From Candidatus Heimdallarchaeum aukensis (GTDB lineage: Archaea > Asgardarchaeota > Heimdallarchaeia > Heimdallarchaeales > Heimdallarchaeaceae): a stretch of 64,000 bases of DNA. The stretch lies in the NCBI GenBank assembly GCA_021513695.1, contig CP084166.1:2752001-2816000 (forward strand). The letters are read 5' to 3'. Both the position numbers and the translations under genes were made by a program. The notes under the pieces were generated by a model. It saw nothing but the letters and a program-made list of their open reading frames with translations, was not told the DNA's origin and ran no database searches. Shown in pieces: positions 1-64,000 of the stretch (positions within the stretch are counted from its first letter, which is position 1; each line of letters starts with the position of its first letter).

Positions 1-182
1 ACTAATCCTCTAAGTCCTTCAGGTCTATATTTAGCACTTTCTTTAGGTATAAAGAATCTTTCAATGGAATCTTCATTGTAACTGACACTAGTTTCATATC
101 TACAAACATTGTTCTCTTTCTTAAAAAGAGGATTCATAGCTCTATCTAAAAAAAATCCTTGAATTTTACCAATGATTTTCAT
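1..182 (-). CDS. Hypothetical protein, N-terminal 60 codons only (gene continues beyond the window start)
   Basis: Open minus-strand frame from ATG at 180-182 running off the window edge (MKIIGKIQGFFLDRAMNPLFKKENN...); no recognisable domain. Confidence 0.3.
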   Translation of the reverse strand, partial: MKIIGKIQGFFLDRAMNPLFKKENNVCRYETSVSYNEDSIERFFIPKESAKYRPEGLRGL

Positions 183-375
183 TTTTACATTACTCGTTTT
201 TTGTTTATTTTCAACATAAATAATTCATTAAATTCTTAAAAATTTTTGAGGTAAACGGCTATTTTCTTTTTAAAATCTTAAATTTTGTTTTAACTTTATT
301 CTAATTTTGAAATGAATTAGATTTAAATGCTAGATATTAATAATCACTTACTCCTTGAAATTTAAATAGTTGAAA

Positions 376-1038
376 TTAAACTAATGAGGTATTTATTAAA
401 TAAGTAGAGAAAATAGCATTCATTAATTCATTTCTTTCTCTGATTAACTCAGTGATGATTTCTCCAAATCTTTCGTCTCTTATTTCTTCTCTAACTTCAT
501 TCAACAGTATTTCGTTAAGTCCTTTGTTTAAACATAAAGTTATTTTATTGCATTTATACAAGATTGCTAGTAATAGTTTGGTGTGCATGGTTGCTTTTTT
601 CGAATTAATTATAGTCTCTTGTAATTGATGCATTAGTTCAATTTTTACGCGTTCTTCTGTACAGAAAATTTTTCTTCTTTTAAAAAATAGAAACCTTTTT
701 TCAGATTTAGTTAGTATTCCGCTCTTAATCATAACTTCAATAAAAGATTCAAGTATTTGATTTGATTTTATGCCTAATGATCTTATCCAAAACCTAATAT
801 CGCTTTCATGTTCATTTTGCATTTCTTCAATAATATTCTTAAAAATAGGTTGTGTAGTTTCTGATGAAATAATCTCTATCTTATTATCATCTCTAATTTT
901 TATTAAGTTTAACATCTCTAAATCGATAATTATAGATGAAGGTAAACCATAAAAAATAAGGTCACTACTACTTTTTTCTATCCTTCCTCTCCTTTGATCA
1001 ATTAACAAGATTATTAACTTCTCTGTTAGTAATAACAT
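376..1038 (-). CDS. GPP34/GOLPH3-like protein
   Basis: Pattern LTEKLIILLIDQRRGRI ... LIFYGLPSSIIIDLEMLNLIKI ... DIRFWIRSLGIKSNQILESFIEVMIKSGIL..KRFLFF along the whole length matches the GPP34 family signature (LAEE.LLL..D..G.. / LaGA.L.EL...G.I / W...L......V...L...G.L....G.FLG.F) recalled from memory. Confidence 0.5.
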   Translation of the reverse strand: MLLLTEKLIILLIDQRRGRIEKSSSDLIFYGLPSSIIIDLEMLNLIKIRDDNKIEIISSETTQPIFKNIIEEMQNEHESDIRFWIRSLGIKSNQILESFIEVMIKSGILTKSEKRFLFFKRRKIFCTEERVKIELMHQLQETIINSKKATMHTKLLLAILYKCNKITLCLNKGLNEILLNEVREEIRDERFGEIITELIRERNELMNAIFSTYLINTSLV

Positions 1039-1730
1039 TCAAATTAAAATTAACTATTTCACCCTAATATATTTTGCTTTCTAGTAAATAAAATAATCGT
1101 AAAATTCAAGATTCATTAAAGCATCAACTAGATTTTTGTACGCTAATCTTGCTTATGAAGTAAAGGAGAGAAGTCCTGTACTACCCATCATTTTTTTTAT
1201 AGTTAGATTGCCAGTCCAGTTCTTGTTTTTGGCTAGTTTTATACGATTTCTAACTTGAACTATTTTGATGTATTCTAGAAAAAAAAGGAAAAAGGTAATT
1301 ATACTTTTGAACTATCTTTTGAGTAATAGTAAATATGAAATGAAACCAACAGCAATTGTTCCAATTACCAGGGCAACAATTCTTGTAGTCATGAAGAATA
1401 GAGCAGTAGCAAGAATTTTCCTATATGTTGTCTTAAGGTTACCTTATTGTATGGGGCACAATCTAATAACATAGTATGTTCTTAACTTTTTTACTAAGTT
1501 TTAGTCCTTTTATAGAAATATGTATTTTTAGCCATTAAAATCAGATCTCTAAATTAAAGCCTATTTTATACAACAATAATACTAAATAATCTAATTGTTT
1601 GCTATTTTTTGTTAAGCCATACAAAAAACCAATCTGTTGTTACAAGGATAGACGCTGTGATTCTTTAGAAGGAGAATATTTTTTTCTATTAAAATGGCTA
1701 AACTTTTTATGAACTGGAAGCTTAGTCAAG

Positions 1731-2762
1731 TTGCTAAGTCTCTTGAATGAAATGAAAAACGAAAGAAAGGTAAAGAAAATGGTTGAATTTTTAAAAGTGA
1801 AAGAAGGTAAAAAGGATAATGTTGATTGGGCTTCATTTCAATCCTCAAAGCGTGAGATAATGAATCTTTATTTTGAAAAGAAGTATGAGGAAGGTTTGAA
1901 GAAGTCCCAACAACTAATAGAAAAATTTCCAGAGTTTCCTGAAACTACATATTTCTACACTGCTTGTTTTTATGGATTATTAAATAAAAGAGAAGAAGCA
2001 CTAAATTCTCTTAAAATGGGTATGGAAAAAGGGGCTTGGTGGACTTCTCAATTTTTAAATTCAGAAACAGATTTGGATCTCTTAAAGGACGACCCTAGAT
2101 TTATTGAACTAGGAAAGAGAGGAGATCAAATATTAAGAGAAGAAGAGACATCACCTGAATTATTAATAAGTTACTCTGATAATTACAACTTAAACGAAGA
2201 GTACATTGTTTTATTAATTTTGCATTGGTTTAGTGGCAATAATCTTGAAACACGTTTCTTTTGGGACACTTTACTTAAACTAAGAAATGACTTAATACTT
2301 TGTTTCTTACAATCCTCTCAAATTTGCGGAAAAAATCGTTATTGTTGGGATAATTGGGCTATGACCAGAAAAGAAGTGCTGAAAGCATACAACTACTTGA
2401 AAACAAATCTTAGAATCAAAGAGACAATTTTAGCAGGAGTATCACAAGGTGCAACAGTTGCATTTAGAATGACATTCAATAATTTTATTCGAGCCGACAG
2501 ATTAATTTTAGTTATACCTTCAATTAAGTCGAAAGAGCAGATTAGCGAAATAATAGAAAATGTAGAACAAGATGTACAGGAGATATCTACACTTATTTTT
2601 GCTGGACAGAAAGATACATTTTATCAAGGAGCTCTTCAACTAGATCAGTATATAAAAGAAAAAAGACTAAAGAGCAAAATTTACTCCTACTCTAATTTAG
2701 GTCATTCAATACCCGAGGATACTATAGAAAAAGTAAATGAATTTATTGAAAAAAATAATTAG
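1731..2762 (+). CDS. Alpha/beta-hydrolase-like protein (predicted esterase) with TPR-like N-terminal region
   Basis: G-x-S-x-G nucleophile elbow GVSQGATVAF followed by a hydrolase-like C-terminal region; helical repeat-like N-terminus; TTG start chosen by track. Confidence 0.35.
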   Translation: MLSLLNEMKNERKVKKMVEFLKVKEGKKDNVDWASFQSSKREIMNLYFEKKYEEGLKKSQQLIEKFPEFPETTYFYTACFYGLLNKREEALNSLKMGMEKGAWWTSQFLNSETDLDLLKDDPRFIELGKRGDQILREEETSPELLISYSDNYNLNEEYIVLLILHWFSGNNLETRFFWDTLLKLRNDLILCFLQSSQICGKNRYCWDNWAMTRKEVLKAYNYLKTNLRIKETILAGVSQGATVAFRMTFNNFIRADRLILVIPSIKSKEQISEIIENVEQDVQEISTLIFAGQKDTFYQGALQLDQYIKEKRLKSKIYSYSNLGHSIPEDTIEKVNEFIEKNN

Positions 2763-2873
2763 TTAAATGTGTTTAGTTCCTCTAATCTCTTCGAGAGATA
2801 AGAAGTAATTGGTTCAGTCAAGCTTGTTATGGCAAAATTATTTAATGTCTTATGTTAGACGACTTGAAGTCAA

Positions 2874-3464
2874 ATGATTGTTAATGAATATGTTGTGATG
2901 AATTTTTTCCTCGAACAGATGTCTCAAGATAAAATTGCTTTTTTAGCAGATAGTCCAGAGAAAAAAGAAAAAATTCGTGAAAAAATAACTTATTTGACCA
3001 AGTGTAATAATCTTCACGATCAAATATTAGCAGCAAAAAGCCTATGGAAAATGCTCTTTGAGAGTGCAATGAGTTTTATTGATGAAAATAAAAGAGGTTA
3101 TGATGACCTTTTCTCTTACTTTGATGCTTTTGTTAATTTTGAAGAGTTGATTTTTGCTTCAGATTCGTTTTATAGAGATCATACTTTACATAGTCTTTGG
3201 GTTTATTTTCTTGGTGAATATCTATTTAGAGCACAGGAATTTCAACCTCTTTGGACGAATTTTAACTATCCATTCCGTGTTTTACTAAAAGCTCAAAAGA
3301 TTCTTGAACATTTAGATTGTCCTGAGGTTTTTGACACTTATTCAAAAACTCTTGATGCTATCATTCCTTTTATTAATTTTGAAGATTCTATCCGCTGTAT
3401 TGCTCCTCTAACGCATCATTTAAATTCTTTAGTGAAATTATTACTGATATTCCTTTTTTTTTGA
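2874..3464 (+). CDS. Hypothetical protein
   Basis: 196-aa ORF with codon usage consistent with neighbours; no domain recognised. Confidence 0.3.
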   Translation: MIVNEYVVMNFFLEQMSQDKIAFLADSPEKKEKIREKITYLTKCNNLHDQILAAKSLWKMLFESAMSFIDENKRGYDDLFSYFDAFVNFEELIFASDSFYRDHTLHSLWVYFLGEYLFRAQEFQPLWTNFNYPFRVLLKAQKILEHLDCPEVFDTYSKTLDAIIPFINFEDSIRCIAPLTHHLNSLVKLLLIFLFF

Positions 3465-3592
3465 ATATTTAGTTTCAATATCTTCAATTTGAAAGATTTT
3501 TTCTATTTTTTCTTTTTATATACTCTTTTTTTGATATTTTTTGAATTATTTGTAAAATCTGCCTATCTCTTCACTGTAACCTTTTAGAGATA

Positions 3593-4603
3593 TTGTTAAC
3601 CCTTCATATCGGAATATTTAAATTTATGAATGTATTTTTTCCCCCCATGTCGGATAAAACTCTATTTAAAAAACAATTATTGTTTAAGTATTTACCTGTA
3701 ACAATTTTACTTATTGTTATTGGTATAATCGAACTTCTTTCTATTCTTTTAAATTTTAACCGCCCACAAGATGCTCCTGAGCTGACATGGTTTTTAATTA
3801 TTATTTTGTTAATCGTAGGTATTACAGCAGGTTTTCTAGGCGGTATTATTGGTACTGGTGGTTGCAGTGTTATGCTTCCAATATTACACTTTTGGTTGGG
3901 TTTCCCTGCTCCACTTGCAGTTGGTACAACATTATTTGCTGTTATTTTTACTGCCATATCTGGTGGGTATGGACACTTAATCCGAAAAAATGTAGATAAA
4001 AGAGCATCCATTATCTTAGGATTATCGGGTATTGCTGGTGTCGCTCTTGGTTCTTGGTTATTTACTATGCTGACTGGAGAAAACACAGTAAGATATTTGA
4101 GTTTGATTCTTGGTATTGTTTTTATATGGCCCGCAATTAGGATGACTTGGGAAGGAATAAGGGGCAAGATAATAGATAAAAAAGGTTCTACGGAAATAAA
4201 AACAGAGACTAAAGAGCAGGTAATTAAAGGATCAGTTAAATGGTTAAGTGTATTTGGTTTTATTATTGGAATAACTACTGGCTTAATTGGTCTTGGAGGT
4301 GGTTATGCTCTTGTTCCTGGACTTATATATCTGTTTGGAGCACCTGTTTATATAACAATGGGTACTTCTTTGGCTATTATGATACCTTTAGCTTTAACTG
4401 GTGGGTTGATTAAATTATTCCAAGGATATGTTGTTCTTGACGCCGCTCTGCTTCTTGCAGCAGGAACAATTATTGGTGCTCAAATAGGTTCTGCTGTGAT
4501 TAAAAAATTCAGACCTTATTACTTGAAGCTCATATTTGGTCTGTATTTTGTTTACGTTTCATTAAAGTTCATATTCTGCTTTTTTGGTTTGAGAATATGG
4601 TAA
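3593..4603 (+). CDS. TSUP/TauE-SafE family membrane exporter (DUF81)
   Basis: Two internal repeats with the Gly-rich family motif (GFLGGIIGTGGCSVMLPILHFWLG and GLIGLGGGYALVPGLIYLFG), about 8 TM helices; true start may be an internal Met (for example MSDKT). Confidence 0.6.
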   Translation: MLTLHIGIFKFMNVFFPPMSDKTLFKKQLLFKYLPVTILLIVIGIIELLSILLNFNRPQDAPELTWFLIIILLIVGITAGFLGGIIGTGGCSVMLPILHFWLGFPAPLAVGTTLFAVIFTAISGGYGHLIRKNVDKRASIILGLSGIAGVALGSWLFTMLTGENTVRYLSLILGIVFIWPAIRMTWEGIRGKIIDKKGSTEIKTETKEQVIKGSVKWLSVFGFIIGITTGLIGLGGGYALVPGLIYLFGAPVYITMGTSLAIMIPLALTGGLIKLFQGYVVLDAALLLAAGTIIGAQIGSAVIKKFRPYYLKLIFGLYFVYVSLKFIFCFFGLRIW

Positions 4604-4855
4604 AAATTAATCAAAATTTAAATATTCTTTTTTTTCTTTTCATTAATAATAATTAAAATGATTAACAGTGTATTTTTGAGTTGAAAAATTACTAAATATC
4701 TGATTATTTAACGTTTTTAACGATTATACATTTTTAGGTACGCTGCAGGTTCTTTTTCTCATTATCAATTAGAATCTCAAAATTTTTTTGTAATTATTAA
4801 GTTGATGAAATAGTTTAATAGAAAAAGGATTCGAATATACTATAAAAATTGATTT

Positions 4856-5977
4856 TCACATTTTCTTTTGGCCATCTATTAACATAAGTACACTTTGTTC
4901 TTTGGGTTTTTCATAGCCCCATTTGTTAATAAATTGCTTCCAACGAGAGTAGATCTTTAATTTATCTGCTTCTGATATTCGATATGAACCTGGTTTGTAA
5001 TCTTTTGTTTTTTCTAAATATTTGTCAAACATGGGTTTAGCATCGTTAAATCCTGGTAAAGATAAATCTTGATAAATTCCTTCTAATACTTTAATCGGAT
5101 TCTTTACAAATTCTTCGTATCTAATTTCAACATAGTTCTCTTTAGGTATTAAATCTAAATCTTGGTAAAACTTGTTGTACATCTGCTCAAAGTTTGATAG
5201 AACGAACTCATCTAGGTCTTCTTCTCTTTCTTGTAATTGAAGCAAACTAATAAGTTTCTTGTGCATTCTTTTTGTTGAAAAGAAAACTTTGTATGGATCT
5301 CTAATTATATGGATAAATTTAGCTTTAGGAAAAAGTTCTGTTAGCAAATCTACCCTTGCAGTATCAATTGGACTTTTCATTACTAGTGTTTTATCTTGCT
5401 TCTTAATTTCTAGTTTTTTGATCAAATAAAGAATACTTCTTTTTAGTTTTCTTTTCTCTTTTTTTGAGACATTCTTGAAAGTTACATACCTGTTGTAATA
5501 GTCTTGATTAGTTGGAAAATAAGCTCCGGTATAAGGAGACATTGTACAAAGATTAGCTATCGCGAAATCATGTTCACTTGGAGAATCAGCTTTAATTTTC
5601 ATATTATCTTGCGGTCTTTTTTCAGGTAAAAATAAAGATAAAAGCCAATTAAAGAAACGAGAAAAACCTAGAAAATAATAGGGAAAGACACTTTCAGTTA
5701 AAGTTATGAATTCGTGTTGGGGGTCACTTACTAATAATTCGTGCAAAAATGTAGTCCCTGTTCTCCAATGACCTAGTATAAAAATTGGTTGTTTCTTTAT
5801 TTTATGCTTAGATATTTTGCGATCAAAAAGAATCTTTTCTATGAGTATTAAAGGACTAAAAATAAATGTAAGAAAAGTTATAATTATTGCTCTTAAGCTG
5901 TATTTCCATGAGATTTTAAATCTATTTTCAAAAAGCAATTTCATCCATTTAGCAAAACTAGTTCCAACTACAAACAT
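4856..5977 (-). CDS. Membrane-anchored sulfotransferase
   Basis: N-terminal TM helix; PAPS 5'-phosphosulfate-binding loop ILGHWRTGTTFLHELL; 3'-phosphate-binding motif FIHIIRDPYKVFFS; paralog of 22063..23238. Confidence 0.6.
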   Translation of the reverse strand: MFVVGTSFAKWMKLLFENRFKISWKYSLRAIIITFLTFIFSPLILIEKILFDRKISKHKIKKQPIFILGHWRTGTTFLHELLVSDPQHEFITLTESVFPYYFLGFSRFFNWLLSLFLPEKRPQDNMKIKADSPSEHDFAIANLCTMSPYTGAYFPTNQDYYNRYVTFKNVSKKEKRKLKRSILYLIKKLEIKKQDKTLVMKSPIDTARVDLLTELFPKAKFIHIIRDPYKVFFSTKRMHKKLISLLQLQEREEDLDEFVLSNFEQMYNKFYQDLDLIPKENYVEIRYEEFVKNPIKVLEGIYQDLSLPGFNDAKPMFDKYLEKTKDYKPGSYRISEADKLKIYSRWKQFINKWGYEKPKEQSVLMLIDGQKKM

Positions 5978-6163
5978 TTTCTCTCTTCCAGCTCTTTCTT
6001 CTAATTAAACAATGGTGTGAAAATACATGATACTTTGTGTGAAACGAAGATTGTGTTTATAAAGCTCTGAGTGAAACAATGATATTTACATGAAAATAAT
6101 AAATTCTGGTAAGAATCATTCAATAATTAAAATGACCTTTAGGCTTTTACCATTTCTTTCTTT

Positions 6164-7039
6164 CTAATCTCTAAGTGAAAATTTGCAGTTAGTGTCTCCT
6201 TTTGCTCTACATTCTGTCTCGCTTACATTTATTTTAGGGTTGTTTAATGCACCCTCAATGAAACCTGTAAAAAAGTCGCACATTGGTTCATCTGATGAGT
6301 AACCTCTACATATTGGGCAGAGTTTCATTACAAATTGATTGTTTTTTTCATCGAAGTCTACTACTGAAATTTCGGATAGCAAATTATAAACATCTTTAGG
6401 GCTAATTACAAGTTTCTTTGAGTAATTTTTTTTAGCTAGCTTATAGCCAAAATATTTTCCAATAGATTCTAGCACATTTTTCTTTATATTTTCATCGTAC
6501 TTAGAATATAGTTCTCTTGCTAACTTTACTGTTCGTTCAGGATAATCATCTAGTAAACCCTTCTCCAGTTCTACTGATTCGAGTAATATAGTTAATGGTA
6601 AATTAGGATCAAAGATATTAAAAAATTCAGGGTTGGTTTGATAAAGATGATATAATTGGTCGTATAATTTTTGAGCCTTTACACCAAAAGTCTCAAAAAT
6701 AGATTTTTCAATATAAGTAATATCTTGGGTTTCAAAGAAATATGAAAAATCTTTCAAAAATTCAATTTCTATTTGCTTAACAAGAAATTGCCCCAACTTT
6801 ACATCTTCTTTTTCAAAGGCATGAACAACAAAAATCAATCCATGCTTTGATGAATAAATGAGGGTTCCATCTTCTGTTTGAATAGCGTAAAGGTTTGAAT
6901 GACCTAATTCTTTTAAGAATAGATCGATTGCACTAGAAACGCCAGCAAAAAGAATTTCATCAATATCTTGTTTTTTGTCAATTGAGAATTTGAATACTGG
7001 TAACCCTGTTAAATGAAAGATGTAAACAGCTTTAATCAT
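6164..7039 (-). CDS. Roadblock/longin-like N-terminal domain protein with C-terminal V4R-type Cys cluster
   Basis: N-terminus MIKAVYIFHLTGLPVF resembles roadblock/longin folds; C-terminus CPICRGYSSDEPMCDFFTGFIEGALN...CRAKGDTNCKF resembles the V4R (Bet3-like) domain; assignment tentative. Confidence 0.4.
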   Translation of the reverse strand: MIKAVYIFHLTGLPVFKFSIDKKQDIDEILFAGVSSAIDLFLKELGHSNLYAIQTEDGTLIYSSKHGLIFVVHAFEKEDVKLGQFLVKQIEIEFLKDFSYFFETQDITYIEKSIFETFGVKAQKLYDQLYHLYQTNPEFFNIFDPNLPLTILLESVELEKGLLDDYPERTVKLARELYSKYDENIKKNVLESIGKYFGYKLAKKNYSKKLVISPKDVYNLLSEISVVDFDEKNNQFVMKLCPICRGYSSDEPMCDFFTGFIEGALNNPKINVSETECRAKGDTNCKFSLRD

Positions 7040-7097
7040 TGATAATCTACTTTTCTTATGCTGCTTTTTTACTTTTTGGTTTTTTTTGTTTGTTAAA

Positions 7098-7457
7098 TCA
7101 TTCTTCTCCTAGTAATCTTTTTGATAATTGATAAAATTGGAAAAACATAACCACTAGTAAAATAATTGCTATTACCATTAAACCTAATTTGGTTGGTTTC
7201 CAAATTTGGTCATAAAAGGATTTTGGGTTAAACCAGAAAAACTCATCATAAGCATTCATTAATGAACTGAGTGTTCCAAGTATTCCAAAACTTAATAGTG
7301 GATAGAAAATTTTCTTTTTTTCAAAAAGTGGAAAACGTTTTCTAAGTATAAATATTATAACTACTAAAAAAATAAAAGTAACAAATAGCAATACATCAAA
7401 AATTGCCTTCAAAATAGCTAAAATATTATCAGGCAAGTGAAGAATTACTGAAACCAT
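7098..7457 (-). CDS. Small membrane protein (3 predicted TM)
   Basis: Hydrophobic 119-aa ORF, tightly packed after 7459..7788. Confidence 0.3.
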   Translation of the reverse strand: MVSVILHLPDNILAILKAIFDVLLFVTFIFLVVIIFILRKRFPLFEKKKIFYPLLSFGILGTLSSLMNAYDEFFWFNPKSFYDQIWKPTKLGLMVIAIILLVVMFFQFYQLSKRLLGEE

Positions 7458-7458
7458 T

Positions 7459-7788
7459 TCATAAACCCCATTGTTTTTTTCCTTCAGTAGAAGTTAACAG
7501 TAATCCAATTGCAATTAAAGCTATTGCAGTGAAAAAGAATAGTCCGTCAAAAAGATCGAACCAATCACTCAAATTTCCAAAATCAAATGTGTCAAAGATA
7601 TCGAACAAACTATGTAAAATCCCACAAAATAAACCAACTTGAATAACAATCCAACTCTTTGTGCGAGAAATTTTAGGATAGTTTTTACTTAATATTGAAG
7701 TCATAAAGAATGATGTTGAAAAACCTAAAAATGAAATTATTTCAAATATGAATAAATAAATGTCTGGAGCTTCAAATATTGCCATCAA
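7459..7788 (-). CDS. Small membrane protein
   Basis: Hydrophobic 109-aa ORF adjacent to 7098..7457. Confidence 0.3.
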   Translation of the reverse strand: MMAIFEAPDIYLFIFEIISFLGFSTSFFMTSILSKNYPKISRTKSWIVIQVGLFCGILHSLFDIFDTFDFGNLSDWFDLFDGLFFFTAIALIAIGLLLTSTEGKKQWGL

Positions 7789-8194
7789 ACAAAATGTCTT
7801 ATCCTTATTTTTAAGATTTTTGGGTTCAAGAATTAAAAAATGAAAAAAAGCGATGAAATTTTTGGTAAATTCTCGAATTTTTTAAACTTATATCTCCACG
7901 AATTCTATTGCTTGATATAACAATTCTTTTCTTAACGCTTTCCAAAAAGAATTTCAAAGGTTTTATTTTCTCTTCATTATTTTTATCGGTTCTTCACAAC
8001 ATTTAAATATGCAACTGTAAAAATTACTCGTCGATTGTGTGCAGTTGTGTCATTAGTGCGCACAAAGTGCATAACCATGCACAGCGGTTCTAGATAGACA
8101 CTCTGTACAGACAAAATAAGAATAATTGTGAATAGAATGATGAAAACGGAAAGAAATTCTGACTTCTTCTATAATTTATTTTTTGGTGATAACA

Positions 8195-8728
8195 ATGGTT
8201 AATGTTTATGCAATTGACTATATCATTATGGCTGTGCTTATTATAATAAGCGCAATAATGGCTCTAGAAGCAAGAGAAATAGTCTATGCAATTTTTTTCT
8301 TTGACCTGTTTACAATAGGCATTGGAGGAATGTTTCTTTTATTCAACGCTGGTTATGTGGCAATGTTTCAGTTGGCAGTCTATGCTGGTGCTGTGGCAGT
8401 AACAGTGTTGTTTGCAGTAATGCTTACAAGACGAACTGCGACAGGAAAAGAAATTATCTCTTTTGCATCAATACGAAATAAAATTGCAAGTCTTGTTTTA
8501 GCTCTCAGCATTGCAGCATTAATGCTTATTCTAGTTTCGAGATATGATTGGGCTACTCCTGCTGGTGATTATCCTGATCCATTAGGTGGTGGAGCGATAT
8601 TTACAAGTATAGTTACGAACTATGTTGTACCTTTTCTAGGAATTAGTCTAATTCTTGCTGCTTCTTTGGTAGGAAGCGTTGCATTGCTAAGAGAAGAGAG
8701 AAGTAAAAAGGAGGTTGCCAGTAAATGA
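8195..8728 (+). CDS. nuoJ: Complex I subunit J
   Basis: MFQLAVYAGAVAVTVLFAVML is a NuoJ-type motif; first gene of operon. Track start 8183 is a TTG; ATG at 8195 preferred. Confidence 0.8.
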   Translation: MVNVYAIDYIIMAVLIIISAIMALEAREIVYAIFFFDLFTIGIGGMFLLFNAGYVAMFQLAVYAGAVAVTVLFAVMLTRRTATGKEIISFASIRNKIASLVLALSIAALMLILVSRYDWATPAGDYPDPLGGGAIFTSIVTNYVVPFLGISLILAASLVGSVALLREERSKKEVASK

Positions 8729-9087
8729 CAGCAGTTCCAACAGAGTGGACAGTTTATTTGTCAGTAGTAATTTTGTCGATAGGTCTCTATGGTATTTTTA
8801 CTAGACGAAGTATGATACGCATTCTCCTTGGAGTAGAATTAATTTTAGGTGCAGCGACGCTGAATTTTATTGTATTTTCAATGTCTGTGCTAAATGGAGA
8901 TGTAGTAGGTCACATTCTGACCTTATTCGTTATAGCTCTAGCTGCAGCTGAAACAATTATCGGGTTAATCTTGCTTATTATGCTTTACAAAGATGTTGGC
9001 TCTATTGACATTTCTTTAGCAAGTGATGTAAAAGCGGAAGAGCAAGATGAAAATAAATTAACAAGAGGTGAAAAAGAAGATGGGTAA
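8725..9087 (+). CDS. nuoK: Complex I subunit K
   Basis: LSVVILSIGLYGIFTRRSMIRILLGVELILGAATLNFIVFS is a canonical NuoK motif; AGGAGG RBS; start overlaps nuoJ stop. Confidence 0.85.
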   Translation: MTAVPTEWTVYLSVVILSIGLYGIFTRRSMIRILLGVELILGAATLNFIVFSMSVLNGDVVGHILTLFVIALAAAETIIGLILLIMLYKDVGSIDISLASDVKAEEQDENKLTRGEKEDG

Positions 9088-9580
9088 ATTTGCAGATTTT
9101 TTTAAGAAATGGGCTCGTAGTTCCTCTATTTGGCCCGTCAGATATTGTGTAGCCTGCTGTTCTACAGAAATGGCGGCAGCAATGGCTTCAAGATTTGATA
9201 TGGAACGTTATGGTGTGATGCCAGTTTGGGGACCTCGTCAAGCTGATTTTCTCATGATTGGTGGAATTGTTACTAAAAAAGCAGCAACAAGAATAAAAAC
9301 AATTTATGAGCAAATGCCTGAACCGAAGTATGTACTAGCTTTAGGTGCTTGTACAAGTGGTGGAGGACCTTATTATGATAGTTACAATGCAGTTCAAGAT
9401 GTAAGTGAGATTGTTCCTATTGATGTATATGTTCCTGGTTGCCCTCCTAGACCAGAAGCAATCCTAAGAGGAATTGAGATGATACAAGAAATGATTAAGA
9501 AAGGAATTAGAGCTGATGCTCCTCTACAAGTCGATGAAAAGACCAAATTGAAGGAGGTTCTAAAGTCATATGAACGTTGA
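9080..9580 (+). CDS. nuoB: Complex I subunit B (20 kDa, N2 cluster)
   Basis: CCSTEMAA..., GACTSGGGPY, PGCPPRPEA motifs; GGTGA RBS before ATG at 9080. Confidence 0.9.
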   Translation: MGKFADFFKKWARSSSIWPVRYCVACCSTEMAAAMASRFDMERYGVMPVWGPRQADFLMIGGIVTKKAATRIKTIYEQMPEPKYVLALGACTSGGGPYYDSYNAVQDVSEIVPIDVYVPGCPPRPEAILRGIEMIQEMIKKGIRADAPLQVDEKTKLKEVLKSYER

Positions 9581-10040
9581 AGAGTTAAAAAAGAAGTTTC
9601 TAGACAATATAAAAACGGCTCAAGAAGAGAAAATTCAAGATAATCAGATTTTTATTAAAATCGACAAAGAGGATATCAAAACTGTTTCTAAATTTATCAA
9701 GGAGCAATTTGATGACGTAAATAAAATACTAGAGCAAGTTTTTGCTATAGATTTTCCTGATAGAAATGAAATGGAAATGATTTACACCTGGTGGTTTATC
9801 GAATATCATGCCTTAGTTCATTTTCGTGTAATCTTACCATATGATGATCTGAAAGTTGTATCTATTCAAGATGATTGGGTCGCTGCTAATTGGCATGAGC
9901 GAGAAACTTGGGAAATGTTTGGGATAGATTTTGAAGGACATCCAAACTTAAAGCAATTTTTGCTCTCAGACGAACTTTTCGGTAAACATCCTATGAGGAA
10001 ATCTTTCAAAATTGAGCATAATCCGGAGGAAGCAAAATGA
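9570..10040 (+). CDS. nuoC: Complex I subunit C (30 kDa)
   Basis: NuoC-type region ...WHERETWEMFGIDFEGHP...; AGGAGG RBS. Confidence 0.85.
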   Translation: MNVEELKKKFLDNIKTAQEEKIQDNQIFIKIDKEDIKTVSKFIKEQFDDVNKILEQVFAIDFPDRNEMEMIYTWWFIEYHALVHFRVILPYDDLKVVSIQDDWVAANWHERETWEMFGIDFEGHPNLKQFLLSDELFGKHPMRKSFKIEHNPEEAK

Positions 10041-11152
10041 CAGAAAATAAAGAAAGAAGTTCAAGTTTAGTTTCTTTTAGCTATGGTCCTCAACATCCTG
10101 GAACACATCCTTATTCCTTACTTTTAACTGTTGATGGAGATCGAATAGAAAAAGTAGAAGCACAGATTGGTTATGTTCATAGAGGATTAGCTAAACAAGC
10201 TGAATCAAGAACATTTATCCAAGCTTTACCAATAATGGAAAGATCTTGTTTCATTGATTCAGTTAACCATCAATTTGGTTATGTCATGGCAGTGGAAAAA
10301 TTAGCCGGTATAGAAGTACCAGAAAGAGCAGAATACCTTAGAGTTATTGCTGCTGAATTATCACGCATGAACTCTTTGATAAGCTGGTTTGGTGGTTACG
10401 CAGCTGAAACTGGAATTAACTCAGCTTTCATGTGGGCTTGGAAAGATAGAGAAATGTTTCTTGACCTATTTGGCCATCTTGCAGGAAGCAGAGTTTCTGT
10501 AATGTACTTAACTATCGGAGGAGTTAGGTGGGATTGGAATGATAAGCTAACCAATTTAACTTGGGAAATTATTGATTATATGGAAGAGAGACTAAAAATA
10601 CACAAAAAGCTGGTTATGAAGAATTCAATATTCAAAAAACGAACTAAAGGTGTAGGAGTCGTTTCAAAAGAGAAAGCACTAGAATATGCATTTACAGGGC
10701 CTAACTTAAGAGCTTCAGGAGTACAAGGCGATATTAGAATTTTAGAACCCTATAGTGTTTATGATCATTTCAAATTTACTCCTAAAGTAATGACTGAGGG
10801 AGATAACTGGGCTAGAACCATGATTCGTCTACACGATATTGAAACTAGTATGGAGATTCTAAAACAAGCTCTTCCAGAGATTCCCGAAGGAGAATACAAG
10901 ACTAAAGTTCCTCTAAAATTAAGAGCTAATGCTGGCGAGGCATATGCAAGAGTAGAGTTGTCTAGAGGAGTCATGGGTTATTATATTAGAACAGTGGAGG
11001 ACAAATCAACAAAACCCTATAGAGTTAAAATAAGAGGACCTTCATTCTCACACTTCCAAATTGTAGAAGATATTCTAGTTGGAACACATATGGCTGATAT
11101 TCCAATAATCAAAGGTTCTCTAGATGTATGTCCAGCAGATTTAGATAGATAA
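10037..11152 (+). CDS. nuoD: Complex I subunit D (49 kDa)
   Basis: SFGPQHPGTHP..., RIEKVEAQIGYVHRG, C-terminal ...IRGPSFSHFQ...DVCPADLDR motifs typical of NuoD / [NiFe]-hydrogenase large-subunit fold. Confidence 0.9.
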   Translation: MTENKERSSSLVSFSYGPQHPGTHPYSLLLTVDGDRIEKVEAQIGYVHRGLAKQAESRTFIQALPIMERSCFIDSVNHQFGYVMAVEKLAGIEVPERAEYLRVIAAELSRMNSLISWFGGYAAETGINSAFMWAWKDREMFLDLFGHLAGSRVSVMYLTIGGVRWDWNDKLTNLTWEIIDYMEERLKIHKKLVMKNSIFKKRTKGVGVVSKEKALEYAFTGPNLRASGVQGDIRILEPYSVYDHFKFTPKVMTEGDNWARTMIRLHDIETSMEILKQALPEIPEGEYKTKVPLKLRANAGEAYARVELSRGVMGYYIRTVEDKSTKPYRVKIRGPSFSHFQIVEDILVGTHMADIPIIKGSLDVCPADLDR

Positions 11153-11163
11153 GAAGGTGAAAG

Positions 11164-12140
11164 TAATGAATACAGATTTTCTATTTATAAAAGTCGCAGT
11201 ATTTCCTGGTGTCCTTTTCGTACTATTTGGATGTCTTTATTTGATGTATTTCGAAAGGAAAACAATAGCGAGAATTCATGGAAGAATAGGGCCACAATAT
11301 GTAGGCTATGGAGGTTTGTTACAAACAATAGCTGATCTAATGAAATTAATGTTTAAGGAATGGATATTCCCAAAAACAGCAAAGAAAGCAGCTCTATTTC
11401 TAACCCCTATTGCTCTATTTCTACTTGCTTTTCTACCCCTATCGGTTGTTCCATGGGGAGAAAATTGGTATGTAGCAGATTTCAGTGTTACATTGATCTT
11501 TGCATTTGTGGTTATAGCTGCTATTCCTTTCTTAAGCCTTCTACTTGGTTGGTCCTCAGGAAGTAAATATTCTTTGATAGGCGGATACAGAGCTGCATCA
11601 CAACAAATTGTGTTTGAGGTTCCTTTATTTCTTTCTGCATTAACTCCTGCTATACTTGCAAATAGTTTGAGTTTAATGGATATTACAAAAAATCAGAAAA
11701 TATGGTTCCTTGTACTGAATCCAATCGCTGCTTTCGTCTTTTTCGTTTCTATGCTTGCAATGATGGAAAGACAACCTTTTGATATTCCTGAAGCAGAATC
11801 CGAATTAGTATTTGGTTGGAAAACAGAGTTAAGTGGTATTTTCTTTGGTTGGTCAATATTCGCTGGTTACACTATTATGATCGGAGGAAGTGCTCTATTT
11901 GTTGTTTTATTCATGGGTGGTTTTAACGGGCCAGGAAATAATTTAGGTGTCCTATGGTTTATGCTCAAACTAGCTTTGATATGGCTTATTCTTTTCGCTA
12001 TGAGAGCAGTTTTACCAAGATATAGAATGGATCAGATACTAAGAATGTCTTGGAGGTTGATGATACCACTTTCTTTGGTCAGTATTGGCTTATCAATCGG
12101 GTTACTATTTGCATTCCCCAATTTCTTCAGAGGTGTATAA
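11164..12140 (+). CDS. nuoH: Complex I subunit H
   Basis: ERKTIARIHGRIGPQYVGYGGLLQTIADLMKL matches the NuoH/ND1 signature; ATG at 11164 after GGTGA RBS. Confidence 0.9.
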
Positions 12141-12183
12141 TTTGGCAGATAAAAACTTTCTAACTAACATAAGATCGTTATAC

Positions 12184-12627
12184 ATGGCTATTGCACAGAT
12201 GTTCAAGAAACCATTCACAACAAAGTATCACACAACAAACAAAGAAAGAATAGTGGAATACGACAGATTGCGTGGAGAACTTATAATGAACTTACCCAAA
12301 TGTGTGGGTTGTACACTATGTGTTCAAGCTTGTCCTAATGCTGCATTGAAAATGGTTTCATATGACAATGGAAATCCAAGAAACAAAAAGAAACATGTTC
12401 CTTCTTTTAATTTAGGACTCTGCAGTTTTTGCGCTTTATGTGTAGAAGCTTGTCCTTATGATGTCCTAGAAATGGGTAAAGTGTACGATAGAGCCTATGC
12501 CACTATGGAAGATATGCTTCGTTCTCCTGAGGAGATGTATGAGGATTGGATTGAACAGAAAGGAGAAGAAGATGAAATAGATCCTGAAGAAATTGAAACT
12601 GACAAAATCGATATCGAGGAGGATTAA
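12184..12627 (+). CDS. nuoI: Complex I subunit I (2x[4Fe-4S] ferredoxin-type); acidic C-terminal tail
   Basis: Two CxxCxxCxxxCP motifs (CVGCTLCVQACP, CSFCALCVEACP); track start 12085 overlaps nuoH, internal ATG 12184 more plausible. Confidence 0.85.
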   Translation: MAIAQMFKKPFTTKYHTTNKERIVEYDRLRGELIMNLPKCVGCTLCVQACPNAALKMVSYDNGNPRNKKKHVPSFNLGLCSFCALCVEACPYDVLEMGKVYDRAYATMEDMLRSPEEMYEDWIEQKGEEDEIDPEEIETDKIDIEED

Positions 12628-12628
12628 A

Positions 12629-14086
12629 ATGGTTGTTAGTACAGTTTTGTTATTAATTTCTATAATAGCTCCTTTAGTTATAGGATTCTTATTATTCATT
12701 CCATTCCTTCAAAAATATGCAGGGTGGATAACAGCTGGAGTATCTACTGTCGTTTTAGCCTTCTTAATTACTGCTTCTGTTCCAATATGGAACAGTTCTG
12801 TAACAAAAGTGGAACTCCAATGGGCTCCAGCAGCTGGTCTGTTAATGGGATTCTTGTTGGACAATCTATCAGCACTTATTGCATTATTGATAGCAGTTGT
12901 TTCTACCTTAACAGCTTTCTATTCCATAAAATATATGGAGCATGAAGAGAGAAAAGGATTATACTTTAGCTTATACAACTTCTTCTTTGCAGGTATGCTC
13001 GGAGTAGTTCTATCTACAAACCTCCTAGAGTTTTTCTTCTTCTGGGAACTTATGCTAATTCCTAGTTACTTAATGATTGTTTATTGGGGTACTAAAGCTA
13101 AAGCAGCAAAAGTTGCATTGAAGTATTTCTTCTATACTCAAGTGGGTTCTATTGGAATAATTGTTAGTTTTGCAATTATTGCCTTTTATGGTAACAGTTT
13201 AAACATTGCAGAAATTGCAACTAATCTCTCAATATCTTCACTTCCAAATGCTATACTCTACTTAACCTTTATACTACTGATGATAGGTTTAGCTGTAAAA
13301 CTCGCTATCTTTCCTTTCCAAAATTGGTTACCTGATGCTCACGGAGAAGCTCCAACACCAATAAGTGTATTGCTCTCTGCAGTTATGATCGAAACAGCAG
13401 CTTATGCAATAGTTCGTATTGCTATGCAATTTTATGGAGAGATTTTCGAAACATCTAGGATTGTCTTTGAGAGTGTAGGAGTATTTACCCTCTTGTATGG
13501 AGGCTTCTTAGCTTTAAGGCAAACAGATGTTAAAAGACTACTCGCTTATTCTTCTGTAAGCCAAATGGGTTATGTCTTTATTGGTTTATCAACATACAAC
13601 CAATTTGGTGTTTCAGGAGGATTATTCCACATATTAGCTCATGGATTTGGAAAAGGGATACTCTTCATGACTGCAGGAATTCTCATACATGAAGTGAAAA
13701 CTAGAGATATTACTGCAATGGGTGGATTAGGTAGAAAAATGCCTTTCACTGCTATAATTTCATTTATTGCAGCATTAAATCTCGCTGGAACACCCCCACT
13801 AAGTGGATTCTTCAGTGAATGGTTTATCTTTAGTGGCGCATTCTATCAAGCAACAACAGAGTTTGTAATTCTAGGTATTTTTCTATTACTAGGTTCAATA
13901 TTAAGCGCAGCTTATATGCTACGTTTTCTGTGGAAAGTGTTCCTTGGTCCTTTACCAGGAGAACTAGAAAAGACAAAAGAAACAAAGCTATTACTTTGGG
14001 TTCCAGGAGCGATTTTAGCACTATTGGCTATATTCTTCGGTATCTTTGCTAATGTTGCAATTGAACTTTTCAGTACAGTGATTTGA
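12629..14086 (+). CDS. nuoM: Antiporter-like complex I subunit (second NuoM-type paralog)
   Basis: WLPDAHGEAPTPISVLLSAV... antiporter-family motif; 14 TM; GAGGAGGA RBS before ATG 12629. Confidence 0.75.
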   Translation: MVVSTVLLLISIIAPLVIGFLLFIPFLQKYAGWITAGVSTVVLAFLITASVPIWNSSVTKVELQWAPAAGLLMGFLLDNLSALIALLIAVVSTLTAFYSIKYMEHEERKGLYFSLYNFFFAGMLGVVLSTNLLEFFFFWELMLIPSYLMIVYWGTKAKAAKVALKYFFYTQVGSIGIIVSFAIIAFYGNSLNIAEIATNLSISSLPNAILYLTFILLMIGLAVKLAIFPFQNWLPDAHGEAPTPISVLLSAVMIETAAYAIVRIAMQFYGEIFETSRIVFESVGVFTLLYGGFLALRQTDVKRLLAYSSVSQMGYVFIGLSTYNQFGVSGGLFHILAHGFGKGILFMTAGILIHEVKTRDITAMGGLGRKMPFTAIISFIAALNLAGTPPLSGFFSEWFIFSGAFYQATTEFVILGIFLLLGSILSAAYMLRFLWKVFLGPLPGELEKTKETKLLLWVPGAILALLAIFFGIFANVAIELFSTVI

Positions 14087-14095
14087 GGTGAAAAA

Positions 14096-16126
14096 ATGGA
14101 AGCTATAATAATTACAGTATTACTAACAGTTTTGGTTCCTCTTGTAGGAAGCTTGATAAGTCCATTATTAAATAAAATATTGAAAGAGAAAATACACTTT
14201 TATGCTATAGCCATAGCAGTTATAACTGCTGCACTTGGAATAACTTCTTTTTCAATTGGTTTAAGAATGGAGGAAATAGAGCCTTGGACATTCAATTGGA
14301 TTAAAGATCTATTAAATCCTGGAGAGTTTATACAAGGAGGAATTTTTCTAGATAAATTCTCGTTACTTATGCTAATGCTTGTTTCAGTAATAGCCATGTT
14401 GATTGTAATCTTTAGCCATGATTATATGCACGGTGATGATGCTTTACCAAGATATTATTTCTGGATACTATTCTTTATTGGCAGTATGCTAGGGCTAATA
14501 GTATCAGACAACTTGATTCAGTTGTTTATATTCTGGGAAGGTGTAGGATTAGCCAGTTATGGACTAATTGGTTTCTGGAACAGAGAAAATGAAAATGTGA
14601 AGAGTGGTACAAAAGCTTTTCTTGTTACAAGAGCTGGAGATATGGGTTTACTTGCTGCGATAATATTGATTTACTTTAATGTAGGAACACTAAGTTTCTC
14701 TGAATTCACCTCTGATTTTGGAAATATTTTAGGTGAAAGTAAATTAATAGTGTTAGTAGGAGTCTTAATACTCGTTGGAATTGCAGGTAAATCTGCTCAG
14801 TTTCCTTTGCAGTTCTGGTTACCGGAAGCTATGGCAGGTCCTTCAACCGTATCGGCTCTCATCCATGCAGCAACAATGGTTAAAGCTGGTATTTATCTCG
14901 GAGGAAGATTCTTACCTTATTTCTTAACCGCAGCGCCTTTATATGCTGAGCAATTAGAAGTTCTCTTCTTAATAATTGCAGCTGTTGGAGTATTCACAGC
15001 TTTTCTTGCAGCATCTATAGGCATGGCAGCGAGAGAATTCAAAAAAATACTGGCTTTTTCAACTATTTCGCAATTAGGATACATGTTGCTTGCAATTGGT
15101 GTTGCTGGTCTGCTTCATAATGGAGAAGATGCTCTATTTGCTTCTATCTTCCACATGACCTCCCATATGTTCTTCAAAGCATTACTCTTCCTTGGTGCAG
15201 GAGCTATCTTACATTCTGTAACAACTACGAAGGATATCTTTGAAATGGGAGGACTGAGAAAATATATGCCTAAAACAACATTGTTGTTCAGTGCAGGAGC
15301 ATTATCTTTAGCTGGAATACCTCCTTTTGCAGGTTTCTTCTCCAAAGAGACAATATTTTCAAAAATTATTGAGTATATTGAAGAAACTTCATCAGTATGG
15401 GGGTGGATATTCCTGTCATTAGCAGTAATTGCAGCGATAATGACATTATTTTACACGATGCGAATGATAGGTGTAGTTTTCTTTGGAGAAAGTGGAGAAC
15501 ATGTAAAAGAAGCTGAAAAACATGGACATCTTCATGATCCTAGTTGGTTTATGATGGGCCCTTTACTAGTTTTAGCAATAGGATCAACAATATGGGGATT
15601 CTTTGGCGGATTAATAGAACATTGGTTTTATCACGGAGATCAAACCTATGGAGAATGGATAGGCCATATCTTCAGAAATGGATGGGGATGGTTAATATTA
15701 GCTATAATTGTAATTGTTGGTGGAATACCAGGATACCTAATTTACTTTAGAAAAGTAAACAATACTTTCTTTGCCAACTCGTTCTTACAGAAGTTTCTGT
15801 ATAATCGTTGGTATTGGAATTCCTTAATGTTAACTGTTTTCGTTGACGGAACAACAAAAGTTGGAGATCTGCTTCAATATCCAGAAAAAGCACTTGATCA
15901 TGGAACAAACTCCCTTGCAAGTGGAGTTCTTGCTACTGCTAATGCTTTCGAAGTTCTTGATCGCAAAATAGTTGACGGTGCAGTAAACAAAATAGCTTAT
16001 GGTTTCCAATGGATGGGGATGAAACTTCGAAGATTCGAAACAGGCTTCATATCTCAATACCTGTGGATAGGAGCATTTGGTTTTGTTATTCTATTAATTG
16101 GAGTAACACTTGCTATTATATTGTGA
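14096..16126 (+). CDS. nuoL: Complex I subunit L (long antiporter-like subunit)
   Basis: 676 aa; WLPEAMAGPSTVSALIHAATMVKAGIY is the NuoL/ND5 signature; C-terminal extension typical of the NuoL lateral helix. Confidence 0.85.
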   Translation: MEAIIITVLLTVLVPLVGSLISPLLNKILKEKIHFYAIAIAVITAALGITSFSIGLRMEEIEPWTFNWIKDLLNPGEFIQGGIFLDKFSLLMLMLVSVIAMLIVIFSHDYMHGDDALPRYYFWILFFIGSMLGLIVSDNLIQLFIFWEGVGLASYGLIGFWNRENENVKSGTKAFLVTRAGDMGLLAAIILIYFNVGTLSFSEFTSDFGNILGESKLIVLVGVLILVGIAGKSAQFPLQFWLPEAMAGPSTVSALIHAATMVKAGIYLGGRFLPYFLTAAPLYAEQLEVLFLIIAAVGVFTAFLAASIGMAAREFKKILAFSTISQLGYMLLAIGVAGLLHNGEDALFASIFHMTSHMFFKALLFLGAGAILHSVTTTKDIFEMGGLRKYMPKTTLLFSAGALSLAGIPPFAGFFSKETIFSKIIEYIEETSSVWGWIFLSLAVIAAIMTLFYTMRMIGVVFFGESGEHVKEAEKHGHLHDPSWFMMGPLLVLAIGSTIWGFFGGLIEHWFYHGDQTYGEWIGHIFRNGWGWLILAIIVIVGGIPGYLIYFRKVNNTFFANSFLQKFLYNRWYWNSLMLTVFVDGTTKVGDLLQYPEKALDHGTNSLASGVLATANAFEVLDRKIVDGAVNKIAYGFQWMGMKLRRFETGFISQYLWIGAFGFVILLIGVTLAIIL

Positions 16127-16135
16127 GGTGAAAAA

Positions 16136-17605
16136 ATGATAGGAATATTAACTACTTTAATAACTGTTCCCCTTATAGGAGCAATAATTGTGTTCTTGAT
16201 TGGAACAAAAAATAAAAAACTTTCAAGACTTTTAGCTCAATTTATAACATTTGCTGAGTTATCAATCTCTTGGAGTTTATTCGCTTTCTATGATAGAATT
16301 AATAAAAGGCTCAATATTGAGGATGAATTTGTACGATGGATAGATTCTTTTTCTATTCATTTTTCGCTCAGCATTGATGGAATAAGCTTTGTGCTAGTAC
16401 TACTCTCAACTACCATCGTATTTCTAGTTGCTCTCCAATCTACATTCGTAATAGAAGAAAATGAACATTTATACTATACTTTGCTTTTACTATTTGAGAC
16501 AGGAATTTTAGGAGTCTTCTTGGCTTCAAACTTAATAATATTCTACATTTTCTGGGAATTAGTTTTAGTTCCAATGTTCTTTCTTATAGGTGAATGGGGT
16601 GGAGAAAGAAAACGTTATGCTGCAGTCAAGTTCTTCATATTTACACATGTAGGAAGCTTGTTTATGCTACTAAGTTTTCTGTATCTATTCATTAACATGA
16701 AAACATTTAGTATTATAGAGTTAAGTCAAAAGGATATACCTGAAATTGTTCAAACCATTGCAGCAATCGGTATCTTCCTTGGAGTGGCAGTAAAACTACC
16801 CGCTGTTCCAATACATTCATGGTTACCTGATGCACATGTAGAAGCTCCAAGTCCAGTAAGTGTATTACTCGCAGGTCTATTGCTAAAAATGGCAGGATAT
16901 GGTTTTCTTAAACTAGGATTGAATATTGTCCCAGAAGGAATAAAAGTCCTGCGTCCTGTTCTTATAACCTTAGGTGTAGTTGGAGCTTTTTATGCTGCTT
17001 TTGCTGCTATAGCACAAAAGGATCTCAAGAGAGTTATTGCTTTTACTTCAATTAATCACATGAGTTTTATCATGATCGCAGTAGCAGTTGCAACACCCCT
17101 TGCAATTATTGGAGCAGTATTTCAAATGATAAGCCATGGAATAATCATAGGGCTAATGTTCTTCCTCTCTGGTATAATACAACACCATGTAGGAACCAGA
17201 GAAATAAACTTACTTGGAGGAATAAAAAAGAAACCTGTTTTAACTGGTTTCTTAATTGTTGGCTCTATAGCTGCATTTGGCGCTCCTCCAATGAGTGGAT
17301 TCATTGCAGAAATGATGATATTCTTTGCTTCGATTCCAGTATATCCTTGGGTAATGACTGTGGCTGCTTTCTCAATCGTAATAACCTCTGTTATTTACCT
17401 TTGGTTACTAACTAGAGTACTATTTACTAATAAAGCAGAAGAAGTAGTTTTTGAGGACCTAGTATCTCATCAGAACTACTTAAAATATGAATTATCAATA
17501 GTTGGTCTCTTATTTATACCTATATTCGTTCTTGGATTCTTTCCAAATTTGTTAGTATCAATTATTGAACAAGCTGTGAACCAGCTTCTTAAAATAATAG
17601 GGTGA
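16136..17605 (+). CDS. nuoM: Complex I subunit M
   Basis: WLPDAHVEAPSPVSVLLAGLLLKMAGYG is the NuoM/ND4 signature. Confidence 0.85.
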   Translation: MIGILTTLITVPLIGAIIVFLIGTKNKKLSRLLAQFITFAELSISWSLFAFYDRINKRLNIEDEFVRWIDSFSIHFSLSIDGISFVLVLLSTTIVFLVALQSTFVIEENEHLYYTLLLLFETGILGVFLASNLIIFYIFWELVLVPMFFLIGEWGGERKRYAAVKFFIFTHVGSLFMLLSFLYLFINMKTFSIIELSQKDIPEIVQTIAAIGIFLGVAVKLPAVPIHSWLPDAHVEAPSPVSVLLAGLLLKMAGYGFLKLGLNIVPEGIKVLRPVLITLGVVGAFYAAFAAIAQKDLKRVIAFTSINHMSFIMIAVAVATPLAIIGAVFQMISHGIIIGLMFFLSGIIQHHVGTREINLLGGIKKKPVLTGFLIVGSIAAFGAPPMSGFIAEMMIFFASIPVYPWVMTVAAFSIVITSVIYLWLLTRVLFTNKAEEVVFEDLVSHQNYLKYELSIVGLLFIPIFVLGFFPNLLVSIIEQAVNQLLKIIG

Positions 17606-17610
17606 AAAAA

Positions 17611-19041
17611 ATGGAAGTAATTATTTATCCTTTAATCGCACTCCTTGTTGGTATTGTGTTAAGTTTAATAACTGGAACACTAAAAAAAGGAGATGTTGCA
17701 CGTACAATAAGTATCTTAAGCCTTATAACAGCGATATCTTTGCTTGCGGTTTTCTATCCTTTCAACGGTCAAAGACTATTCAGTGACACAATTGTTCTAG
17801 ATAATTTTGGAGGATTTTTTGTTTTTCTATTCTTATCTCTCGCTGTATTTATTCTACTTGGAAGCACAAAAGTGTTGGATGAACATCCTGAAATGCCGGC
17901 ACTTTTACTTCTTTCTACAATTGGGATGGCTTTAATCGGAATTACTGATAACTTAGTGATGATCTTTGTAGCTTGGGAATTAATGAGTTTGACAACATAC
18001 GTATTAGCAGGTCTTGGAAAAAGAGAACAATCAACAGAAGCGGCCATGAAATACTACATTTATGGAAGTGTTTCTTCTGCCCTTATTCTATTCTCTATTA
18101 GCTTGATATACGGTATAACTGGCTCTATGCAATTGTCCATAATAGCTACTGTTGCATCTTCACTAGACACAACGGCAATAGGTGTTCTGCTTTTATCTGC
18201 AACAATATTCATCTTTGGTTTTGGATATAAAGTAGGAATAGTTCCATTCCATCTTTGGTTACCAGATGTGTATGAAGGAAGCCCCGCTCCAGTAAGTGGG
18301 CTTCTAGCAGGTGTATCAAAGAAAGTAGCTATTGTCGCAACAGCTAGAATCTTTTTGACTGGATTTGAGAGTGTAGACTTTAATTGGAAAATCCTTTACG
18401 CAATTATAGCTGTAATAACTATGACTGTTGCTAATATTGCTGCTTTATCTCAAAGAAAAGTTGTAAGAATGTTTGCATATAGCTCGATCTCTCAAATAGG
18501 ATACATGATTGTCGGATTTGCTATATTTTCTCCTGAAGGATTGGCAGCAACGATGATGCAACTAACTGTTCATGCAGTTACAACCGTTGGAGCCTTTATC
18601 ACAATAGGTATTATAGCAAAGAAACTAGATCTCAGGACATATGATGACTATAAAGGTTTAGGAGCTAGAAAACCTGTGTTAGGACTAGGTTTGACAATAA
18701 TGATGTTGTCTTTAGCTGGCATTCCTCCTCTTGCAGGATTTGTCAGTAAATTGTTCTTGTTTACTGAAGCAGTAAGAGCTAATTTACTGTGGTTAGCAAT
18801 CGTTTTAGTTTTGAACAGCGTTTTATCGCTTGGTTACTATCTCCCTCTCATAAGAAACATGTATCTTGAGAAACCAGAGAAAACAACAGAAGGCGAAGAA
18901 ACGAAAAAAGAAAAATTCGACACTAGGACTATAGGTCCTATAATGGTCAATATTATGACTACATTAGCTATTGTAATTATACCAATCTTTGCACAAAAGA
19001 TTTTCGACATAATCACTGAAGCAGCTAAAAATGTAATATAG
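17611..19041 (+). CDS. nuoN: Complex I subunit N
   Basis: WLPDVYEGSPAPVSGLLAG is the NuoN/ND2 signature; ATG 17611 after AGGGTGAAAAAA. Confidence 0.85.
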   Translation: MEVIIYPLIALLVGIVLSLITGTLKKGDVARTISILSLITAISLLAVFYPFNGQRLFSDTIVLDNFGGFFVFLFLSLAVFILLGSTKVLDEHPEMPALLLLSTIGMALIGITDNLVMIFVAWELMSLTTYVLAGLGKREQSTEAAMKYYIYGSVSSALILFSISLIYGITGSMQLSIIATVASSLDTTAIGVLLLSATIFIFGFGYKVGIVPFHLWLPDVYEGSPAPVSGLLAGVSKKVAIVATARIFLTGFESVDFNWKILYAIIAVITMTVANIAALSQRKVVRMFAYSSISQIGYMIVGFAIFSPEGLAATMMQLTVHAVTTVGAFITIGIIAKKLDLRTYDDYKGLGARKPVLGLGLTIMMLSLAGIPPLAGFVSKLFLFTEAVRANLLWLAIVLVLNSVLSLGYYLPLIRNMYLEKPEKTTEGEETKKEKFDTRTIGPIMVNIMTTLAIVIIPIFAQKIFDIITEAAKNVI

Positions 19042-19054
19042 AGGTGAAAAAAAG

Positions 19055-19432
19055 ATGATGTTATTTGATGCAATAATTCCAGTACTCGCATTGGGCCTAG
19101 CAGGTATGATTTTCGTAGGTATAATGATGACTTTATCAGTCTTGACTAAACCTAAAGGAGAAAAAACAAAGCTAAAGTTACAAACCTATGAAAGTGGAGA
19201 AGTTCCAGTAACTGACCGTTTAGGATTCCAATTTAATTATCAATACTTTGTTTATGCTATAGTTTTCACTGCTTTGGACGTTATGTCTATTTTCTTATAT
19301 GCGTGGGCTGTTGATTCTGCCCGTTTAGAAACAAACACCTTACTAACGATACTTGGCTTTATCACAATTTTATTCTTGGGCTTTGTTTATGTATCTGTAG
19401 CAACAAGAGAGTGGAAGAAAAATATAATGTAA
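19055..19432 (+). CDS. nuoA: Complex I subunit A
   Basis: Three TM helices, ...NYQYFVYAIVFTALDVMSIFLYAWAV... NuoA/ND3 motif; last gene of operon. Confidence 0.8.
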   Translation: MMLFDAIIPVLALGLAGMIFVGIMMTLSVLTKPKGEKTKLKLQTYESGEVPVTDRLGFQFNYQYFVYAIVFTALDVMSIFLYAWAVDSARLETNTLLTILGFITILFLGFVYVSVATREWKKNIM

Positions 19433-19475
19433 ATTAAATTACAGCACAAAAGTGTTGTATCTCTTTTTTTTATTA
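19433..19475 (+). terminator. Putative archaeal intrinsic terminator (T-tract) after nuoA
   Basis: TCTCTTTTTTTTATTATTTTG oligo-T run directly after the nuoA stop, preceded by short dyad ACAGCACAAAAGTGTTGT. Confidence 0.3.
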
Positions 19476-19555
19476 TTTTGAAATTGTTTATTTTAAATTC
19501 AATACATATTCATTCAAGGAAACAGTTTAAAACAAGCAAATTATCTTTATAATCA

Positions 19556-20218
19556 ATGAAAAAAGATTTGTATTTAACAGAGGAAAATCGAAAAGAAAAA
19601 TCTGTTCAATGGTTAAAAGAATGTAGAAAATACAAAAAAACTAATCCTTTTAACTTTAATTTGAAAACCGCTGCTTTAGTTGTTTTAGATATGCAAAAGG
19701 TTTTTCTCGAAAAAGATTCACACGCTTTTATTCCTTCAGGGGTTACTATTATACCGATCATTAATAAAATAGTAACAAAATTCAACGAATACAAACGTCC
19801 AATTATCTTTTCTAGACATATTTTTCCAGAGAGCAAAGAGTCTCTTTTGTACAAAATTTGGAGAAATTCTATAGATCTTAACCAAGAAGAGTCAGAACTA
19901 GTTGAAGAAATAAAAAGTGGAGGAATTATTCTAATAAAAAGGAATTATAGCGCATTTAGGAAAACTAACCTAGAAACAATTTTAAGAAAAAACAAAGTCA
20001 AACAACTAGTTGTAACAGGGTTAATGAGCCATCTTTGTTGTGATACAACAACAAGGGATGCTTTTATGTTGGGATATGAACCATTTTTTGTTGTTGATGC
20101 TACAGCTACCTATAATGAAACTTTACATTTAGGAACACTAAGAGCGCTTTCTCATGGATTTTCAGTACCTATTGTTTCGGAGGAGATAATTAATTGGAAA
20201 GAAAATCCAAAAATGTAG
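19556..20218 (+). CDS. Isochorismatase-like (cysteine) hydrolase
   Basis: LVVLDMQKVF (Asp), conserved Lys, and nucleophile Cys in LVVTGLMSHLCCDTTTRDA. Confidence 0.6.
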   Translation: MKKDLYLTEENRKEKSVQWLKECRKYKKTNPFNFNLKTAALVVLDMQKVFLEKDSHAFIPSGVTIIPIINKIVTKFNEYKRPIIFSRHIFPESKESLLYKIWRNSIDLNQEESELVEEIKSGGIILIKRNYSAFRKTNLETILRKNKVKQLVVTGLMSHLCCDTTTRDAFMLGYEPFFVVDATATYNETLHLGTLRALSHGFSVPIVSEEIINWKENPKM

Positions 20219-21093
20219 ACATATTACTAGTTGGTGGAGGGCCTGCTTGTTGTTCTGCCGCAATTCAATTAGTAAGAAGTAAAAAAAACATTTTACTGAT
20301 TACTAAAGAAATAGGCGGTTTAGTTAAAAATGCCAACTTAATAGAAAATTTATTGGGTTTTCCTAATGGAATTAGAGGAAAAGATTATGCTTCATTGATG
20401 CAAGAACAATTAAAGAAAATCAAAGTACCAGTGCTTATAGATGAAGTAAAAAAAGTAGAGAAAGTAGAAGAGCATTTCGTTATAACAACTTCAAATAAGA
20501 AATTTACTGCAAATTATGTTATTATTGGTTCTGGAACTATTCCTAAAAAACTAGAAATTTCAGGAGAGGAGAAGGCATATCAAGATAAAAAATTATTTTA
20601 TGAAGTCTATGAAGCAAAAGAATTTCTAGAAAAGAAAGATGATGTAATTATAATTGGAGGAGGAGATGCAGCTTATGATTATGCTTTAAACATATCGAAT
20701 CAAGTTAAACAAATTAGAATTTTGCAAAGATCAGAAAATGCAAAATGTTTGCCTTTATTATTAAAACGAGTTAAAAAAAAGGAAAATATACAAATTATAA
20801 AAAATGTAACTCCTTCAGAGATTAGTTTTTATTCAAACAAATTATTATTAACTGTTAGAAAATCAACAAATAATTTTCTAGACTTATTGACTGATAAAAT
20901 TTTGATAGCAGTAGGTAGAACACCTAACATTTCTTTTATTGAAGAAGGTTTATTAACATCTGAAAACTTACAAAGCACAGACCGAAGATTAATCCTAATC
21001 GGCGACATTAAAAATAAACGACTTAGACAAATTTCAATTGCAATTGGAGATGGTCTTAAAGAAGCAATGAAAATAATTGAAGAGAATGAGTGA
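20194..21093 (+). CDS. FAD/NAD(P)-binding oxidoreductase (thioredoxin-reductase-like fold, no CxxC)
   Basis: Two Rossmann GxGxxG/A motifs (DILLVGGGPACCSAA; IIIGGGDAAYDYAL); start overlaps upstream gene. Confidence 0.55.
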   Translation: MERKSKNVDILLVGGGPACCSAAIQLVRSKKNILLITKEIGGLVKNANLIENLLGFPNGIRGKDYASLMQEQLKKIKVPVLIDEVKKVEKVEEHFVITTSNKKFTANYVIIGSGTIPKKLEISGEEKAYQDKKLFYEVYEAKEFLEKKDDVIIIGGGDAAYDYALNISNQVKQIRILQRSENAKCLPLLLKRVKKKENIQIIKNVTPSEISFYSNKLLLTVRKSTNNFLDLLTDKILIAVGRTPNISFIEEGLLTSENLQSTDRRLILIGDIKNKRLRQISIAIGDGLKEAMKIIEENE

Positions 21094-22045
21094 TAAAATG
21101 GAAATAATCGGTAAATACGGAAAAGATGATTTAGCGATATTATATATAGCAAAGATGGATAATGGACAGATTCTAGAGTTTGTTGAAAGTACCCAACCAC
21201 CCATCCCCAGAGAGAAAAAATGGGTACTAATAATCTCCACAATGTTTGGTTGTCCAATTCAATGCTTAATGTGTGATGCAGGAGAATATTATGCTGGAAA
21301 CATTTCAAAAGAACAAATGCTAGAGGAAATTGATTTCTTAATAAAGAGTAGATTTCCAGATACAAAGTACATAGATGTTCCTAAATTTAAAATTCAATTT
21401 GCTAGAATGGGTGAACCTGCTTTAAATGATGATGTACTTGAGGTAATAAGAGAACTTCCTTCAATCTATGATGCTCCTGGACTAATGCCGTGTATAAGTA
21501 CTGTTGCACCAAGAACTGCAGGAGAGTTTATGGAAAAATTATTGGTTATAAAAGACCAATTATACTCTAATGGAAAATTCCAGCTTCAATTTTCTATTCA
21601 CTCCACAAATGAAGAAATAAGAAAGAAATTAATGACTTCAAACATCTGGACATTGGAGGAAATAGCAGAATATGGACAACGATGGTTTAAAGAAGGAGAT
21701 AGAAAAATTACTCTAAACTTTGCAGTAGCAGAGGACTATGAAATTGATCCTTCGGTTTTGAAAAGAATTTTTGATCTATCAAAATACATGATAAAAATAA
21801 CACCTATCAACCCTACAAATAAAGCTATAGAGAATAATCTTGAATCAGCGATAAAGGAAGAAAATGAACATTATTTTCCACTGGTTGAAGAATTAAGAAA
21901 AGAAGGATTTGAAACTCTAATTAGCATAGGAGAATGGGAGGAAAATAAAATAGGTACAAACTGTGGTCAATTTGCTACAAAGTATAATAAAGGACAAGTT
22001 GAGATAAAAGAAACTTACTTAACCACACAATATAAATTAAATTGA
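21077..22045 (+). CDS. Radical SAM domain protein
   Basis: CxxxCxxC cluster motif CPIQCLMC near the N-terminus; overlaps preceding gene (operon). Confidence 0.5.
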   Translation: MKRMSDKMEIIGKYGKDDLAILYIAKMDNGQILEFVESTQPPIPREKKWVLIISTMFGCPIQCLMCDAGEYYAGNISKEQMLEEIDFLIKSRFPDTKYIDVPKFKIQFARMGEPALNDDVLEVIRELPSIYDAPGLMPCISTVAPRTAGEFMEKLLVIKDQLYSNGKFQLQFSIHSTNEEIRKKLMTSNIWTLEEIAEYGQRWFKEGDRKITLNFAVAEDYEIDPSVLKRIFDLSKYMIKITPINPTNKAIENNLESAIKEENEHYFPLVEELRKEGFETLISIGEWEENKIGTNCGQFATKYNKGQVEIKETYLTTQYKLN

Positions 22046-22062
22046 AAAAAAAGAAAAAGAAG

Positions 22063-23238
22063 TTAGTTACTGGTACTAGAAGGTTCTATTTTTTCATATC
22101 CCCAATGATCTCTGTAGTCTGACCAGTATTTATTCACTCTTTCTATCACATCATCTGTTATTTTGTGTACATTAGGTTTATATTCTCTTTTTTGTGTTTC
22201 TGCATATTTTCTCATGTTTTCTCTATATTCTTCTTTTAGCTCTAAACCAAGCTCTGAGTATATTCTATCAATATGTTTCATTGGTTCCTCAATGAATTCT
22301 TCATATTTTACATGTACAATATTACCTTCAGGAATAAGTTTGATATCTCGTTCTAGATATTCATAAAGAGTTTTGTAGTTGCGTAGAATATCCAATTTCA
22401 TTTTTTCATCATCCCAAGTTTGTAAGGTATAAATTGCAAAAACTTCATCAAAGAACTTGTATGTACTAGGATAAACTTCATAGGGATTTCTATAAGTATG
22501 AATGAATTTTGCGTTAGGAAACATTTCTAGAATATGAGGAATTCGATAACTATTAGTGGGATTTTTAAAAATCATCTGTCTTCCTTCATATTTTAAGGTC
22601 ATTTTCTGAACAAAGTAGTAATAGATTTTTTTCCATTTCTCCAGATCCTTGGGTAAACCCTCAAAAGTCAAGTAACGAGTATATTGGTCAAAATTTCTTG
22701 GAAAAATAAATCCATTATAATAACCATATTTAGACATAGCTCCAATTGAGTACTCTTCTTCTGTTGGTTCTTCTGCTCCCATCGGAACGTTATCCATTGG
22801 TCTTACATCTGGCAAAGACATATCAATCAGTGCTTTAGTAATTTTAGGGAATGAAAGGAAGAAGTGTGGAGCATAACCCTCTAAGTTTGAAACATAACCT
22901 CTATCTTTATCCATAGATAATAAAGTCATTAGGTATGTTGTTCCAGTCCTATAATGACCAATTACAAAAATTGGGTCGGTTTTTATTTCTGTTTTCTTTA
23001 TTTTTCTATGATATAAAATTCTCTCTATAACCCTCATTGGAGCAGTAATTGTAGCTAGACCAATCGCATACCAGAATCTCAAATAATATTTGGGGTGAAT
23101 CCTGAATTTATTTTCCCATAGCAATCGAAAAATATTTGTAAAAGACATTCCAGCCAAAGGCTCTTCTTTGCAAATCAACCAAGTTTTTTTGTGTGCCATA
23201 AAATCACTCTCGTCCTCTAGATCCTCAAAGAAAAGCAC
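22063..23238 (-). CDS. Membrane-anchored sulfotransferase (paralog of 4856..5977)
   Basis: N-terminal TM; FVIGHYRTGTTYLMTLL PAPS-binding loop; FIHTYRNPYEVYPS 3'-PB motif. Confidence 0.6.
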   Translation of the reverse strand: MLFFEDLEDESDFMAHKKTWLICKEEPLAGMSFTNIFRLLWENKFRIHPKYYLRFWYAIGLATITAPMRVIERILYHRKIKKTEIKTDPIFVIGHYRTGTTYLMTLLSMDKDRGYVSNLEGYAPHFFLSFPKITKALIDMSLPDVRPMDNVPMGAEEPTEEEYSIGAMSKYGYYNGFIFPRNFDQYTRYLTFEGLPKDLEKWKKIYYYFVQKMTLKYEGRQMIFKNPTNSYRIPHILEMFPNAKFIHTYRNPYEVYPSTYKFFDEVFAIYTLQTWDDEKMKLDILRNYKTLYEYLERDIKLIPEGNIVHVKYEEFIEEPMKHIDRIYSELGLELKEEYRENMRKYAETQKREYKPNVHKITDDVIERVNKYWSDYRDHWGYEKIEPSSTSN

Positions 23239-23351
23239 TTGGTTATAAAATTAATTCTAAAACGAAAAAGAAAAGAAACATTTTACTGTTTTACCCCAGC
23301 TTAACTCATATTTAAGGTGCTGCTTTTTTCTTAAAAAAATGAGCTGAAAAT

Positions 23352-23714
23352 TTATCTTTTTTTGGTTGAAGCAATAATGTAAATTATTCCTGCAATTACA
23401 ACTATTAATCCAGGAAGACCTATACCAATAATGCCTAATATTATCAATATGATTCCTAACAGAAAATCTGACAATTTAGAAGAGGGTAAAGCAATGGCAA
23501 GTATTCCTAGGACTATGGTTATAATTGCAATTATGAAATCATGAGTAATGATTCTTAATAAAAATCCTTTTGCAATAAGGTCAAGTTCAAGAGTCCCCAT
23601 ATTAAAGCGGAGTAAAATATGTAAAATTAAAAACACTCCTCCTAAAATATATAAAACCCCTCCGATAATTGAAAGAGCTTTTCCCCATTTTTCTAATTTA
23701 CTTTTTCGAGCCAT
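23352..23714 (-). CDS. Small membrane protein
   Basis: 120-aa, 3-4 TM, Gly/Ile-rich. Confidence 0.3.
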   Translation of the reverse strand: MARKSKLEKWGKALSIIGGVLYILGGVFLILHILLRFNMGTLELDLIAKGFLLRIITHDFIIAIITIVLGILAIALPSSKLSDFLLGIILIILGIIGIGLPGLIVVIAGIIYIIASTKKR

Positions 23715-23757
23715 ATTTTTTTAAACAGTAAAGCAGTATTTTAGTTTTTCCACAGAT

Positions 23758-24129
23758 TTAGCATGTAAGATGAAGTAAAGCAACGATATGCTGTTTTTGT
23801 TTAATTGCAGAATTTATTTTGGATATTATTTTTGGTGTTGTCTCTTCTATAATTTTAACTTTAGAATTTTCTAAAATTCTTCTTGTCTCTGATGGAATAG
23901 GTAAAACGCCAAATTGCCCTTTTCCAATAAAGAATATTTCAGGTTTATATGATAATAGAAATTCAGCTTCTTTTTCACCAAAGCAAGTGTGACCTTTTAC
24001 TTTGTAGGATAATTCTTTTTTTCTTTTTTGAATAATAAACTCTTCATTCTCTGAAATAATATAAATATCGTTAGAATACTTTTTACCATCAATAACTATT
24101 TGACCAAAAGAAGTTTTCTCAATTTTCAA
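23758..24129 (-). CDS. Mth938-like (DUF498) domain protein
   Basis: SFGQIVIDGKKYSNDIYII ... HTCFG... resembles the Mth938 family N-terminal motif (FG.I.IDG..Y..D.II). Confidence 0.4.
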   Translation of the reverse strand: MKIEKTSFGQIVIDGKKYSNDIYIISENEEFIIQKRKKELSYKVKGHTCFGEKEAEFLLSYKPEIFFIGKGQFGVLPIPSETRRILENSKVKIIEETTPKIISKINSAIKQKQHIVALLHLTC

Positions 24130-24205
24130 CGAATCACCTCAATTTATTTTGTTTCTTGCTTATTATTCCAGTAATTTTTAAATATTAATTGTTTTTCGTT
24201 AAATT

Positions 24206-25597
24206 ATGGGTAGTATTCGAGAAAACTTTATGATTCTCGCTATTGTTTCTCTAACTTCTTTTACTATTTCATTCGGTGGCTCATCATTAAATCTTGCTAT
24301 TCCTATAATGCAAATTGATCTTCAAGCAGATTCTTCCACTATGAGTTGGTTTGTTACAATCTATATTTTAGCAACAGCTATGTTTCAAATACCTTTTGCT
24401 AAACTTTCTGACATTTTCGATAGAAAAATAATTTATTTGTTAGGACTATTCATTTTTTCCATTTCCTGTATTATGGTAGTATTAACAAAAAATATCTCAT
24501 TATTACTTATACTTCGTTTTCTCCAAGGTTTTGGTGGAGCTCTAATTTTTGCTACTGGGACTGCAATTTTAGCTAATACCTTTTCACCAGAAATTAAAGG
24601 GAAGGTTTTTGGGATTAATATTTCTTCAGTTTATTTTGGATTGACAACAGGACCTGTGATAGGTGGACTGATTGTTAGTTTTTTTTCTTGGAAAGGTATA
24701 TTTGTAGTAACTGCTTCTTTAGGTGCTCTTTCATTAATTCTTCTTTTGATAAAAGTAGATATCAGACAAGAGAGAATTTCAAATGAAAAATTTGACTACT
24801 TAGGAGCATTGTTTTATACTCTTACACTTTTCACTCTCCTATATGGCTTTAGAATATTACCTAATAATGTAGGATATATTCTCATAGGAGGTTCAGTTCT
24901 TTTTAGTATATTTTTTATTTTCTGGGAAACACGAGTTACCAGCCCTCTAATTCAACTATCTATATTTAAAAATAACAGATTTTTTACATTTGCTAATCTT
25001 ACATCAATAACCTATTATACTTCAGTAACAGCTATAGCCTTTTTAATAAATTTATTTTTACAAAATGTAAAAAATTTTAGCCCTCAGTTTGTAGGCTTTA
25101 TTTTACTCACACGCCCTTTATCACAAGCTCTTGTTTCTCCCTTTGGTGGGCTACTCTCAGATAAGATTGAGCATAGAATATTAACAACTATAGGAACTAT
25201 TTTAGGAGCTATAGGTCTATTCATTTTCATATTTCTTAATGCTAATACTCCTCTATATCTAATTCTCTTAAGTTTGGTAATAGGAGGTGTTGGTTTCGGT
25301 CTGTTTTCTTCTCCAAATACAAATTCAATTATGAGCGGCGTAGAAAGAAAATATTATAACACTGCCTCTGCTTTAATCGGAACTATGAGAACGATAGGAC
25401 AAACGATGTCTATGGGAATAGTTACAATCACTTTTTCAGTTCTAATTGGAAAAGAGCAAGTTGGTTCAAACATCTACAATGAGAAACTTATTTACAGTAT
25501 TAATACCTTATTTACTATATTTCTCGGAATATGTTTAGTTTCCTCAATATTCTCTTATCTAAGAGGAAAACAACTTACAAAAACCGGAATAGAATAA
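24206..25597 (+). CDS. MFS transporter (14-TM DHA2-like drug/H+ antiporter type)
   Basis: About 14 TM helices, MFS motif-A-like loop FAKLSDIFDRKI, Gly-rich helices. Confidence 0.7.
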   Translation: MGSIRENFMILAIVSLTSFTISFGGSSLNLAIPIMQIDLQADSSTMSWFVTIYILATAMFQIPFAKLSDIFDRKIIYLLGLFIFSISCIMVVLTKNISLLLILRFLQGFGGALIFATGTAILANTFSPEIKGKVFGINISSVYFGLTTGPVIGGLIVSFFSWKGIFVVTASLGALSLILLLIKVDIRQERISNEKFDYLGALFYTLTLFTLLYGFRILPNNVGYILIGGSVLFSIFFIFWETRVTSPLIQLSIFKNNRFFTFANLTSITYYTSVTAIAFLINLFLQNVKNFSPQFVGFILLTRPLSQALVSPFGGLLSDKIEHRILTTIGTILGAIGLFIFIFLNANTPLYLILLSLVIGGVGFGLFSSPNTNSIMSGVERKYYNTASALIGTMRTIGQTMSMGIVTITFSVLIGKEQVGSNIYNEKLIYSINTLFTIFLGICLVSSIFSYLRGKQLTKTGIE

Positions 25598-25633
25598 ATT
25601 TTAAGAAATAATTAAATATAATTAGTTTTTTCT

Positions 25634-27070
25634 ATGTTCAGAATGAGTGTTAGAAACTATTTAACTAATGTAAAAGAGAGTTATAATAGAGCAAAAGAAG
25701 GAGAAGGATTTTCCTTTCTTTTTACAGTTGTGATTGGTTTAGGCTTTTTTACAACCGCAATTACATGGGCAATGTATAATGTTTACATTCCTACTTATTT
25801 GGACGAGTACTTATTTTTGAATTGGGGAGAGCTGCCTTTTGCAAGCACAATTATTGGTTTCATCATGGTACTTGACAATATCGTTGCTGTGATAATGCAA
25901 CCTTGGATAGGTCATATTAGTGATCGAATATGGAAAAGATACTCTCCAAATAAATGGGGAAGAAGAATGCCTTTTATTGTAATTGGAATACCCTTAGGTG
26001 CTATATTTTTTACAATGTTAGGGTTGTTTGGTACTGATAACTTTACAGGTAGTCCCATGACAGGTTTCATTCTTTTACTGTTAACCATTGGAGGATTCAA
26101 TATTTCGATGGCTTTGTATCGTTCTCCTGTTGTAGCATTAATGCCCGATTTAGTACCAAAAGAGTATCGTAGCAGAGGAAACGGTTTGATCAACTTAATG
26201 GGCGGAGTAGGAGCCCTAATGGCTTTGTTTATTCTACCAATTGTATATCGAAAAAATCCTTTACTAGCTTACCTTATTGTAAGCTTAGTGATGATTTTCT
26301 GCTTGGTTATCTTATACTTTACAATAAAAGAACCTGAAGTACTTAAAGACAAAGAAGAAAAAGAAAAAGTGAAAATTATTGAGACTGTAAAAGAATTCTT
26401 TGCTCAAGAAGATAAAAGCATGATTTTTATCTTGTTTGCTATTTTCGCTTGGTTCTTGGGTTATAATGTCATAGAAACGTTTTTCTCGTTATACGGTGTT
26501 AACATCCTCCAAATAGAAAAAGAAGATGCAAGCACTATTTTAGGGGTACTAGCTTTAATGTTTATTCTCTCCTCTGTACCTGCTGGTTTTGTAGCCAAGA
26601 AGATTGGTAGAAAAAGAACGATCTTAGTTGGACTCGGGATAATTCTAGTTGCTCTAGTAATTGCTGCAATCTTTTCGGTAGTAACTATTCCAAGCTTACA
26701 AACTCGAACAACATTTTTAGGAATGGATGTTCCCTATACTGCTTTCATTATACTAGGTTGCTTCTTCTTTAGTGGAATTGGTTGGGCCTTTGTTAACATT
26801 AATAGTATAGTAATTGTCTGGACTTTAGCTGGAAAAGAGCGTGTAGGTGCTGGAACAGGAGTATATTATTTCTTCTCTGCTTCAGCAGCTATAATTGGAC
26901 CCGTTTTAGTAGGTGGAATATTTGATTTAATCAAATATATATTCGGTCTTCCAGCGGGATTACAATACAAGACTTTATTCTTCTTCTCTGCTTTCTTCTA
27001 TTTAGTAGCGATGGTCCTTACTCTCTTTGTTAAAACTACTGGAGTAGAAGGAGAAAAAGAAGAAGAGTAA
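25634..27070 (+). CDS. MFS-type transporter
   Basis: 12 TM, loop HISDRIWKRYSPNKWGRRMPFI (motif-A-like G..DR.GRR); acidic C-terminal tail. Confidence 0.6.
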   Translation: MFRMSVRNYLTNVKESYNRAKEGEGFSFLFTVVIGLGFFTTAITWAMYNVYIPTYLDEYLFLNWGELPFASTIIGFIMVLDNIVAVIMQPWIGHISDRIWKRYSPNKWGRRMPFIVIGIPLGAIFFTMLGLFGTDNFTGSPMTGFILLLLTIGGFNISMALYRSPVVALMPDLVPKEYRSRGNGLINLMGGVGALMALFILPIVYRKNPLLAYLIVSLVMIFCLVILYFTIKEPEVLKDKEEKEKVKIIETVKEFFAQEDKSMIFILFAIFAWFLGYNVIETFFSLYGVNILQIEKEDASTILGVLALMFILSSVPAGFVAKKIGRKRTILVGLGIILVALVIAAIFSVVTIPSLQTRTTFLGMDVPYTAFIILGCFFFSGIGWAFVNINSIVIVWTLAGKERVGAGTGVYYFFSASAAIIGPVLVGGIFDLIKYIFGLPAGLQYKTLFFFSAFFYLVAMVLTLFVKTTGVEGEKEEE

Positions 27071-27086
27071 AATCACTTTTTTTTTC

Positions 27087-30065
27087 TTATTCTTCATTAG
27101 TAGAAGGTAAAAAAACCATTCCTTCTTTTCTTTTTGCGTCAACTCTTACAATTAAGGGTACATCTGTTTGTACATGAACAACATAATCCCCTTCTTCAAT
27201 AATTTTTTGACTTTTTAACCATTCCCAGTTTATAACATGTTTCTCTGAATTGTGTTTTATGTATAGATAACCTAAATTTCCAGCAACAATAGAAGAGAAA
27301 AAGTGACTTCCTTGGCTAAAATCCACACTGAAATCTGATGTTGAAGCTTCAATAATAGCTATAGCACCGTTAATATTTGTCCATTTTACAGGAATACCTA
27401 AAAATCTATCAGCGGTTCCCCATCTACCAAAGCCAATTAGGATATAAGGTGCGTTTTTCTCTCGTAGAATAGCGTTTAATTCATCTATTTCTTGAACAAT
27501 TTCAAGTGTTTTTGTCTTATCAAAAGTCTCTGGCCTAACATAAATAATGTCATTAATATCTTTTCTAATTAAGTTACCACTTACCGTGTTTGAAAAAAGA
27601 ATAATTTTGTCTTTCTGAATCATAGAATAATCTTCAAATTCTAATTCTTCTTGCAACAAAAATGGTCTGATTTGTAGCATATAGAATTGATCTTTTTCTT
27701 CCTTACCAGACTTGAAATTGCCTGCAAATTCTATTTCAATAGGCGAACCCATCGCTTTTTCTCCTATTTCCATCATTGTACTAATTATTTTTGCAAGAGG
27801 AAAGGTTTCTAATTTTAGTTGTTGGTTAAAAGTTATAACTGGAGAACCTTTTTGGTAATATCCTGTCTTCAATGCTTCAGAATTAAAGTCATATGTATCG
27901 GCTATTTTTGTCAAAGATCCGTCTTTTATTGCATGAATTAAGTTATACTTCTTCACATAAGGGTCAGTCGTCTCAATGTCGAATTCGTCTTTTTCCATAT
28001 CTATAGCATAAAAAGTATTTTGGCTTTGTTCAAGAAGTTCTTTAATGTCTGCATAGTAATTAACCTTTGGGTATTTTGGGCTAAATCGAATTGATTGTCC
28101 TCCTTCTACAACATATCTTCCTAGACCTAAAGCCACACTGGCTATCCTATCTTCAGATTTCATATAGTGACCTATTGGATAGAAATTGAAGGAAGAAGCT
28201 GTTCCGCTAAAATTAGGATAGTATCTCCCATCATATCGTTTTCCTACAACTTCTTGTATAACTACAGCCATTTTAGATTGTTCTACAGTCATGTCAATTA
28301 ATTCTGCGTATGTTCGTGCGAGTTTCAAAAAGGGGGAGGCATAGACTAATTTTATTGCCGTACATAATTGATTTAGACGTTTTTTAATATCTGAACTATT
28401 ATTGGGCAACATATAAGTCTCAAAAATTCCTGCAAATGGTTGATAGGCAGAATCTTCTAATAAACTTGAAGAACGAATGGCTAAAGGTTTTTTCAAATCT
28501 TTAAGCAAAAACTGCAAGTCTTCACGTAAACTAGATGATAATTTAGCTTTAACGAACTTTTCTTTTATTTGTTTGTCTGTTATATCTGGTTTGTGAGCAA
28601 ACTCATACAAATTGTTTTCAGCCATAAATTTATCAAATTCATCAGTTCCTATTACAATAGTTTTTGGTATTGTGATTGTAACGTTAGGAAATAGATCTTG
28701 AAGCTTGAATGAATGGATTAAGAACATTATAAAAGCTACTCCTCTCCCCTTTCCTCCTAATGAACCTGGACGAAGTCTTAAAAAAAGTATCTCTGGATGG
28801 TAGCTGTCTTTATTAAAATCATTTACTATCCCTTTGGTTTTCTCTACCACTATTCTTCTAAAATTCTTCAGTAAAAATTCTCTTAATTCTTCGTCTGTGA
28901 ACTCTGAAACTTTTCTGGGCTTAAGTGCTTCTGCTACATCGAACTCTCCTCTAGCATTTAACCATCCAGAAAAATGGTCATTTTTTCCATGATATTTTAA
29001 CGATTCATATGGAATTACCTTTAATTGTTCATAGAATTCAATTATATCTTTTGCTCTTCCCAGTTCTTTTCCTTTTTCATCTCGAAAAATAAATTCACCA
29101 AAACCAACGCATTCTAACAACCATTTATTAAGAGCACTTAAGACCTCGTGACTTCCTTTGTATATGAAGAAACAAGCTAGTTCATCTGCAAGTTTTTTAT
29201 ATTCCTTCTTTGAGGATTGCAAAATTACAGGAAGATTTTTTGTTTCTTTTTTTATTTGTTTTATAAAATCAATTCCTGCATTTTTGTCTAATACTCCATT
29301 TCTCGGGAATTCAACATCAGTAATTACTCCTAAAACATTGCTCTTATACTTAGAAAAATACTCCATCGCTTCTTCGTAAGTTTCAGCAAGTAATATTTTT
29401 GGCCTTATCCTCATCTTAAGTAGATCTAAATAATCGTTTGAACCTTCAAGTATTAATTGATGTGTCTGCTTCATTATGGCCCCATAAAGCTCTGGAAGAA
29501 GGAGTGAATAATGACGAATAGAATCCTCTACAAAAATGAAAACTCTAACATTTGCTATTTTAATATCATTATCAATATTTAATTTATCTTCCAAATGTTT
29601 AACAATTGCTACAAATAGTTTTGAATCACCATTCCAAACAAAAATACGATCAACATTTTTTCTTTTAGATTTTTCAGGTAAATATTTAATTTCTACAACA
29701 CTATTTAAAAGTAGAACTACAGGAATGTTTTTGATTTTCTTTACTTTTTCACCAAAAGTAAAAGGATTAATATCTCCAACCCGACTCATAGTTATTACTA
29801 AATCAAAATCTTCTTTTTTTATTAGCTCTAAAGCCTCAGAAGCTAATGAAACGCGGGTTATTCTTGGAAGAGTTCTCAAGTTAAGGTTCCGAAACTCTTC
29901 ATAAACTTGGTCGGATAACCTCCCATCCTCTTCTAAGAGAAAACTATCGTAGATTGAACTTACAATTAATATATTTTTCATCCTAATTTTCATTAATTCG
30001 TGAAATACTTTGTATCTAGGTTTGTATTCTGAGAATAACTGATTTGAACCTCTTATAAAATCCAA
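27087..30065 (-). CDS. Receiver-like domain(s) fused to PEP/pyruvate-binding (PPDK_N, ATP-grasp) domain protein
   Basis: N-terminal KNILIVSS...DLVITM...PVVLL receiver-like segments; LGGKGRGVAFIM and LAIRSSSLLEDSAYQPFAGIFETY match PPDK_N/PEP-synthase nucleotide-binding motifs (GGK..nL..m; vRSSa..ED...sFAGq.eT). Confidence 0.5.
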   Translation of the reverse strand: MDFIRGSNQLFSEYKPRYKVFHELMKIRMKNILIVSSIYDSFLLEEDGRLSDQVYEEFRNLNLRTLPRITRVSLASEALELIKKEDFDLVITMSRVGDINPFTFGEKVKKIKNIPVVLLLNSVVEIKYLPEKSKRKNVDRIFVWNGDSKLFVAIVKHLEDKLNIDNDIKIANVRVFIFVEDSIRHYSLLLPELYGAIMKQTHQLILEGSNDYLDLLKMRIRPKILLAETYEEAMEYFSKYKSNVLGVITDVEFPRNGVLDKNAGIDFIKQIKKETKNLPVILQSSKKEYKKLADELACFFIYKGSHEVLSALNKWLLECVGFGEFIFRDEKGKELGRAKDIIEFYEQLKVIPYESLKYHGKNDHFSGWLNARGEFDVAEALKPRKVSEFTDEELREFLLKNFRRIVVEKTKGIVNDFNKDSYHPEILFLRLRPGSLGGKGRGVAFIMFLIHSFKLQDLFPNVTITIPKTIVIGTDEFDKFMAENNLYEFAHKPDITDKQIKEKFVKAKLSSSLREDLQFLLKDLKKPLAIRSSSLLEDSAYQPFAGIFETYMLPNNSSDIKKRLNQLCTAIKLVYASPFLKLARTYAELIDMTVEQSKMAVVIQEVVGKRYDGRYYPNFSGTASSFNFYPIGHYMKSEDRIASVALGLGRYVVEGGQSIRFSPKYPKVNYYADIKELLEQSQNTFYAIDMEKDEFDIETTDPYVKKYNLIHAIKDGSLTKIADTYDFNSEALKTGYYQKGSPVITFNQQLKLETFPLAKIISTMMEIGEKAMGSPIEIEFAGNFKSGKEEKDQFYMLQIRPFLLQEELEFEDYSMIQKDKIILFSNTVSGNLIRKDINDIIYVRPETFDKTKTLEIVQEIDELNAILREKNAPYILIGFGRWGTADRFLGIPVKWTNINGAIAIIEASTSDFSVDFSQGSHFFSSIVAGNLGYLYIKHNSEKHVINWEWLKSQKIIEEGDYVVHVQTDVPLIVRVDAKRKEGMVFLPSTNEE

Positions 30066-30337
30066 TTTTTTCTCTCCTTTTGTTACTATTACACTATTTT
30101 GTTTTCTTCCTATTATTATTTTCCTTAGATTTTTAAAAAAAATTGTTTAACGCTGTATGACTGATGTTTTTTGTTTAGACTCTATTAGTTTTTACTTTTT
30201 TTGCTTTTTTAATGATTTTAACTTAAATTATCTCCAAATTTTTAGAGAAAATATATAGTTTCAAAGGAAAAAGTATTTAAATAAAGTATTAGACGAACTC
30301 TTACGTAACTAAGTTACTTATTTACAAGGTGAAAAAA

Positions 30338-30628
30338 ATGTCTGAAGGAGAAAATCAAGAAAGCGTAATTTTTATTGGCCGAAAATCGACTATTTCTTAT
30401 GTGTTGGTAGCTGTTACCATACTAAATAAGAATGATACTTGCAATATTCAAGCTCGTGGAAGACAAATTTCCAAAGCTGTTGATGTTGCAGAAATTACTC
30501 GACGCAAATTCCTTGCTGATCAAGTCGTTGTTGACAATGTCACAATCTCATCAGAAGAATTGCCTTCTGATAATGGAGAAGGAACAAAAACCGTAAGTAC
30601 AATTGAAATTACTCTCAAAAAGAAATAA
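30338..30628 (+). CDS. albA: Alba (Sso10b) DNA/RNA-binding protein
   Basis: VIFIGRKSTISYVLVAVTILNKN...IQARGRQISKAVDVAEITRRKF...VSTIEITL is the Alba signature; ATG 30338 after AAGGTGAAAAAA RBS (track start 30329 is a GTG inside the RBS). Confidence 0.8.
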   Translation: MSEGENQESVIFIGRKSTISYVLVAVTILNKNDTCNIQARGRQISKAVDVAEITRRKFLADQVVVDNVTISSEELPSDNGEGTKTVSTIEITLKKK

Positions 30629-30810
30629 TCTATGAGAGTAATCTAACTCAGAGATTTTTCCAATAATTTTTCTTTTTGTTTTATTTTGAAACTATTTTTT
30701 TGCTCACATAATTCTAAAGTATCGTATTGTAGAGTATAATATAGTTTCGTGTAAAAAATGTGCGCTATTTCAAAATATTATTATATCCAAACTTTAAACA
30801 TTTATAAACA

Positions 30811-32589
30811 ATGAATATCCGAACTAAAAGTGATTTTATTATAGTAGCAATTAGCGTGCTTGTGTTCTCTACAACAAGAGTTATCTATAGCCTTTTAATA
30901 ATAAATTGGAATAATTATGAAAAAGGGAATGTTACACCTTCATTTTTATTTTGGATAGATTTTATATCCTATTTTGTGGTTTTTTTCTTGTATTTGCTCT
31001 ATGGGTGGTATATTCGAAGGAAACTTGTTAAAAAAAATCAAGATAAAGGAGATTATTCCTTACATTATATTATTAGAATATTTATTACTATTTATGCCCC
31101 CATTTTCCTCATATCTTTTGTTATTTCTTTTATAAAACAAATTGATTTACGGATATACTATACTGCATCGATATTTAATGAAACAGTTCAAATGATGTTT
31201 TTTAGTACACTAGTGGGTATTCTTCTATATAATCAAATTGAGCAATTTTTCTCTAAAGTTTTTAAATCTTCTAATTATCAAAAATATTCTTCTGAAGAGT
31301 TGACTTTTCTTGAGCAATCAATAGTCAAAACAATTAACCGTTTTTGGAGTTATGCGCTTTACACAGTTCTATTTTTTGTTTTTTTAGCAAATTTTTTGGT
31401 TTTAGTAATCTATCCAAGTATCCCTACAGAATACGATTCTAGTATCAAATTAATTATAGCCTATCCAAATTTCTCTTTTACCTTTAATAAAGAAACAGGT
31501 TTTCATCAAGAATTTTTTACTTATCTTGCACTAGATTATACAAAGTTTCTTAACTGGAAATTAATTCAGTCTTTACTCTGTATTCTTTTTATTTTAGCAA
31601 TAGCACTACTTTATTATCTTCCTTTGCATAAAAAAGAAAACGAACCTTTAAACAATGTAGAAAAACAAGAGATTGCAGAAATAAAATCTAAAACAGAAGA
31701 AGTTCAAAGCACAGAAAAAGGAATACTCAAGCAAAAAGATACAACAAAGTTAAACAACACAGGTCTACAACAAGAGATTGATTCCATCGTTTTCCTAAAC
31801 ACTGAAAATGATTATTATACTCCAATAGGTTTTATTAAGAAAAGAAACAGAAAACTTGAAAAATTGTTGTCTCAAATGAAAAAAAGTGATATTATCCCTG
31901 TGATGAATCTTGCTGCTTTGAATCTGGGTTTAGCTATGGTTTTTGTTTATTTTGTTCACTTATTTGTTCCATTAGCATATTCAAGTTACACATTATCAGA
32001 TATTCTTTATATCCAACTTTCATCGTTGTATTGGGCTGGATTATTTGAAGAAATTTCTTTCAGATTCTTGATCATGGGTGTTCCCTTATTTATTATTCAT
32101 GGTTTTCGTTACTTAATAGCAAAGATTTTACAATATTATAAATCAAAAAATGAGGTTCCAGTGAAAGAAAAAGAAGAAAACAAAAAAATAGAGAATCCTT
32201 TTCTCTATTTAACTGGTCGTTGGAAAAAGTTAAGGATTATTGATTTTGTTTTCTTGATAGCTTCTTCTTTCTTTTTTGGTTATGTTCATTATCAATTTGG
32301 AAGTTGGGCTATATGGAAAATCTTTCAGGCTGGAATTGCTGGACTTATTTTTGGATATGCTTTCTATAAATTTGGTTTGCACGCAGCTATCTTCCTTCAT
32401 ACAGTCAATGATTTTGCAATAGGTATAATGCTTGTTCCAAATTTAGGGTTAATGGTTCAAGGAGGATTTGTAGTTATTGTACTTGTTTTAATGGGAATAA
32501 TGTACTCATTCTATATTTTTTCATTATTTCTTAAAAAAACAAGCAATCTAAGCTTTAGAAAATTGAATAAACAAAAAGAGGTAAACTAA
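30811..32589 (+). CDS. CPBP-family (CAAX-protease/Abi, Rce1-like) intramembrane metalloprotease with long polytopic N-terminal extension
   Basis: C-terminal motifs EEISFRF (EExxxR), FGYVHYQ (FxxxH), HTVNDF (HxxxN/D) in TM helices. Confidence 0.6.
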   Translation: MNIRTKSDFIIVAISVLVFSTTRVIYSLLIINWNNYEKGNVTPSFLFWIDFISYFVVFFLYLLYGWYIRRKLVKKNQDKGDYSLHYIIRIFITIYAPIFLISFVISFIKQIDLRIYYTASIFNETVQMMFFSTLVGILLYNQIEQFFSKVFKSSNYQKYSSEELTFLEQSIVKTINRFWSYALYTVLFFVFLANFLVLVIYPSIPTEYDSSIKLIIAYPNFSFTFNKETGFHQEFFTYLALDYTKFLNWKLIQSLLCILFILAIALLYYLPLHKKENEPLNNVEKQEIAEIKSKTEEVQSTEKGILKQKDTTKLNNTGLQQEIDSIVFLNTENDYYTPIGFIKKRNRKLEKLLSQMKKSDIIPVMNLAALNLGLAMVFVYFVHLFVPLAYSSYTLSDILYIQLSSLYWAGLFEEISFRFLIMGVPLFIIHGFRYLIAKILQYYKSKNEVPVKEKEENKKIENPFLYLTGRWKKLRIIDFVFLIASSFFFGYVHYQFGSWAIWKIFQAGIAGLIFGYAFYKFGLHAAIFLHTVNDFAIGIMLVPNLGLMVQGGFVVIVLVLMGIMYSFYIFSLFLKKTSNLSFRKLNKQKEVN

Positions 32590-33176
32590 TGACACTTGAT
32601 AGCAGATTATACTTTAAAGTTGTTTTAGCTGGAGAAGCAGGGGTAGGAAAAACAAGTCTTCGAAGAAGTTATTTGGGAGTAGGATTCCAGACACAGCATT
32701 TAAGTACTATAGGTGCAGACTTTGCAAGTTATTCTACAAAAATAAATGAACAAAGAGTGAATTTTCAGATTTGGGATTTAGCTGGTCAAGATATCTTCGA
32801 AAGCATGCGAAATTTGTATTATAAAGGAAGTTTGGGTGCATTGATGGTTTTTGATGTAACCGATGTATCTAGTCTAGAAGCCTTAAACAATTGGATAATT
32901 GAATTAGATAAAAATTCAGGTAGAGGAATTGTACCTTTTTCCATATTAGGAAATAAAATAGATCTATTAGATGAGGAAGAACTCAATAAAATAAGAAAAA
33001 CTGTAGACTTAGTCATAAAAAAATACAATAAAAAATTTGCAAGTAAGGGTTTTTCGATTAATTATTTTGAAACTTCAGCGAAAACTGGCCATAATGTCAA
33101 AATCGCTTTTAATAATCTTGGAGAATCAATTTTTAATTATCTTGAATTCAGAAGAAAGAAGAGGGAAGAAAGTTGA
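32589..33176 (+). CDS. Rab/Ras-like small GTPase
   Basis: G1 GEAGVGKTS, G2 T in switch I, G3 WDLAGQD, G4 GNKIDL, G5 ETSAKTG; start overlaps CPBP stop (TAATG); no C-terminal CAAX. Confidence 0.8.
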   Translation: MTLDSRLYFKVVLAGEAGVGKTSLRRSYLGVGFQTQHLSTIGADFASYSTKINEQRVNFQIWDLAGQDIFESMRNLYYKGSLGALMVFDVTDVSSLEALNNWIIELDKNSGRGIVPFSILGNKIDLLDEEELNKIRKTVDLVIKKYNKKFASKGFSINYFETSAKTGHNVKIAFNNLGESIFNYLEFRRKKREES

Positions 33177-35527
33177 AAAATATTGATGTTGAACTAAGAG
33201 ATTTATTGAGAACTGGAAAAAAAGAATCTATTGATATAAATAACCTAAAAAAACTAAAAAGTATAATTCTCTTCCTAAATGACGAGGATCGTGAAATAAG
33301 ACGTACTACACAAGAGATTCTCTTATCTGCTCCTATAATCCCAGTTAGCGAAATTGTTGATCTTTATCTCTCTACTGAGAGTGAATATGTTGCTGATTTT
33401 ATAGTTGAAAATTTAAATATTTTCTTAATTGATTTGGTAGACAGATTTAGTAACAAGATAGATAGTATTATTGTTTCTGAATTAATTAAAAAAATCCCTG
33501 TAAAAGATTTATTTGCTACTTTAGTCGAAATCGCTGAAATTACTCCTATTTCAGCTAAAAAAGCTGAACTCATAATCCGAACATGTTATCCTTCTTTTTC
33601 AGAAAGCATGAATTCATTAATATCCTATGATTTTATTGAAAATTTCAAAAAAGAGATAAAAAAACTTCTTTCTATAAGACTAAAAGAGAATGATAAAAAT
33701 ATTACAACTCTTGTTCTAAAGACTGCGTGTTTCTTTCCTGAACTTCCCCCTCTGATAGAAAAAGAACTAATTAATATCATTAATCATTCAGATATAGAGG
33801 AACACATAATTTATGCAACTACTGCTTTAATAAATGTAGAAAACAAAAAGAATGCGCAGATTCTAGCTAATAGACTTAAAAATGGAAAAGATTCAGAAAA
33901 AGTAAAATTAGCTATTATTGAATCCCTTGGTAATATAGGAAATCCAAAGATTGCGCCAATAATGATCGAATTATTCGATGAAGGAGGACAGATAGCTTAC
34001 TCTACATCTAAAAGTCTGGGGTCAATGGGTGTTGAAGTCTTACCTTATTTAGTTCAAGCATTAAAAGAAGATCGTTATATACCAAATATTGTAGAGTCTA
34101 TGAAACGTATTGGTAGTGCAAGCTTCGAATATCTGATGACTAGCTTGGAAAAGGAAAGAAATATACAAATTAGAAAAAACATTGCTCATTGTTTAACACT
34201 GGTGATGCATGAACAATATGGTTATGAGGGAACAATTAAACTACTAACAAACGAATTAGCAGGAAAAAATCGAGAGCTAGTAGAAGCAGTAACTCAAGCG
34301 CTAATAAATTTAGGTACTCCTTCAATTGAGTATCTCATTGATGAATTAAATGATAAAGATCGCGAATTAAGAAAAAATGCAGTAAAAATTCTTGAACATT
34401 TTGGAGAAGGAAATATTGAAATTGCTCTTGATGGGTTACTTGAAACAGATGAAGATAGAGTAGGTACATTGAGTATTATATTATATGTTTACCATCCTGA
34501 TGAAAGATTAAGAAAATTAGGATATTCTTTTGCTGTTCATAAAGGAAATCTAAGAGCTAAAAAAACAGACAAATTACTTGAAATATTGACTGATGCCCTT
34601 AATGAAATTGACCCCTATATTCGAATTCGTTCTTGTGATATACTTGTATTTTTCAAAAGTAAGGCCATTCCTCATTTAACCAAACTTCTCTCTGACCCAA
34701 ACATTCTAGTTAAAAGAAAAGCAGCAGAGGCACTACGTACAATAAAAAGCAAAAGAGCATTAATAGCATTGATGAATGCTGCTACTGATAAAGACCCAAT
34801 AGTTTCTGAAATTTCTACAAGAGCTTTGGGAGAATTAGGAGATCCAGGTGTTGTAGATATCATTCTTGGGAATTTAAAGAGAAATAGTCAAGCAATATAT
34901 GAAGCTTCAGTTTATGCTCTTTCTCAACTAGGAACACCTATATTACACAAGATAACAAAAGAATTAAGCAGTTCAAATAAAAAAGTTGTAGATGGTATAG
35001 TCGATGCAATATCGAAAATAGGGACAGTTGGACTAGAAATTCTGATAAAAAAATATTTAGAAGAGAACGGAAGAAGAGTTGCACAAATTGAACGAATAAT
35101 TGGAAAAATGGGCGAAACAGCAATACCTGCAATATTAGAAATATATGAAAAGACTAGTGATTCTCAAAATAAAGAAAAGTTATTGAGACTAAGGGCAAAG
35201 ATTAAAGATACTTCTGTAACTAAAGAAATAGTTGAAAAGCTACAAAAACCAGCTAGTAAAAAAACAGCAATTGAACTTATAAATTTGATTGGAATTGAAT
35301 GTGTGAATAAAATAGTTGATGAATTACTCAAATTAGAACAAAACAAAGTAAAAAGGATTTTCACAAAGAATATTAAAATTGAACCTAAAATATTGGTTTC
35401 GATTATTAAGGAGTTGAAATTAAGAGAACAACAGCAACTTGCACTACATCTTATTAATCAAAACCAAAGAACGTTAAAGAAATTTGTAAGCGAGAATCCA
35501 GAATTTGAAAGTTTGTTTGAAGAATAA
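33173..35527 (+). CDS. HEAT/PBS-lyase-type repeat protein
   Basis: Repeated about 30-aa helical repeats with ...ALG.IG.P.A...L...L.D motif (for example AIIESLGNIGNPKIAPIMIELFDEG; ALRTIKSKRALIALMNAATDKDPIVSEISTRALGELGDP); start overlaps GTPase stop (TTGA). Confidence 0.6.
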   Translation: MKNIDVELRDLLRTGKKESIDINNLKKLKSIILFLNDEDREIRRTTQEILLSAPIIPVSEIVDLYLSTESEYVADFIVENLNIFLIDLVDRFSNKIDSIIVSELIKKIPVKDLFATLVEIAEITPISAKKAELIIRTCYPSFSESMNSLISYDFIENFKKEIKKLLSIRLKENDKNITTLVLKTACFFPELPPLIEKELINIINHSDIEEHIIYATTALINVENKKNAQILANRLKNGKDSEKVKLAIIESLGNIGNPKIAPIMIELFDEGGQIAYSTSKSLGSMGVEVLPYLVQALKEDRYIPNIVESMKRIGSASFEYLMTSLEKERNIQIRKNIAHCLTLVMHEQYGYEGTIKLLTNELAGKNRELVEAVTQALINLGTPSIEYLIDELNDKDRELRKNAVKILEHFGEGNIEIALDGLLETDEDRVGTLSIILYVYHPDERLRKLGYSFAVHKGNLRAKKTDKLLEILTDALNEIDPYIRIRSCDILVFFKSKAIPHLTKLLSDPNILVKRKAAEALRTIKSKRALIALMNAATDKDPIVSEISTRALGELGDPGVVDIILGNLKRNSQAIYEASVYALSQLGTPILHKITKELSSSNKKVVDGIVDAISKIGTVGLEILIKKYLEENGRRVAQIERIIGKMGETAIPAILEIYEKTSDSQNKEKLLRLRAKIKDTSVTKEIVEKLQKPASKKTAIELINLIGIECVNKIVDELLKLEQNKVKRIFTKNIKIEPKILVSIIKELKLREQQQLALHLINQNQRTLKKFVSENPEFESLFEE

Positions 35528-35528
35528 G

Positions 35529-36533
35529 CTAAAAATCTTTTTTCTCAATTTCTCCTTTTTGCATTTGTGGTATTAACTCTTTTATCAGTAAAGGAAGCAA
35601 GTTAAGTTCCATGTGAAAAGGAGAAAAAATTTCGATATTTTTCTCATCAAAATTGAAATATGGTTTTTCTACAGTTTCCACAAGATAATAGTCTAATATT
35701 TTAAAATCTTGAATAGTTGAAAAGAGTATAGTAAAATTTTCAGTTAATTGTTGCAATATTTTCTCTTTTTCTGATTTTGAAGTAAGCTGGAAAAGGTTTA
35801 GATAGCCTTCTGTTTCCATATGAATGTATAATTTAGTGGTGTTATCAATTAAATTTATTCTAGGAAATTTCTCTACTAATGGCGTCTTTGCTGCTAGAAC
35901 ATTAGTTAGTTTATTTCTCTCAGGAATAATAGTATGATCTGTTAGTATCAAAAACTTGTTAACGCGTATCCTTTTACTTTTAAAAAGAAATTCTTTATTA
36001 TCCGGATTGTAACTGATTTCTTGTTTCCTATATTCTATTAGTTCTACTTTTAATTTTTTTAGTTCATTTAAAATATAAGCTGCTAAACCCCCTAAATTAT
36101 TTATAACAAGTGAGGAATCAGAAATTAAGCCCTTGTTATATCTCTCTGAATTTAATAAAGGGAGAGTTTGTTTAATCTCTTTTTGTCTTAAAATACTGCA
36201 GTTCATATTAGAATTTTGTAGTTTATTATACATCTCTTCAGTTTCACGTAGAGAACTGTTTAGAATTAATAGTGAAGCTTTTGAAATATCAAAGGATTTT
36301 GTAGTGTAAAATAAATCATTATAAAATTCTAAAGAGGTAGTCAATATTTGTTCAATCTTTTCTAGTGGGTATGAAAATAATGGATAGACAAAACTAGGGA
36401 GAAAAAGACTGTTGCGAATAAGTTCTTCGTTGTAAAAATAAGTTATCTTTAAATCTGAATTTTCTTTCATTATTTGATAGACTAAAATTAAGCTGGTGAG
36501 ATTATTTCCAATGACAACTATATCTCTTTCCAT
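35529..36533 (-). CDS. Hypothetical protein
   Basis: 334-aa ORF, convergent with HEAT gene; no domain recognised. Confidence 0.3.
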   Translation of the reverse strand: MERDIVVIGNNLTSLILVYQIMKENSDLKITYFYNEELIRNSLFLPSFVYPLFSYPLEKIEQILTTSLEFYNDLFYTTKSFDISKASLLILNSSLRETEEMYNKLQNSNMNCSILRQKEIKQTLPLLNSERYNKGLISDSSLVINNLGGLAAYILNELKKLKVELIEYRKQEISYNPDNKEFLFKSKRIRVNKFLILTDHTIIPERNKLTNVLAAKTPLVEKFPRINLIDNTTKLYIHMETEGYLNLFQLTSKSEKEKILQQLTENFTILFSTIQDFKILDYYLVETVEKPYFNFDEKNIEIFSPFHMELNLLPLLIKELIPQMQKGEIEKKDF

Positions 36534-36584
36534 TATTCAAATAATAACAAATGGATTTATAAATTCGATTGTGTAGAGAAACAT

Positions 36585-36863
36585 ATGTCATATGTGATAA
36601 AATTAAAAGTAATTAAACAAGAAGGACATTGTGCTTCAGGGCACAAAGTTGGGGATGAAATTGAGATTAATTACAATGACAATTCAATAAAAGGAAAAAT
36701 TTGTCTTCATGCTCTCTATTCAATTCTTCCCAAAGTTTTTGCTATGGCGTATGGATCTGAGTTTCCATGGTTAGAAAATGCTGATGTTTCCACACATGCA
36801 TGTCCAGATTACAAGAATCCAGTGGTTTTTGAGGTTAGAAGAGAAAAAATAAAAGAAAATTAA
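36585..36863 (+). CDS. Small Cys/His-containing hypothetical protein
   Basis: 92 aa with HCASGH ... CLHA ... HACPDY possible metal-binding residues. Confidence 0.3.
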   Translation: MSYVIKLKVIKQEGHCASGHKVGDEIEINYNDNSIKGKICLHALYSILPKVFAMAYGSEFPWLENADVSTHACPDYKNPVVFEVRREKIKEN

Positions 36864-36896
36864 ACTTTAGATATTTCAAAAATAAAAAAAGATAAG

Positions 36897-37817
36897 CTAT
36901 CCTTTGACCAATTTTATTATTGCATCTATTATAAAATCTAATAGAAATACAAGGAATACGATTAATAAGATTTCTTTTGTAGTATATGCCCATTTAGGAT
37001 TTTGAGTAATGATTATTGCTATAGCTAAACCTAATACTAGTAGAGCCAAGATAATAGCAATAATAAGTGAGGGTAAGTATAAGTCAGCAATAATCATCGC
37101 ACCAATAGCTCCCCCTGCTAGACCTAGAAGGAAAAAAGCACCTACGATGCCAGCTACTCTTGGACCAAAAACAACAGCTATAGTTTTGTTTCCTGCTTTT
37201 TTATCTCCTTCGATGTCTGGTAAACCTTTTATTACTTCTCTACCTACATTTCCAGAAGCTGCCGCAAGACCTACAATAGTTGGAACCCAAGTAAAACCTT
37301 GTTGATAAACAAAATAACTGAATAGAGATCCATAGACAAAGAGAGCTACAACATTCAATCCAATAAGCACATTACCAAAAAATCCCATCTGTTTTACTTT
37401 GAAATTGTATAAGTTTAATGAACTTCCAAATATTAAAGCTGTAATAACACTTATTCCTGGTAAACCTTCTCTAATATCAATTAACAAAGCTAAAATTAGA
37501 GCGATCAAAGCAACAATTACCCCGTAAATAACTGCTGTTCTTACTGATATTTTCTTTGATGGTATAGGTCTATGTGGAGCATTTACTAGATCTTCTTCTC
37601 TGTCTGCAATATCATTAAAAATCATAGCTTGAGATGAAACGAGCGTACCAGATAATAGAACAAGTAGAAGGGTTATGTAATCAATTTTTGCTCCTACAGG
37701 AGTTGATAGAATGATAGCAAAAATTGCAGCTGTTCCTGCTACTATACCATTTACTAACCTAAGAATTGTTATATAAGAAAGAAAAATATCTTTTTTCGAG
37801 TGTTTTGTTAAAGACAT
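36897..37817 (-). CDS. UbiA-family prenyltransferase (possibly DGGGP-synthase-like)
   Basis: NDIADREED (NDxxDxxxD) Mg2+/diphosphate motif, about 8 TM; 3' 720 bp lie inside repeat copy 1. Confidence 0.65.
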   Translation of the reverse strand: MSLTKHSKKDIFLSYITILRLVNGIVAGTAAIFAIILSTPVGAKIDYITLLLVLLSGTLVSSQAMIFNDIADREEDLVNAPHRPIPSKKISVRTAVIYGVIVALIALILALLIDIREGLPGISVITALIFGSSLNLYNFKVKQMGFFGNVLIGLNVVALFVYGSLFSYFVYQQGFTWVPTIVGLAAASGNVGREVIKGLPDIEGDKKAGNKTIAVVFGPRVAGIVGAFFLLGLAGGAIGAMIIADLYLPSLIIAIILALLVLGLAIAIIITQNPKWAYTTKEILLIVFLVFLLDFIIDAIIKLVKG

Positions 37818-39240
37818 AAGGTCTAATCATTAGCAGATGAATTTAAATCTTACCTCTTTTTTTGAGTATAAATTACTCGCTTTTTTTTCCTGTTATCTCA
37901 AATGTTTTGATTTCACTATCATTTTCAGGAAGTTTAAGCAGTTCTAAAAGTGATAAGATCATCTTGCCAAATAATTTTTCCATAAATTCATTTAAAGGAA
38001 TCTCTTTTCCATTAATCTTTACTTCTATTTCATCTAACATGAAAAAAAAAACACTGTTGAGTTTATTAATTTTATCTTAATCTCAAATGAATAATTATAA
38101 CTTTTTTAGTTAAAGAATTCACTTAACCAAGAGTTCACTATACTTTTTTGCTAAATTAAATGAAAAAAATTTAAAGAAAAGAAGCAATAAAATTATATTT
38201 AAATATTATGAGCGTAGGTAAGAATATAGGTGTAAATTTTCATGGAAGTAGGTGCGTTAATTTTTATGCTACTAATTGCACTGGCAGTGTACATAACCAT
38301 AAGGGTTTCCTCAGCGAATAAGAAGAAGAGAAAACAAATTTATCGTAAACGATATCAACCTTATCAACCTTACAGACCTTATCAGCCATCACACCTAGAT
38401 TCTTCTCAAAGAACAAGTTATCAGAGTGAAGAAACCACCCCAACAACAAGAACTTCTTCTATTTATCAACCTCAAACTCAACCCTCTTATACTCCACAAA
38501 GAACTCCAATAGCAACAAATAATGCCGATGATTATTATCGTGCAGGAATGTACGATAGAGCAAAAGAAGAATATCTTAAAACAGGGAGGATATTTGGTGC
38601 AGCTAAATCTGTAGCTTCTAAAGGAAAAGAATATGTAAAAGAAGCTTTGGAAATAATTAGACAATATGCTCCAGAAAGAGAAGAAGAAATGGTAAGAAAT
38701 CTTTCAAGATACTTTTTTGATAGTGGAGATGTAGAATTATCAGCTCAAGTATTATATGATTATAATCTTATTGAAGAAGCTAAAGCAGTATTAGCTACCA
38801 TAGGAAAGAGTATAGAAGATATAGTTGAACCTAAATCTGTTGAGATTAGCACATTCAGTAGCACTGAACCCTTTCTATCTAGTACTGAAAGTGAAACAGA
38901 ACCTATCATTTCCAGTTTTGCTAGCGATACTGAACCAATAAATGATGCAAGAGAAGAGCTGAAAGTATTGGCAAGTGAAGAAGAAGCAGAACCCATTGAG
39001 CCTTTTACAAGTCAAGTTGAAAAACAGAAAAAAATAGAACCACAACAACTAAAGATAGCTACAGTAGATTTAGATGAAAGATGTACAGTTTGTTTAGGAG
39101 AAGTAAAAGCAGGAGAAAGTTTTGTTAGATGTCCCCATTGTGGAAAACCTTCTCATTATTCTCATTTAGTAGAATGGCTAAAAGTAAAAACCCAATGTCC
39201 TAACTGTAGAAACAAATTATCATTAAATATGTTTAAAACA
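37098..39240. repeat. Tandem direct duplication, copy 1 (2143 bp)
   Basis: Sequence 37098-39240 recurs at 39241-41381 with only two single-base differences. Confidence 0.9.
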
Positions 39241-39264
39241 CGCACCAATAGCTCCCCCTGCTAG
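38242..39264 (+). CDS. Membrane-anchored, Pro/Tyr/Gln-rich protein with C-terminal RING/PHD-like (C4H2C2 cross-brace-type) zinc finger
   Basis: N-terminal TM (LIFMLLIALAVYITI), low-complexity YQPYQPYRPYQP...TPTT region, C-terminus CTVCLGEVKAGESFVRCPHCGKPSHYSHLVEWLKVKTQCPNCRN. The last 8 codons (RTNSSPC) are created by the duplication junction; native end is ...MFKT*. Confidence 0.55.
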   Translation: MEVGALIFMLLIALAVYITIRVSSANKKKRKQIYRKRYQPYQPYRPYQPSHLDSSQRTSYQSEETTPTTRTSSIYQPQTQPSYTPQRTPIATNNADDYYRAGMYDRAKEEYLKTGRIFGAAKSVASKGKEYVKEALEIIRQYAPEREEEMVRNLSRYFFDSGDVELSAQVLYDYNLIEEAKAVLATIGKSIEDIVEPKSVEISTFSSTEPFLSSTESETEPIISSFASDTEPINDAREELKVLASEEEAEPIEPFTSQVEKQKKIEPQQLKIATVDLDERCTVCLGEVKAGESFVRCPHCGKPSHYSHLVEWLKVKTQCPNCRNKLSLNMFKTRTNSSPC

Positions 39265-39960
39265 ACCTAGAAGGAAAAAAGCACCTACGATGCCAGCTAC
39301 TCTTGGACCAAAAACAACAGCTATAGTTTTGTTTCCTGCTTTTTTATCTCCTTCGATGTCTGGTAAACCTTTTATTACTTCTCTACCTACATTTCCAGAA
39401 GCTGCCGCAAGACCTACAATAGTTGGAACCCAAGTAAAACCTTGTTGATAAACAAAATAACTGAATAGAGATCCATAGACAAAGAGAGCTACAACATTCA
39501 ATCCAATAAGCACATTACCAAAAAATCCCATCTGTTTTACTTTGAAATTGTATAAGTTTAATGAACTTCCAAATATTAAAGCTGTAATAACACTTATTCC
39601 TGGTAAACCTTCTCTAATATCAATTAACAAAGCTAAAATTAGAGCGATCAAAGCAACAATTACCCCGTAAATAACTGCTGTTCTTACTGATATTTTCTTT
39701 GATGGTATAGGTCTATGTGGAGCATTTACTAGATCTTCTTCTCTGTCTGCAATATCATTAAAAATCATAGCTTGAGATGAAACGAGCGTACCAGATAATA
39801 GAACAAGTAGAAGGGTTATGTATCAATTTTTGCTCCTACAGGAGTTGATAGAATGATAGCAAAAATTGCAGCTGTTCCTGCTACTATACCATTTACTAAC
39901 CTAAGAATTGTTATATAAGAAAGAAAAATATCTTTTTTCGAGTGTTTTGTTAAAGACATA
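39241..39960 (-). pseudogene. UbiA prenyltransferase fragment (copy 2): 3'-truncated at the repeat junction and frameshifted
   Basis: Same sequence as 37098-37817 but missing one A (GTTATGTATCAA vs GTTATGTAATCAA), which splits the N-terminus; lacks the C-terminal 67 codons. Confidence 0.6.
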
Positions 39961-41381
39961 AGGTCTAATCATTAGCAGATGAATTTAAATCTTACCTCTT
40001 TTTTTGAGTATAAATTACTCGCTTTTTTTTCCTGTTATCTCAAATGTTTTGATTTCACTATCATTTTCAGGAAGTTTAAGCAGTTCTAAAAGTGATAAGA
40101 TCATCTTGCCAAATAATTTTTCCATAAATTCATTTAAAGGAATCTCTTTTCCATTAATCTTTACTTCTATTTCATCTAACATGAAAAAAAAAACACTGTT
40201 GAGTTTATTAATTTTATCTTAATCTCAAATGAATAATTATAACTTTTTTAGTTAAAGAATTCACTTAACCAAGAGTTCACTATACTTTTTTGCTAAATTA
40301 AATGAAAAAAATTTAAAGAAAAGAAGCAATAAAATTATATTTAAATATTATGAGCGTAGGTAAGAATATAGGTGTAAATTTTCATGGAAGTAGGTGCGTT
40401 AATTTTTATGCTACTAATTGCACTGGCAGTGTACATAACCATAAGGGTTTCCTCAGCGAATAAGAAGAAGAGAAAACAAATTTATCGTAAACGATATCAA
40501 CCTTATCAACCTTACAGACCTTATCAGCCATCACACCTAGATTCTTCTCAAAGAACAAGTTATCAGAGTGAAGAAACCACCCCAACAACAAGAACTTCTT
40601 CTATTTATCAACCTCAAACTCAACCCTCTTATACTCCACAAAGAACTCCAATAGCAACAAATAATGCCGATGATTATTATCGTGCAGGAATGTACGATAG
40701 AGCAAAAGAAGAATATCTTAAAACAGGGAGGATATTTGGTGCAGCTAAATCTGTAGCTTCTAAAGGAAAAGAATATGTAAAAGAAGCTTTGGAAATAATT
40801 AGACAATATGCTCCAGAAAGGAAGAAGAAATGGTAAGAAATCTTTCAAGATACTTTTTTGATAGTGGAGATGTAGAATTATCAGCTCAAGTATTATATGA
40901 TTATAATCTTATTGAAGAAGCTAAAGCAGTATTAGCTACCATAGGAAAGAGTATAGAAGATATAGTTGAACCTAAATCTGTTGAGATTAGCACATTCAGT
41001 AGCACTGAACCCTTTCTATCTAGTACTGAAAGTGAAACAGAACCTATCATTTCCAGTTTTGCTAGCGATACTGAACCAATAAATGATGCAAGAGAAGAGC
41101 TGAAAGTATTGGCAAGTGAAGAAGAAGCAGAACCCATTGAGCCTTTTACAAGTCAAGTTGAAAAACAGAAAAAAATAGAACCACAACAACTAAAGATAGC
41201 TACAGTAGATTTAGATGAAAGATGTACAGTTTGTTTAGGAGAAGTAAAAGCAGGAGAAAGTTTTGTTAGATGTCCCCATTGTGGAAAACCTTCTCATTAT
41301 TCTCATTTAGTAGAATGGCTAAAAGTAAAAACCCAATGTCCTAACTGTAGAAACAAATTATCATTAAATATGTTTAAAACA
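39241..41381. repeat. Tandem direct duplication, copy 2 (2141 bp, two 1-nt deletions)
   Basis: Identical to copy 1 except loss of one A near 39823 and one A near 40823. Confidence 0.9.
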
Positions 41382-41384
41382 TAA
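40384..41384 (+). pseudogene. RING/PHD-like membrane protein gene (copy 2) disrupted by a -1 frameshift
   Basis: CCAGAAAGGAAGAAG in copy 2 vs CCAGAAAGAGAAGAAG in copy 1; ORF split into 40384..40836 and 40830..41384; keeps native C-terminus ...NMFKT*. Confidence 0.6.
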
Positions 41385-41391
41385 TAAAATT

Positions 41392-41880
41392 CTATTTTTT
41401 TTCCACACCCTCATTTTGATATATACCACTATATCCTTTTGCCACTTTATCTTTTATTTCGAAAAAGACTAGTTGAGCAATTCTCGCATTTTGATGGATG
41501 TTTATTGTTCTAGAAGTATAGAGAAGGCCTATTCCTCTTCCTTTGTATCCTGGATCCCATAAAGCAGAAAAAATAGTTGCTCCGATTCTCATCAATGAAG
41601 AACGAGGAAGAAGAATTGCCGCCATATCTAATGGCACACTGACTATTTCATTATATTGGACTACATATCCACCAGGTTGAAGAACCCAGCGGTTATTACT
41701 TTTTGGTAGTTCAACATAATCAGGAATAAATCTTTGTGAATTATCGAAGTCTAGTTCTCCACCATCATCAAGAATAAAGATGTTCCGTACAGTAAGATCG
41801 ATGCCTGCACTTTGAACTTGCTTTTTTATATTCACTGCGGAACTAACATTGTTTATAATAGAAGAAGGAGGAATAATCAT
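41392..41880 (-). CDS. dCTP deaminase/dUTPase family protein
   Basis: Motifs RSSLMRIG, WDPGYKGR, ARIAQLVF typical of the Dcd/Dut beta-barrel family. Confidence 0.75.
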   Translation of the reverse strand: MIIPPSSIINNVSSAVNIKKQVQSAGIDLTVRNIFILDDGGELDFDNSQRFIPDYVELPKSNNRWVLQPGGYVVQYNEIVSVPLDMAAILLPRSSLMRIGATIFSALWDPGYKGRGIGLLYTSRTINIHQNARIAQLVFFEIKDKVAKGYSGIYQNEGVEKK

Positions 41881-41953
41881 TTAATCTCACATTTTTCTTA
41901 TAGTTGCTAAGCTTCAAATTAGTTAATTATTGATCTTTTTTCTAAAGCCTATA

Positions 41954-42271
41954 TTAGTTGAAATAGGAACTGAGTTTCTCTTCTTTTTGGCAAACGTTGC
42001 AGTCTTCTTCTTGATAACTTAATATGTCTCTTGCAATTTTTGCGTTGTGTCTATCCTTCTGAATGCTATAGCAAAGTTTTGAAGGAGAACATGTTCCTTT
42101 TGTAAAGTAGGTCTTCTTATTTGCATTATAGAAAAGTTTTCCTCCTTTTAATGGACAGTTACAAACTTCGATATATACAGGAGAGTTATCATAATTAATG
42201 TTAGTTATCTTAGCAAGTGCTTTTTCTAACCTATTATCCAGATAATGATCTTGAACCTTTTGATAAGTCAT
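41954..42271 (-). CDS. Small Cys-rich hypothetical protein
   Basis: 105 aa, CNCPLKGGK...TCSPSKLC...CNVCQ possible zinc-ribbon-like ligands. Confidence 0.3.
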   Translation of the reverse strand: MTYQKVQDHYLDNRLEKALAKITNINYDNSPVYIEVCNCPLKGGKLFYNANKKTYFTKGTCSPSKLCYSIQKDRHNAKIARDILSYQEEDCNVCQKEEKLSSYFN

Positions 42272-42329
42272 TGTAATTAAATTACAATGTTAAGTATAAA
42301 GATGTGTAATACTTAAGAATTATAGTTAA

Positions 42330-43880
42330 CTAAGTTAGGATATTTTCTCAATAACATGGTCTACTTTTTCCTAAATTCCGATTTAGATTAAAAATCGGAA
42401 GAAGTAGTAAGTTTAGTCGGTGGAAAAAAAGAAAGAGAAAGAACAGCGTAAAAGCTGGTCTAACTAACTTAACTTGCTAACTTATTTTCCAACGGACGGG
42501 GTGAACCACTGCAGCCCAGACTATCCCGTAGTTAGACATAACAGAGAATAACGTGGGGAATACTTTGCGACCGATATTACCTGCAGAGTTGATATCAGCA
42601 TTAATTTTTAATCCTCTGGTACTGATGAACAGTCCACGGTGAGTTCTTTTGCCAGCATAATGGGGGTGAAAAGCTATCTCTTCATTATCTAAGAAACTGC
42701 AGACAGAGGTGTAGGACTCTTCGGTAGGAATAACTTTTATCCCTTTTTCTTCTGCTTTGTAAGTGATTTTGTCAATGAGGGATTTAAAGGGGATAAAAAC
42801 AAAGGTTTGATTATTTTTCTTTCCCATATTCACTTTCTGTTTCCATCTGGGGTTGTAACCTATAACTATCGTATCAATGTTTTTTTCTAAACAGTAGTCT
42901 ATTATCTTCCTACTTGCTTTATGGAAATAGTCAGCTATTTTACACATTCGTTCTAACTGGAGAGTAAGCATTTTTCTTCCCCAGGTGGTTAATCCTTGCT
43001 TGTCATAGATTGACTGTAATTTTGCCCTACGTTTATTAAACCACTGATTAACAGCTTTAATGGGTCTACCATTTATCAGAAAACCTTTTTCACCAGGAAT
43101 AGTGGTTAACCCGCCTACAAGGTTATTCACTCCCAGATCAAGAGCTAGAACTCTTTCTGCATGTCGTTTTTTTCGTTCTTCTATCTCTTTCTCGTAAACT
43201 ATCTCTAATTTAAATTTCGTTCCCATAGGTATAAGACGGGCAAACTTCACTTTCGTTGAAGGACACAGTCTTGTAACTATCTTTAGTCCTACACGTTTAG
43301 GGAAAGAGATAAAAAATTTTTCTTTTTCTTGCTCTTTTTCTTCTTTAATTTTCACTTGAGAGTTAGTAAAATAGATTATAGCAAGTCCATCTTTCTTCTT
43401 CTATTTTGGAGGACGGGGTTTACCATTAAACTTTTCTGGTTCTTTTTTGCATTCTTCTAAAGACCTAAAATACCCTTTCCACGCTAAACATAGAAACTTT
43501 ATCGTCTGTTGTGCCGTATGACCAGGTAGTGCTGTGTAGGTCGGGTGATACCTTAAAATATTCATCAGTTCGAACTCTCTCGTGAAATATTTACTTTTTC
43601 TTAACTGATACTTAATAATGTAATTTGCTTGATTATACAAGTTTTTTACCTGGTGTGCCAACTGCTTTAGAGTGATCGATTCTTTCACCCATATTTCCTC
43701 AGTTCGGTACACCTTTTTCCTCATTTTTTCTTTCATTTATTTTTACTTTTTTCCCTATTTAAACTCCTCATCTTCCCTCCTCTCCTCTCTTCTCCTCTCC
43801 TTTATTCTTCTTTTTTCCCCCTCTTCTACAACTTCGTAATTTCGGAAAAAGTAAACCATCAGAACTTCTTTTACGCATTT
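42330..43880 (-). mobile_element. IS200/IS605-like element remnant (tnpB only, no tnpA); boundaries approximate
   Basis: Solo tnpB; GC-rich 3' end region (42480-42560) where omega-RNA scaffolds normally lie; CT-rich tract 43751-43835 at the 5' side. Confidence 0.35.
42477..43736 (-). pseudogene. tnpB: IS200/IS605-family tnpB (OrfB, RuvC-like RNA-guided nuclease) interrupted by one in-frame TAG
   Basis: Track ORFs 43401..43736 and 42477..43355 are in the same frame, separated only by TAG at 43401-43403. Downstream part has LALDLGVNNLV (RuvC-I), zinc-finger Cys and INADINSAGNIGRK motifs. Confidence 0.7.
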
Positions 43881-44015
43881 TTTAGTAATTGTTGAACTTA
43901 AGAGTTTCAAGAACTTTTGTAAAGAGAAATAATTTTGAACATTTATTGTAAAAATACTTTAAATAGTGAATTGACTTCTGTTGTACAGAGAGAATTATAT
44001 AAAGAAGTGAAGAAA

Positions 44016-45113
44016 ATGCCTGAAAAAAAGCAAACAAAGGAAACAAAAAGTGCAAAAACAAAGAAGACATTAACTAAGGAAGACTTGAAAGAACCTCAAG
44101 ATGATAATTGGATAGACGAAATTGTAAGTAAAAAAGAAAAAACTGTTGTTAAAGAAAAAATCAGTGACGCTCCAATAAGATCAATTCCTGGAATTGGTCC
44201 TGCTGTTGCAGAAAAATTGATGTCTGCTGGATATTTAACCCTTACTTCTGTAGCTCATGCTTCTCCTATGGAATTAGTAGAATTTTGCGAAATTGGAGAA
44301 CAAACTGCGAATAAAATTATTTCAGCTGCTAGAGCTCAAGTGGGTATTGGCTTTAAAAAGGCTAGTGAAATCCTAAATCTTCGAGAAAAAGTTTCAAAAA
44401 TCTCAACTGGTAGTAAAGCACTTGATTCTCTATTGATGGGGGGGATAGAAACTAAATCAATTACTGAATTGTCTGGAGAATTTAGAACAGGAAAAAGTCA
44501 AATATGCTTTCAACTTTGTGTAAATACTGCTTTAGATAAAAAGCATGGAGGACTGGAAGCAGGTGTTATTTTCATTGATACTGAAGGAACTTTTAGACCT
44601 GAAAGGATTGTTGATATGTGCGCAAGGTTTGGAAAAGATGTAGATACAGAAGAAGTGCTAAACAGGATTAATGTAGGTAGAGCTTATAATTCTGATCACC
44701 AAATGCTTCTTGTTCTTGAAAGTCCTAAAATTATAACAGAAAACAATGTAAAACTTATTGTAATTGATTCTCTTACCAGCCACTTTAGAGCCGAATATAC
44801 AGGAAAAGGAACTATATTAGAAAGACAACAGAAGTTGAATAAGTTTTTGCATCAACTTCTACGTTTAGCTGATGTATATGATCTGGCTATTGTTGTAACA
44901 AACCAAGTACAAACAAAACCTGATATTTTAATAGGTGAATCAACTACTCCCATCGGAGGAAATATTGTCGCACATTCATGTACGACCAGAATATTTCTTA
45001 GAAAGGGTAAAGGCGATAAGAGAATCGCAAGAGTAATTGATAGTCCAAGTATTCCAGAAACAGAAGCAATTTTCAGAATAACAAAATTAGGAATAGAAGA
45101 TGTAGGAGAGTAG
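44016..45113 (+). CDS. radA: DNA repair and recombination protein RadA
   Basis: HhH region IRSIPGIGPAVAEKLMSAGY, Walker A GEFRTGKSQ, Walker B LIVIDS; Lys-rich N-terminal tail; ATG 44016 preferred over track start 43935. Confidence 0.85.
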   Translation: MPEKKQTKETKSAKTKKTLTKEDLKEPQDDNWIDEIVSKKEKTVVKEKISDAPIRSIPGIGPAVAEKLMSAGYLTLTSVAHASPMELVEFCEIGEQTANKIISAARAQVGIGFKKASEILNLREKVSKISTGSKALDSLLMGGIETKSITELSGEFRTGKSQICFQLCVNTALDKKHGGLEAGVIFIDTEGTFRPERIVDMCARFGKDVDTEEVLNRINVGRAYNSDHQMLLVLESPKIITENNVKLIVIDSLTSHFRAEYTGKGTILERQQKLNKFLHQLLRLADVYDLAIVVTNQVQTKPDILIGESTTPIGGNIVAHSCTTRIFLRKGKGDKRIARVIDSPSIPETEAIFRITKLGIEDVGE

Positions 45114-45243
45114 TAAAAGGGGTTTTTTGTTTACAAATCCAACTCTCTTTTTTCATTGCGACTTACAAAATCTTTAAGTATTAAAATTATAATTATTAGA
45201 CTGATATAGATTAAAATATCAATTCAAACCATGGTGAATATTT

Positions 45244-46029
45244 ATGGCAGAAGAAAATGAAGGAACATCTGTAGGAGAAGCTATAAAGATTACAGAATTA
45301 GAAAATGAAAAGAAAAAACTGGAAGAAAAAGTCCAAGCTTTGACTGAGGAGGTTAATAAGTTAAAAGAAGAGAATTCGTCTTTAGTCGAGAAAAATAATG
45401 AACTAACAGAAAAACTGAGTAGTTTAGAACAAACCTCTGGAACAGCTGAACAACAAGAACAAGAAGTGAATGAATTAAAGGAAAAGCTTTCTTCTACTCA
45501 ACAAGAAAAAGAAAATTTAAGCCAAGAGTTACAAAAACTAAAAGATGAGATGTTGCGAAAAGATGAAGAATTGAATGAAAAAAATAGAGAACTAAATAGC
45601 ATGAAAGAACAACTAGAAGAAAAGCAAAAAATGATTGATCAACTAAAAGAAGAAGTTTCTACAATTGAAAGAAGTAAATCTGAATTAGAATCACAATTGA
45701 AATCAATTAATGACGAAAAAATGGAAATAGAAGCTAAATACAACGAGCTGCTAAAAGAAACTTCTAAACTAGATGAACTAAAGACGTCGCTTCAAGATAA
45801 AGAAGAGGCATTAAGAAGATTTCAAATAATTGCAGAAACTGATCCATCTTATGCTTGGTTAACTACATTAGAGCAGTACAAAGTTATAGAACTAAAAAGA
45901 CTAGCAATGTCTGCTGGTGCTTCAACTCATGCCATACTTCAATATGTTAAAAAATTAGAAGCTGCAGGACTCGTTGAACTAGAATTTCATGGTAGAGAAG
46001 ACAGCAATCCTGTTGTAAAGTTGAAATAA
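45244..46029 (+). CDS. Coiled-coil protein with C-terminal winged-helix-like domain
   Basis: About 190 aa of heptad-rich E/K/L sequence followed by ...LKRLAMSAGASTHAILQYVKKLEAAGLVELEF. Confidence 0.4.
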   Translation: MAEENEGTSVGEAIKITELENEKKKLEEKVQALTEEVNKLKEENSSLVEKNNELTEKLSSLEQTSGTAEQQEQEVNELKEKLSSTQQEKENLSQELQKLKDEMLRKDEELNEKNRELNSMKEQLEEKQKMIDQLKEEVSTIERSKSELESQLKSINDEKMEIEAKYNELLKETSKLDELKTSLQDKEEALRRFQIIAETDPSYAWLTTLEQYKVIELKRLAMSAGASTHAILQYVKKLEAAGLVELEFHGREDSNPVVKLK

Positions 46030-46089
46030 ATTTAATTTGCTTTTCTTTATTTTCTTTATTTTTATCTTTCTGATTTTAATGCGTTTTTG

Positions 46090-46791
46090 TTACTTGAAAA
46101 GTGACTTAAAATATAACCAAATAATCCTTTTATTTATTTTTGAAGAACCATAATCTCTATGTCCAAAATCATATTCTACTTCTTGAATTCTTATTTTCTT
46201 TGGGAATGCTTTTAGAAAATCAAATAATACTTTATACCCTTCAAGAGTAAACTTTTGTTCTTTTTTTTGGATTAAATCTTTCCATATTTCAGTTTTCGAA
46301 GCAAAGAAACCAGACATTATATCTTGACATTTATTCTTGTTTCTTAGACTTAAAACTATTTTACCAAGTATAGTTGCAGAATAAGAAATTAATTTTCTAT
46401 GAAAAGACCATTTCTCTTTTACTTTTCTTCTTTTTCCTACTACTAAATCAAACCCTTTATTCAGCTCCTCGTAAAATTCAGGAAGTTTTTTAGGTGGATG
46501 TTGAAGATCAGCATCCATTACTAAAAAGTAAGGGGTCTCTGTTTGTAAAATAGCATCTAAAACACTGGCTGTTAAACCATGTACTGGTTTTTTACTTCTA
46601 TCAAGAAATTTAACATTTAAATTTCCTTCAAATGAAATGACATTTTGCTTGGTATTATCAAAGGAACCATCATCTGTAACAATTACTTTAGCTTCTGGAA
46701 CATATTTTTCTAGTTCTTCTAGTAATATCTGTATTGCTTTCTCTTCGTTAAGAGTAGGAACAATAACTGTTAAATTGGAGAAAGAATTCAT
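46090..46791 (-). CDS. GT2 glycosyltransferase, dolichyl-phosphate mannose/glucose synthase-like
   Basis: VIVPTLNEE...VIVTDDGSFDNT ... FLVMDADLQHPP (DxD and QxxRW-region-like motifs of Dpm1-type GT2). Confidence 0.7.
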   Translation of the reverse strand: MNSFSNLTVIVPTLNEEKAIQILLEELEKYVPEAKVIVTDDGSFDNTKQNVISFEGNLNVKFLDRSKKPVHGLTASVLDAILQTETPYFLVMDADLQHPPKKLPEFYEELNKGFDLVVGKRRKVKEKWSFHRKLISYSATILGKIVLSLRNKNKCQDIMSGFFASKTEIWKDLIQKKEQKFTLEGYKVLFDFLKAFPKKIRIQEVEYDFGHRDYGSSKINKRIIWLYFKSLFK

Positions 46792-46955
46792 TAGAGTAAC
46801 CTTTCGTGTTCGCTATAAAAACATTAAGATAAAAATTCGTTTTTTTAAAAAAAACTTTTTAGTTAAAGTTCTTTAAAGTATAGAATAAAATGTATTTCCA
46901 TTATCAGTAAATATTTAAGGGATTTAAAATAAATTAATTTGTAGAGGATAGAAAA

Positions 46956-47642
46956 ATGAGTATTTATATAGTTGAAAAAACAGGGGAACTTTCTACATGT
47001 CATGATAAAGATCGTGCATTAAAATCAGAAAATGTATTAATTGTTGTTTCACACATGGATAAAAAAGTTTACACATGGGTGGGGTCAAGAGCTTCTCCCC
47101 AATCAAAATTCGCTTGTGCAAGAGAAACAGCACGAATGAGGATGGAATTGGGTTATCGTGCAGTGAATCTAGAAGAAGCTGATACAACAGAATCATTCTT
47201 GAGAGCTATAGATGAAGTTCTTAATGGAAGTGATAGTTCAGGAACAAGTTTTAGACCAAGGCCTGCTGCTTATTCTTCTCAAATAAAAGAAAAGAAAAAA
47301 GAGAAAATTCGAGAAAAGCAGAAAGAAGTTATTAAGAAAGAAGAACCTAAAGATATAAAAGCTGCTGTTACACCCTCTGTAAAACTCGATGCTTCTTCTC
47401 CTAAAGTTCTTGATATCAATTACGTAGTAAAGCAAACTTCAACTCTTCCACCTATCAATGGGATGATTAGAGATTATATAATAATAGGCGATAAACTATA
47501 TATTGCTCCTGATGAAGATACTTCTGAGGTAGCAATGATGGATTCTCTTCCAGATGGGGGATTTGTGGCAGAGGATTATTTACCAAGATTATATATAGAA
47601 AATGGACGAGTAATAGCTGTAGAACTATGGAGAGAGCAGTAA
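46956..47642 (+). CDS. Gelsolin/cofilin-fold (gelsolin-like) domain protein with C-terminal extension
   Basis: SIYIVEKTGELST...VLIVVSHMDKKVYTWVGSRASPQSKFACARETARMRMELGYRAVNLEEADTTESFL parallels the gelsolin repeat motif (..vw.ie...l.pv........lf.gd.yi.l........iy.WiG..ss.de...aa..a..ld..lg.......E.qg.Es..Fl). Confidence 0.5.
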   Translation: MSIYIVEKTGELSTCHDKDRALKSENVLIVVSHMDKKVYTWVGSRASPQSKFACARETARMRMELGYRAVNLEEADTTESFLRAIDEVLNGSDSSGTSFRPRPAAYSSQIKEKKKEKIREKQKEVIKKEEPKDIKAAVTPSVKLDASSPKVLDINYVVKQTSTLPPINGMIRDYIIIGDKLYIAPDEDTSEVAMMDSLPDGGFVAEDYLPRLYIENGRVIAVELWREQ

Positions 47643-47755
47643 ATTCTTTATTATTCAAACTTTTTCTAGAATTTTTGTTAAAAAATAATTAAGAATCAGT
47701 TTTTTTAAAGTAAGAAATATTAAAGAACTTGATCTATTAATATTAATTTGACATT

Positions 47756-48298
47756 TTACTTATTTTCTCCAAGTTTCTTCATTACTAACTTGACTATTGT
47801 GACATAAACATCATTTACTCCTGCTCCTAATTTAGCAGAAGTCTCAAGAACTTGGTAACCTTTACTTTCCCATTCTTTTTTTGCTTGTTCATAAGGTACA
47901 GCTCTTTGTTCTTCTAGATCTGTTTTATTTCCAACAATGATGATTGGTATGTCAGGTACTTTATTTTCTATCTCTGATATCCAATAAGAAATATTTTCAT
48001 ATGATTCTTTTCTAGTAATGTCATAAACCACCACAGCACCATGAGCTCCAGTGTAATACCTTTTCCTTAAGGAAGCTAGACGTTCTTGTCCCACTGTATC
48101 AAATAATACCATTTTTATTTTTGTATCCTCATCAATGTCAACTTCCTTGCTGTAGAAATCCACTCCTAATGTAGGAAGATAATTAACCGAAAATTTGTTC
48201 TTTGTATATCTCACCGCAATACTTGTTTTTCCGACACTATAGTCACCAACATTAATTATCTTAACAATAAAGGTGACATTTTTGTTTGAACCTAACAT
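47756..48298 (-). CDS. Rab/Ras-like small GTPase
   Basis: G1 GDYSVGKTS, G3 FDTVGQE, G4 GNKTDL, G5 ETSAKLG; no CAAX. Confidence 0.8.
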   Translation of the reverse strand: MLGSNKNVTFIVKIINVGDYSVGKTSIAVRYTKNKFSVNYLPTLGVDFYSKEVDIDEDTKIKMVLFDTVGQERLASLRKRYYTGAHGAVVVYDITRKESYENISYWISEIENKVPDIPIIIVGNKTDLEEQRAVPYEQAKKEWESKGYQVLETSAKLGAGVNDVYVTIVKLVMKKLGENK

Positions 48299-48320
48299 TT
48301 ACAGTACAACTCTATAATTA

Positions 48321-48400
48321 TTTTATACTTTATAGTTATTTTATATACTTTATAGTTATTTTATATACTTTATAGTTATTTTATATATTTATGTTTTATA
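48321..48400. repeat. 20-bp tandem repeat x3 plus one degenerate copy (unit TTATATACTTTATAGTTATT) in a divergent promoter region
   Basis: Directly visible at 48321-48340, 48341-48360, 48361-48380 and degenerate at 48381-48400. Confidence 0.75.
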
Positions 48401-48482
48401 TTTTTTGTATCTGACAACTTGAGAAATCTTCCGAATAAGTTATAAGTGATAAACTCTAATAACGATTAGTCAGTATACTGAT

Positions 48483-49373
48483 TTGTTATGTGAGGATAAA
48501 AGCATGTCTTCAAAAGTAATAGAATCAATAGCTTATAGCTATGTAGGAAGATTAATTGAACCCTATCTAACAGAATTTGAAGGTTTAAGGACCACACTAA
48601 AAAAAGCCGGAATAGAGCAAAGTGTTAGGATGTATTTAAGCATTAGACTATTCTGGTCCATAGTTTTATCAATAGTTTCACTTTTTGTTCTAATTGCAGT
48701 AAAAATACTAGTACCAAGTTTTTCAGTCATACTGGTTGTCATATTACCTGTGCTAATTTTGTTGACAATGTTTGTAATAACATGGGTATACCCAAGTTAT
48801 CTGATAGGTGAAAGAAAAAGAAAACTAGAAGCAGCTTTACCCACTGCAGCAAGCTATATGACTGCCATGGCTTCTGCAGGAGTTACACCAGATAAAATTT
48901 TCCTTGCTTTATCTAAAGAAGAAAGCATTGGTGAAGCTATTGTTAAAGATGCTAAAAAAATCTCTCGTGATATTCAAGTTTTTGGTTATGATATTGTTCA
49001 TGCTTTAAGCGAAGCATCATCACGTTCTCCTTCTCCTAAGTATTCAAGTTATTTAGAGGGGATTGTTGCGACTTTTACCTCTGGAGGAGAACTTCAGCGA
49101 TTTTTAGAAGTTTCTACTGAAAACTTGATGAGAGATAAAGTTCAAACTGAAAAGAATTTTATTGAAGCGTTAGGTTTAACTGCAGAGTTGTACATGGTTG
49201 TAGGAGTTGTAACTCCTATTTTCTTTATCGTTATAATTGCAATGATGGCCATGTTGGGTGGTAGTGCAAATACTGGGGCTAATGCTCTTCTAGCAATTAC
49301 AGTTTACATAGTCATACCTGTTGGAATGCTGGTAATTATTCTTTTAGTGGACATGCAACAACCGGAGGATTAA
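48483..49373 (+). CDS. TadB/TadC (FlaJ/GspF-like, T2SSF domain) pilus assembly membrane protein 1
   Basis: Single T2SSF-like domain ...LPTAASYMTAMASAGVTPDKIFLALSKEES... flanked by TM helices. Confidence 0.55.
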   Translation: MLCEDKSMSSKVIESIAYSYVGRLIEPYLTEFEGLRTTLKKAGIEQSVRMYLSIRLFWSIVLSIVSLFVLIAVKILVPSFSVILVVILPVLILLTMFVITWVYPSYLIGERKRKLEAALPTAASYMTAMASAGVTPDKIFLALSKEESIGEAIVKDAKKISRDIQVFGYDIVHALSEASSRSPSPKYSSYLEGIVATFTSGGELQRFLEVSTENLMRDKVQTEKNFIEALGLTAELYMVVGVVTPIFFIVIIAMMAMLGGSANTGANALLAITVYIVIPVGMLVIILLVDMQQPED

Positions 49374-49383
49374 GGTGAGTTAA

Positions 49384-50286
49384 ATGGCAATTAAAGATGA
49401 AGTTGAGATAAAAACGAAAGAGTTTCAGATTAGTGTTGATATAATCTATTGGGTTATAGCAGTTTTTGCGGGATTGGTTATAGTTGTATTAGGTGTTTTA
49501 GATTATATTTCTTCTACTGATTTGATAACCATATTAGATATAAATGACTTTATTATATTAGCCATAATTATATCAATGGGTATTCCAACCTTTTTAATAG
49601 TTTACAGAGAAGAACGTAGACAAGCTCGTATTGATGAGAATTTACCATATCTCCTCCGTGAAATCTCAAATGCACAACGAACAGGTATGAGTCTCCCTCG
49701 AGCAATAAAAGAAGCAGCGAAGAGACACTATGGTCCTTTAACTCCCGAATTACGTAAAATGTCAAGTAAAATTTCTTGGGGTATTCCTTTTAGTAAAGCT
49801 ATGTCTGATTTTCAAAGTGCAATAAATACACAGATGGCTCAGAGAGCTACCATTCTAATTTTAGAGGCTGAACGTTCTGGAGGAAATCTAGAGGATATTT
49901 TTGAATCAACAGAGAAACATGTTCAACAGTTACTTGATCTCAAAAAAGAACGAGAAGGAGCAATGCGACCCTACTTGATGATTTGTTATGCTGCATACAT
50001 CATTTTTGTCTTAGTGGTCTTCATATTATTCCAAACATTCTTTTATCCTTTTGGTACATTGGATGTTTCTAGTGAGATGTTTAGTTTTAGTATAGATTTA
50101 GATACACTTTCTGTTCTGTTCCTTCATATGCTAGCTGTCCAAGGCTTCTTCACTGGTCTTGTTGCTGGAAAAATGGCAAAAACAAAAGTTAAAGCAGGAT
50201 TAATGCATTCTGTGATACTAATGTTTATTGGTTGGTTTGCATTTAAAGTTCTCATTCAAAATCAACTTATCACACTAAATTTGTAA
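49384..50286 (+). CDS. TadB/TadC (FlaJ/GspF-like) pilus assembly membrane protein 2
   Basis: Second T2SSF-like domain ...LPYLLREISNAQRTGMSLPRAIKEAAKRH...; GGAGGA RBS. Confidence 0.55.
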   Translation: MAIKDEVEIKTKEFQISVDIIYWVIAVFAGLVIVVLGVLDYISSTDLITILDINDFIILAIIISMGIPTFLIVYREERRQARIDENLPYLLREISNAQRTGMSLPRAIKEAAKRHYGPLTPELRKMSSKISWGIPFSKAMSDFQSAINTQMAQRATILILEAERSGGNLEDIFESTEKHVQQLLDLKKEREGAMRPYLMICYAAYIIFVLVVFILFQTFFYPFGTLDVSSEMFSFSIDLDTLSVLFLHMLAVQGFFTGLVAGKMAKTKVKAGLMHSVILMFIGWFAFKVLIQNQLITLNL

Positions 50287-50295
50287 GGTGATTGT

Positions 50296-50727
50296 ATGGT
50301 AAAAATCGAAACTGAAATAAAAAATATCAAAGCAGATATTGAGGAACTAAAACGAACTTTAAACCAAATGAACTTTAATTTGGTTAGAATAATGGGCACA
50401 ATAGAAAAAGGAATTGCCAGTGTTTCTACTACAGAAGATGGAGAAAAAGTGGTAACTTCTGGAGTTTCTGTTGATTTGGGACCAATTGAAGATAAAATAG
50501 AAAAACTGGAAAAAGAAATGGTTACCAAAAAAGAGCTGAGTAAGCTCGAAGCACGAGTCTCTGAAATAGTTTCTGAAAAAATTAAAAGAGCTGAAGAAAC
50601 ACAAGATAGAGCTCAAAATCTGCTTGAAAAAGGAATGGAATTGGTGGAATTACAGTCAACTCTGGCAGAAATAAAAACACTATTGGAAGAAAGAATTCTC
50701 GGAGATTTGGAAGAAGAAACAGAGTAA
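50296..50727 (+). CDS. Small coiled-coil protein
   Basis: 143 aa, E/K-rich heptad pattern; within pilus locus. Confidence 0.35.
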   Translation: MVKIETEIKNIKADIEELKRTLNQMNFNLVRIMGTIEKGIASVSTTEDGEKVVTSGVSVDLGPIEDKIEKLEKEMVTKKELSKLEARVSEIVSEKIKRAEETQDRAQNLLEKGMELVELQSTLAEIKTLLEERILGDLEEETE

Positions 50728-50736
50728 ATCAAATAG

Positions 50737-51888
50737 GTGATTAATCCCGTGATTCTAAAAAAACTAAGAAGAATGAGAAAAGGACAAGTTAGGGGGATAG
50801 ATTTTGCTTTAGGCATGCTTATTTTTATTATTGCTTTTAGTCAAGTAATAATAGTTCTTACTCATCTTCTTGTACCTTCAATAATGCAAATGGAGAATTA
50901 TTCAGAATACCAAGAGTTGGATAAATTATATGGGTTAATATATTATTCAAAAGGAAATCCTTCTAATTGGGCAACAATAGGAACTTCTTCGTTAACAGAT
51001 TTTTCTTTAGGATTAAGTGGTGATGATGGACAATTATCTTTTTCTAAAATAAATAGGTTAACATCAGATATTGCTGATTATTGGAAAATTGATTATCAAT
51101 TTGTAAAAACATCTTATGGACTTTTGAAAGATTTCGCTATCTCTGTAGATTCAGTTATAAAGATCCAACTAGATAGTTTTTCTGCAGGTTTTGGCTCTCT
51201 CACTGTAAAAGGAAAAGTTTTGGAGGATACAGTATCGATTGAAAATGTTGCAATCACTACTTTTGCTTTGGATAAAGAAAATAACTTGTTTATTAATACT
51301 ACAACAACAAAGAAAAATACAAATGAAGCTACTTTTATCTCAACCCTTTCAGTATCTACTTCAAATTATTATACTATTGTAATTTTTGCTAATATTGATG
51401 AAATTTATGAAACATATTATGTGTTTAGAATCTACAAACCTAATGATAGTTTTGAATATGAGAAAGTAGATTTTAACTTTCGACCATTAGTTTTAGAGAA
51501 CAAAGAAAAACATTCATCAGCAATCGATGTTCGCTTTTCTAGTCCAGCTATAACAGAAGAAGCAGTAGCTACTGTTCTATTTTCAAAAAGAGATGTAGGA
51601 AAAAGTTTCTATAATCAGACCTTATCTCAAGAATCTTCTTTAGAAGAAGGAAATTTTTATTTAGGAACAAACATTCCTATCCCCACTCAAGGATTGGCAG
51701 TAGTTGTTGTACAAGAAAATGATGGGTTAAATTACAGAGCAGGGTACATGGGTATCCCCATGTTTTTGACAGAGACTGCTTCAAGCATTTTTGGAAATGA
51801 AGAAATTCTTTCAGGTGAATACATTTATTCATTTGATCTGCTTTATGTCAGAAACAGATTAGTTAAATGTCAAATTTGGGTGAATTAG
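50737..51888 (+). CDS. Pilin-like protein with class III (type IV prepilin) signal peptide
   Basis: N-terminus KKLRRMRKGQVRGIDFALGMLIFIIAF (basic stretch, K-G, hydrophobic helix). Confidence 0.5.
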   Translation: MINPVILKKLRRMRKGQVRGIDFALGMLIFIIAFSQVIIVLTHLLVPSIMQMENYSEYQELDKLYGLIYYSKGNPSNWATIGTSSLTDFSLGLSGDDGQLSFSKINRLTSDIADYWKIDYQFVKTSYGLLKDFAISVDSVIKIQLDSFSAGFGSLTVKGKVLEDTVSIENVAITTFALDKENNLFINTTTTKKNTNEATFISTLSVSTSNYYTIVIFANIDEIYETYYVFRIYKPNDSFEYEKVDFNFRPLVLENKEKHSSAIDVRFSSPAITEEAVATVLFSKRDVGKSFYNQTLSQESSLEEGNFYLGTNIPIPTQGLAVVVVQENDGLNYRAGYMGIPMFLTETASSIFGNEEILSGEYIYSFDLLYVRNRLVKCQIWVN

Positions 51889-52356
51889 ATGAGAAAATTG
51901 TTAAAATCAAAAAAAGCACAACTGTTTGTTATTGAAGCTTTCATTGCTGTTTCTGTAATGTTAATAATGGTCATCGCAATTTACGAGGTACAATTGGCTA
52001 CTGTCCCTCCAAAAGAGCAAGGATATACTGAACTAACCTATAACATACTAGAGTCTCTAGATCAGAGTGGAATACTTGAAGAGTATGTAATTGCTCTTAA
52101 GTCTGAAAATCCTGATACAATAGGAAATGTTCAAGAAAAAATAAGTTTGGCAGTTTACTCATCAATTCCCGAAAATGCTGATTTTTATTTCTACTGCAAG
52201 AATTTGACAACAAATGAAATAGTTACTTCGAGTATAATTAATATTCTAGATACCGATCAAGTAAATGTTTTCACTTCAGAATATTTAATTACAGAAGTTA
52301 ATGGAGAGTTTGATCCATATAGTTTCTATTTAGCTGTTTGGATAGTAGGTGTCTAA
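51889..52356 (+). CDS. Pilin-like protein with class III signal peptide
   Basis: MRKLLKSKKAQLFVIEAFIAVSVMLIMVIAIY. Confidence 0.5.
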   Translation: MRKLLKSKKAQLFVIEAFIAVSVMLIMVIAIYEVQLATVPPKEQGYTELTYNILESLDQSGILEEYVIALKSENPDTIGNVQEKISLAVYSSIPENADFYFYCKNLTTNEIVTSSIINILDTDQVNVFTSEYLITEVNGEFDPYSFYLAVWIVGV

Positions 52357-53038
52357 TATGAATAAAAGAAAATTCTTTCAAAATAAAAAAGGAGAAGTAT
52401 TTATTTTACTTGCTCTAGTTATTCTACTCTATCTAATGTTATTGTCTACAACAATTTATAATGTTACCCAGATTCCTTATGTGGATCCTGCTCCCGAACA
52501 AGACCAAACAAACAATTATATCGAAAATGCTATTTCTGCACTATATGATCTCGTAGATGTTGCTTTAAATGAATATTCACATGGAATTGAAGAAACAACT
52601 GTTCGAGCTAACTTTGTTGAAAATGTAAAAACAATCGAAAATTATCTCGATGAACACAATCTTTTATCTACTTTTACAGTGAATGAAACAAGTTTTAGTA
52701 TTACAAACTCTTCAAAGAGTGAGAATCCTGTTTACATATCGTTTGAATGTTCCATTTCTATCTCGATTATTTCTATTAACCAGAGATTTGAAGCAAATTT
52801 AGAAATTAAAGTGAGTTATTACTTGGAAATATCTGAAATATTAGGTACTGAAAACTACATTTATTGCTACTCAATAAAACAAGGAATAGAGTTTCCATTA
52901 AGTGATTGTCAGGTAACTATCTCTCCAACCACAACAGTAACAAATATCGGGGATGGTAGTTACATGGCTGATTTACAAACAGGACAGTTAATAAAAGTGG
53001 TCTTTAACAATAACATTCTTTTGTGGAAGGAGATTTAA
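52349..53038 (+). CDS. Pilin-like protein with class III signal peptide
   Basis: MNKRKFFQNKKGEVFILLALVILLYLML. Confidence 0.5.
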   Translation: MSNMNKRKFFQNKKGEVFILLALVILLYLMLLSTTIYNVTQIPYVDPAPEQDQTNNYIENAISALYDLVDVALNEYSHGIEETTVRANFVENVKTIENYLDEHNLLSTFTVNETSFSITNSSKSENPVYISFECSISISIISINQRFEANLEIKVSYYLEISEILGTENYIYCYSIKQGIEFPLSDCQVTISPTTTVTNIGDGSYMADLQTGQLIKVVFNNNILLWKEI

Positions 53039-53077
53039 AAATAGAAAAATGATTAAAAAAGCTTCTATTTATTTTAA

Positions 53078-53707
53078 CTATTGAATGTCAATAGACACTC
53101 CTTCATCCTTTTCTTCTTCCTTACGTTGAATAACAACTTCTAATACACCATTGTTGTATTTTGCTTTAGCAGTCTCAATTTTTACTGGAACAGGTAATTC
53201 TATTTTCTTTTCGTATTTTCTATCTTTTGAATGTGCCTTTATACTTAACCTTGATTCAGAACCTGTGAGTTTTATGTCTCCTTTACTAATTCCTGGGACT
53301 TCAGCGATCACTCTAACTTTATCTTTCTCTTTAAAAATATCAATAAGTGGTTCTCTAACATCATATGTTTCTACATGCCCTGTTCCTCTAGGCTTTACAT
53401 TTCCAAATTGTCTAAAACTAGGTTTTCCATCAGGGTCAAAGCCAATCTGAAAACCATAAACAAATTGATTTCTTAACAAATCTTCTAAACTTGTATCAGC
53501 ATCTAGATTCTCTCTTAAGTTTTTCATTAACTCTTTGATCATATTATCTATCATTCTTCCAAAACTTGAACCCTTCATAAATGGCATAAACTGTTCCATA
53601 AACTCATCTATGTCAAATCCATCGAACGAAAAGTCATCAATTTTAAAAGGAAATGGAAAGTCATCATCATCTGGTTTTTTACCTTTTTTCTTTTTATCAT
53701 TTGGCAT
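53078..53707 (-). CDS. Hsp20/alpha-crystallin small heat-shock protein with acidic/Phe-rich N-terminus
   Basis: ACD region ...VRVIAEVPGISKGDIKLTGSESRLSIKAH...KIELPVPVKIETAKAKYNNGVLEVVIQRKE. Confidence 0.75.
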   Translation of the reverse strand: MPNDKKKKGKKPDDDDFPFPFKIDDFSFDGFDIDEFMEQFMPFMKGSSFGRMIDNMIKELMKNLRENLDADTSLEDLLRNQFVYGFQIGFDPDGKPSFRQFGNVKPRGTGHVETYDVREPLIDIFKEKDKVRVIAEVPGISKGDIKLTGSESRLSIKAHSKDRKYEKKIELPVPVKIETAKAKYNNGVLEVVIQRKEEEKDEGVSIDIQ

Positions 53708-53796
53708 TCTATCACCAATCAGACTTATATTTATTCACAAATATAAACTTAACAATATAAACAAAATAAGAGAAAGGAAAATGGAGAATTAATTTA

Positions 53797-55326
53797 TCAT
53801 CTCAAAGCCTTCTTCGCTTTTTCCAATGTTCTATCAGGGTCAGAATTATACTCTTGAATAATAGAAGCAACATCTTCAAAGTAACGGATTCTCTTTTTTA
53901 CCATCCAGCGTAGAACTGTTTTTCTCCTTTCAAGTTCATCATGGATATCTTGCTCTGTTATTCCAGTATTTTCCATTATTTTTTCTAAGACATAACTTCT
54001 ACCAAAGTAAATAAATGAATCTTCTCTTGGATTCCACTGAAATACTTTGTTTGTGAGAATTTCTTCAGTAACTGGATCTAACCCTATTAATTCTGTAATA
54101 GTTAGTGTTCTTCTTGCAAATTTTCCTTGATGGCGTACTTTTCTAACTACATGGATAATATCTAAACTCTTCATCATGCTTCTTGGAATATTCATTGGTT
54201 TACTCTCAAGCCTGTGGATAACACCTTCAACTGAGTCACCATGAATGGTACCTAGCCCTCTATGCCCAGTACTCATAGCTTGGAACATTGCATAAGCTTC
54301 CTCACCTCTAATTTCTCCTACAATAATATAGTCTGGTCTTTGTCTCATAGCTGCTCGAAGTAACTCGTACATAGAAATTTGTCCTCGTCTATATCCTGTT
54401 TCTGTTGCTTCTCCAAAACCAGAGCGAACAACGCTTGGAATCCAGTTCTCATGTGCTAAATTTAGTTCTGCTGTATCTTCAATTGTAACGATTTTCATAT
54501 CGGGTTTAATCATCATACTTAGGGTATTAAGTAAAGTAGTCTTTCCTGCAGCCGTACCTCCTGCCACGAGAATAGATACATTGTGCTCCATTATGAACCA
54601 ATAATAAGCTGCAATCTCGATGTCAATAGTATTATAAAGAATTAAATCTGTAATTGTGAAGGGATCAGCCTTAAATTTACGAATAGTAAAGGTTGAACCT
54701 CTTTGAGTTACTTCTCTTCCATAAGTTAGTTGCACTCTGCTACCATCTTCTAAACTTGCATCCAATAAAGGATTAGCAATACTTACATGTCTTCCTGCTC
54801 TCTGAGCTAATTTAATAATAAAGCTGTTCAATTCGTCCTCTGTATCAAAAGATACATTAGTTGCAATAGATTCATATTTTCTGTGCCAAACATAAATAGG
54901 AATACCTACACCATCACATGATATATCTTCAATATTAGGGTCAAGCATAAGTGGTTGTATCTTCCCAAAGCCAATGAGATCTCTTGTCAAATAATACATT
55001 ATTTTCTCGAACTGATTTTCATTAAGTTTTATACGATATCGTTTAATGACATCAACTATTTTCTTTTTTAGATATTCTTCTGCTTTAGTAAAATCTTTGA
55101 GAACACTAAAATCAACATCTAATTCTTCAATGAGAATCTCTAAAATCTTGTTGTAAATAGCTTTTTCCTTGCTGTCTAGTGGGATTTCCACAACCATATA
55201 TTGGGTTCTTTGTGTAACAGGATTCGTTTGAATTAATACATAACTAAAGGGAGGACTAACAGGATAGGTTTCTTCTAAAAGAGGAACTGAACTGTCCATT
55301 GACATTGTACCGAAATTTTCATCCAT
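53797..55326 (-). CDS. Type IV pilus/archaellum-type secretion ATPase (FlaI/TadA/VirB11 family)
   Basis: Walker A VAGGTAAGKTTLLNTL, Asp box, Walker B, His box; N-terminal domain typical of FlaI-like ATPases. Confidence 0.8.
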   Translation of the reverse strand: MDENFGTMSMDSSVPLLEETYPVSPPFSYVLIQTNPVTQRTQYMVVEIPLDSKEKAIYNKILEILIEELDVDFSVLKDFTKAEEYLKKKIVDVIKRYRIKLNENQFEKIMYYLTRDLIGFGKIQPLMLDPNIEDISCDGVGIPIYVWHRKYESIATNVSFDTEDELNSFIIKLAQRAGRHVSIANPLLDASLEDGSRVQLTYGREVTQRGSTFTIRKFKADPFTITDLILYNTIDIEIAAYYWFIMEHNVSILVAGGTAAGKTTLLNTLSMMIKPDMKIVTIEDTAELNLAHENWIPSVVRSGFGEATETGYRRGQISMYELLRAAMRQRPDYIIVGEIRGEEAYAMFQAMSTGHRGLGTIHGDSVEGVIHRLESKPMNIPRSMMKSLDIIHVVRKVRHQGKFARRTLTITELIGLDPVTEEILTNKVFQWNPREDSFIYFGRSYVLEKIMENTGITEQDIHDELERRKTVLRWMVKKRIRYFEDVASIIQEYNSDPDRTLEKAKKALR

Positions 55327-55585
55327 TTTATCTCTATATCGTTAAAGCATTCATTACTTATAATTTTTTTGAATTTATCTAAAGAAAAAGGCAAAACGTG
55401 AAAAAAGCTTGTAAAAGAATTTACAAAGACTAATGACAATTTGACGAGAATAAAAAGTGAAAAACAGAAATTTATTTGATTTGCAAAACTTTTTCATGTT
55501 AAAAAGATAAAAAGAATTAAAGTTAATTGGTAATTGTTAGTTAATTTATAGTAACTGTTAATCTGTTAATTGCTATGATTCTTTA

Positions 55586-56182
55586 TTAGATGTATCTAGG
55601 AGATAACATTCCTATAATAATAAGGAACATTTTCTTGAAAAAGTTTAGAGGTTTAATAGAATCAAATATCTCTTTCAATGATCTTGATGTATCTCCAGTA
55701 AAAACTCTAAAAGCACATGCTTTATCATATTTACAATTCACACAATTTTTCCTGAACTTTTCTCCTTCTTCTAAAAGCCCATTTTCAGCAATTATGTTTT
55801 GAAATTCATTAAATGCCGATATGTCTCCATTGAATAAATCTATTTTTTCTCCGAAATTGTCATCAAAGAGTTCAGCCATCAATCTTAATCTGTTAGTATA
55901 TTCGTCGACATTAACTGGGGGTTTCAAAGCAAATATTGCATTGATTCTTTCAGTTTGATAGCTGAGAACTATTGATTTTTCCATTTCGAATAAATGAAAT
56001 TCATAGGATTGAGCTCCATCATAAATAATTTTTGCACTAAATAAAGCAGATTTTAATAAGGATTCATCGTCTATAGTCGCTTCTTTAGATAAATCAACAC
56101 AATGAACACCTATATGACACATTAAAGATCTTGCAAAGAGTGGTATTCCTGCTTGATTTGAAATAATTAAATTTTGTATCAT
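55586..56182 (-). CDS. Roadblock/LC7 (MglB-like) domain protein with C-terminal Cys cluster
   Basis: MIQNLIISNQAGIPLFARS... roadblock-type N-terminus; CVNCKYDKACAF near C-terminus. Confidence 0.5.
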   Translation of the reverse strand: MIQNLIISNQAGIPLFARSLMCHIGVHCVDLSKEATIDDESLLKSALFSAKIIYDGAQSYEFHLFEMEKSIVLSYQTERINAIFALKPPVNVDEYTNRLRLMAELFDDNFGEKIDLFNGDISAFNEFQNIIAENGLLEEGEKFRKNCVNCKYDKACAFRVFTGDTSRSLKEIFDSIKPLNFFKKMFLIIIGMLSPRYI

Positions 56183-56296
56183 TGTTAATTATAATAAAAA
56201 ATGAACATTTAAATACTTTTCATAGAACTAATTTTGTCTTTTTGTATTCCTAAACGATGAAAAATGTAAGAATTGAATAATCAAATTTATGAAAAA

Positions 56297-56773
56297 TCAA
56301 ACTCCACTTGAAAAAGTAATTCTTTTGTTTGTTCCATCATAAAGATAAGCTATAATCGGATTCTTTTGAGAGCTCACTATTTCTCCAGAAAATGTTACTT
56401 CAGATTTTTCAAGATATAGTGTTACCGTTGCTGAAACATCCTCATTTTCTACTAAATATGCGTACATGAGGTACTCTGTTGCACTATCTGGTAGTAAATA
56501 AGTTATTACATACTCTTCTTCTTGAATTTTATCAGGTAAAGATAATGATAGTTGTATTGTAAAATCTGTTGCTCCTTGTTGAATTTTTTTGTCTCCAAAC
56601 TGTTTCAAGTCTAGAATTGAGTTAGCGACTTTTTGCAGTATTTGTTCTAAACTTGATTCTATTGCTCTATTTTCCAAAGAATTGTTTAAGCTGACCATAG
56701 TTGCTGATATTCCTGCAATAGCTAATGAACCAATCATAATAATGGATAAATACATAACATACTCGCTTGGCAA
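56297..56773 (-). CDS. Putative pilin-like/secreted membrane-anchored protein
   Basis: N-terminal hydrophobic helix, Ser/Thr-rich beta-type body similar to neighbour pilins; no clear basic prepilin motif. Confidence 0.3.
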   Translation of the reverse strand: MPSEYVMYLSIIMIGSLAIAGISATMVSLNNSLENRAIESSLEQILQKVANSILDLKQFGDKKIQQGATDFTIQLSLSLPDKIQEEEYVITYLLPDSATEYLMYAYLVENEDVSATVTLYLEKSEVTFSGEIVSSQKNPIIAYLYDGTNKRITFSSGV

Positions 56774-56782
56774 ACCTTTTTC

Positions 56783-57640
56783 TCACCCTATAATATTTAT
56801 ATTGATGTTTATCTTAATAATGTTAACGTAAAGATAATGAAAACTGTAATTTTCATTTACTGGAACATATACAGGCTGTTCTTCTTCCAAGGTATGGTGT
56901 TCTCCATAAACATTAGCTTTTCCTATTAAATCCGAATTAAAAGCAATTGGTTCCAGAGATGTTTTCTCTGTTCCACTAAATTCAATTTCTAAGGATATAG
57001 ATTTTGTTGTATTTTCGACTCCAAACTCGCTGTTAGTGCTAATTGAGACATGAATAATATCAATAGTAAAAATTTCTGTTGTCCCTTCTGTCTTATAATC
57101 AATATCGATGCTGTATCTATAGTATAAAGACATATACAAATAAGCAGGATCAAATATTGTTCTGGTCTCATTTATCACTGTAATGTCATTATATAATTTG
57201 GTACTACCATTAATAAATAAATAATCTTGGTCTTCAGGGCCTTTAAGATATCTGTGTTCTCCTTCTTCGAAATCTTCAACATTTGTACTTTTATGTACTA
57301 ATCTAGTCAAGTTTTCTGCTAGAATTGATTTGCTAAAAGAACTTGCTGTATCATATAAGGTGAAATAAACTACTTTACTATTATCGAAGTATAAAGAACC
57401 ATCTTCTTGGTAATAATCAAAAGAAATAGCCTGAGGTGGAGGATTTACAAGTAAGTTCTGAATGTTTGAGTCTAGTGCACTAAAATATAAACGAACAGAA
57501 TTATTGTAACTATTATCTTTAAACTGTATAATGCTAGGAAACATATAAACTAAAGATATGCCTATAGCTGCTAATATAAGCGTAAACATAAGTATTGTTG
57601 CTACTATTGGAGATACTCCCTTCTTTCTATTCAGTTTCAT
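56783..57640 (-). CDS. Archaeal type IV pilin/archaellin-like protein (class III signal peptide)
   Basis: MKLNRKKGVSPIVATILMFTLILAAIGISL is a textbook prepilin-peptidase site (KG followed by VSPIVATIL). Confidence 0.6.
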   Translation of the reverse strand: MKLNRKKGVSPIVATILMFTLILAAIGISLVYMFPSIIQFKDNSYNNSVRLYFSALDSNIQNLLVNPPPQAISFDYYQEDGSLYFDNSKVVYFTLYDTASSFSKSILAENLTRLVHKSTNVEDFEEGEHRYLKGPEDQDYLFINGSTKLYNDITVINETRTIFDPAYLYMSLYYRYSIDIDYKTEGTTEIFTIDIIHVSISTNSEFGVENTTKSISLEIEFSGTEKTSLEPIAFNSDLIGKANVYGEHHTLEEEQPVYVPVNENYSFHYLYVNIIKINININIIG

Positions 57641-58097
57641 TCTCTTGTTTTAATTTGACTATAACAAATATAACCTTATTGGTTTTTCTTTGCTCTATGA
57701 AATAAGCTAATAATAATTTACATACTTAGACTTAATGATAACTTATTATTTGTTAATAGTTATCAAATTTTTTTCAACTCTCTTTTTCTTTTATCATTTT
57801 ACTCACTTTTCATTGCATTACTTTTTAAAACAATTTTACTTTTTAGTTTCTCTTTATTTTATCTAGTAAGTCGTATATAGTTTATGTAATGGCATTTTGT
57901 CGGAAGTACTGGGGCTTGAAATTACTGTTTGCAAAATAAGTTTTTTACACTATGATGTAAAAAAAAATTAAGTGAAAAAAAGTTAGGTGCTTATAAAAGG
58001 TAAAAGAGTTTTAAATGGAAAGAGAATCTTTAAGAAAAATTTTCTTGTTTAAGTACTAAAGTCTCTAAAAGTTATTAGAAGAAAATAGGGGATAATA

Positions 58098-61000
58098 TTG
58101 GCAGATCTAAAACTATCAGAAAATGCATTAACAGTACTACAAAAAAGGTACTTACTAAAAAATGAGAAAAACGAAGCAATTGAAACTCCAGAACAGATGT
58201 TTGAAAGAGTGGCAAAAAGTATAGCTTCAAGTGAAGAAGAAAAAAAAGAATTTTATGAATTGATGACTTCTTTAAGATTTCTACCTAACAGCCCTACTCT
58301 TATGAACGCAGGAACGAAGCTAGGTCAACTATCAGCTTGTTTCACTGGAGAGCAAGTAATAATCACAGCTGAAGGAAATAAGCAAATAAAAGATATTCAA
58401 ATTGGAGATTTAGTCCTGACAGCTTCAGGTAATTTTAGAAAGGTTACCCAAACTATGCAAAGAAAAGTTGACAAAAGATACATTATTGATGTTTTGAAAC
58501 TACCTAACTCTACTCTTTCTGTAACAGAAGATCACCCTATTCTTACCTACAAAAATGGAAAAATTAAATGGAGTTTAGTAAAAGAATTAAGTAAAAACGA
58601 TTTTGTAGCTTTATCATACCCAAAGGAAATTGAAGATATTTCTTCAATTAATGTTATAGATTACTTATCTGATAGAGATTATAAAGTAAAGGATGGTATG
58701 ATATTAAATAAAAATACAAAAGTTGGAATAGAATCAGATGAAATAAGTGATCAAGAAATTCCAATAAGAAATAAAATAGAAGTAGATGGAGAGTTTCTTA
58801 GATTTTTAGGTTATTATGCTAGTGTGGGAGAACTAGATAAAAAAATAGTAAGATTTGCTTTTTCAGATAAAGAGATGGATTATGTTGAAGAAGTAATATC
58901 AATTGCAAAAAGTAAATTTGAATTAGATGCAAGAATAGAAAACTCTGATGGAAATATAGTGATTGTGCAATTTTATTCATCCATACTATCTGAATTCGTT
59001 AAGAAAGTCATAGGAGAAGGAAACAACAAAAGAGTTCCCATATGGATATTGAAATTACCTCCAGAAAAACAAGAAAACTTTGTTTTAGGGTGTTTTAGAG
59101 GAGATAACTCTTTATTTTCTAGTAGTTATATGCTTGATGCTCGTTTATCTGCGTGTAATGATAATTTAGTATATTCAATATGGATCATGTTAATGAGAAT
59201 GGGGATAGTTCCCAATCTTGATAAATCCCCTATTCCAAAAGGTGAAACCACCTATTCTTATTCTTGTTATATTGGAGAAACAGAAAAGAGCGATTCCTTT
59301 GTAGAGATTCATGGAAAAGACGGTAAAGGAATTTCTCAATTATCTTTACAAAAATTAAATCATATAATTGTCAATGATACTGTTTTTCTCCCTATACGAA
59401 GTATCGAATGTATCGAAGAACCTGTGACTGTTTATAATCTAGAAGTAGAGGAGGAACATACATATGTTGCAAATTTTGTTTCAGTTCACAATTGTTTTGT
59501 ACTTCCAATAGATGATTCTCTTCCCTCCATTTTTGATGCAGTGAAAAAAGCGGCATTAATACACCAAAGTGGAGGAGGATGCGTTGCTGAAGGAACAGTA
59601 ATACCTACAGAAGAATTCGGTTTTATACCCATTGAAAAGATACCTGGATTTGAAAACATTCCTTCTGACGAACAAGGACATGATTGTGAACCTTTCACTG
59701 TTTATTCATTTGATGAGGACAAAGAATCTTTCACAAAAGGAACAGTAACAAAACTTTGGAAATTCAAGAAAAATAAATATTTGAGCATTAAATTCGGAAC
59801 AGAAGGAGTAATAGAAGTCACACACTGGCATCCTTTCATAGTTTATGTCCCTTCTGAAGAGAAAAAGAAAGGAGGATATTATACAGAAAAAAGAGCAGAT
59901 GAATTGAAAGTTGGAGATCTGTTGGTTAGTCCCTCTACCCATAAGATAACTGAAACTTCTAGTATTTCCGATGTACACAAGGTTAAAGTAGAAGAAATAA
60001 AAGAAATAGAAGAAGAAAAAGTATTTTATGACTTTACAGTACTTAAATATAATAACTATCTAGCAGGTTCTAAACAATTTACAGTTATCCATAATACAGG
60101 TTTTAGCTTTAGTAATATTAGACCAAAAAATGATGTAGTCAAAACTACTGGGGGGGTAGCTTGTTTTCCTGAAGATGTAAGGATTTATACTAACAAGGGA
60201 TTATTAACAATCAAAGATATAATCCAATCTGATCAACCAATTAAAGCTTTGACTCATGATGGATTCCACGAAATAATAAATAAATACGATAACGGAGATG
60301 CTGAAGTTTACAGACTTATTACATCTAATGGATATTCAGTTAAGGCAACCTCTACTCATAAATTTTTAACAATAGAAAATAATGAGTTGGTACTAAAGCC
60401 TCTTAATAAACTTCAAGAAGGAGATTATGTTCTTCTTTTTTCTACTTTTGAATCTGTTGATGAAAAAGAACCATTTAAGCTATCTCCTATTACTGACGAT
60501 GGTCAAACTTTTGATGAAATTTATCTTGATGAAGATCTTGCCTATTTCATAGGATTAACTTATGCAGATGGACATATTATTGATGATGGAAGACATTATA
60601 GCGTAAGAATCACTTTAAACAAGAACCAAATACGTATAATCGAAAAAATAAAGAAAATAGTTCAAACTAAGTTTGACTATGATTTGAAAGTCTATGAGCG
60701 TAAAAATGTAAATAAAGTTGAACTTGTTCTACACGGAAAAAGATTTGTAAAATTGTTAAAAGAAAATAATTTACTTAAAGAAAAATGTGAAAATATTCGT
60801 ATTCCAGAATTATTATTTCAAAGCCCAAGAAATGTCCTAAGCTCATTTATTGCAGGATACTTCGATGGTGATGGTCATGTAAGTAAAAGCGGGCGAATTA
60901 GCATTAAAACAATATCCAAACAAATGAGTGAAGATTTTTCATTATTGATAACGCGGTTAGGTGTACTATCTACAACTCATATTAGTCCCCCTATTTATGG

Positions 61001-64000
61001 AATAAGAAGAAATAAAAAAAGTTACAGAGTTTCAATCCCAACAGCTCTCTTCAAGAAAAGATTTGTAGAACAGCTTTCAAAATACTCAATAAAACTAGAA
61101 AATTATACATTGAAAGAAGGATCTACAAATAAACTTTTTTCTTATCCGTTTAACATCTTAACTCATGTTGGGAATCCTTCCAAGAGGGCAGATATTGCTA
61201 AAACAGTAATACCTTATAACAGAAAGAATACCTATCGTAAAGCTATTCTACGGATTCTTCAAAATTCTAATAAATATGGACTTACACCCGAAGAAATTGC
61301 TTTCTTAAAGAAACTAGAAAATCTTTACCCTGTAAAGATAAAGTCTATTAAAAAAGAAGGAATTGAACGTGTTTATAATCTCGAAGTTAAGAATATCCAT
61401 CGACTTGTGGCTAATGGTTTTTATGTTTCAAATTCAGGCCCCATAAGCTTTATGGAAGTCTTTAATGCTGCAACAAATACTATCAAACAAGGGGGATGTA
61501 TTGCTGCTGAGAGTTTAGTAAGAACTACAAATGGTGTTCTTCCTGCTGGTGATTTACTTAATTGTCCTCCTCTTGGCGAAAACAACACTCAAGAATTAAT
61601 CTATGATGGAGAGTCGTATAACAATGCTTTTCTGTCTCTGGATAACGGTTTTGCGGATGTATTAATTCTTGAAACTGAGCTGGGTTTGACTTTAAAAGCT
61701 ACATATAATCATTTAATTGCTACAGTAGATGAAGACGGGAATATAGTATGGACTGAGGTTGAGAAGATTAAGAAGGGCGATTGGGTTGTAATTGTATTAG
61801 GGGGTCACGTTGGACAAAAAATCTTCCTCCCAAAAATAGAAAATCAACATCATAATGCTAATCCCATTAAAATCCCTGAACAATTTAATGCTGAGCTTGC
61901 CGAAATCTTAGGTTTGTATATGGCTGATGGATGTATTAGTACTGGTGGTCGAATCATCTTTAGTGTCGATAATAAGGATTTAGATCTCATTAAAAGAATC
62001 GAATCTTTAATGAAAAAAGTATTTAATTTAAAACTTGGAAGAATAGAGGATAAACAAACTTACTCGGATGTTATTTTCTATTCTCGTGATCTATGCGACT
62101 ATTTCAGTAAAATGAATTGGAAAAAAGAGTCATCATCAGAAGCTTTTATCCCTCAAGAGATTTTTATTTCTGAACCAGAAATAGCAAAAGCATTCGTCCG
62201 AGGGTTGTTTGAAGGTGATGGTAATGTTCGTTCTGAAGGATATCCAAGGCTTTATTCAACATCTAAAACATTAATTGAACAGACACAACAACTTCTTTTA
62301 GGCCTTAACATTGTTTCTTCTGTAATAAAGGAAGAAGATAGAAGTAATAGTTTAGGTGATTTACCTCTATATGAATTATCAATAATTCCAGAAAGAAGTA
62401 TTATAAAATTCAAAGAAGAAATTGGTTTTATATCAAACAGAAAAAAACAGTTGCTGGAATCTAGGTTTACGGGCAAAAAGTTCGAACAATCAGATATTAT
62501 TCCTAATCAAGGCAAAAAACTGAAAGAGCTATATAGTTATGTTGGTGCAGGGACCAGTAAAGGGAGAAATAAAAAAGGAGCAAACAGAGAATTTTATAGA
62601 GCAATATACCATTATATAAGCGAGAATCCATCTTCTAAAAGAAATTTGACAAGAAAAAGGTTAAATTATTTGATGAAAAATTTCGAACAAGTTAAGAATT
62701 CCAAGCATTTCCAACAGATGTCTGATCCAAAATACTATTTTACAAAGGTTATAGATGTTAAAGAAAATCGAACTTATACAATGGACTTCGAGGTGCCAGA
62801 ATCAAGCAAATTCGTAGCAAATGGTTTCTTAGTACATAATCGTCGTCGTGGGGCTAACATGGGTATCCTTCGTGTTGACCATCCTGATATCATGTCTTGG
62901 ATTACTTGTAAAGAAGACCAGACCAAATTTACTAATTTTAACATTTCTGTTGCAGTTACCTCTGAGTTTATGCAAGCAGTGGAAGAAAACAGAGACTATG
63001 ATCTTATCAATCCTCGCACAAAGAAAGTTGTAGGTAAACTCAATGCTGCTGAAGTTTTTAACAAAATTGTTGAGATGGCTTGGAAAAATGGCGAGCCGGG
63101 TATAGTTTTTATTGACCGTATGAACGAATTCAATCCTACCCCTGAAGTAGGAGATATTGAAAGCACTAATCCTTGTGTAGTGGGTGATTCATTAATATCT
63201 ACAGAATTTGGATTAATGAAAATGCGTGATTTAGTCTCCAAGTTTCCTGAAGGCTCAGTAAAAATAACTACTGATAACCGTGTTCCTCAACAAATATTAA
63301 CATCTGGAAACCAAGTGCAGTTGTTGGATACAAAAACTCAAGGGGTATCATTGAATACTATTACACGTGCTTTCTCTACTGGAATAAAAGATGTATACAA
63401 ACTAACTACAGTGTCAGGTTACGAGTTGAAAGCTACTGGAGACCATAAAGTACTAACCAATGAAGGCTGGGTACAAGTAAAAGACTTAGATGTTAAAAAA
63501 CATAGAGTAAAGATACAATCAGGAGAAGGAGTTTTTAACAGTGTAAAAGAGTTACCCATCAAAGTCGAAAATGAAATAACTGGTGAGAACGGAAGAAAAT
63601 ATAGTTTTAATTTACCAAAAACATGGTCGAAAGAGTTAGGTCATGTACTAGGTTGGCTAGTAGGAGATGGCTGGATAAGGACAGGAGATAAGAATAGAAG
63701 AGTAGGATTTACTTTTTCAAAGAAAGATGAAGAAGTGTTAAAGTATCTCAAGGATGTATTAAATAAATGGTACAACAAACAAATTAATGAAATAAAAAGA
63801 GAAACAAATGTTTATCATTTAAGTTACCATTCAAAATATTTTGTTGATTTCTTCATAAATTTGGGAGTTAAACCAGAAAAATCAGCAAAAAAGGTTGTAC
63901 CTGAGTCAATGTTTCTAGCTACTAAAGAAGCAGTAATTGCTTTCCTACAAGCACTTTTCTCTGCAGATGGAACAATACGTTACTCAAAGAAATCTTCAAG
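58098..64000 (+). CDS. nrdJ: Class II (B12-dependent) ribonucleotide reductase, interrupted by >=5 inteins; 3' end beyond window. Exteins in window: 58098-58338, 59493-59579, 60096-60161, 61434-61496, 62841-63173
   Basis: Spliced extein reads ...[20 protein letters not shown]|CFVLPIDDS...IHQSGGG|[22 protein letters not shown]|[21 protein letters not shown]|[17 protein letters not shown]...ESTNP|C, matching RNR motifs ([52 protein letters not shown]). TTG start at 58098. Confidence 0.85.
58339..59492 (+). mobile_element. Intein 1 (with LAGLIDADG homing endonuclease), inserted at [11 protein letters not shown]
   Basis: Block [15 protein letters not shown]..., LAGLIDADG-like [12 protein letters not shown] and [11 protein letters not shown], block G ...[10 protein letters not shown] followed by +1 Cys. 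Confidence 0.8.
59580..60095 (+). mobile_element. Intein 2 (172-aa mini-intein, no endonuclease), inserted at SGGG/TGFSFS
   Basis: Starts [10 protein letters not shown]..., ends ...KQFTVIHN followed by +1 Thr. Confidence 0.75.
60162..61433 (+). mobile_element. Intein 3 (with LAGLIDADG endonuclease), inserted at TTGGVA/SGPISF
   Basis: Starts [29 protein letters not shown]-like [14 protein letters not shown] and [13 protein letters not shown], ends ...VANGFYVSN followed by +1 Ser. Confidence 0.8.
61497..62840 (+). mobile_element. Intein 4 (with LAGLIDADG endonuclease), inserted at IKQGG/RRRGA
   Basis: Starts [30 protein letters not shown]-like [14 protein letters not shown] and [12 protein letters not shown], canonical block G ...[10 protein letters not shown]; the following residue reads Arg. 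Confidence 0.75.
63174..64000 (+). mobile_element. Intein 5 (partial, with LAGLIDADG endonuclease), inserted at ESTNP/C(GEQ)
   Basis: Starts [20 protein letters not shown] after TNP; LAGLIDADG-like [14 protein letters not shown] and [13 protein letters not shown]; continues past window end. Confidence 0.75.

Follow-up and report, generated by a model that had tools for sequence, protein, structure and literature searches.

Several described systems resemble parts of the locus considered here. Euryarchaeal clade 2 type IV pili, which are sister to the archaellum clade, combine a VirB11/GspE-type ATPase with two tadC-like platform genes and several pilins carrying class III signal peptides, and their prepilin peptidase is encoded elsewhere (Makarova et al. 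2016, PMC4858521). In Myxococcus and Thermus, a Ras-superfamily GTPase (MglA) is paired with a roadblock/longin-superfamily protein (MglB), which supplies no catalytic finger (PMC3199381). In Asgard archaea, single-domain gelsolins with a C-terminal extension have been reported, such as Thor 1DGelX (ProGel fold, PDB 7C2F; PMC7444086), as well as longin fusions to two-component signalling domains and a rare conserved neighbourhood of LAMTOR1-like roadblock, Rab-like GTPase and DENN genes (Liu et al. preprint, 10.1101/2020.10.19.343400).

The DNA analyzed here is a 64,000-nucleotide stretch (the window) from Candidatus Heimdallarchaeum aukensis, and the open reading frames listed in a preliminary description of it are genuine genes. 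The reading that probably explains the region best is that a pilus system, a gelsolin and GTPase module, and a relocated longin-fold gene are three separate neighbours, with no MglA/MglB wiring among them.

A pilus-like system conserved across Heimdallarchaeia

The region encodes machinery for a type IV pilus-like surface filament, whose genes and Hsp20 neighbour are as follows (a slash marks the cleavage site):

48483-49373, plus strand: platform membrane protein corresponding to the N-terminal half of FlaJ/TadC (Pfam T2SSF, 7.2e-10)
49384-50286, plus strand: platform membrane protein corresponding to the C-terminal half of FlaJ/TadC (Pfam T2SSF, 8.9e-20)
50296-50727, plus strand: cytoplasmic coiled-coil protein, 143 aa, pilus core, kept in every locus
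50737-51888, plus strand: large pilin-like protein, 383 aa, pilus core, RKG/QVRGIDF read from the sequence, weak DUF7287 match
51889-52356, plus strand: pilin-like protein, 155 aa, pilus core, KKA/QLFVIEAF read from the sequence
52349-53038, plus strand: pilin-like protein, 229 aa, pilus core, KKG/EVFILLAL read from the sequence
53078-53707, minus strand: Hsp20/alpha-crystallin protein, 209 aa, charged N-terminal extension (Pfam HSP20, 2e-10)
53797-55326, minus strand: pilus assembly ATPase of the archaeal GspE2/FlaI family, 509 aa (Pfam T2SSE, 1.6e-39)
56297-56773, minus strand: DUF7266-type pilin-like protein, 158 aa, N-terminal hydrophobic helix, pilus core (Pfam DUF7266, 3.8e-6)
56783-57640, minus strand: pilin-like protein, 285 aa, class III signal peptide KKG/VSPIVATIL read directly from the sequence

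A nine-gene pilus core is common to 12 Heimdallarchaeaceae loci. All nine genes also occur, as a one-directional operon, in the distant loci L019 and L020, whose ATPase is 67% identical; GTPase, gelsolin, Hsp20 and longin genes could not be found there even at tblastn E<=10. This type IV pilus-like assembly system is thus conserved across Heimdallarchaeia.

The two T2SSF membrane proteins noticed earlier match successive halves of FlaJ/UpsF. The first, whose probable start is the ATG at 48507, aligns to positions 9-244 of 555 of an ArlJ/FlaJ model, and the second to 266-541 of 555, to 175-452 of 465 in another such model, and to positions 265-457 of 484 in UpsF. Judging from these alignments, the FlaJ/TadC-type platform is split into two genes. 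The ATPase, 85-98% identical across Heimdallarchaeaceae, was rightly assigned to the FlaI/TadA type; the solved structures closest to it are those of A. fulgidus GspE2 (PDB 2OAP, 1.5e-130), FlaI (5.7e-88) and CpaF (2.8e-48).

At least four pilins with class III signal peptides had been proposed, and five pilin-like genes were found, four of them with canonical motifs. The 285-aa protein, a core member and candidate major or minor pilin, scores 18.3 bits against TIGR02537 (archaellin/pilin N-terminal domain; cut-off 20), and every related locus, even the distant L018-L020, keeps it with the motif [KR][GA]/[VI]SP[IV][IV]A. Its gene is adjoined in all loci by that of the 158-aa DUF7266-type protein, which begins MPSEYV and lacks the canonical cleavage motif. 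Homologues of the 229-aa pilin carry KG/Q[VI]F in all loci, L019 and L020 included, those of the 155-aa pilin carry K[GA]/QLF[IV][IV]E in all loci, and the motif [KR]G/Q.RGID of the 383-aa protein is kept in L019 and L020.

The coiled-coil protein, 35% identical in L019 and L020, has only weak family matches, all of coiled-coil type (e.g., FlaC_arch, E 0.051, 14.4 bits versus a cut-off of 27.8). The Hsp20 gene follows the ATPase gene in the same direction of transcription, does so in all Heimdallarchaeaceae loci whose sequence reaches past the ATPase gene, and is absent from L019 and L020; it is a family-specific accessory of Heimdallarchaeaceae. The earlier report of an Hsp20 gene and two coiled-coil genes therein stands for Hsp20 and for one coiled-coil gene (50296-50727); the second (45244-46029) is outside 47756-57640.

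A divergent archaellum, that is, a rotary swimming filament instead of an adhesive or twitching pilus, would account for the FlaI model being the top NCBIfam match of the ATPase (1e-128), for ArlJ/FlaJ being the top match of both platform halves, and for the weak FlaC-like match of the coiled-coil protein. However, the FlaI score is 430 bits, below the equivalog cut-off of 550, and the nearest solved relative of the ATPase is the non-archaellar GspE2. A Pfam search with a threshold of E<=0.1 detected none of FlaD/E, F, G, H and X in the locus. FlaH/KaiC-like genes and archaellin-family matches were likewise missing, and euryarchaeal clade 1 and clade 2 pili also combine two tadC-like genes with several pilins (PMC4858521). 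An archaellum is therefore very unlikely, as the preliminary description had also held.

By similarity, the closest known system appears to be the euryarchaeal clade 2 pilus (PMC4858521), with which the locus shares an ATPase nearest to GspE2 (2OAP, 1.5e-130), two tadC-like platform genes, several class III signal-peptide pilins and, apparently, a prepilin peptidase encoded elsewhere, none having been found among the scanned ORFs of >=110 aa in the window. The sub-threshold FlaI match fits this assignment because clade 2 is sister to the archaellum clade. In contrast to clade 2, the host belongs to Heimdallarchaeia, outside that census; a coiled-coil gene is constant, such a gene being described only for haloarchaeal subclade 4F (PMC4858521); an Hsp20 gene lies within the locus in one family; and only weak matches link the pilin families to Pfam DUF7266, DUF7287 and DUF7289.

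From what is known of these families, the pilin-like precursors would enter the membrane and be processed by a class III signal peptidase whose gene lies elsewhere. A hexameric GspE2/FlaI-family ATPase would bind the FlaJ/TadC-type platform made of two polypeptides, and its use of ATP would raise pilins from the membrane into a surface fibre. The cytoplasmic coiled-coil protein would serve as the constant accessory and Hsp20 as the family-specific one.

The longin-fold gene and the proposed GTPase switch

Two further genes had been linked to the pilus:

47756-48298, minus strand: Rab-like small GTPase, 180 aa (Pfam Ras, 3.6e-51)
55586-56182, minus strand: longin-fold protein, 198 aa, not counted in the conserved pilus system

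The GTPase gene is divergent from the first T2SSF gene, as described before. Its product carries the motifs GDYSVGKT, PTLGVDF, DTVGQ, NKTD and SAK, has no C-terminal cysteine, and finds Rab14, Rab35, Rab1 and Sec4 as top PDB matches (~1e-37). The gene at 55586-56182 had been called roadblock/LC7; the superfamily was correct, but the branch was not, since the protein has a longin fold with an added five-cysteine C-terminal part. It has no Pfam, NCBIfam or PDB-sequence match and no predicted transmembrane segment (maximum 19-residue hydropathy 1.27), and five cysteines are invariant (C22, C28, C147, C150 and C156). Unlike the longin domains of VAMP7, Sec22b, Ykt6, AP sigma subunits, TRAPP and NPRL2/3, it lacks detectable similarity to Pfam/PDB longins, a SNARE motif and a transmembrane anchor, and its invariant cysteines suggest a metal site. 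This cysteine-rich protein probably acts in signalling, as a metal- or redox-binding module.

The preliminary description proposed that these two proteins form an MglA/MglB-type switch-GAP pair governing the site or timing of pilus assembly. In this one genome, as in Myxococcus and Thermus (PMC3199381), a Ras-superfamily GTPase and a roadblock/longin-superfamily protein are indeed encoded near type IV pilus genes. However, the GTPase is Rab-like and without MglA signatures, having DTVGQ (DxxGQ) instead of TxxGQ and Pro42 instead of Arg before switch-I Thr43 (PMC3199381); the second protein differs from MglB in its longin topology and five-cysteine extension; and the two genes are ~7 kb apart, with no shared operon.

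The comparison with relatives, suggested at the time as a check, showed no co-occurrence of the longin and GTPase genes with the pilus genes. Apart from the window, H. endolithica (L006) is the only case in which the longin gene separates the pilin gene from the ATPase gene; the longin gene is missing from the 11 other Heimdallarchaeaceae loci (11 of 13 genomes; no tblastn match), and in 10 of these 11 the pilin gene directly adjoins the ATPase gene. The homologues at 51-58% identity occupy unrelated genomic contexts, where no pilus gene is encoded within 10 kb and no GTPase gene adjoins them, and in GCA_030603365.1 the homologue and the pilus locus are on separate contigs. Moreover, the pilus core occurs without the GTPase or longin gene, and the GTPase orthologue group occurs without pilus genes. 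Asgard genomes hold dozens of GTPase and roadblock/longin genes, mostly outside operons, and a second Ras-like GTPase gene lies just 15 kb away, so that chance proximity is plausible. The suggested search for an arginine/asparagine finger is not a valid test because MglB itself has no such catalytic finger. An MglA/MglB-type GTPase-GAP pair wired to the pilus is thus not supported, and we regard that model as extremely unlikely.

The longin-fold gene instead appears to have moved in between a pilin gene and the ATPase gene in a single genus, Heimdallarchaeum. In H. aukensis it is on the same strand as both, with gaps of 115 and 260 bp, and may be co-transcribed with them. Together with 90% identity in the sister species and a sensory role indicated by related modules fused to PAS-histidine kinases, this could mean that the protein was recruited as a new pilus accessory or sensor independent of the GTPase, for example in redox or metal coupling. 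Such recruitment is nevertheless improbable: the position is seen in just two closely related genomes, and a TnpB element and other rearrangements nearby make neutral relocation possible.

The gelsolin-domain and Rab-like GTPase genes

The other side of the GTPase gene, and the spacer separating it from the pilus genes, contain the following:

46090-46791, minus strand: family-2 glycosyltransferase, possibly dolichyl-phosphate sugar synthase-like (Pfam Glycos_transf_2, 3.9e-23)
46956-47642, plus strand: gelsolin-domain protein, 228 aa, 1DGelX-like layout, convergent with the GTPase gene
48309-48392, unstranded: 20-bp tandem repeat ACTTTATAGTTATTTTATAT, 4.3 copies, between the divergent GTPase and platform genes (TRF score 133)

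The repeat, already recognized in the preliminary description, has 92% matches among its copies, and its unit is matched 4 times where 0.16 matches would be expected by chance. In H. endolithica the spacer is otherwise conserved and holds a single degenerate copy, and the repeat is a species-specific expansion.

In the gelsolin protein, the gelsolin domain at the N terminus is followed by a disordered K/P-rich linker and, at the C terminus, by a small conserved beta domain. Its closest known counterpart is Thor 1DGelX, a single-domain Asgard gelsolin extended at the C terminus, in which the extension is a predicted coiled coil instead of such a linker and beta domain (PMC7444086).

In every locus whose sequence extends that far, the GTPase gene adjoins a gelsolin-like gene. 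This adjacency spans three deep lineages of Heimdallarchaeia, two of them without nearby pilus genes, and four arrangements. The convergent pair is the commonest (L007, L008, L010, L011, L015, L016, L021, L023, L030, L031, L034); the pair is inverted as a unit in the window and L006; it is divergent in L022, where the GTPase and platform genes point the same way; and a same-strand tandem pair with gaps of ~75-190 bp occurs in L024, L025, L027, L028, L040, L044, L046 and L047, with no pilus gene within 5-7 kb. The nearest out-of-family relatives of the GTPase (42-49% identity) likewise have no pilus genes within 5-7 kb, and among the best matches whose context was checked, all adjoin a gelsolin-domain homologue. 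The flanks of the pair differ wholly by lineage: a platform gene and a family-2 glycosyltransferase gene (the latter in most Heimdallarchaeaceae), an HD-domain gene and TrmB, or unknown genes and a methyltransferase gene. These comparisons indicate that conservation ties the GTPase gene to the gelsolin gene and not to the pilus genes. Because the lineages with tandem pairs collapse into two independent clades, the independent observations are few, and since the pair is convergent in Heimdallarchaeaceae, no shared transcript is possible there.

The module adjoins the pilus locus only in Heimdallarchaeaceae, within a larger inherited syntenic block. In that family it could have taken on the task of coordinating pilus assembly with the actin cytoskeleton, for example by siting pili on actin-supported protrusions: three different local layouts all leave it immediately next to the first platform gene, the GTPase gene of L022 is 136 bp upstream of that gene and co-directional with it, and a divergent intergenic region of 184 bp lies between the two in the window. 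However, the housekeeping gene for an intein-carrying ribonucleotide reductase (RNR) is equally constant on the other side, adjoining the 285-aa pilin gene in 12 of 12 loci, and RadA, GluRS and PRAI remain nearby on the other side of the block. With this constant neighbour and synteny up to RadA, the pilus adjacency is weak evidence; it is absent outside Heimdallarchaeaceae, and no precedent for such coupling is known. Recruitment of the pair to the pilus is therefore doubtful, and three separate neighbours remains the preferred reading.

The pairing resembles the LAMTOR1-like/DENN case (10.1101/2020.10.19.343400) as a rare conserved neighbourhood with an Asgard Rab-like GTPase, but the partner here is a gelsolin-domain protein, and neither a DENN nor a LAMTOR gene is present. 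No mention of a conserved gelsolin/Rab-like GTPase adjacency was found in the searchable literature, and this pairing is the lead that deserves follow-up. A single-domain, 1DGelX-like gelsolin and a Rab-like GTPase would constitute a two-gene module kept adjacent in at least three deep lineages, whatever flanks it, and we infer that the GTPase switch and the putative actin-binding gelsolin most likely act jointly on the actin cytoskeleton.

The pilus locus and the surrounding genes

The window has a G+C content of 31.5%. The genes in and around the pilus locus were assigned by combining an ORF listing with family scans, as follows.

Genes in and around the pilus locus (coordinates, strand, product)
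46090-46791, minus strand, GT2 glycosyltransferase
46956-47642, plus strand, 228-aa protein
47756-48298, minus strand, Ras-family GTPase
48483-49373 and 49384-50286, plus strand, two T2SSF genes
50296-50727, plus strand, coiled-coil protein of 143 aa
50737-53038, plus strand, three pilin-like genes
53078-53707, minus strand, Hsp20
53797-55326, minus strand, T2SSE ATPase
55586-56182, minus strand, 198-aa protein
56297-57640, minus strand, two pilin-like genes

The pilus machinery is largely as the preliminary description had proposed. The T2SSE/FlaI-type ATPase is confirmed by Pfam T2SSE (1.6e-39, 136 bits against a cut-off of 24.9), and its nearest solved relative is A. fulgidus GspE2 (PDB 2OAP, 1.5e-130), with FlaI and CpaF next. 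Both TadB/C-like genes were assigned to the T2SSF family (39.3 and 71.4 bits, Pfam cut-off 25.2), and the two products align with the FlaJ/UpsF models over the N-terminal and the C-terminal half, respectively, indicating one platform split in two. The expectation of at least four pilin-like proteins with class III signal peptides also held, since four of them carry the canonical [KR][GA] site, short basic N-terminus and hydrophobic helix, all kept in orthologues, and are class III pilins by sequence, with cleavage predicted; one of the four fell just short of TIGR02537 (18.3, cut-off 20). The fifth pilin-like protein (56297-56773, minus strand), which was recognized by a DUF7266 match (3.8e-6), starts with MPSEY[IV] in all relatives (orthologues in L007-L020) and, in contrast to the other four, lacks a basic N-terminus and a G/A cleavage site. 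No Peptidase_A24 match, which would mark a prepilin peptidase, was found among the window ORFs scanned; such enzymes (PibD/FlaK/EppA) are described as usually encoded away from pilus loci (PMC4858521).

An archaellum was also considered. The ATPase reached 430 bits with the FlaI equivalog model, whose cut-off is 550, and the family scans gave no match to FlaH/F/G/X/D/E or archaellin and a FlaC-like match of 14 bits on the coiled-coil protein, which agrees with the earlier preference for a pilus. Two distant pilus loci, L019 and L020, whose ATPase is 67% identical, contain all nine core genes, namely those of the ATPase, the two platform proteins, the coiled-coil protein and the five pilin-like proteins, in a single-direction operon; tblastn at E ≤ 10 detected none of the GTPase, gelsolin, Hsp20 and longin genes there. 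In layout, the core most resembles the euryarchaeal systems of clades 1 and 2, in which two tadC-like genes occur (PMC4858521). The pilus core is a new example of the archaeal type IV pilus (T4P) kind, and its mechanism would be that of the archaeal T4P families that it resembles. The locus is best described as ordinary and well conserved in Heimdallarchaeia, and it offers a candidate for the surface filaments of the archaea most closely related to eukaryotes.

Several other features of the locus were observed. The Hsp20 gene (53078-53707, minus strand), whose product has an N-terminal extension rich in lysine and aspartate, lies directly 3' of the ATPase gene throughout Heimdallarchaeaceae and is missing in L019 and L020; such a constant companion is unusual for a pilus locus. 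The 20-bp tandem repeat between the GTPase gene and the first platform gene is real and restricted to H. aukensis; a conserved regulatory array was rejected, as H. endolithica carries a single degenerate copy, the rest of the spacer being conserved. The ribonucleotide reductase (RNR) large subunit gene (58089-64000, plus strand) extends past the window end, its reading frame staying open from 58089 for over 1,970 codons; it is full of inteins, having Ribonuc_red_lgN and Intein_splicing/Hint domains with several inteins. Relatives differ in their intein content, the length of the same gene varying between about 670 and over 1,870 aa. On the other side, the PRAI-GluRS-dCD segment that lies from GT2 to RadA in relatives is replaced in Heimdallarchaeum by a coiled-coil/winged-helix gene (45244-46029), and a TnpB/OrfB_IS605 gene (42477-43355, minus strand) is flanked by dCTP deaminase and RadA; the region has evidently been rearranged locally.

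Farther away, a complex I-like (Nuo/Fpo-type) operon of 12 genes, including four antiporter-like subunits (8183-19432, plus strand), shows a distinctly higher G+C content (0.36) than its surroundings (about 0.30). Moreover, four genes of eukaryote-signature type were found at 376-1038 (minus), 6164-7039 (minus), 38242-39264 (plus) and 40830-41384 (plus), comprising a GPP34/GOLPH3 homologue (2e-18), a V4R-domain (TRAPPC3-related) protein and two RING-finger proteins.

The 198-aa longin-fold protein

In the preliminary description, the 198-aa protein had been called a roadblock/LC7 protein and suggested to form, with the GTPase, an MglA/MglB-like module acting on the pilus. A search of Pfam (E ≤ 0.1), NCBIfam and PDB profiles gave no match, and the predicted fold is the sole informative source on this protein. 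In the AF2 model, which was built from 29 homologues and is of moderate confidence (mean pLDDT 66), two strands come first and two helices last, which is the longin order, and in structural alignment the longin matches cover 109-122 residues compared with 91-94 for roadblock. The modelled protein thus has a predicted longin fold (beta2-alpha-beta3-alpha2, with longins as the nearest structural neighbours). Neither a Robl_LC7 match nor the alpha-beta-beta-alpha-beta-beta-beta topology with an N-terminal helix was found, and the roadblock label can be kept only as an approximation. A SNARE-like protein with a tail anchor was also considered and rejected, since hydropathy over 19 residues peaks at 1.27, the hydrophobic stretch spans about 10 residues, and both a heptad SNARE motif and a transmembrane segment are absent.

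The protein contains exactly five cysteines, each invariant across the family. A profile search that covered 1.8 billion representative proteins recovered the longin-like module in three further forms: a 703-aa protein joins it to a PAS-HisKA_2-HATPase histidine kinase, proteins of 364 and 384 aa contain it duplicated in tandem, and one of 345 aa combines it with a histone fold; the fused or duplicated forms are proteins P0220, P0223, P0224 and P0250. The kinase-fused, tandem and histone-fold forms suggest that the cysteine-rich module is a sensory or signalling module with a putative metal or redox ligand, rather than a dedicated GAP.

The relationship between this gene and the pilus genes was investigated by using the ATPase as an anchor, which gave 15 loci from contigs (one genome per species) onto which all window proteins were mapped. 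Among the anchored loci, the longin gene lies between the pilin and ATPase genes elsewhere only in H. endolithica (L006); no match could be detected in the other 11 Heimdallarchaeaceae loci (L007-L017), in 10 of which a pilin gene abuts the ATPase gene. In the exception, L008, an unrelated 2.6-kb insertion (7386-9965) with ORFs of 356 and 107 aa occupies the junction. Because this insertion and the longin gene of Heimdallarchaeum share the same junction, it seems permissive to insertions. Homologues of the longin gene at 51-58% identity occupy two other neighbourhoods, one with a GFO/IDH/MocA oxidoreductase, an epimerase and an ABC transporter, and the other with DegV and a HAD hydrolase. No pilus genes were found within 10 kb of these homologues, and no GTPase gene adjoins them in the five loci compared (L001-L005), the nearest being about 9 kb away in one locus. 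The assembly GCA_030603365.1 has the longin homologue and the pilus locus on separate contigs (7 and 8, respectively). The longin-fold gene does not travel with the pilus genes, and its presence in the pilus locus is a genus-specific arrival.

The Rab-like GTPase and its gelsolin-domain neighbour

The GTPase matched Pfam Ras with 173 bits and contains the motifs GDYSVGKT, PTLGVDF, DTVGQE, YYTGA, NKTD and SAK. Its PDB matches include Rab14, Rab35, Rab1 and Sec4 at about 1e-37, and the best 60 of 893 are Rab, Ypt or Sec4 without exception; its orthologues are labelled 'Rab family GTPase' by NCBI. Judged by its sequence (G1-G5, Rab-type switch, RabF-like motifs and best matches to Rab), it is a Rab-like GTPase, and not a bona fide eukaryotic-type Rab, since it ends in ...VMKKLGENK and has no C-terminal prenylation cysteine. 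The MglA-like assignment was not supported. MglA has TxxGQ instead of DxxGQ, and its switch-I Thr directly follows an intrinsic Arg that is absolutely conserved (PMC3199381), whereas the present protein has D67-T-V-G-Q71 and Pro42 before Thr43. The same source reports that MglB contributes no catalytic finger, so the arginine/asparagine finger proposed as a check is not applicable. A second Ras-family GTPase gene (32589-33176), whose product is 32% identical to the first, lies in a tight three-gene operon (30811-35527, plus strand) with overlapping stops and starts, together with genes for a 592-aa protein without a family match and a 784-aa HEAT-repeat protein; the three genes may constitute a GTPase-effector operon.

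In Heimdallarchaeaceae, the first platform gene and GT2 enclose two genes, that of the GTPase (58-80% identical) and that of the 228-aa protein. Their order is most commonly convergent; the unit is inverted in the window and L006, and the two genes are divergent in L022, where the GTPase and platform genes point in the same direction. The RNR gene adjoins the outer pilin gene in all 12 Heimdallarchaeaceae loci, and PRAI, GluRS, dCTP deaminase and RadA are kept on the opposite side. Because these flanking genes are equally conserved, the proximity of the GTPase to the pilus genes is embedded in general synteny and was discounted as functional evidence.

Outside the family, most of the closest GTPase homologues adjoin a divergent homologue of the 228-aa gene. 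These include L024 (49%) and L025, L027 and L028 (43-47%, BLASTP), in which the 228-aa homologues show 19-30% identity across both domains and are in tandem with the GTPase gene on the same strand; pilus genes were not found within 6-7 kb. A metagenome scan with the profile of the 228-aa protein added L040, L043, L044, L046 and L047, each with a GTPase gene immediately downstream and no pilus genes in the flanks at hand (L043 is a 1.8-kb contig). The GTPase accompanies the pilus genes only in Heimdallarchaeaceae. A switch of the MglA/MglB type acting on an archaeal pilus would be notable if true, and a small GTPase linked to archaeal pili is not described in the searchable part of the literature; such a module is not supported by the comparative data.

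The 228-aa protein was modelled with AF2 from 37 homologues. The N-terminal domain is confident (pLDDT >90 at residues 11-90) and is followed by a K/P-rich disordered linker (93-149) and a small C-terminal beta domain. At the sequence level, the family profile matched ProGel (1.4e-7) and Loki 2DGel (3.8e-6). The modelled gelsolin/cofilin fold and the profile similarity identify it as a gelsolin-domain protein with putative actin binding. In architecture it is similar to the 1DGelX proteins described by Akil et al. (2020), who reported actin severing by the Thor member of this class.

The gelsolin-domain protein is the conserved genomic partner of the GTPase. The tandem gelsolin-GTPase loci collapse to two clades; thus the pair has been kept in three deep lineages whose flanking genes are unrelated, and the independent lineages behind it are few. 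A 1DGelX-like gelsolin-domain gene and a Rab-like GTPase gene are adjacent in every examined locus that reaches the neighbouring gene. The distant tandem-clade GTPases all share a conserved acidic-FSFWQ motif at the C-terminus, which reads EFSFWQKA in four of eight.

The wider literature provides some context for these results. Tran et al. 2024 (PMC10933270) reported that Asgard GTPase genes lie generally outside operons with roadblock, longin and TRAPPC3 genes, which according to these authors makes it difficult to assign a regulator (GAP or GEF) to a given GTPase. In a preprint by Liu et al., the conserved neighbourhoods listed are ESCRT and LAMTOR1-like/Rab-like/DENN only, and a gelsolin-GTPase gene pair is not described in the searchable literature. 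According to a 2025 preprint, an Arf GTPase co-precipitates with Lokiactin and gelsolins, which is compatible with GTPase-actin links in the Asgard phylum.

With gene order as the basis, the most economical reading is that the two proteins would form a functional pair of a GTPase and an actin regulator. A more specific proposal, which we offer tentatively and with some doubt, is that in Heimdallarchaeia the GTPase and the 1DGelX-like gelsolin act as a switch directly controlling an actin-severing/capping protein, and that the pair of Heimdallarchaeaceae may also be tied to the pilus. The gelsolin-GTPase partnership is more valuable than the pilus switch originally claimed. It is concrete and testable, and relevant to the question of whether actin dynamics came under the control of GTPases before eukaryotes arose; if true, the pair would represent an archaeal forerunner of eukaryotic GTPase-to-actin signalling.

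Follow-up and report, generated by a model that had tools for sequence, protein, structure and literature searches.

The ribonucleotide reductase (RNR) gene of Trichodesmium erythraeum carries four inteins (Liu, Yang and Meng, 2003, as cited in PMC10710043 and PMC2874743), and four was long given as the maximum for a single protein, until the five inteins of Anaeramoeba ignava Prp8 exceeded that number in 2023 (PMC10710043). Canonical splicing requires Cys, Ser or Thr at position +1, immediately downstream of the intein, for formation of the branched intermediate (PMC4031507). A different route, both proposed and demonstrated, is described for type A bacterial intein-like (BIL) domains: once Asn has cyclised, the amino group that this frees attacks the thioester, and the flanks are ligated (Dassa et al., 2004 and Aranko et al., 2013, as cited in PMC4031507).

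We analysed a 64,000-nucleotide stretch of the Candidatus Heimdallarchaeum aukensis contig CP084166.1 (the window), at the end of which lies a putative nrdJ gene interrupted by five inteins (I1 to I5). Like the Trichodesmium gene, it is a prokaryotic gene for an RNR catalytic subunit with several inteins in conserved motifs; unlike that gene, it has five inteins rather than four, it belongs to an Asgard host, one of its inteins lacks a +1 nucleophile, and we saw no group II introns in it. A. ignava Prp8 also has five inteins in one protein, but Prp8 is a eukaryotic spliceosomal protein with unrelated inteins, and the window gene can be regarded as its prokaryotic RNR equivalent.

Results

An nrdJ gene interrupted by five inteins

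A stop-free frame of 1967 codons on the forward strand, on which all features described here lie, spans positions 58098 to 63998 and continues past the window end; the G+C content of the DNA is 31%. It starts with TTG at 58098, with a ribosome-binding site, AGGGG, upstream; Ca. Heimdallarchaeum endolithica has both of these elements unchanged, and the start is also common to relatives. A first-pass annotation of the window had called this an RNR gene with at least five inteins and about 263 extein codons. The frame and the five junctions are exactly as it gave them, relatives put the number of inteins at five (see below), and the exteins within the window, split by these five inteins, sum to exactly 263 codons. 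Extein 1 (58098..58337, 80 aa) contains the RNR all-alpha N domain and ends in TKLGQLSA; extein 2 (59493..59579, 29 aa) runs from CFVLPIDD to IHQSGGG; exteins 3 (60096..60161, 22 aa) and 4 (61434..61496, 21 aa) are short; and extein 5 (62841..63173, 111 aa) ends in GDIESTNP.

Pfam finds two RNR domains in the exteins. When joined, the 263-aa extein sequence is colinear with residues 125-321 of Thermotoga maritima NrdJ (1xje; E = 1.7e-53), which is the result anticipated for a genuine NrdJ, and there are no gaps at junctions 1-4, in agreement with the proposal that the inteins sit inside conserved catalytic motifs of class II RNR. The +1 Cys of I1 lies opposite T. maritima Cys134. Since the alignment stops at Pro321, the Cys that follows I5 in relatives corresponds to Cys322. 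According to structural work on T. maritima NrdJ, Cys134 is a redox Cys and Cys322 the thiyl-radical Cys. The top NCBIfam models for the window gene are B12-dependent RNRs; the inteins and the truncation at the window end keep its scores under their cut-offs. Rfam gave no match within the window, and hence no cobalamin riboswitch upstream of nrdJ. Together, homology supports assignment of the gene as nrdJ, encoding a class II (B12-dependent) RNR. The public annotation of NrdJ genes of this type reads "LAGLIDADG family homing endonuclease" or "TSCPD domain-containing protein", and the start is wrong in at least one of them. We also note that the public contigs containing the upstream 285-aa gene all end 75-133 bases before nrdJ.

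The complete Ca. H. endolithica genome and other relatives at about 90% identity contain these five inteins and none further; their C-terminal extein is intact, 459 aa long and includes a TSCPD domain. NrdJ of Ca. H. endolithica is 2495 aa long, of which 722 aa are extein. The order of the five inteins matches in P0001 (three contigs), P0321, P0322 and the circular Ca. H. endolithica chromosome CP084167.1. The window gene would accordingly carry five inteins and no sixth; this count, and the Asp terminus of I5, rest on the 90%-identical relatives. We mapped inteins in other homologues by a custom alignment with an intein state. Among the best 120 database homologues, three have five inteins, eight have four and none has more; five inteins are found in at least two other archaeal NrdJ genes, P0005 and P0011. 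The description of the locus as an extreme intein load is borne out, since five is the published maximum for one protein. Close relatives are polymorphic, with two to five inteins each.

In a comparison of the window gene with the L004 copy, dN/dS is 0.035 for the exteins (0.024 for extein downstream of I4) and 0.22 for the inteins. The strong purifying selection on the exteins indicates that the gene is not a pseudogene, and lends indirect support to excision of the inteins with joining of the exteins. Values of dS in the same comparison are 0.14-0.36 for the inteins, 0.46-0.64 for the large exteins (1, 2 and 5) and 0.67-1.1 for flanking genes; the low intein values fit a more recent exchange of inteins by homing.

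The five inteins differ in endonuclease content

The Pfam Intein_splicing profile is significant in all five interrupting segments (for I5 also via the L004 copy), as expected if each contains a Hint domain. All five have Cys1 and a block B TxxH motif. The C-terminal residue is Asn in I1 (VHN), I2 (IHN), I3 (VSN) and I4 (VHN), and, in relatives, Asp in I5 (SLD). The +1 nucleophile is Cys for I1, Thr for I2, Ser for I3 and, in relatives, Cys for I5; I4 has none, being followed by Arg.

I1 (58338..59492) is 385 aa long (LGQLSA↓C...VHN↓CFVLP, with arrows marking junctions), with TEDH as block B. Besides its Intein_splicing match it has no Pfam LAGLIDADG match, and its divergent LAGLIDADG-type domain is visible solely by profile comparison (hhalign to the I4 family, 99.8%, with the motifs aligned); there is also a weak match to PI-PkoII (E = 7e-4). 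Val replaces the acidic residue of the first motif (LGYYASVGE), and the second motif reads VLGCFRGDN. The domain is probably degenerate and inactive. The I1 site is filled in 18-20 of the best 120 homologues.

I2 (59580..60095; QSGGG↓C...IHN↓TGFSFS; block B THWH) was described as a 172-aa mini-intein, and indeed Pfam finds no endonuclease domain in it. Compared with the 371-373 aa alleles of P0002, P0005 and P0006, I2 has a clean deletion of about 200 aa, and is evidently a derivative of such alleles after endonuclease loss. Like PI-PfuI (the Pfu RIR1-1 intein, PDB 1dq3), it is an archaeal RNR intein, and it matches the N- and C-terminal splicing regions of PI-PfuI with E = 1.4e-11 (...YQNYLAGENGMIFVHN). 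The two belong to the same allele family, but PI-PfuI has 454 aa and an active LAGLIDADG endonuclease, whereas I2 has 172 aa and lacks that domain. That they have a common insertion site is suggested by this homology rather than by the extein flanks of PI-PfuI. The first-pass annotation had raised the possibility that the insertion sites differ from those of catalogued RNR inteins. This probably does not hold for I2, an allele of the characterised PI-PfuI intein, and all five sites recur in public data.

I3 (60162..61433; 424 aa; TGGVA↓C...VSN↓SGP; block B TSTH) has an atypical Ser-Asn end, and the SN↓S end is found in all five alleles detected at this site among the best 120 homologues. It matches Pfam LAGLIDADG_3 (1.9e-17) and Hom_end, and both motif Asp residues are kept. 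I4 (61497..62840; 448 aa; KQGG↓C...VHN↓RRRGA) has TYNH as block B, TMDFEV as block F and the end LVHN, and carries a LAGLIDADG endonuclease (LAGLIDADG_3, 9e-22) with the motif Asp residues kept. I5 (63174..64000; STNP↓C...; block B TGDH) is cut by the window end, so that the first 275 of about 411 aa are present, including the LAGLIDADG motifs GWLVGDGW and ALFSADGT; in the 90%-identical relatives it ends in GIVSLD↓CGEQ: the terminal residue is Asp, and the Cys after it is the counterpart of T. maritima Cys322. The Pfam LAGLIDADG_3 profile is significant (1e-17 to 1e-23) in I3, I4 and I5 only. Of the four LAGLIDADG endonucleases originally assigned to this gene, these three stand, while that of I1 is a LAGLIDADG-type domain detected by profile comparison only, with Val in place of the first acidic residue. 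As read from their sequences, the five inteins have reached different points of the homing cycle, with an apparently intact endonuclease in I3, I4 and I5, a degenerate one in I1 and a deleted one in I2.

Intein 4 belongs to a clade without a +1 nucleophile

The residue after I4 is Arg (CGT, 62841-62843), which is not a nucleophile, and I4 is not an ordinary intein for that reason. The first-pass annotation took all five as ordinary inteins and overlooked this Arg. The HN↓RRRGANM junction is also present in independent genomes, one of them closed. At the I4 site of the best 120 homologues, the +1 residue is Lys in 81, Arg in 11 and Ile in one, versus Thr in 13 and Ser in one; among representatives at 50% identity, 24 are non-nucleophile and 38 canonical. 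Among the matches listed for GTDB species genomes, 119 species carry an intein here, and 38 of them have Lys, Arg, Ile or Val at +1. The identical junction in independent genomes, together with these 38 species, argues that the Arg is not a sequencing error.

The non-nucleophile inteins form a single clade, comprising 104 of 160 sequences, and a neighbour-joining tree suggests that the +1 nucleophile was lost once, with two long-branch outliers in addition. Their closest relatives are the canonical Thr/Ser(+1) inteins of the same NrdJ site (KQGG↓C...[VI][ST]HN↓[TS]RRGANM), to which I4 is homologous over its full length, and with which it shares its type of endonuclease. In the canonical inteins the +1 nucleophile is retained and the second residue before the terminal Asn is Ser or Thr, whereas in the I4 clade L[VI]HN precedes a Lys, Arg, Ile or Val; the covariation between the two ends, L[VI]HN↓[KRIV] versus [VI][ST]HN↓[TS], is perfect. 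Close relatives with an empty I4 site read KQGG-R/K-RRGANM. By these alignments, the insertion point of the clade is KQGG↓xRRGANM, the +1 residue being the native extein Lys, Arg, Ile or Val.

The whole intein lies in a single open reading frame at 33 of the 38 species loci, the remaining five being cut by the locus end. None of the 34 members departs from Cys1, the block B Thr, the penultimate His or the terminal Asn, and the LAGLIDADG Asp residues are kept in 32 and 33 of 34. Five of the 34 have Glu or Asp instead of the block B His, which is unusual for an active N-terminal junction. Inteins at the I4 site occur mostly in archaea; hosts of the clade are Asgard, DPANN, methanogen-related and Thermoplasmata archaea, with some Chloroflexota. 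A search for cultured Thermococcales with the Val(+1) form, using the intein of a Thermococci metagenome-assembled genome as the query, gave 10 matches, all from uncultured organisms.

Several other accounts of the I4 junction were considered and set aside. Shifted splice junctions are at odds with the alignment of Thr-type and Lys/Arg-type inteins, which match residue for residue at both ends; no alternative nucleophile is available nearby, as the adjoining extein stretch has no Cys, Ser or Thr; and attack by a Lys side chain would not accommodate the Ile and Val that are also found at +1. PI-PfuI is not a characterised allele of I4, since its match to I4 is weak and confined to the endonuclease region. 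In the literature within our reach, which excluded most subscription journals and InBase, we found no description of an intein clade free of a +1 nucleophile, and the I4 lineage is apparently undescribed. Nor did we find a paper linking Heimdallarchaeum with an intein.

Discussion

We estimate a probability of about 80% that the window encodes a functional, single-copy-looking nrdJ of Heimdallarchaeaceae, with a five-intein precursor of about 2560 aa in which I4, a member of the nucleophile-free clade, is removed by a putative aminolytic ligation. The five HINT-domain inteins would make up about 70% of the precursor, each placed within a conserved active-site motif or immediately ahead of it, and all five would have to be removed post-translationally to give an NrdJ of about 722 aa. 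No canonical class 1 residue is missing from I1, I2 or I3, and these three most probably follow the standard four-step pathway; I5, judged from relatives, presumably takes the standard route too, with Asp replacing the C-terminal Asn. For I4, with Lys, Arg, Ile or Val at +1 across the clade, trans-esterification to the +1 side chain is impossible. The likeliest alternative, by analogy, is that an N-S acyl shift at Cys1 is followed by Asn cyclisation, which would free the C-extein, and that the freed alpha-amino group would then attack the Gly(-1) thioester, ligating the exteins. This order of steps is the route proposed for type A BIL domains in the account of PMC4031507, according to which cleavage products outweigh splicing in these domains. 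The dominance of cleavage in BILs means that aminolysis may be inefficient for an essential enzyme. We hold only tentatively, at somewhat less than even odds, that I4 represents a new mechanistic class of mobile, endonuclease-bearing inteins that ligate their exteins without a +1 side-chain nucleophile, with the signature L-[VI]-H-N↓[K/R/I/V].

I4 resembles type A BILs in being a HINT domain with Cys1, a C-terminal His-Asn and no +1 nucleophile (C...LVHN↓R). BILs are found in variable, non-conserved bacterial proteins, are not known to be mobile through a homing endonuclease or to show allelic presence and absence at a conserved site, and mostly cleave. Unlike BILs, I4 has a LAGLIDADG endonuclease, interrupts a conserved motif of an essential enzyme, has empty alleles, and its hosts are mostly archaea. 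Given the conserved NrdJ site, the LAGLIDADG_3 domain, the empty alleles and the mostly archaeal distribution, we do not file I4 as a BIL, although it may work like one.

The absence of a +1 nucleophile would also suit an intein that only cleaves. I4 and its Lys/Arg clade might release themselves at both ends, by thioester hydrolysis and Asn cyclisation, leaving NrdJ as a non-covalent two-piece enzyme (...KQGG plus RRRGANM...). Removal of the +1 nucleophile blocks the branched intermediate, and cleavage dominates in BILs, as far as PMC4031507 describes them; conservation of Cys1 and His-Asn would be expected here too. However, the I4 site is placed within the conserved core: the motifs on either side align to T. 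maritima NrdJ without gaps, and fragments split at this point would have to assemble. Close relatives with an empty allele have an unbroken KQGG-R-RRGANM chain, and cleavage alone would need repeated switching between one-piece and two-piece enzymes among hosts that are 76-90% identical. We consider it unlikely, at roughly one chance in four, that I4 only cleaves. It is very unlikely that I4 is instead never removed and forms a permanent insertion domain of the mature enzyme: such an insert also needs no +1 nucleophile, but the four splicing residues that are invariant in 34 of 34 species would be unexpected in an inert one, 448 aa would have to be accommodated inside a conserved core stretch, and close relatives function without it.

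Explanations in which the locus itself is an artefact or is decaying fare worse still. Presence and absence of inteins is polymorphic among close relatives, and several assemblies break at the locus, as might be seen if the inteins of different strains had been combined in a chimeric assembly, with fewer per gene in the real genomes. This is highly improbable, because the same five-intein order is found in at least four independent records, including circular CP084167.1, and the frame is continuous through all junctions. Least credible of all is that the gene is a decaying pseudogene, or that the Arg after I4 arose through faulty sequencing or assembly or through a recent, inactivating Cys-to-Arg change. 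CGT is indeed a single transition from TGT, and public short-read assemblies break just upstream of the gene, but a pseudogene would hardly retain 1967 stop-free codons at 31% G+C and such low extein dN/dS, downstream of I4 as elsewhere, and neither error nor recent mutation fits a junction that recurs in independent genomes, including a closed one, with Lys, Arg, Ile or Val in at least 38 species genomes.

The I4 clade has consequences beyond this gene. Cys, Ser or Thr at +1 has been treated as an invariant rule, used both to define and to detect inteins, and a widespread clade under selection breaks it. Pipelines that demand a +1 nucleophile will miss or mis-call I4-type elements, and the clade matters for annotation, with NrdJ genes carrying endonuclease or TSCPD labels. 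It blurs the boundary between inteins and bacterial intein-like domains, and its members are candidates for traceless protein ligation that leaves no Cys, Ser or Thr scar, long sought by protein engineers.

For the host, the locus indicates that a prokaryotic essential gene tolerates five inteins, about 70% of its coding length, equalling the published record for any protein, and that a single gene can hold a natural series of the homing cycle, from intact through degenerate to deleted endonuclease. If I4 does ligate its exteins without a +1 side chain, freedom from the +1 requirement would have opened the common Lys/Arg alleles of nrdJ to invasion by this lineage.

The nrdJ reading frame and its inteins

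The class II ribonucleotide reductase (RNR) gene, nrdJ, begins with a TTG at 58098, with AGGGG seven bases upstream, and continues as a single frame of 1967 codons that is open up to the end of the window; since the DNA is ~31% G+C, an open frame of this length is not a chance occurrence. Pfam identifies an RNR all-alpha N domain, a partial RNR barrel, five Intein_splicing stretches and LAGLIDADG domains in the product, and the top NCBIfam models are B12-dependent ribonucleotide reductases. All five inteins are on the forward strand: intein 1 (58338-59492, 385 aa), intein 2 (59580-60095, 172 aa), intein 3 (60162-61433, 424 aa), intein 4 (61497-62840, 448 aa) and intein 5 (from 63174, partial, cut by the window end). 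The first-pass annotation had placed exactly the same junctions and counted about 263 extein codons. The exteins do sum to 263 residues and, when joined, match residues 125-321 of Thermotoga maritima NrdJ (PDB 1xje; E = 1.7e-53) with zero gaps at junctions 1-4; hence the two grounds named for rejecting that annotation, exteins that are not colinear with NrdJ and interrupting segments that lack intein block motifs, do not apply. The Cys following intein 1 aligns with T. maritima Cys134, and the alignment stops at Pro321, immediately before Cys322, the counterpart of the Cys after intein 5 in relatives; in structural work on T. maritima NrdJ, Cys134 is a redox cysteine and Cys322 the thiyl-radical cysteine. 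The AT-rich leader of about 450 bases (57700-58097) holds a near-palindrome, TTACACTATGATGTAAAA, and lacks a cobalamin riboswitch, given that Rfam yields zero matches there.

LAGLIDADG_3 matches are significant in inteins 3, 4 and 5, each of which keeps the aspartates of its two motifs, so three of the four LAGLIDADG endonucleases originally proposed stand. In intein 1, the fourth, Pfam finds no endonuclease domain, and Val replaces the acidic residue of the first LAGLIDADG motif, for which reason the endonuclease is probably dead. The centre of intein 1 weakly matches PI-PkoII, and its family aligns over the full length with that of intein 4 (hhalign 99.8%). Intein 2, correctly described as a mini-intein, is the same allele as the 371-373 aa inteins of relatives minus ~200 aa, a clean deletion that removed the endonuclease; both of its ends match PI-PfuI (1dq3; E = 1.4e-11). 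Intein 3 ends in Ser-Asn rather than His-Asn, as do 5/5 alleles found at that site.

Relatives and intein number

The best homologue, P0001 (2495 aa, 90% identity), is a protein of Heimdallarchaeaceae MAGs, and its cluster includes UJG44997.1, encoded by the closed genome (3.33 Mb) of Ca. Heimdallarchaeum endolithica PR6. The same five inteins occupy identical positions in P0001 and in the Ca. H. endolithica gene, with exteins totalling 722 aa and inteins making up 71% of the protein. The 459-aa C-terminal extein after intein 5 is uninterrupted, such that the "at least five" inteins of the first reading become five, with none further in these relatives. Their intein 5 is 411 aa and ends GIVSLD/CGEQ (a slash marks the junction), and therefore terminates in Asp, not Asn. 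Intein termini at this site (STNP/CGE) vary widely: the 60 alleles finish in HN, LD, VD, RQ, HQ, SN, RN or AN, making Asp and Gln termini common.

Custom alignment of the best 120 homologues identified nine distinct occupied sites, with one intein in 57 proteins, two in 39, three in 13, four in eight and five in three. The previous maximum per protein in the literature was four, in the Trichodesmium RNR (PMC10710043, PMC2874743), and a five-intein Prp8 reported in 2023 was termed remarkable (PMC10710043). The intein load, initially judged extreme, thus equals the published record, with further cases in unpublished data. The multi-intein nrdJ is a new entry of a known type, yet it is already in public genomes under the wrong annotation. 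In Ca. H. endolithica (CP084167.1, ORF start near 2518 of locus L066), UJG44997.1 is a 2376-aa "TSCPD domain-containing protein" (P0320) whose annotated start is an internal ATG in intein 1, omitting extein 1 and the first 39 intein residues; the frame extends upstream to a TTG start and ribosome-binding site, both of which the window shares. The name given to related entries is "LAGLIDADG family homing endonuclease".

Intein 4 belongs to a clade lacking the +1 nucleophile

The branched intermediate of canonical splicing requires Cys, Ser or Thr at +1, the first C-extein residue (PMC4031507). Intein 4 starts with Cys1, has TYNH as its block B and an Asp in block F, and ends in LVHN, but the codon that follows is CGT, encoding Arg. 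An error is ruled out by the same junction, HN/RRRGANM, in all close relatives, and by Lys, Arg, Ile or Val at +1 throughout a clade. The site is filled in 107 of the best 120 homologues, with Lys (81), Arg (11), Ile (1), Thr (13) or Ser (1) at +1; by contrast, +1 at all other intein sites in these proteins is always Cys, Ser or Thr. When 1.8 billion proteins are reduced to representatives at 50% identity, 24 junctions at the intein 4 site are non-nucleophile and 38 canonical. A degenerate DNA pattern for HN-x-RRGANMG matched at least 119 loci in GTDB species genomes; +1 in the 119 matches listed is Thr (73), Ser (8), Lys (20), Arg (14), Ile (3) or Val (1).

Two long-branch sequences aside, the non-nucleophile forms make up one clade (104/160 sequences), distinct from that of the Thr/Ser forms, and the intein end covaries perfectly with +1: L-[VI]-H-N/[KRIV] versus [VI]-[ST]-H-N/[TS]. 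Hosts are Asgard archaea (Heimdall-, Hod-, Hermod- and Prometheus-groups), DPANN lineages including the closed 773-kb Nanoarchaeota YN1 genome, Ca. Methanoperedens, Methanomassiliicoccales, Thermoplasmata, Hydrothermarchaeales, a Thermococci MAG and a few Chloroflexota. We found no description of such a clade in the full-text literature, coverage of which is incomplete and excludes InBase; the clade appears to be undescribed.

Splicing or cleavage at intein 4

Conservation extends to the residues that the reactions at the two junctions require. Among the matches listed, Cys1, block B Thr, penultimate His and terminal Asn are each present in 34/34 members of the non-nucleophile clade, the LAGLIDADG aspartates in 32/34 and 33/34, and block B His in 29/34, with Glu or Asp in the remainder. 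Block B His is as a rule one of the most strongly conserved residues of inteins; the five without it, which include the Thermococci MAG (L079) and Nanoarchaeota YN1 (L034), have TYNE or TYDE rather than TYNH. Among the same matches, 33/38 species loci have a complete intein in one frame, the other five being cut by the locus end, and the downstream frame is at least 100 codons in 38/38. In P0001 and Ca. H. endolithica, intein 4 is shorter by 67 aa, through an in-frame loss that spares the splicing blocks.

We compared nrdJ (58098-64000) with a syntenic locus, L004 (2320-9807). dN/dS is 0.035 for exteins, 0.22 for inteins and 0.024 for the extein downstream of intein 4; by this measure selection on the downstream extein is strong, and the gene is predicted to be functional. 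Type A bacterial intein-like domains (BILs), which lack a +1 nucleophile, have been proposed to splice by Asn cyclisation followed by attack of the freed alpha-amino group on the thioester (PMC4031507). We favour this route for intein 4, with a probability of roughly 0.4-0.5: a thioester would form at Cys1, Asn would cyclise, and the alpha-amino group thereby freed on the C-extein would attack the thioester, an attack that Gly at -1 would favour. Since Ile and Val are also found at +1, the side chain there takes no part. Empty alleles of close relatives (KQGG-R/K-RRGANM, with R or K at +1) and T. maritima NrdJ (KQGSRRRGA) place the intein precisely before a native basic residue. Alternatively, intein 4 might cleave both of its junctions and leave the exteins unjoined, so that NrdJ would be a two-piece enzyme. 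We consider this less likely, because filled and continuous empty alleles alternate among hosts with 76-90% identity, and because the site lies within the conserved core. Despite its proposed BIL-like splicing, we do not class intein 4 as a BIL, given its homing endonuclease, its conserved site in an essential gene, and canonical inteins as its nearest relatives.

Genomic context and possible intein exchange

The window is cellular, archaeal DNA. It encodes a nuo (complex I) operon (10037-19041) and an archaellum-type FlaI ATPase (53797-55326), and syntenic contigs encode an Arf/Ras-family small GTPase. Synteny with L001 (9398-9940) places this GTPase (Arf/Ras/Roc Pfam matches) at ~47.5-48.5 kb, adjoining type IV pilus/archaellum-like genes, FlaI and T2SSF-type membrane proteins among them, an arrangement that fits an Asgard origin. 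G+C content is ~36% at 8000-16000, the start of the nuo membrane-subunit operon, up from ~30%, which probably reflects the base composition of membrane-protein genes. Three public assemblies (L001, L002, L003) have an identical 285-aa protein of the upstream gene (56783-57640), and all stop 75-133 bases short of the nrdJ start; short-read assemblies seem to have been broken by the multi-intein gene, or by strain variation in intein content.

In the comparison with L004, dS is 0.14-0.18 for inteins 3, 4 and 5, far below the large exteins E1, E2 and E5 (0.46-0.64) and two flanking genes (0.67 in one, 1.11 in the other). Exteins E3 and E4, both very short, are low like the adjoining inteins (0.14-0.16), with too few codons to carry weight. 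These divergences suggest that inteins were exchanged between the two lineages more recently than the host genes diverged, which is the expected product of homing.
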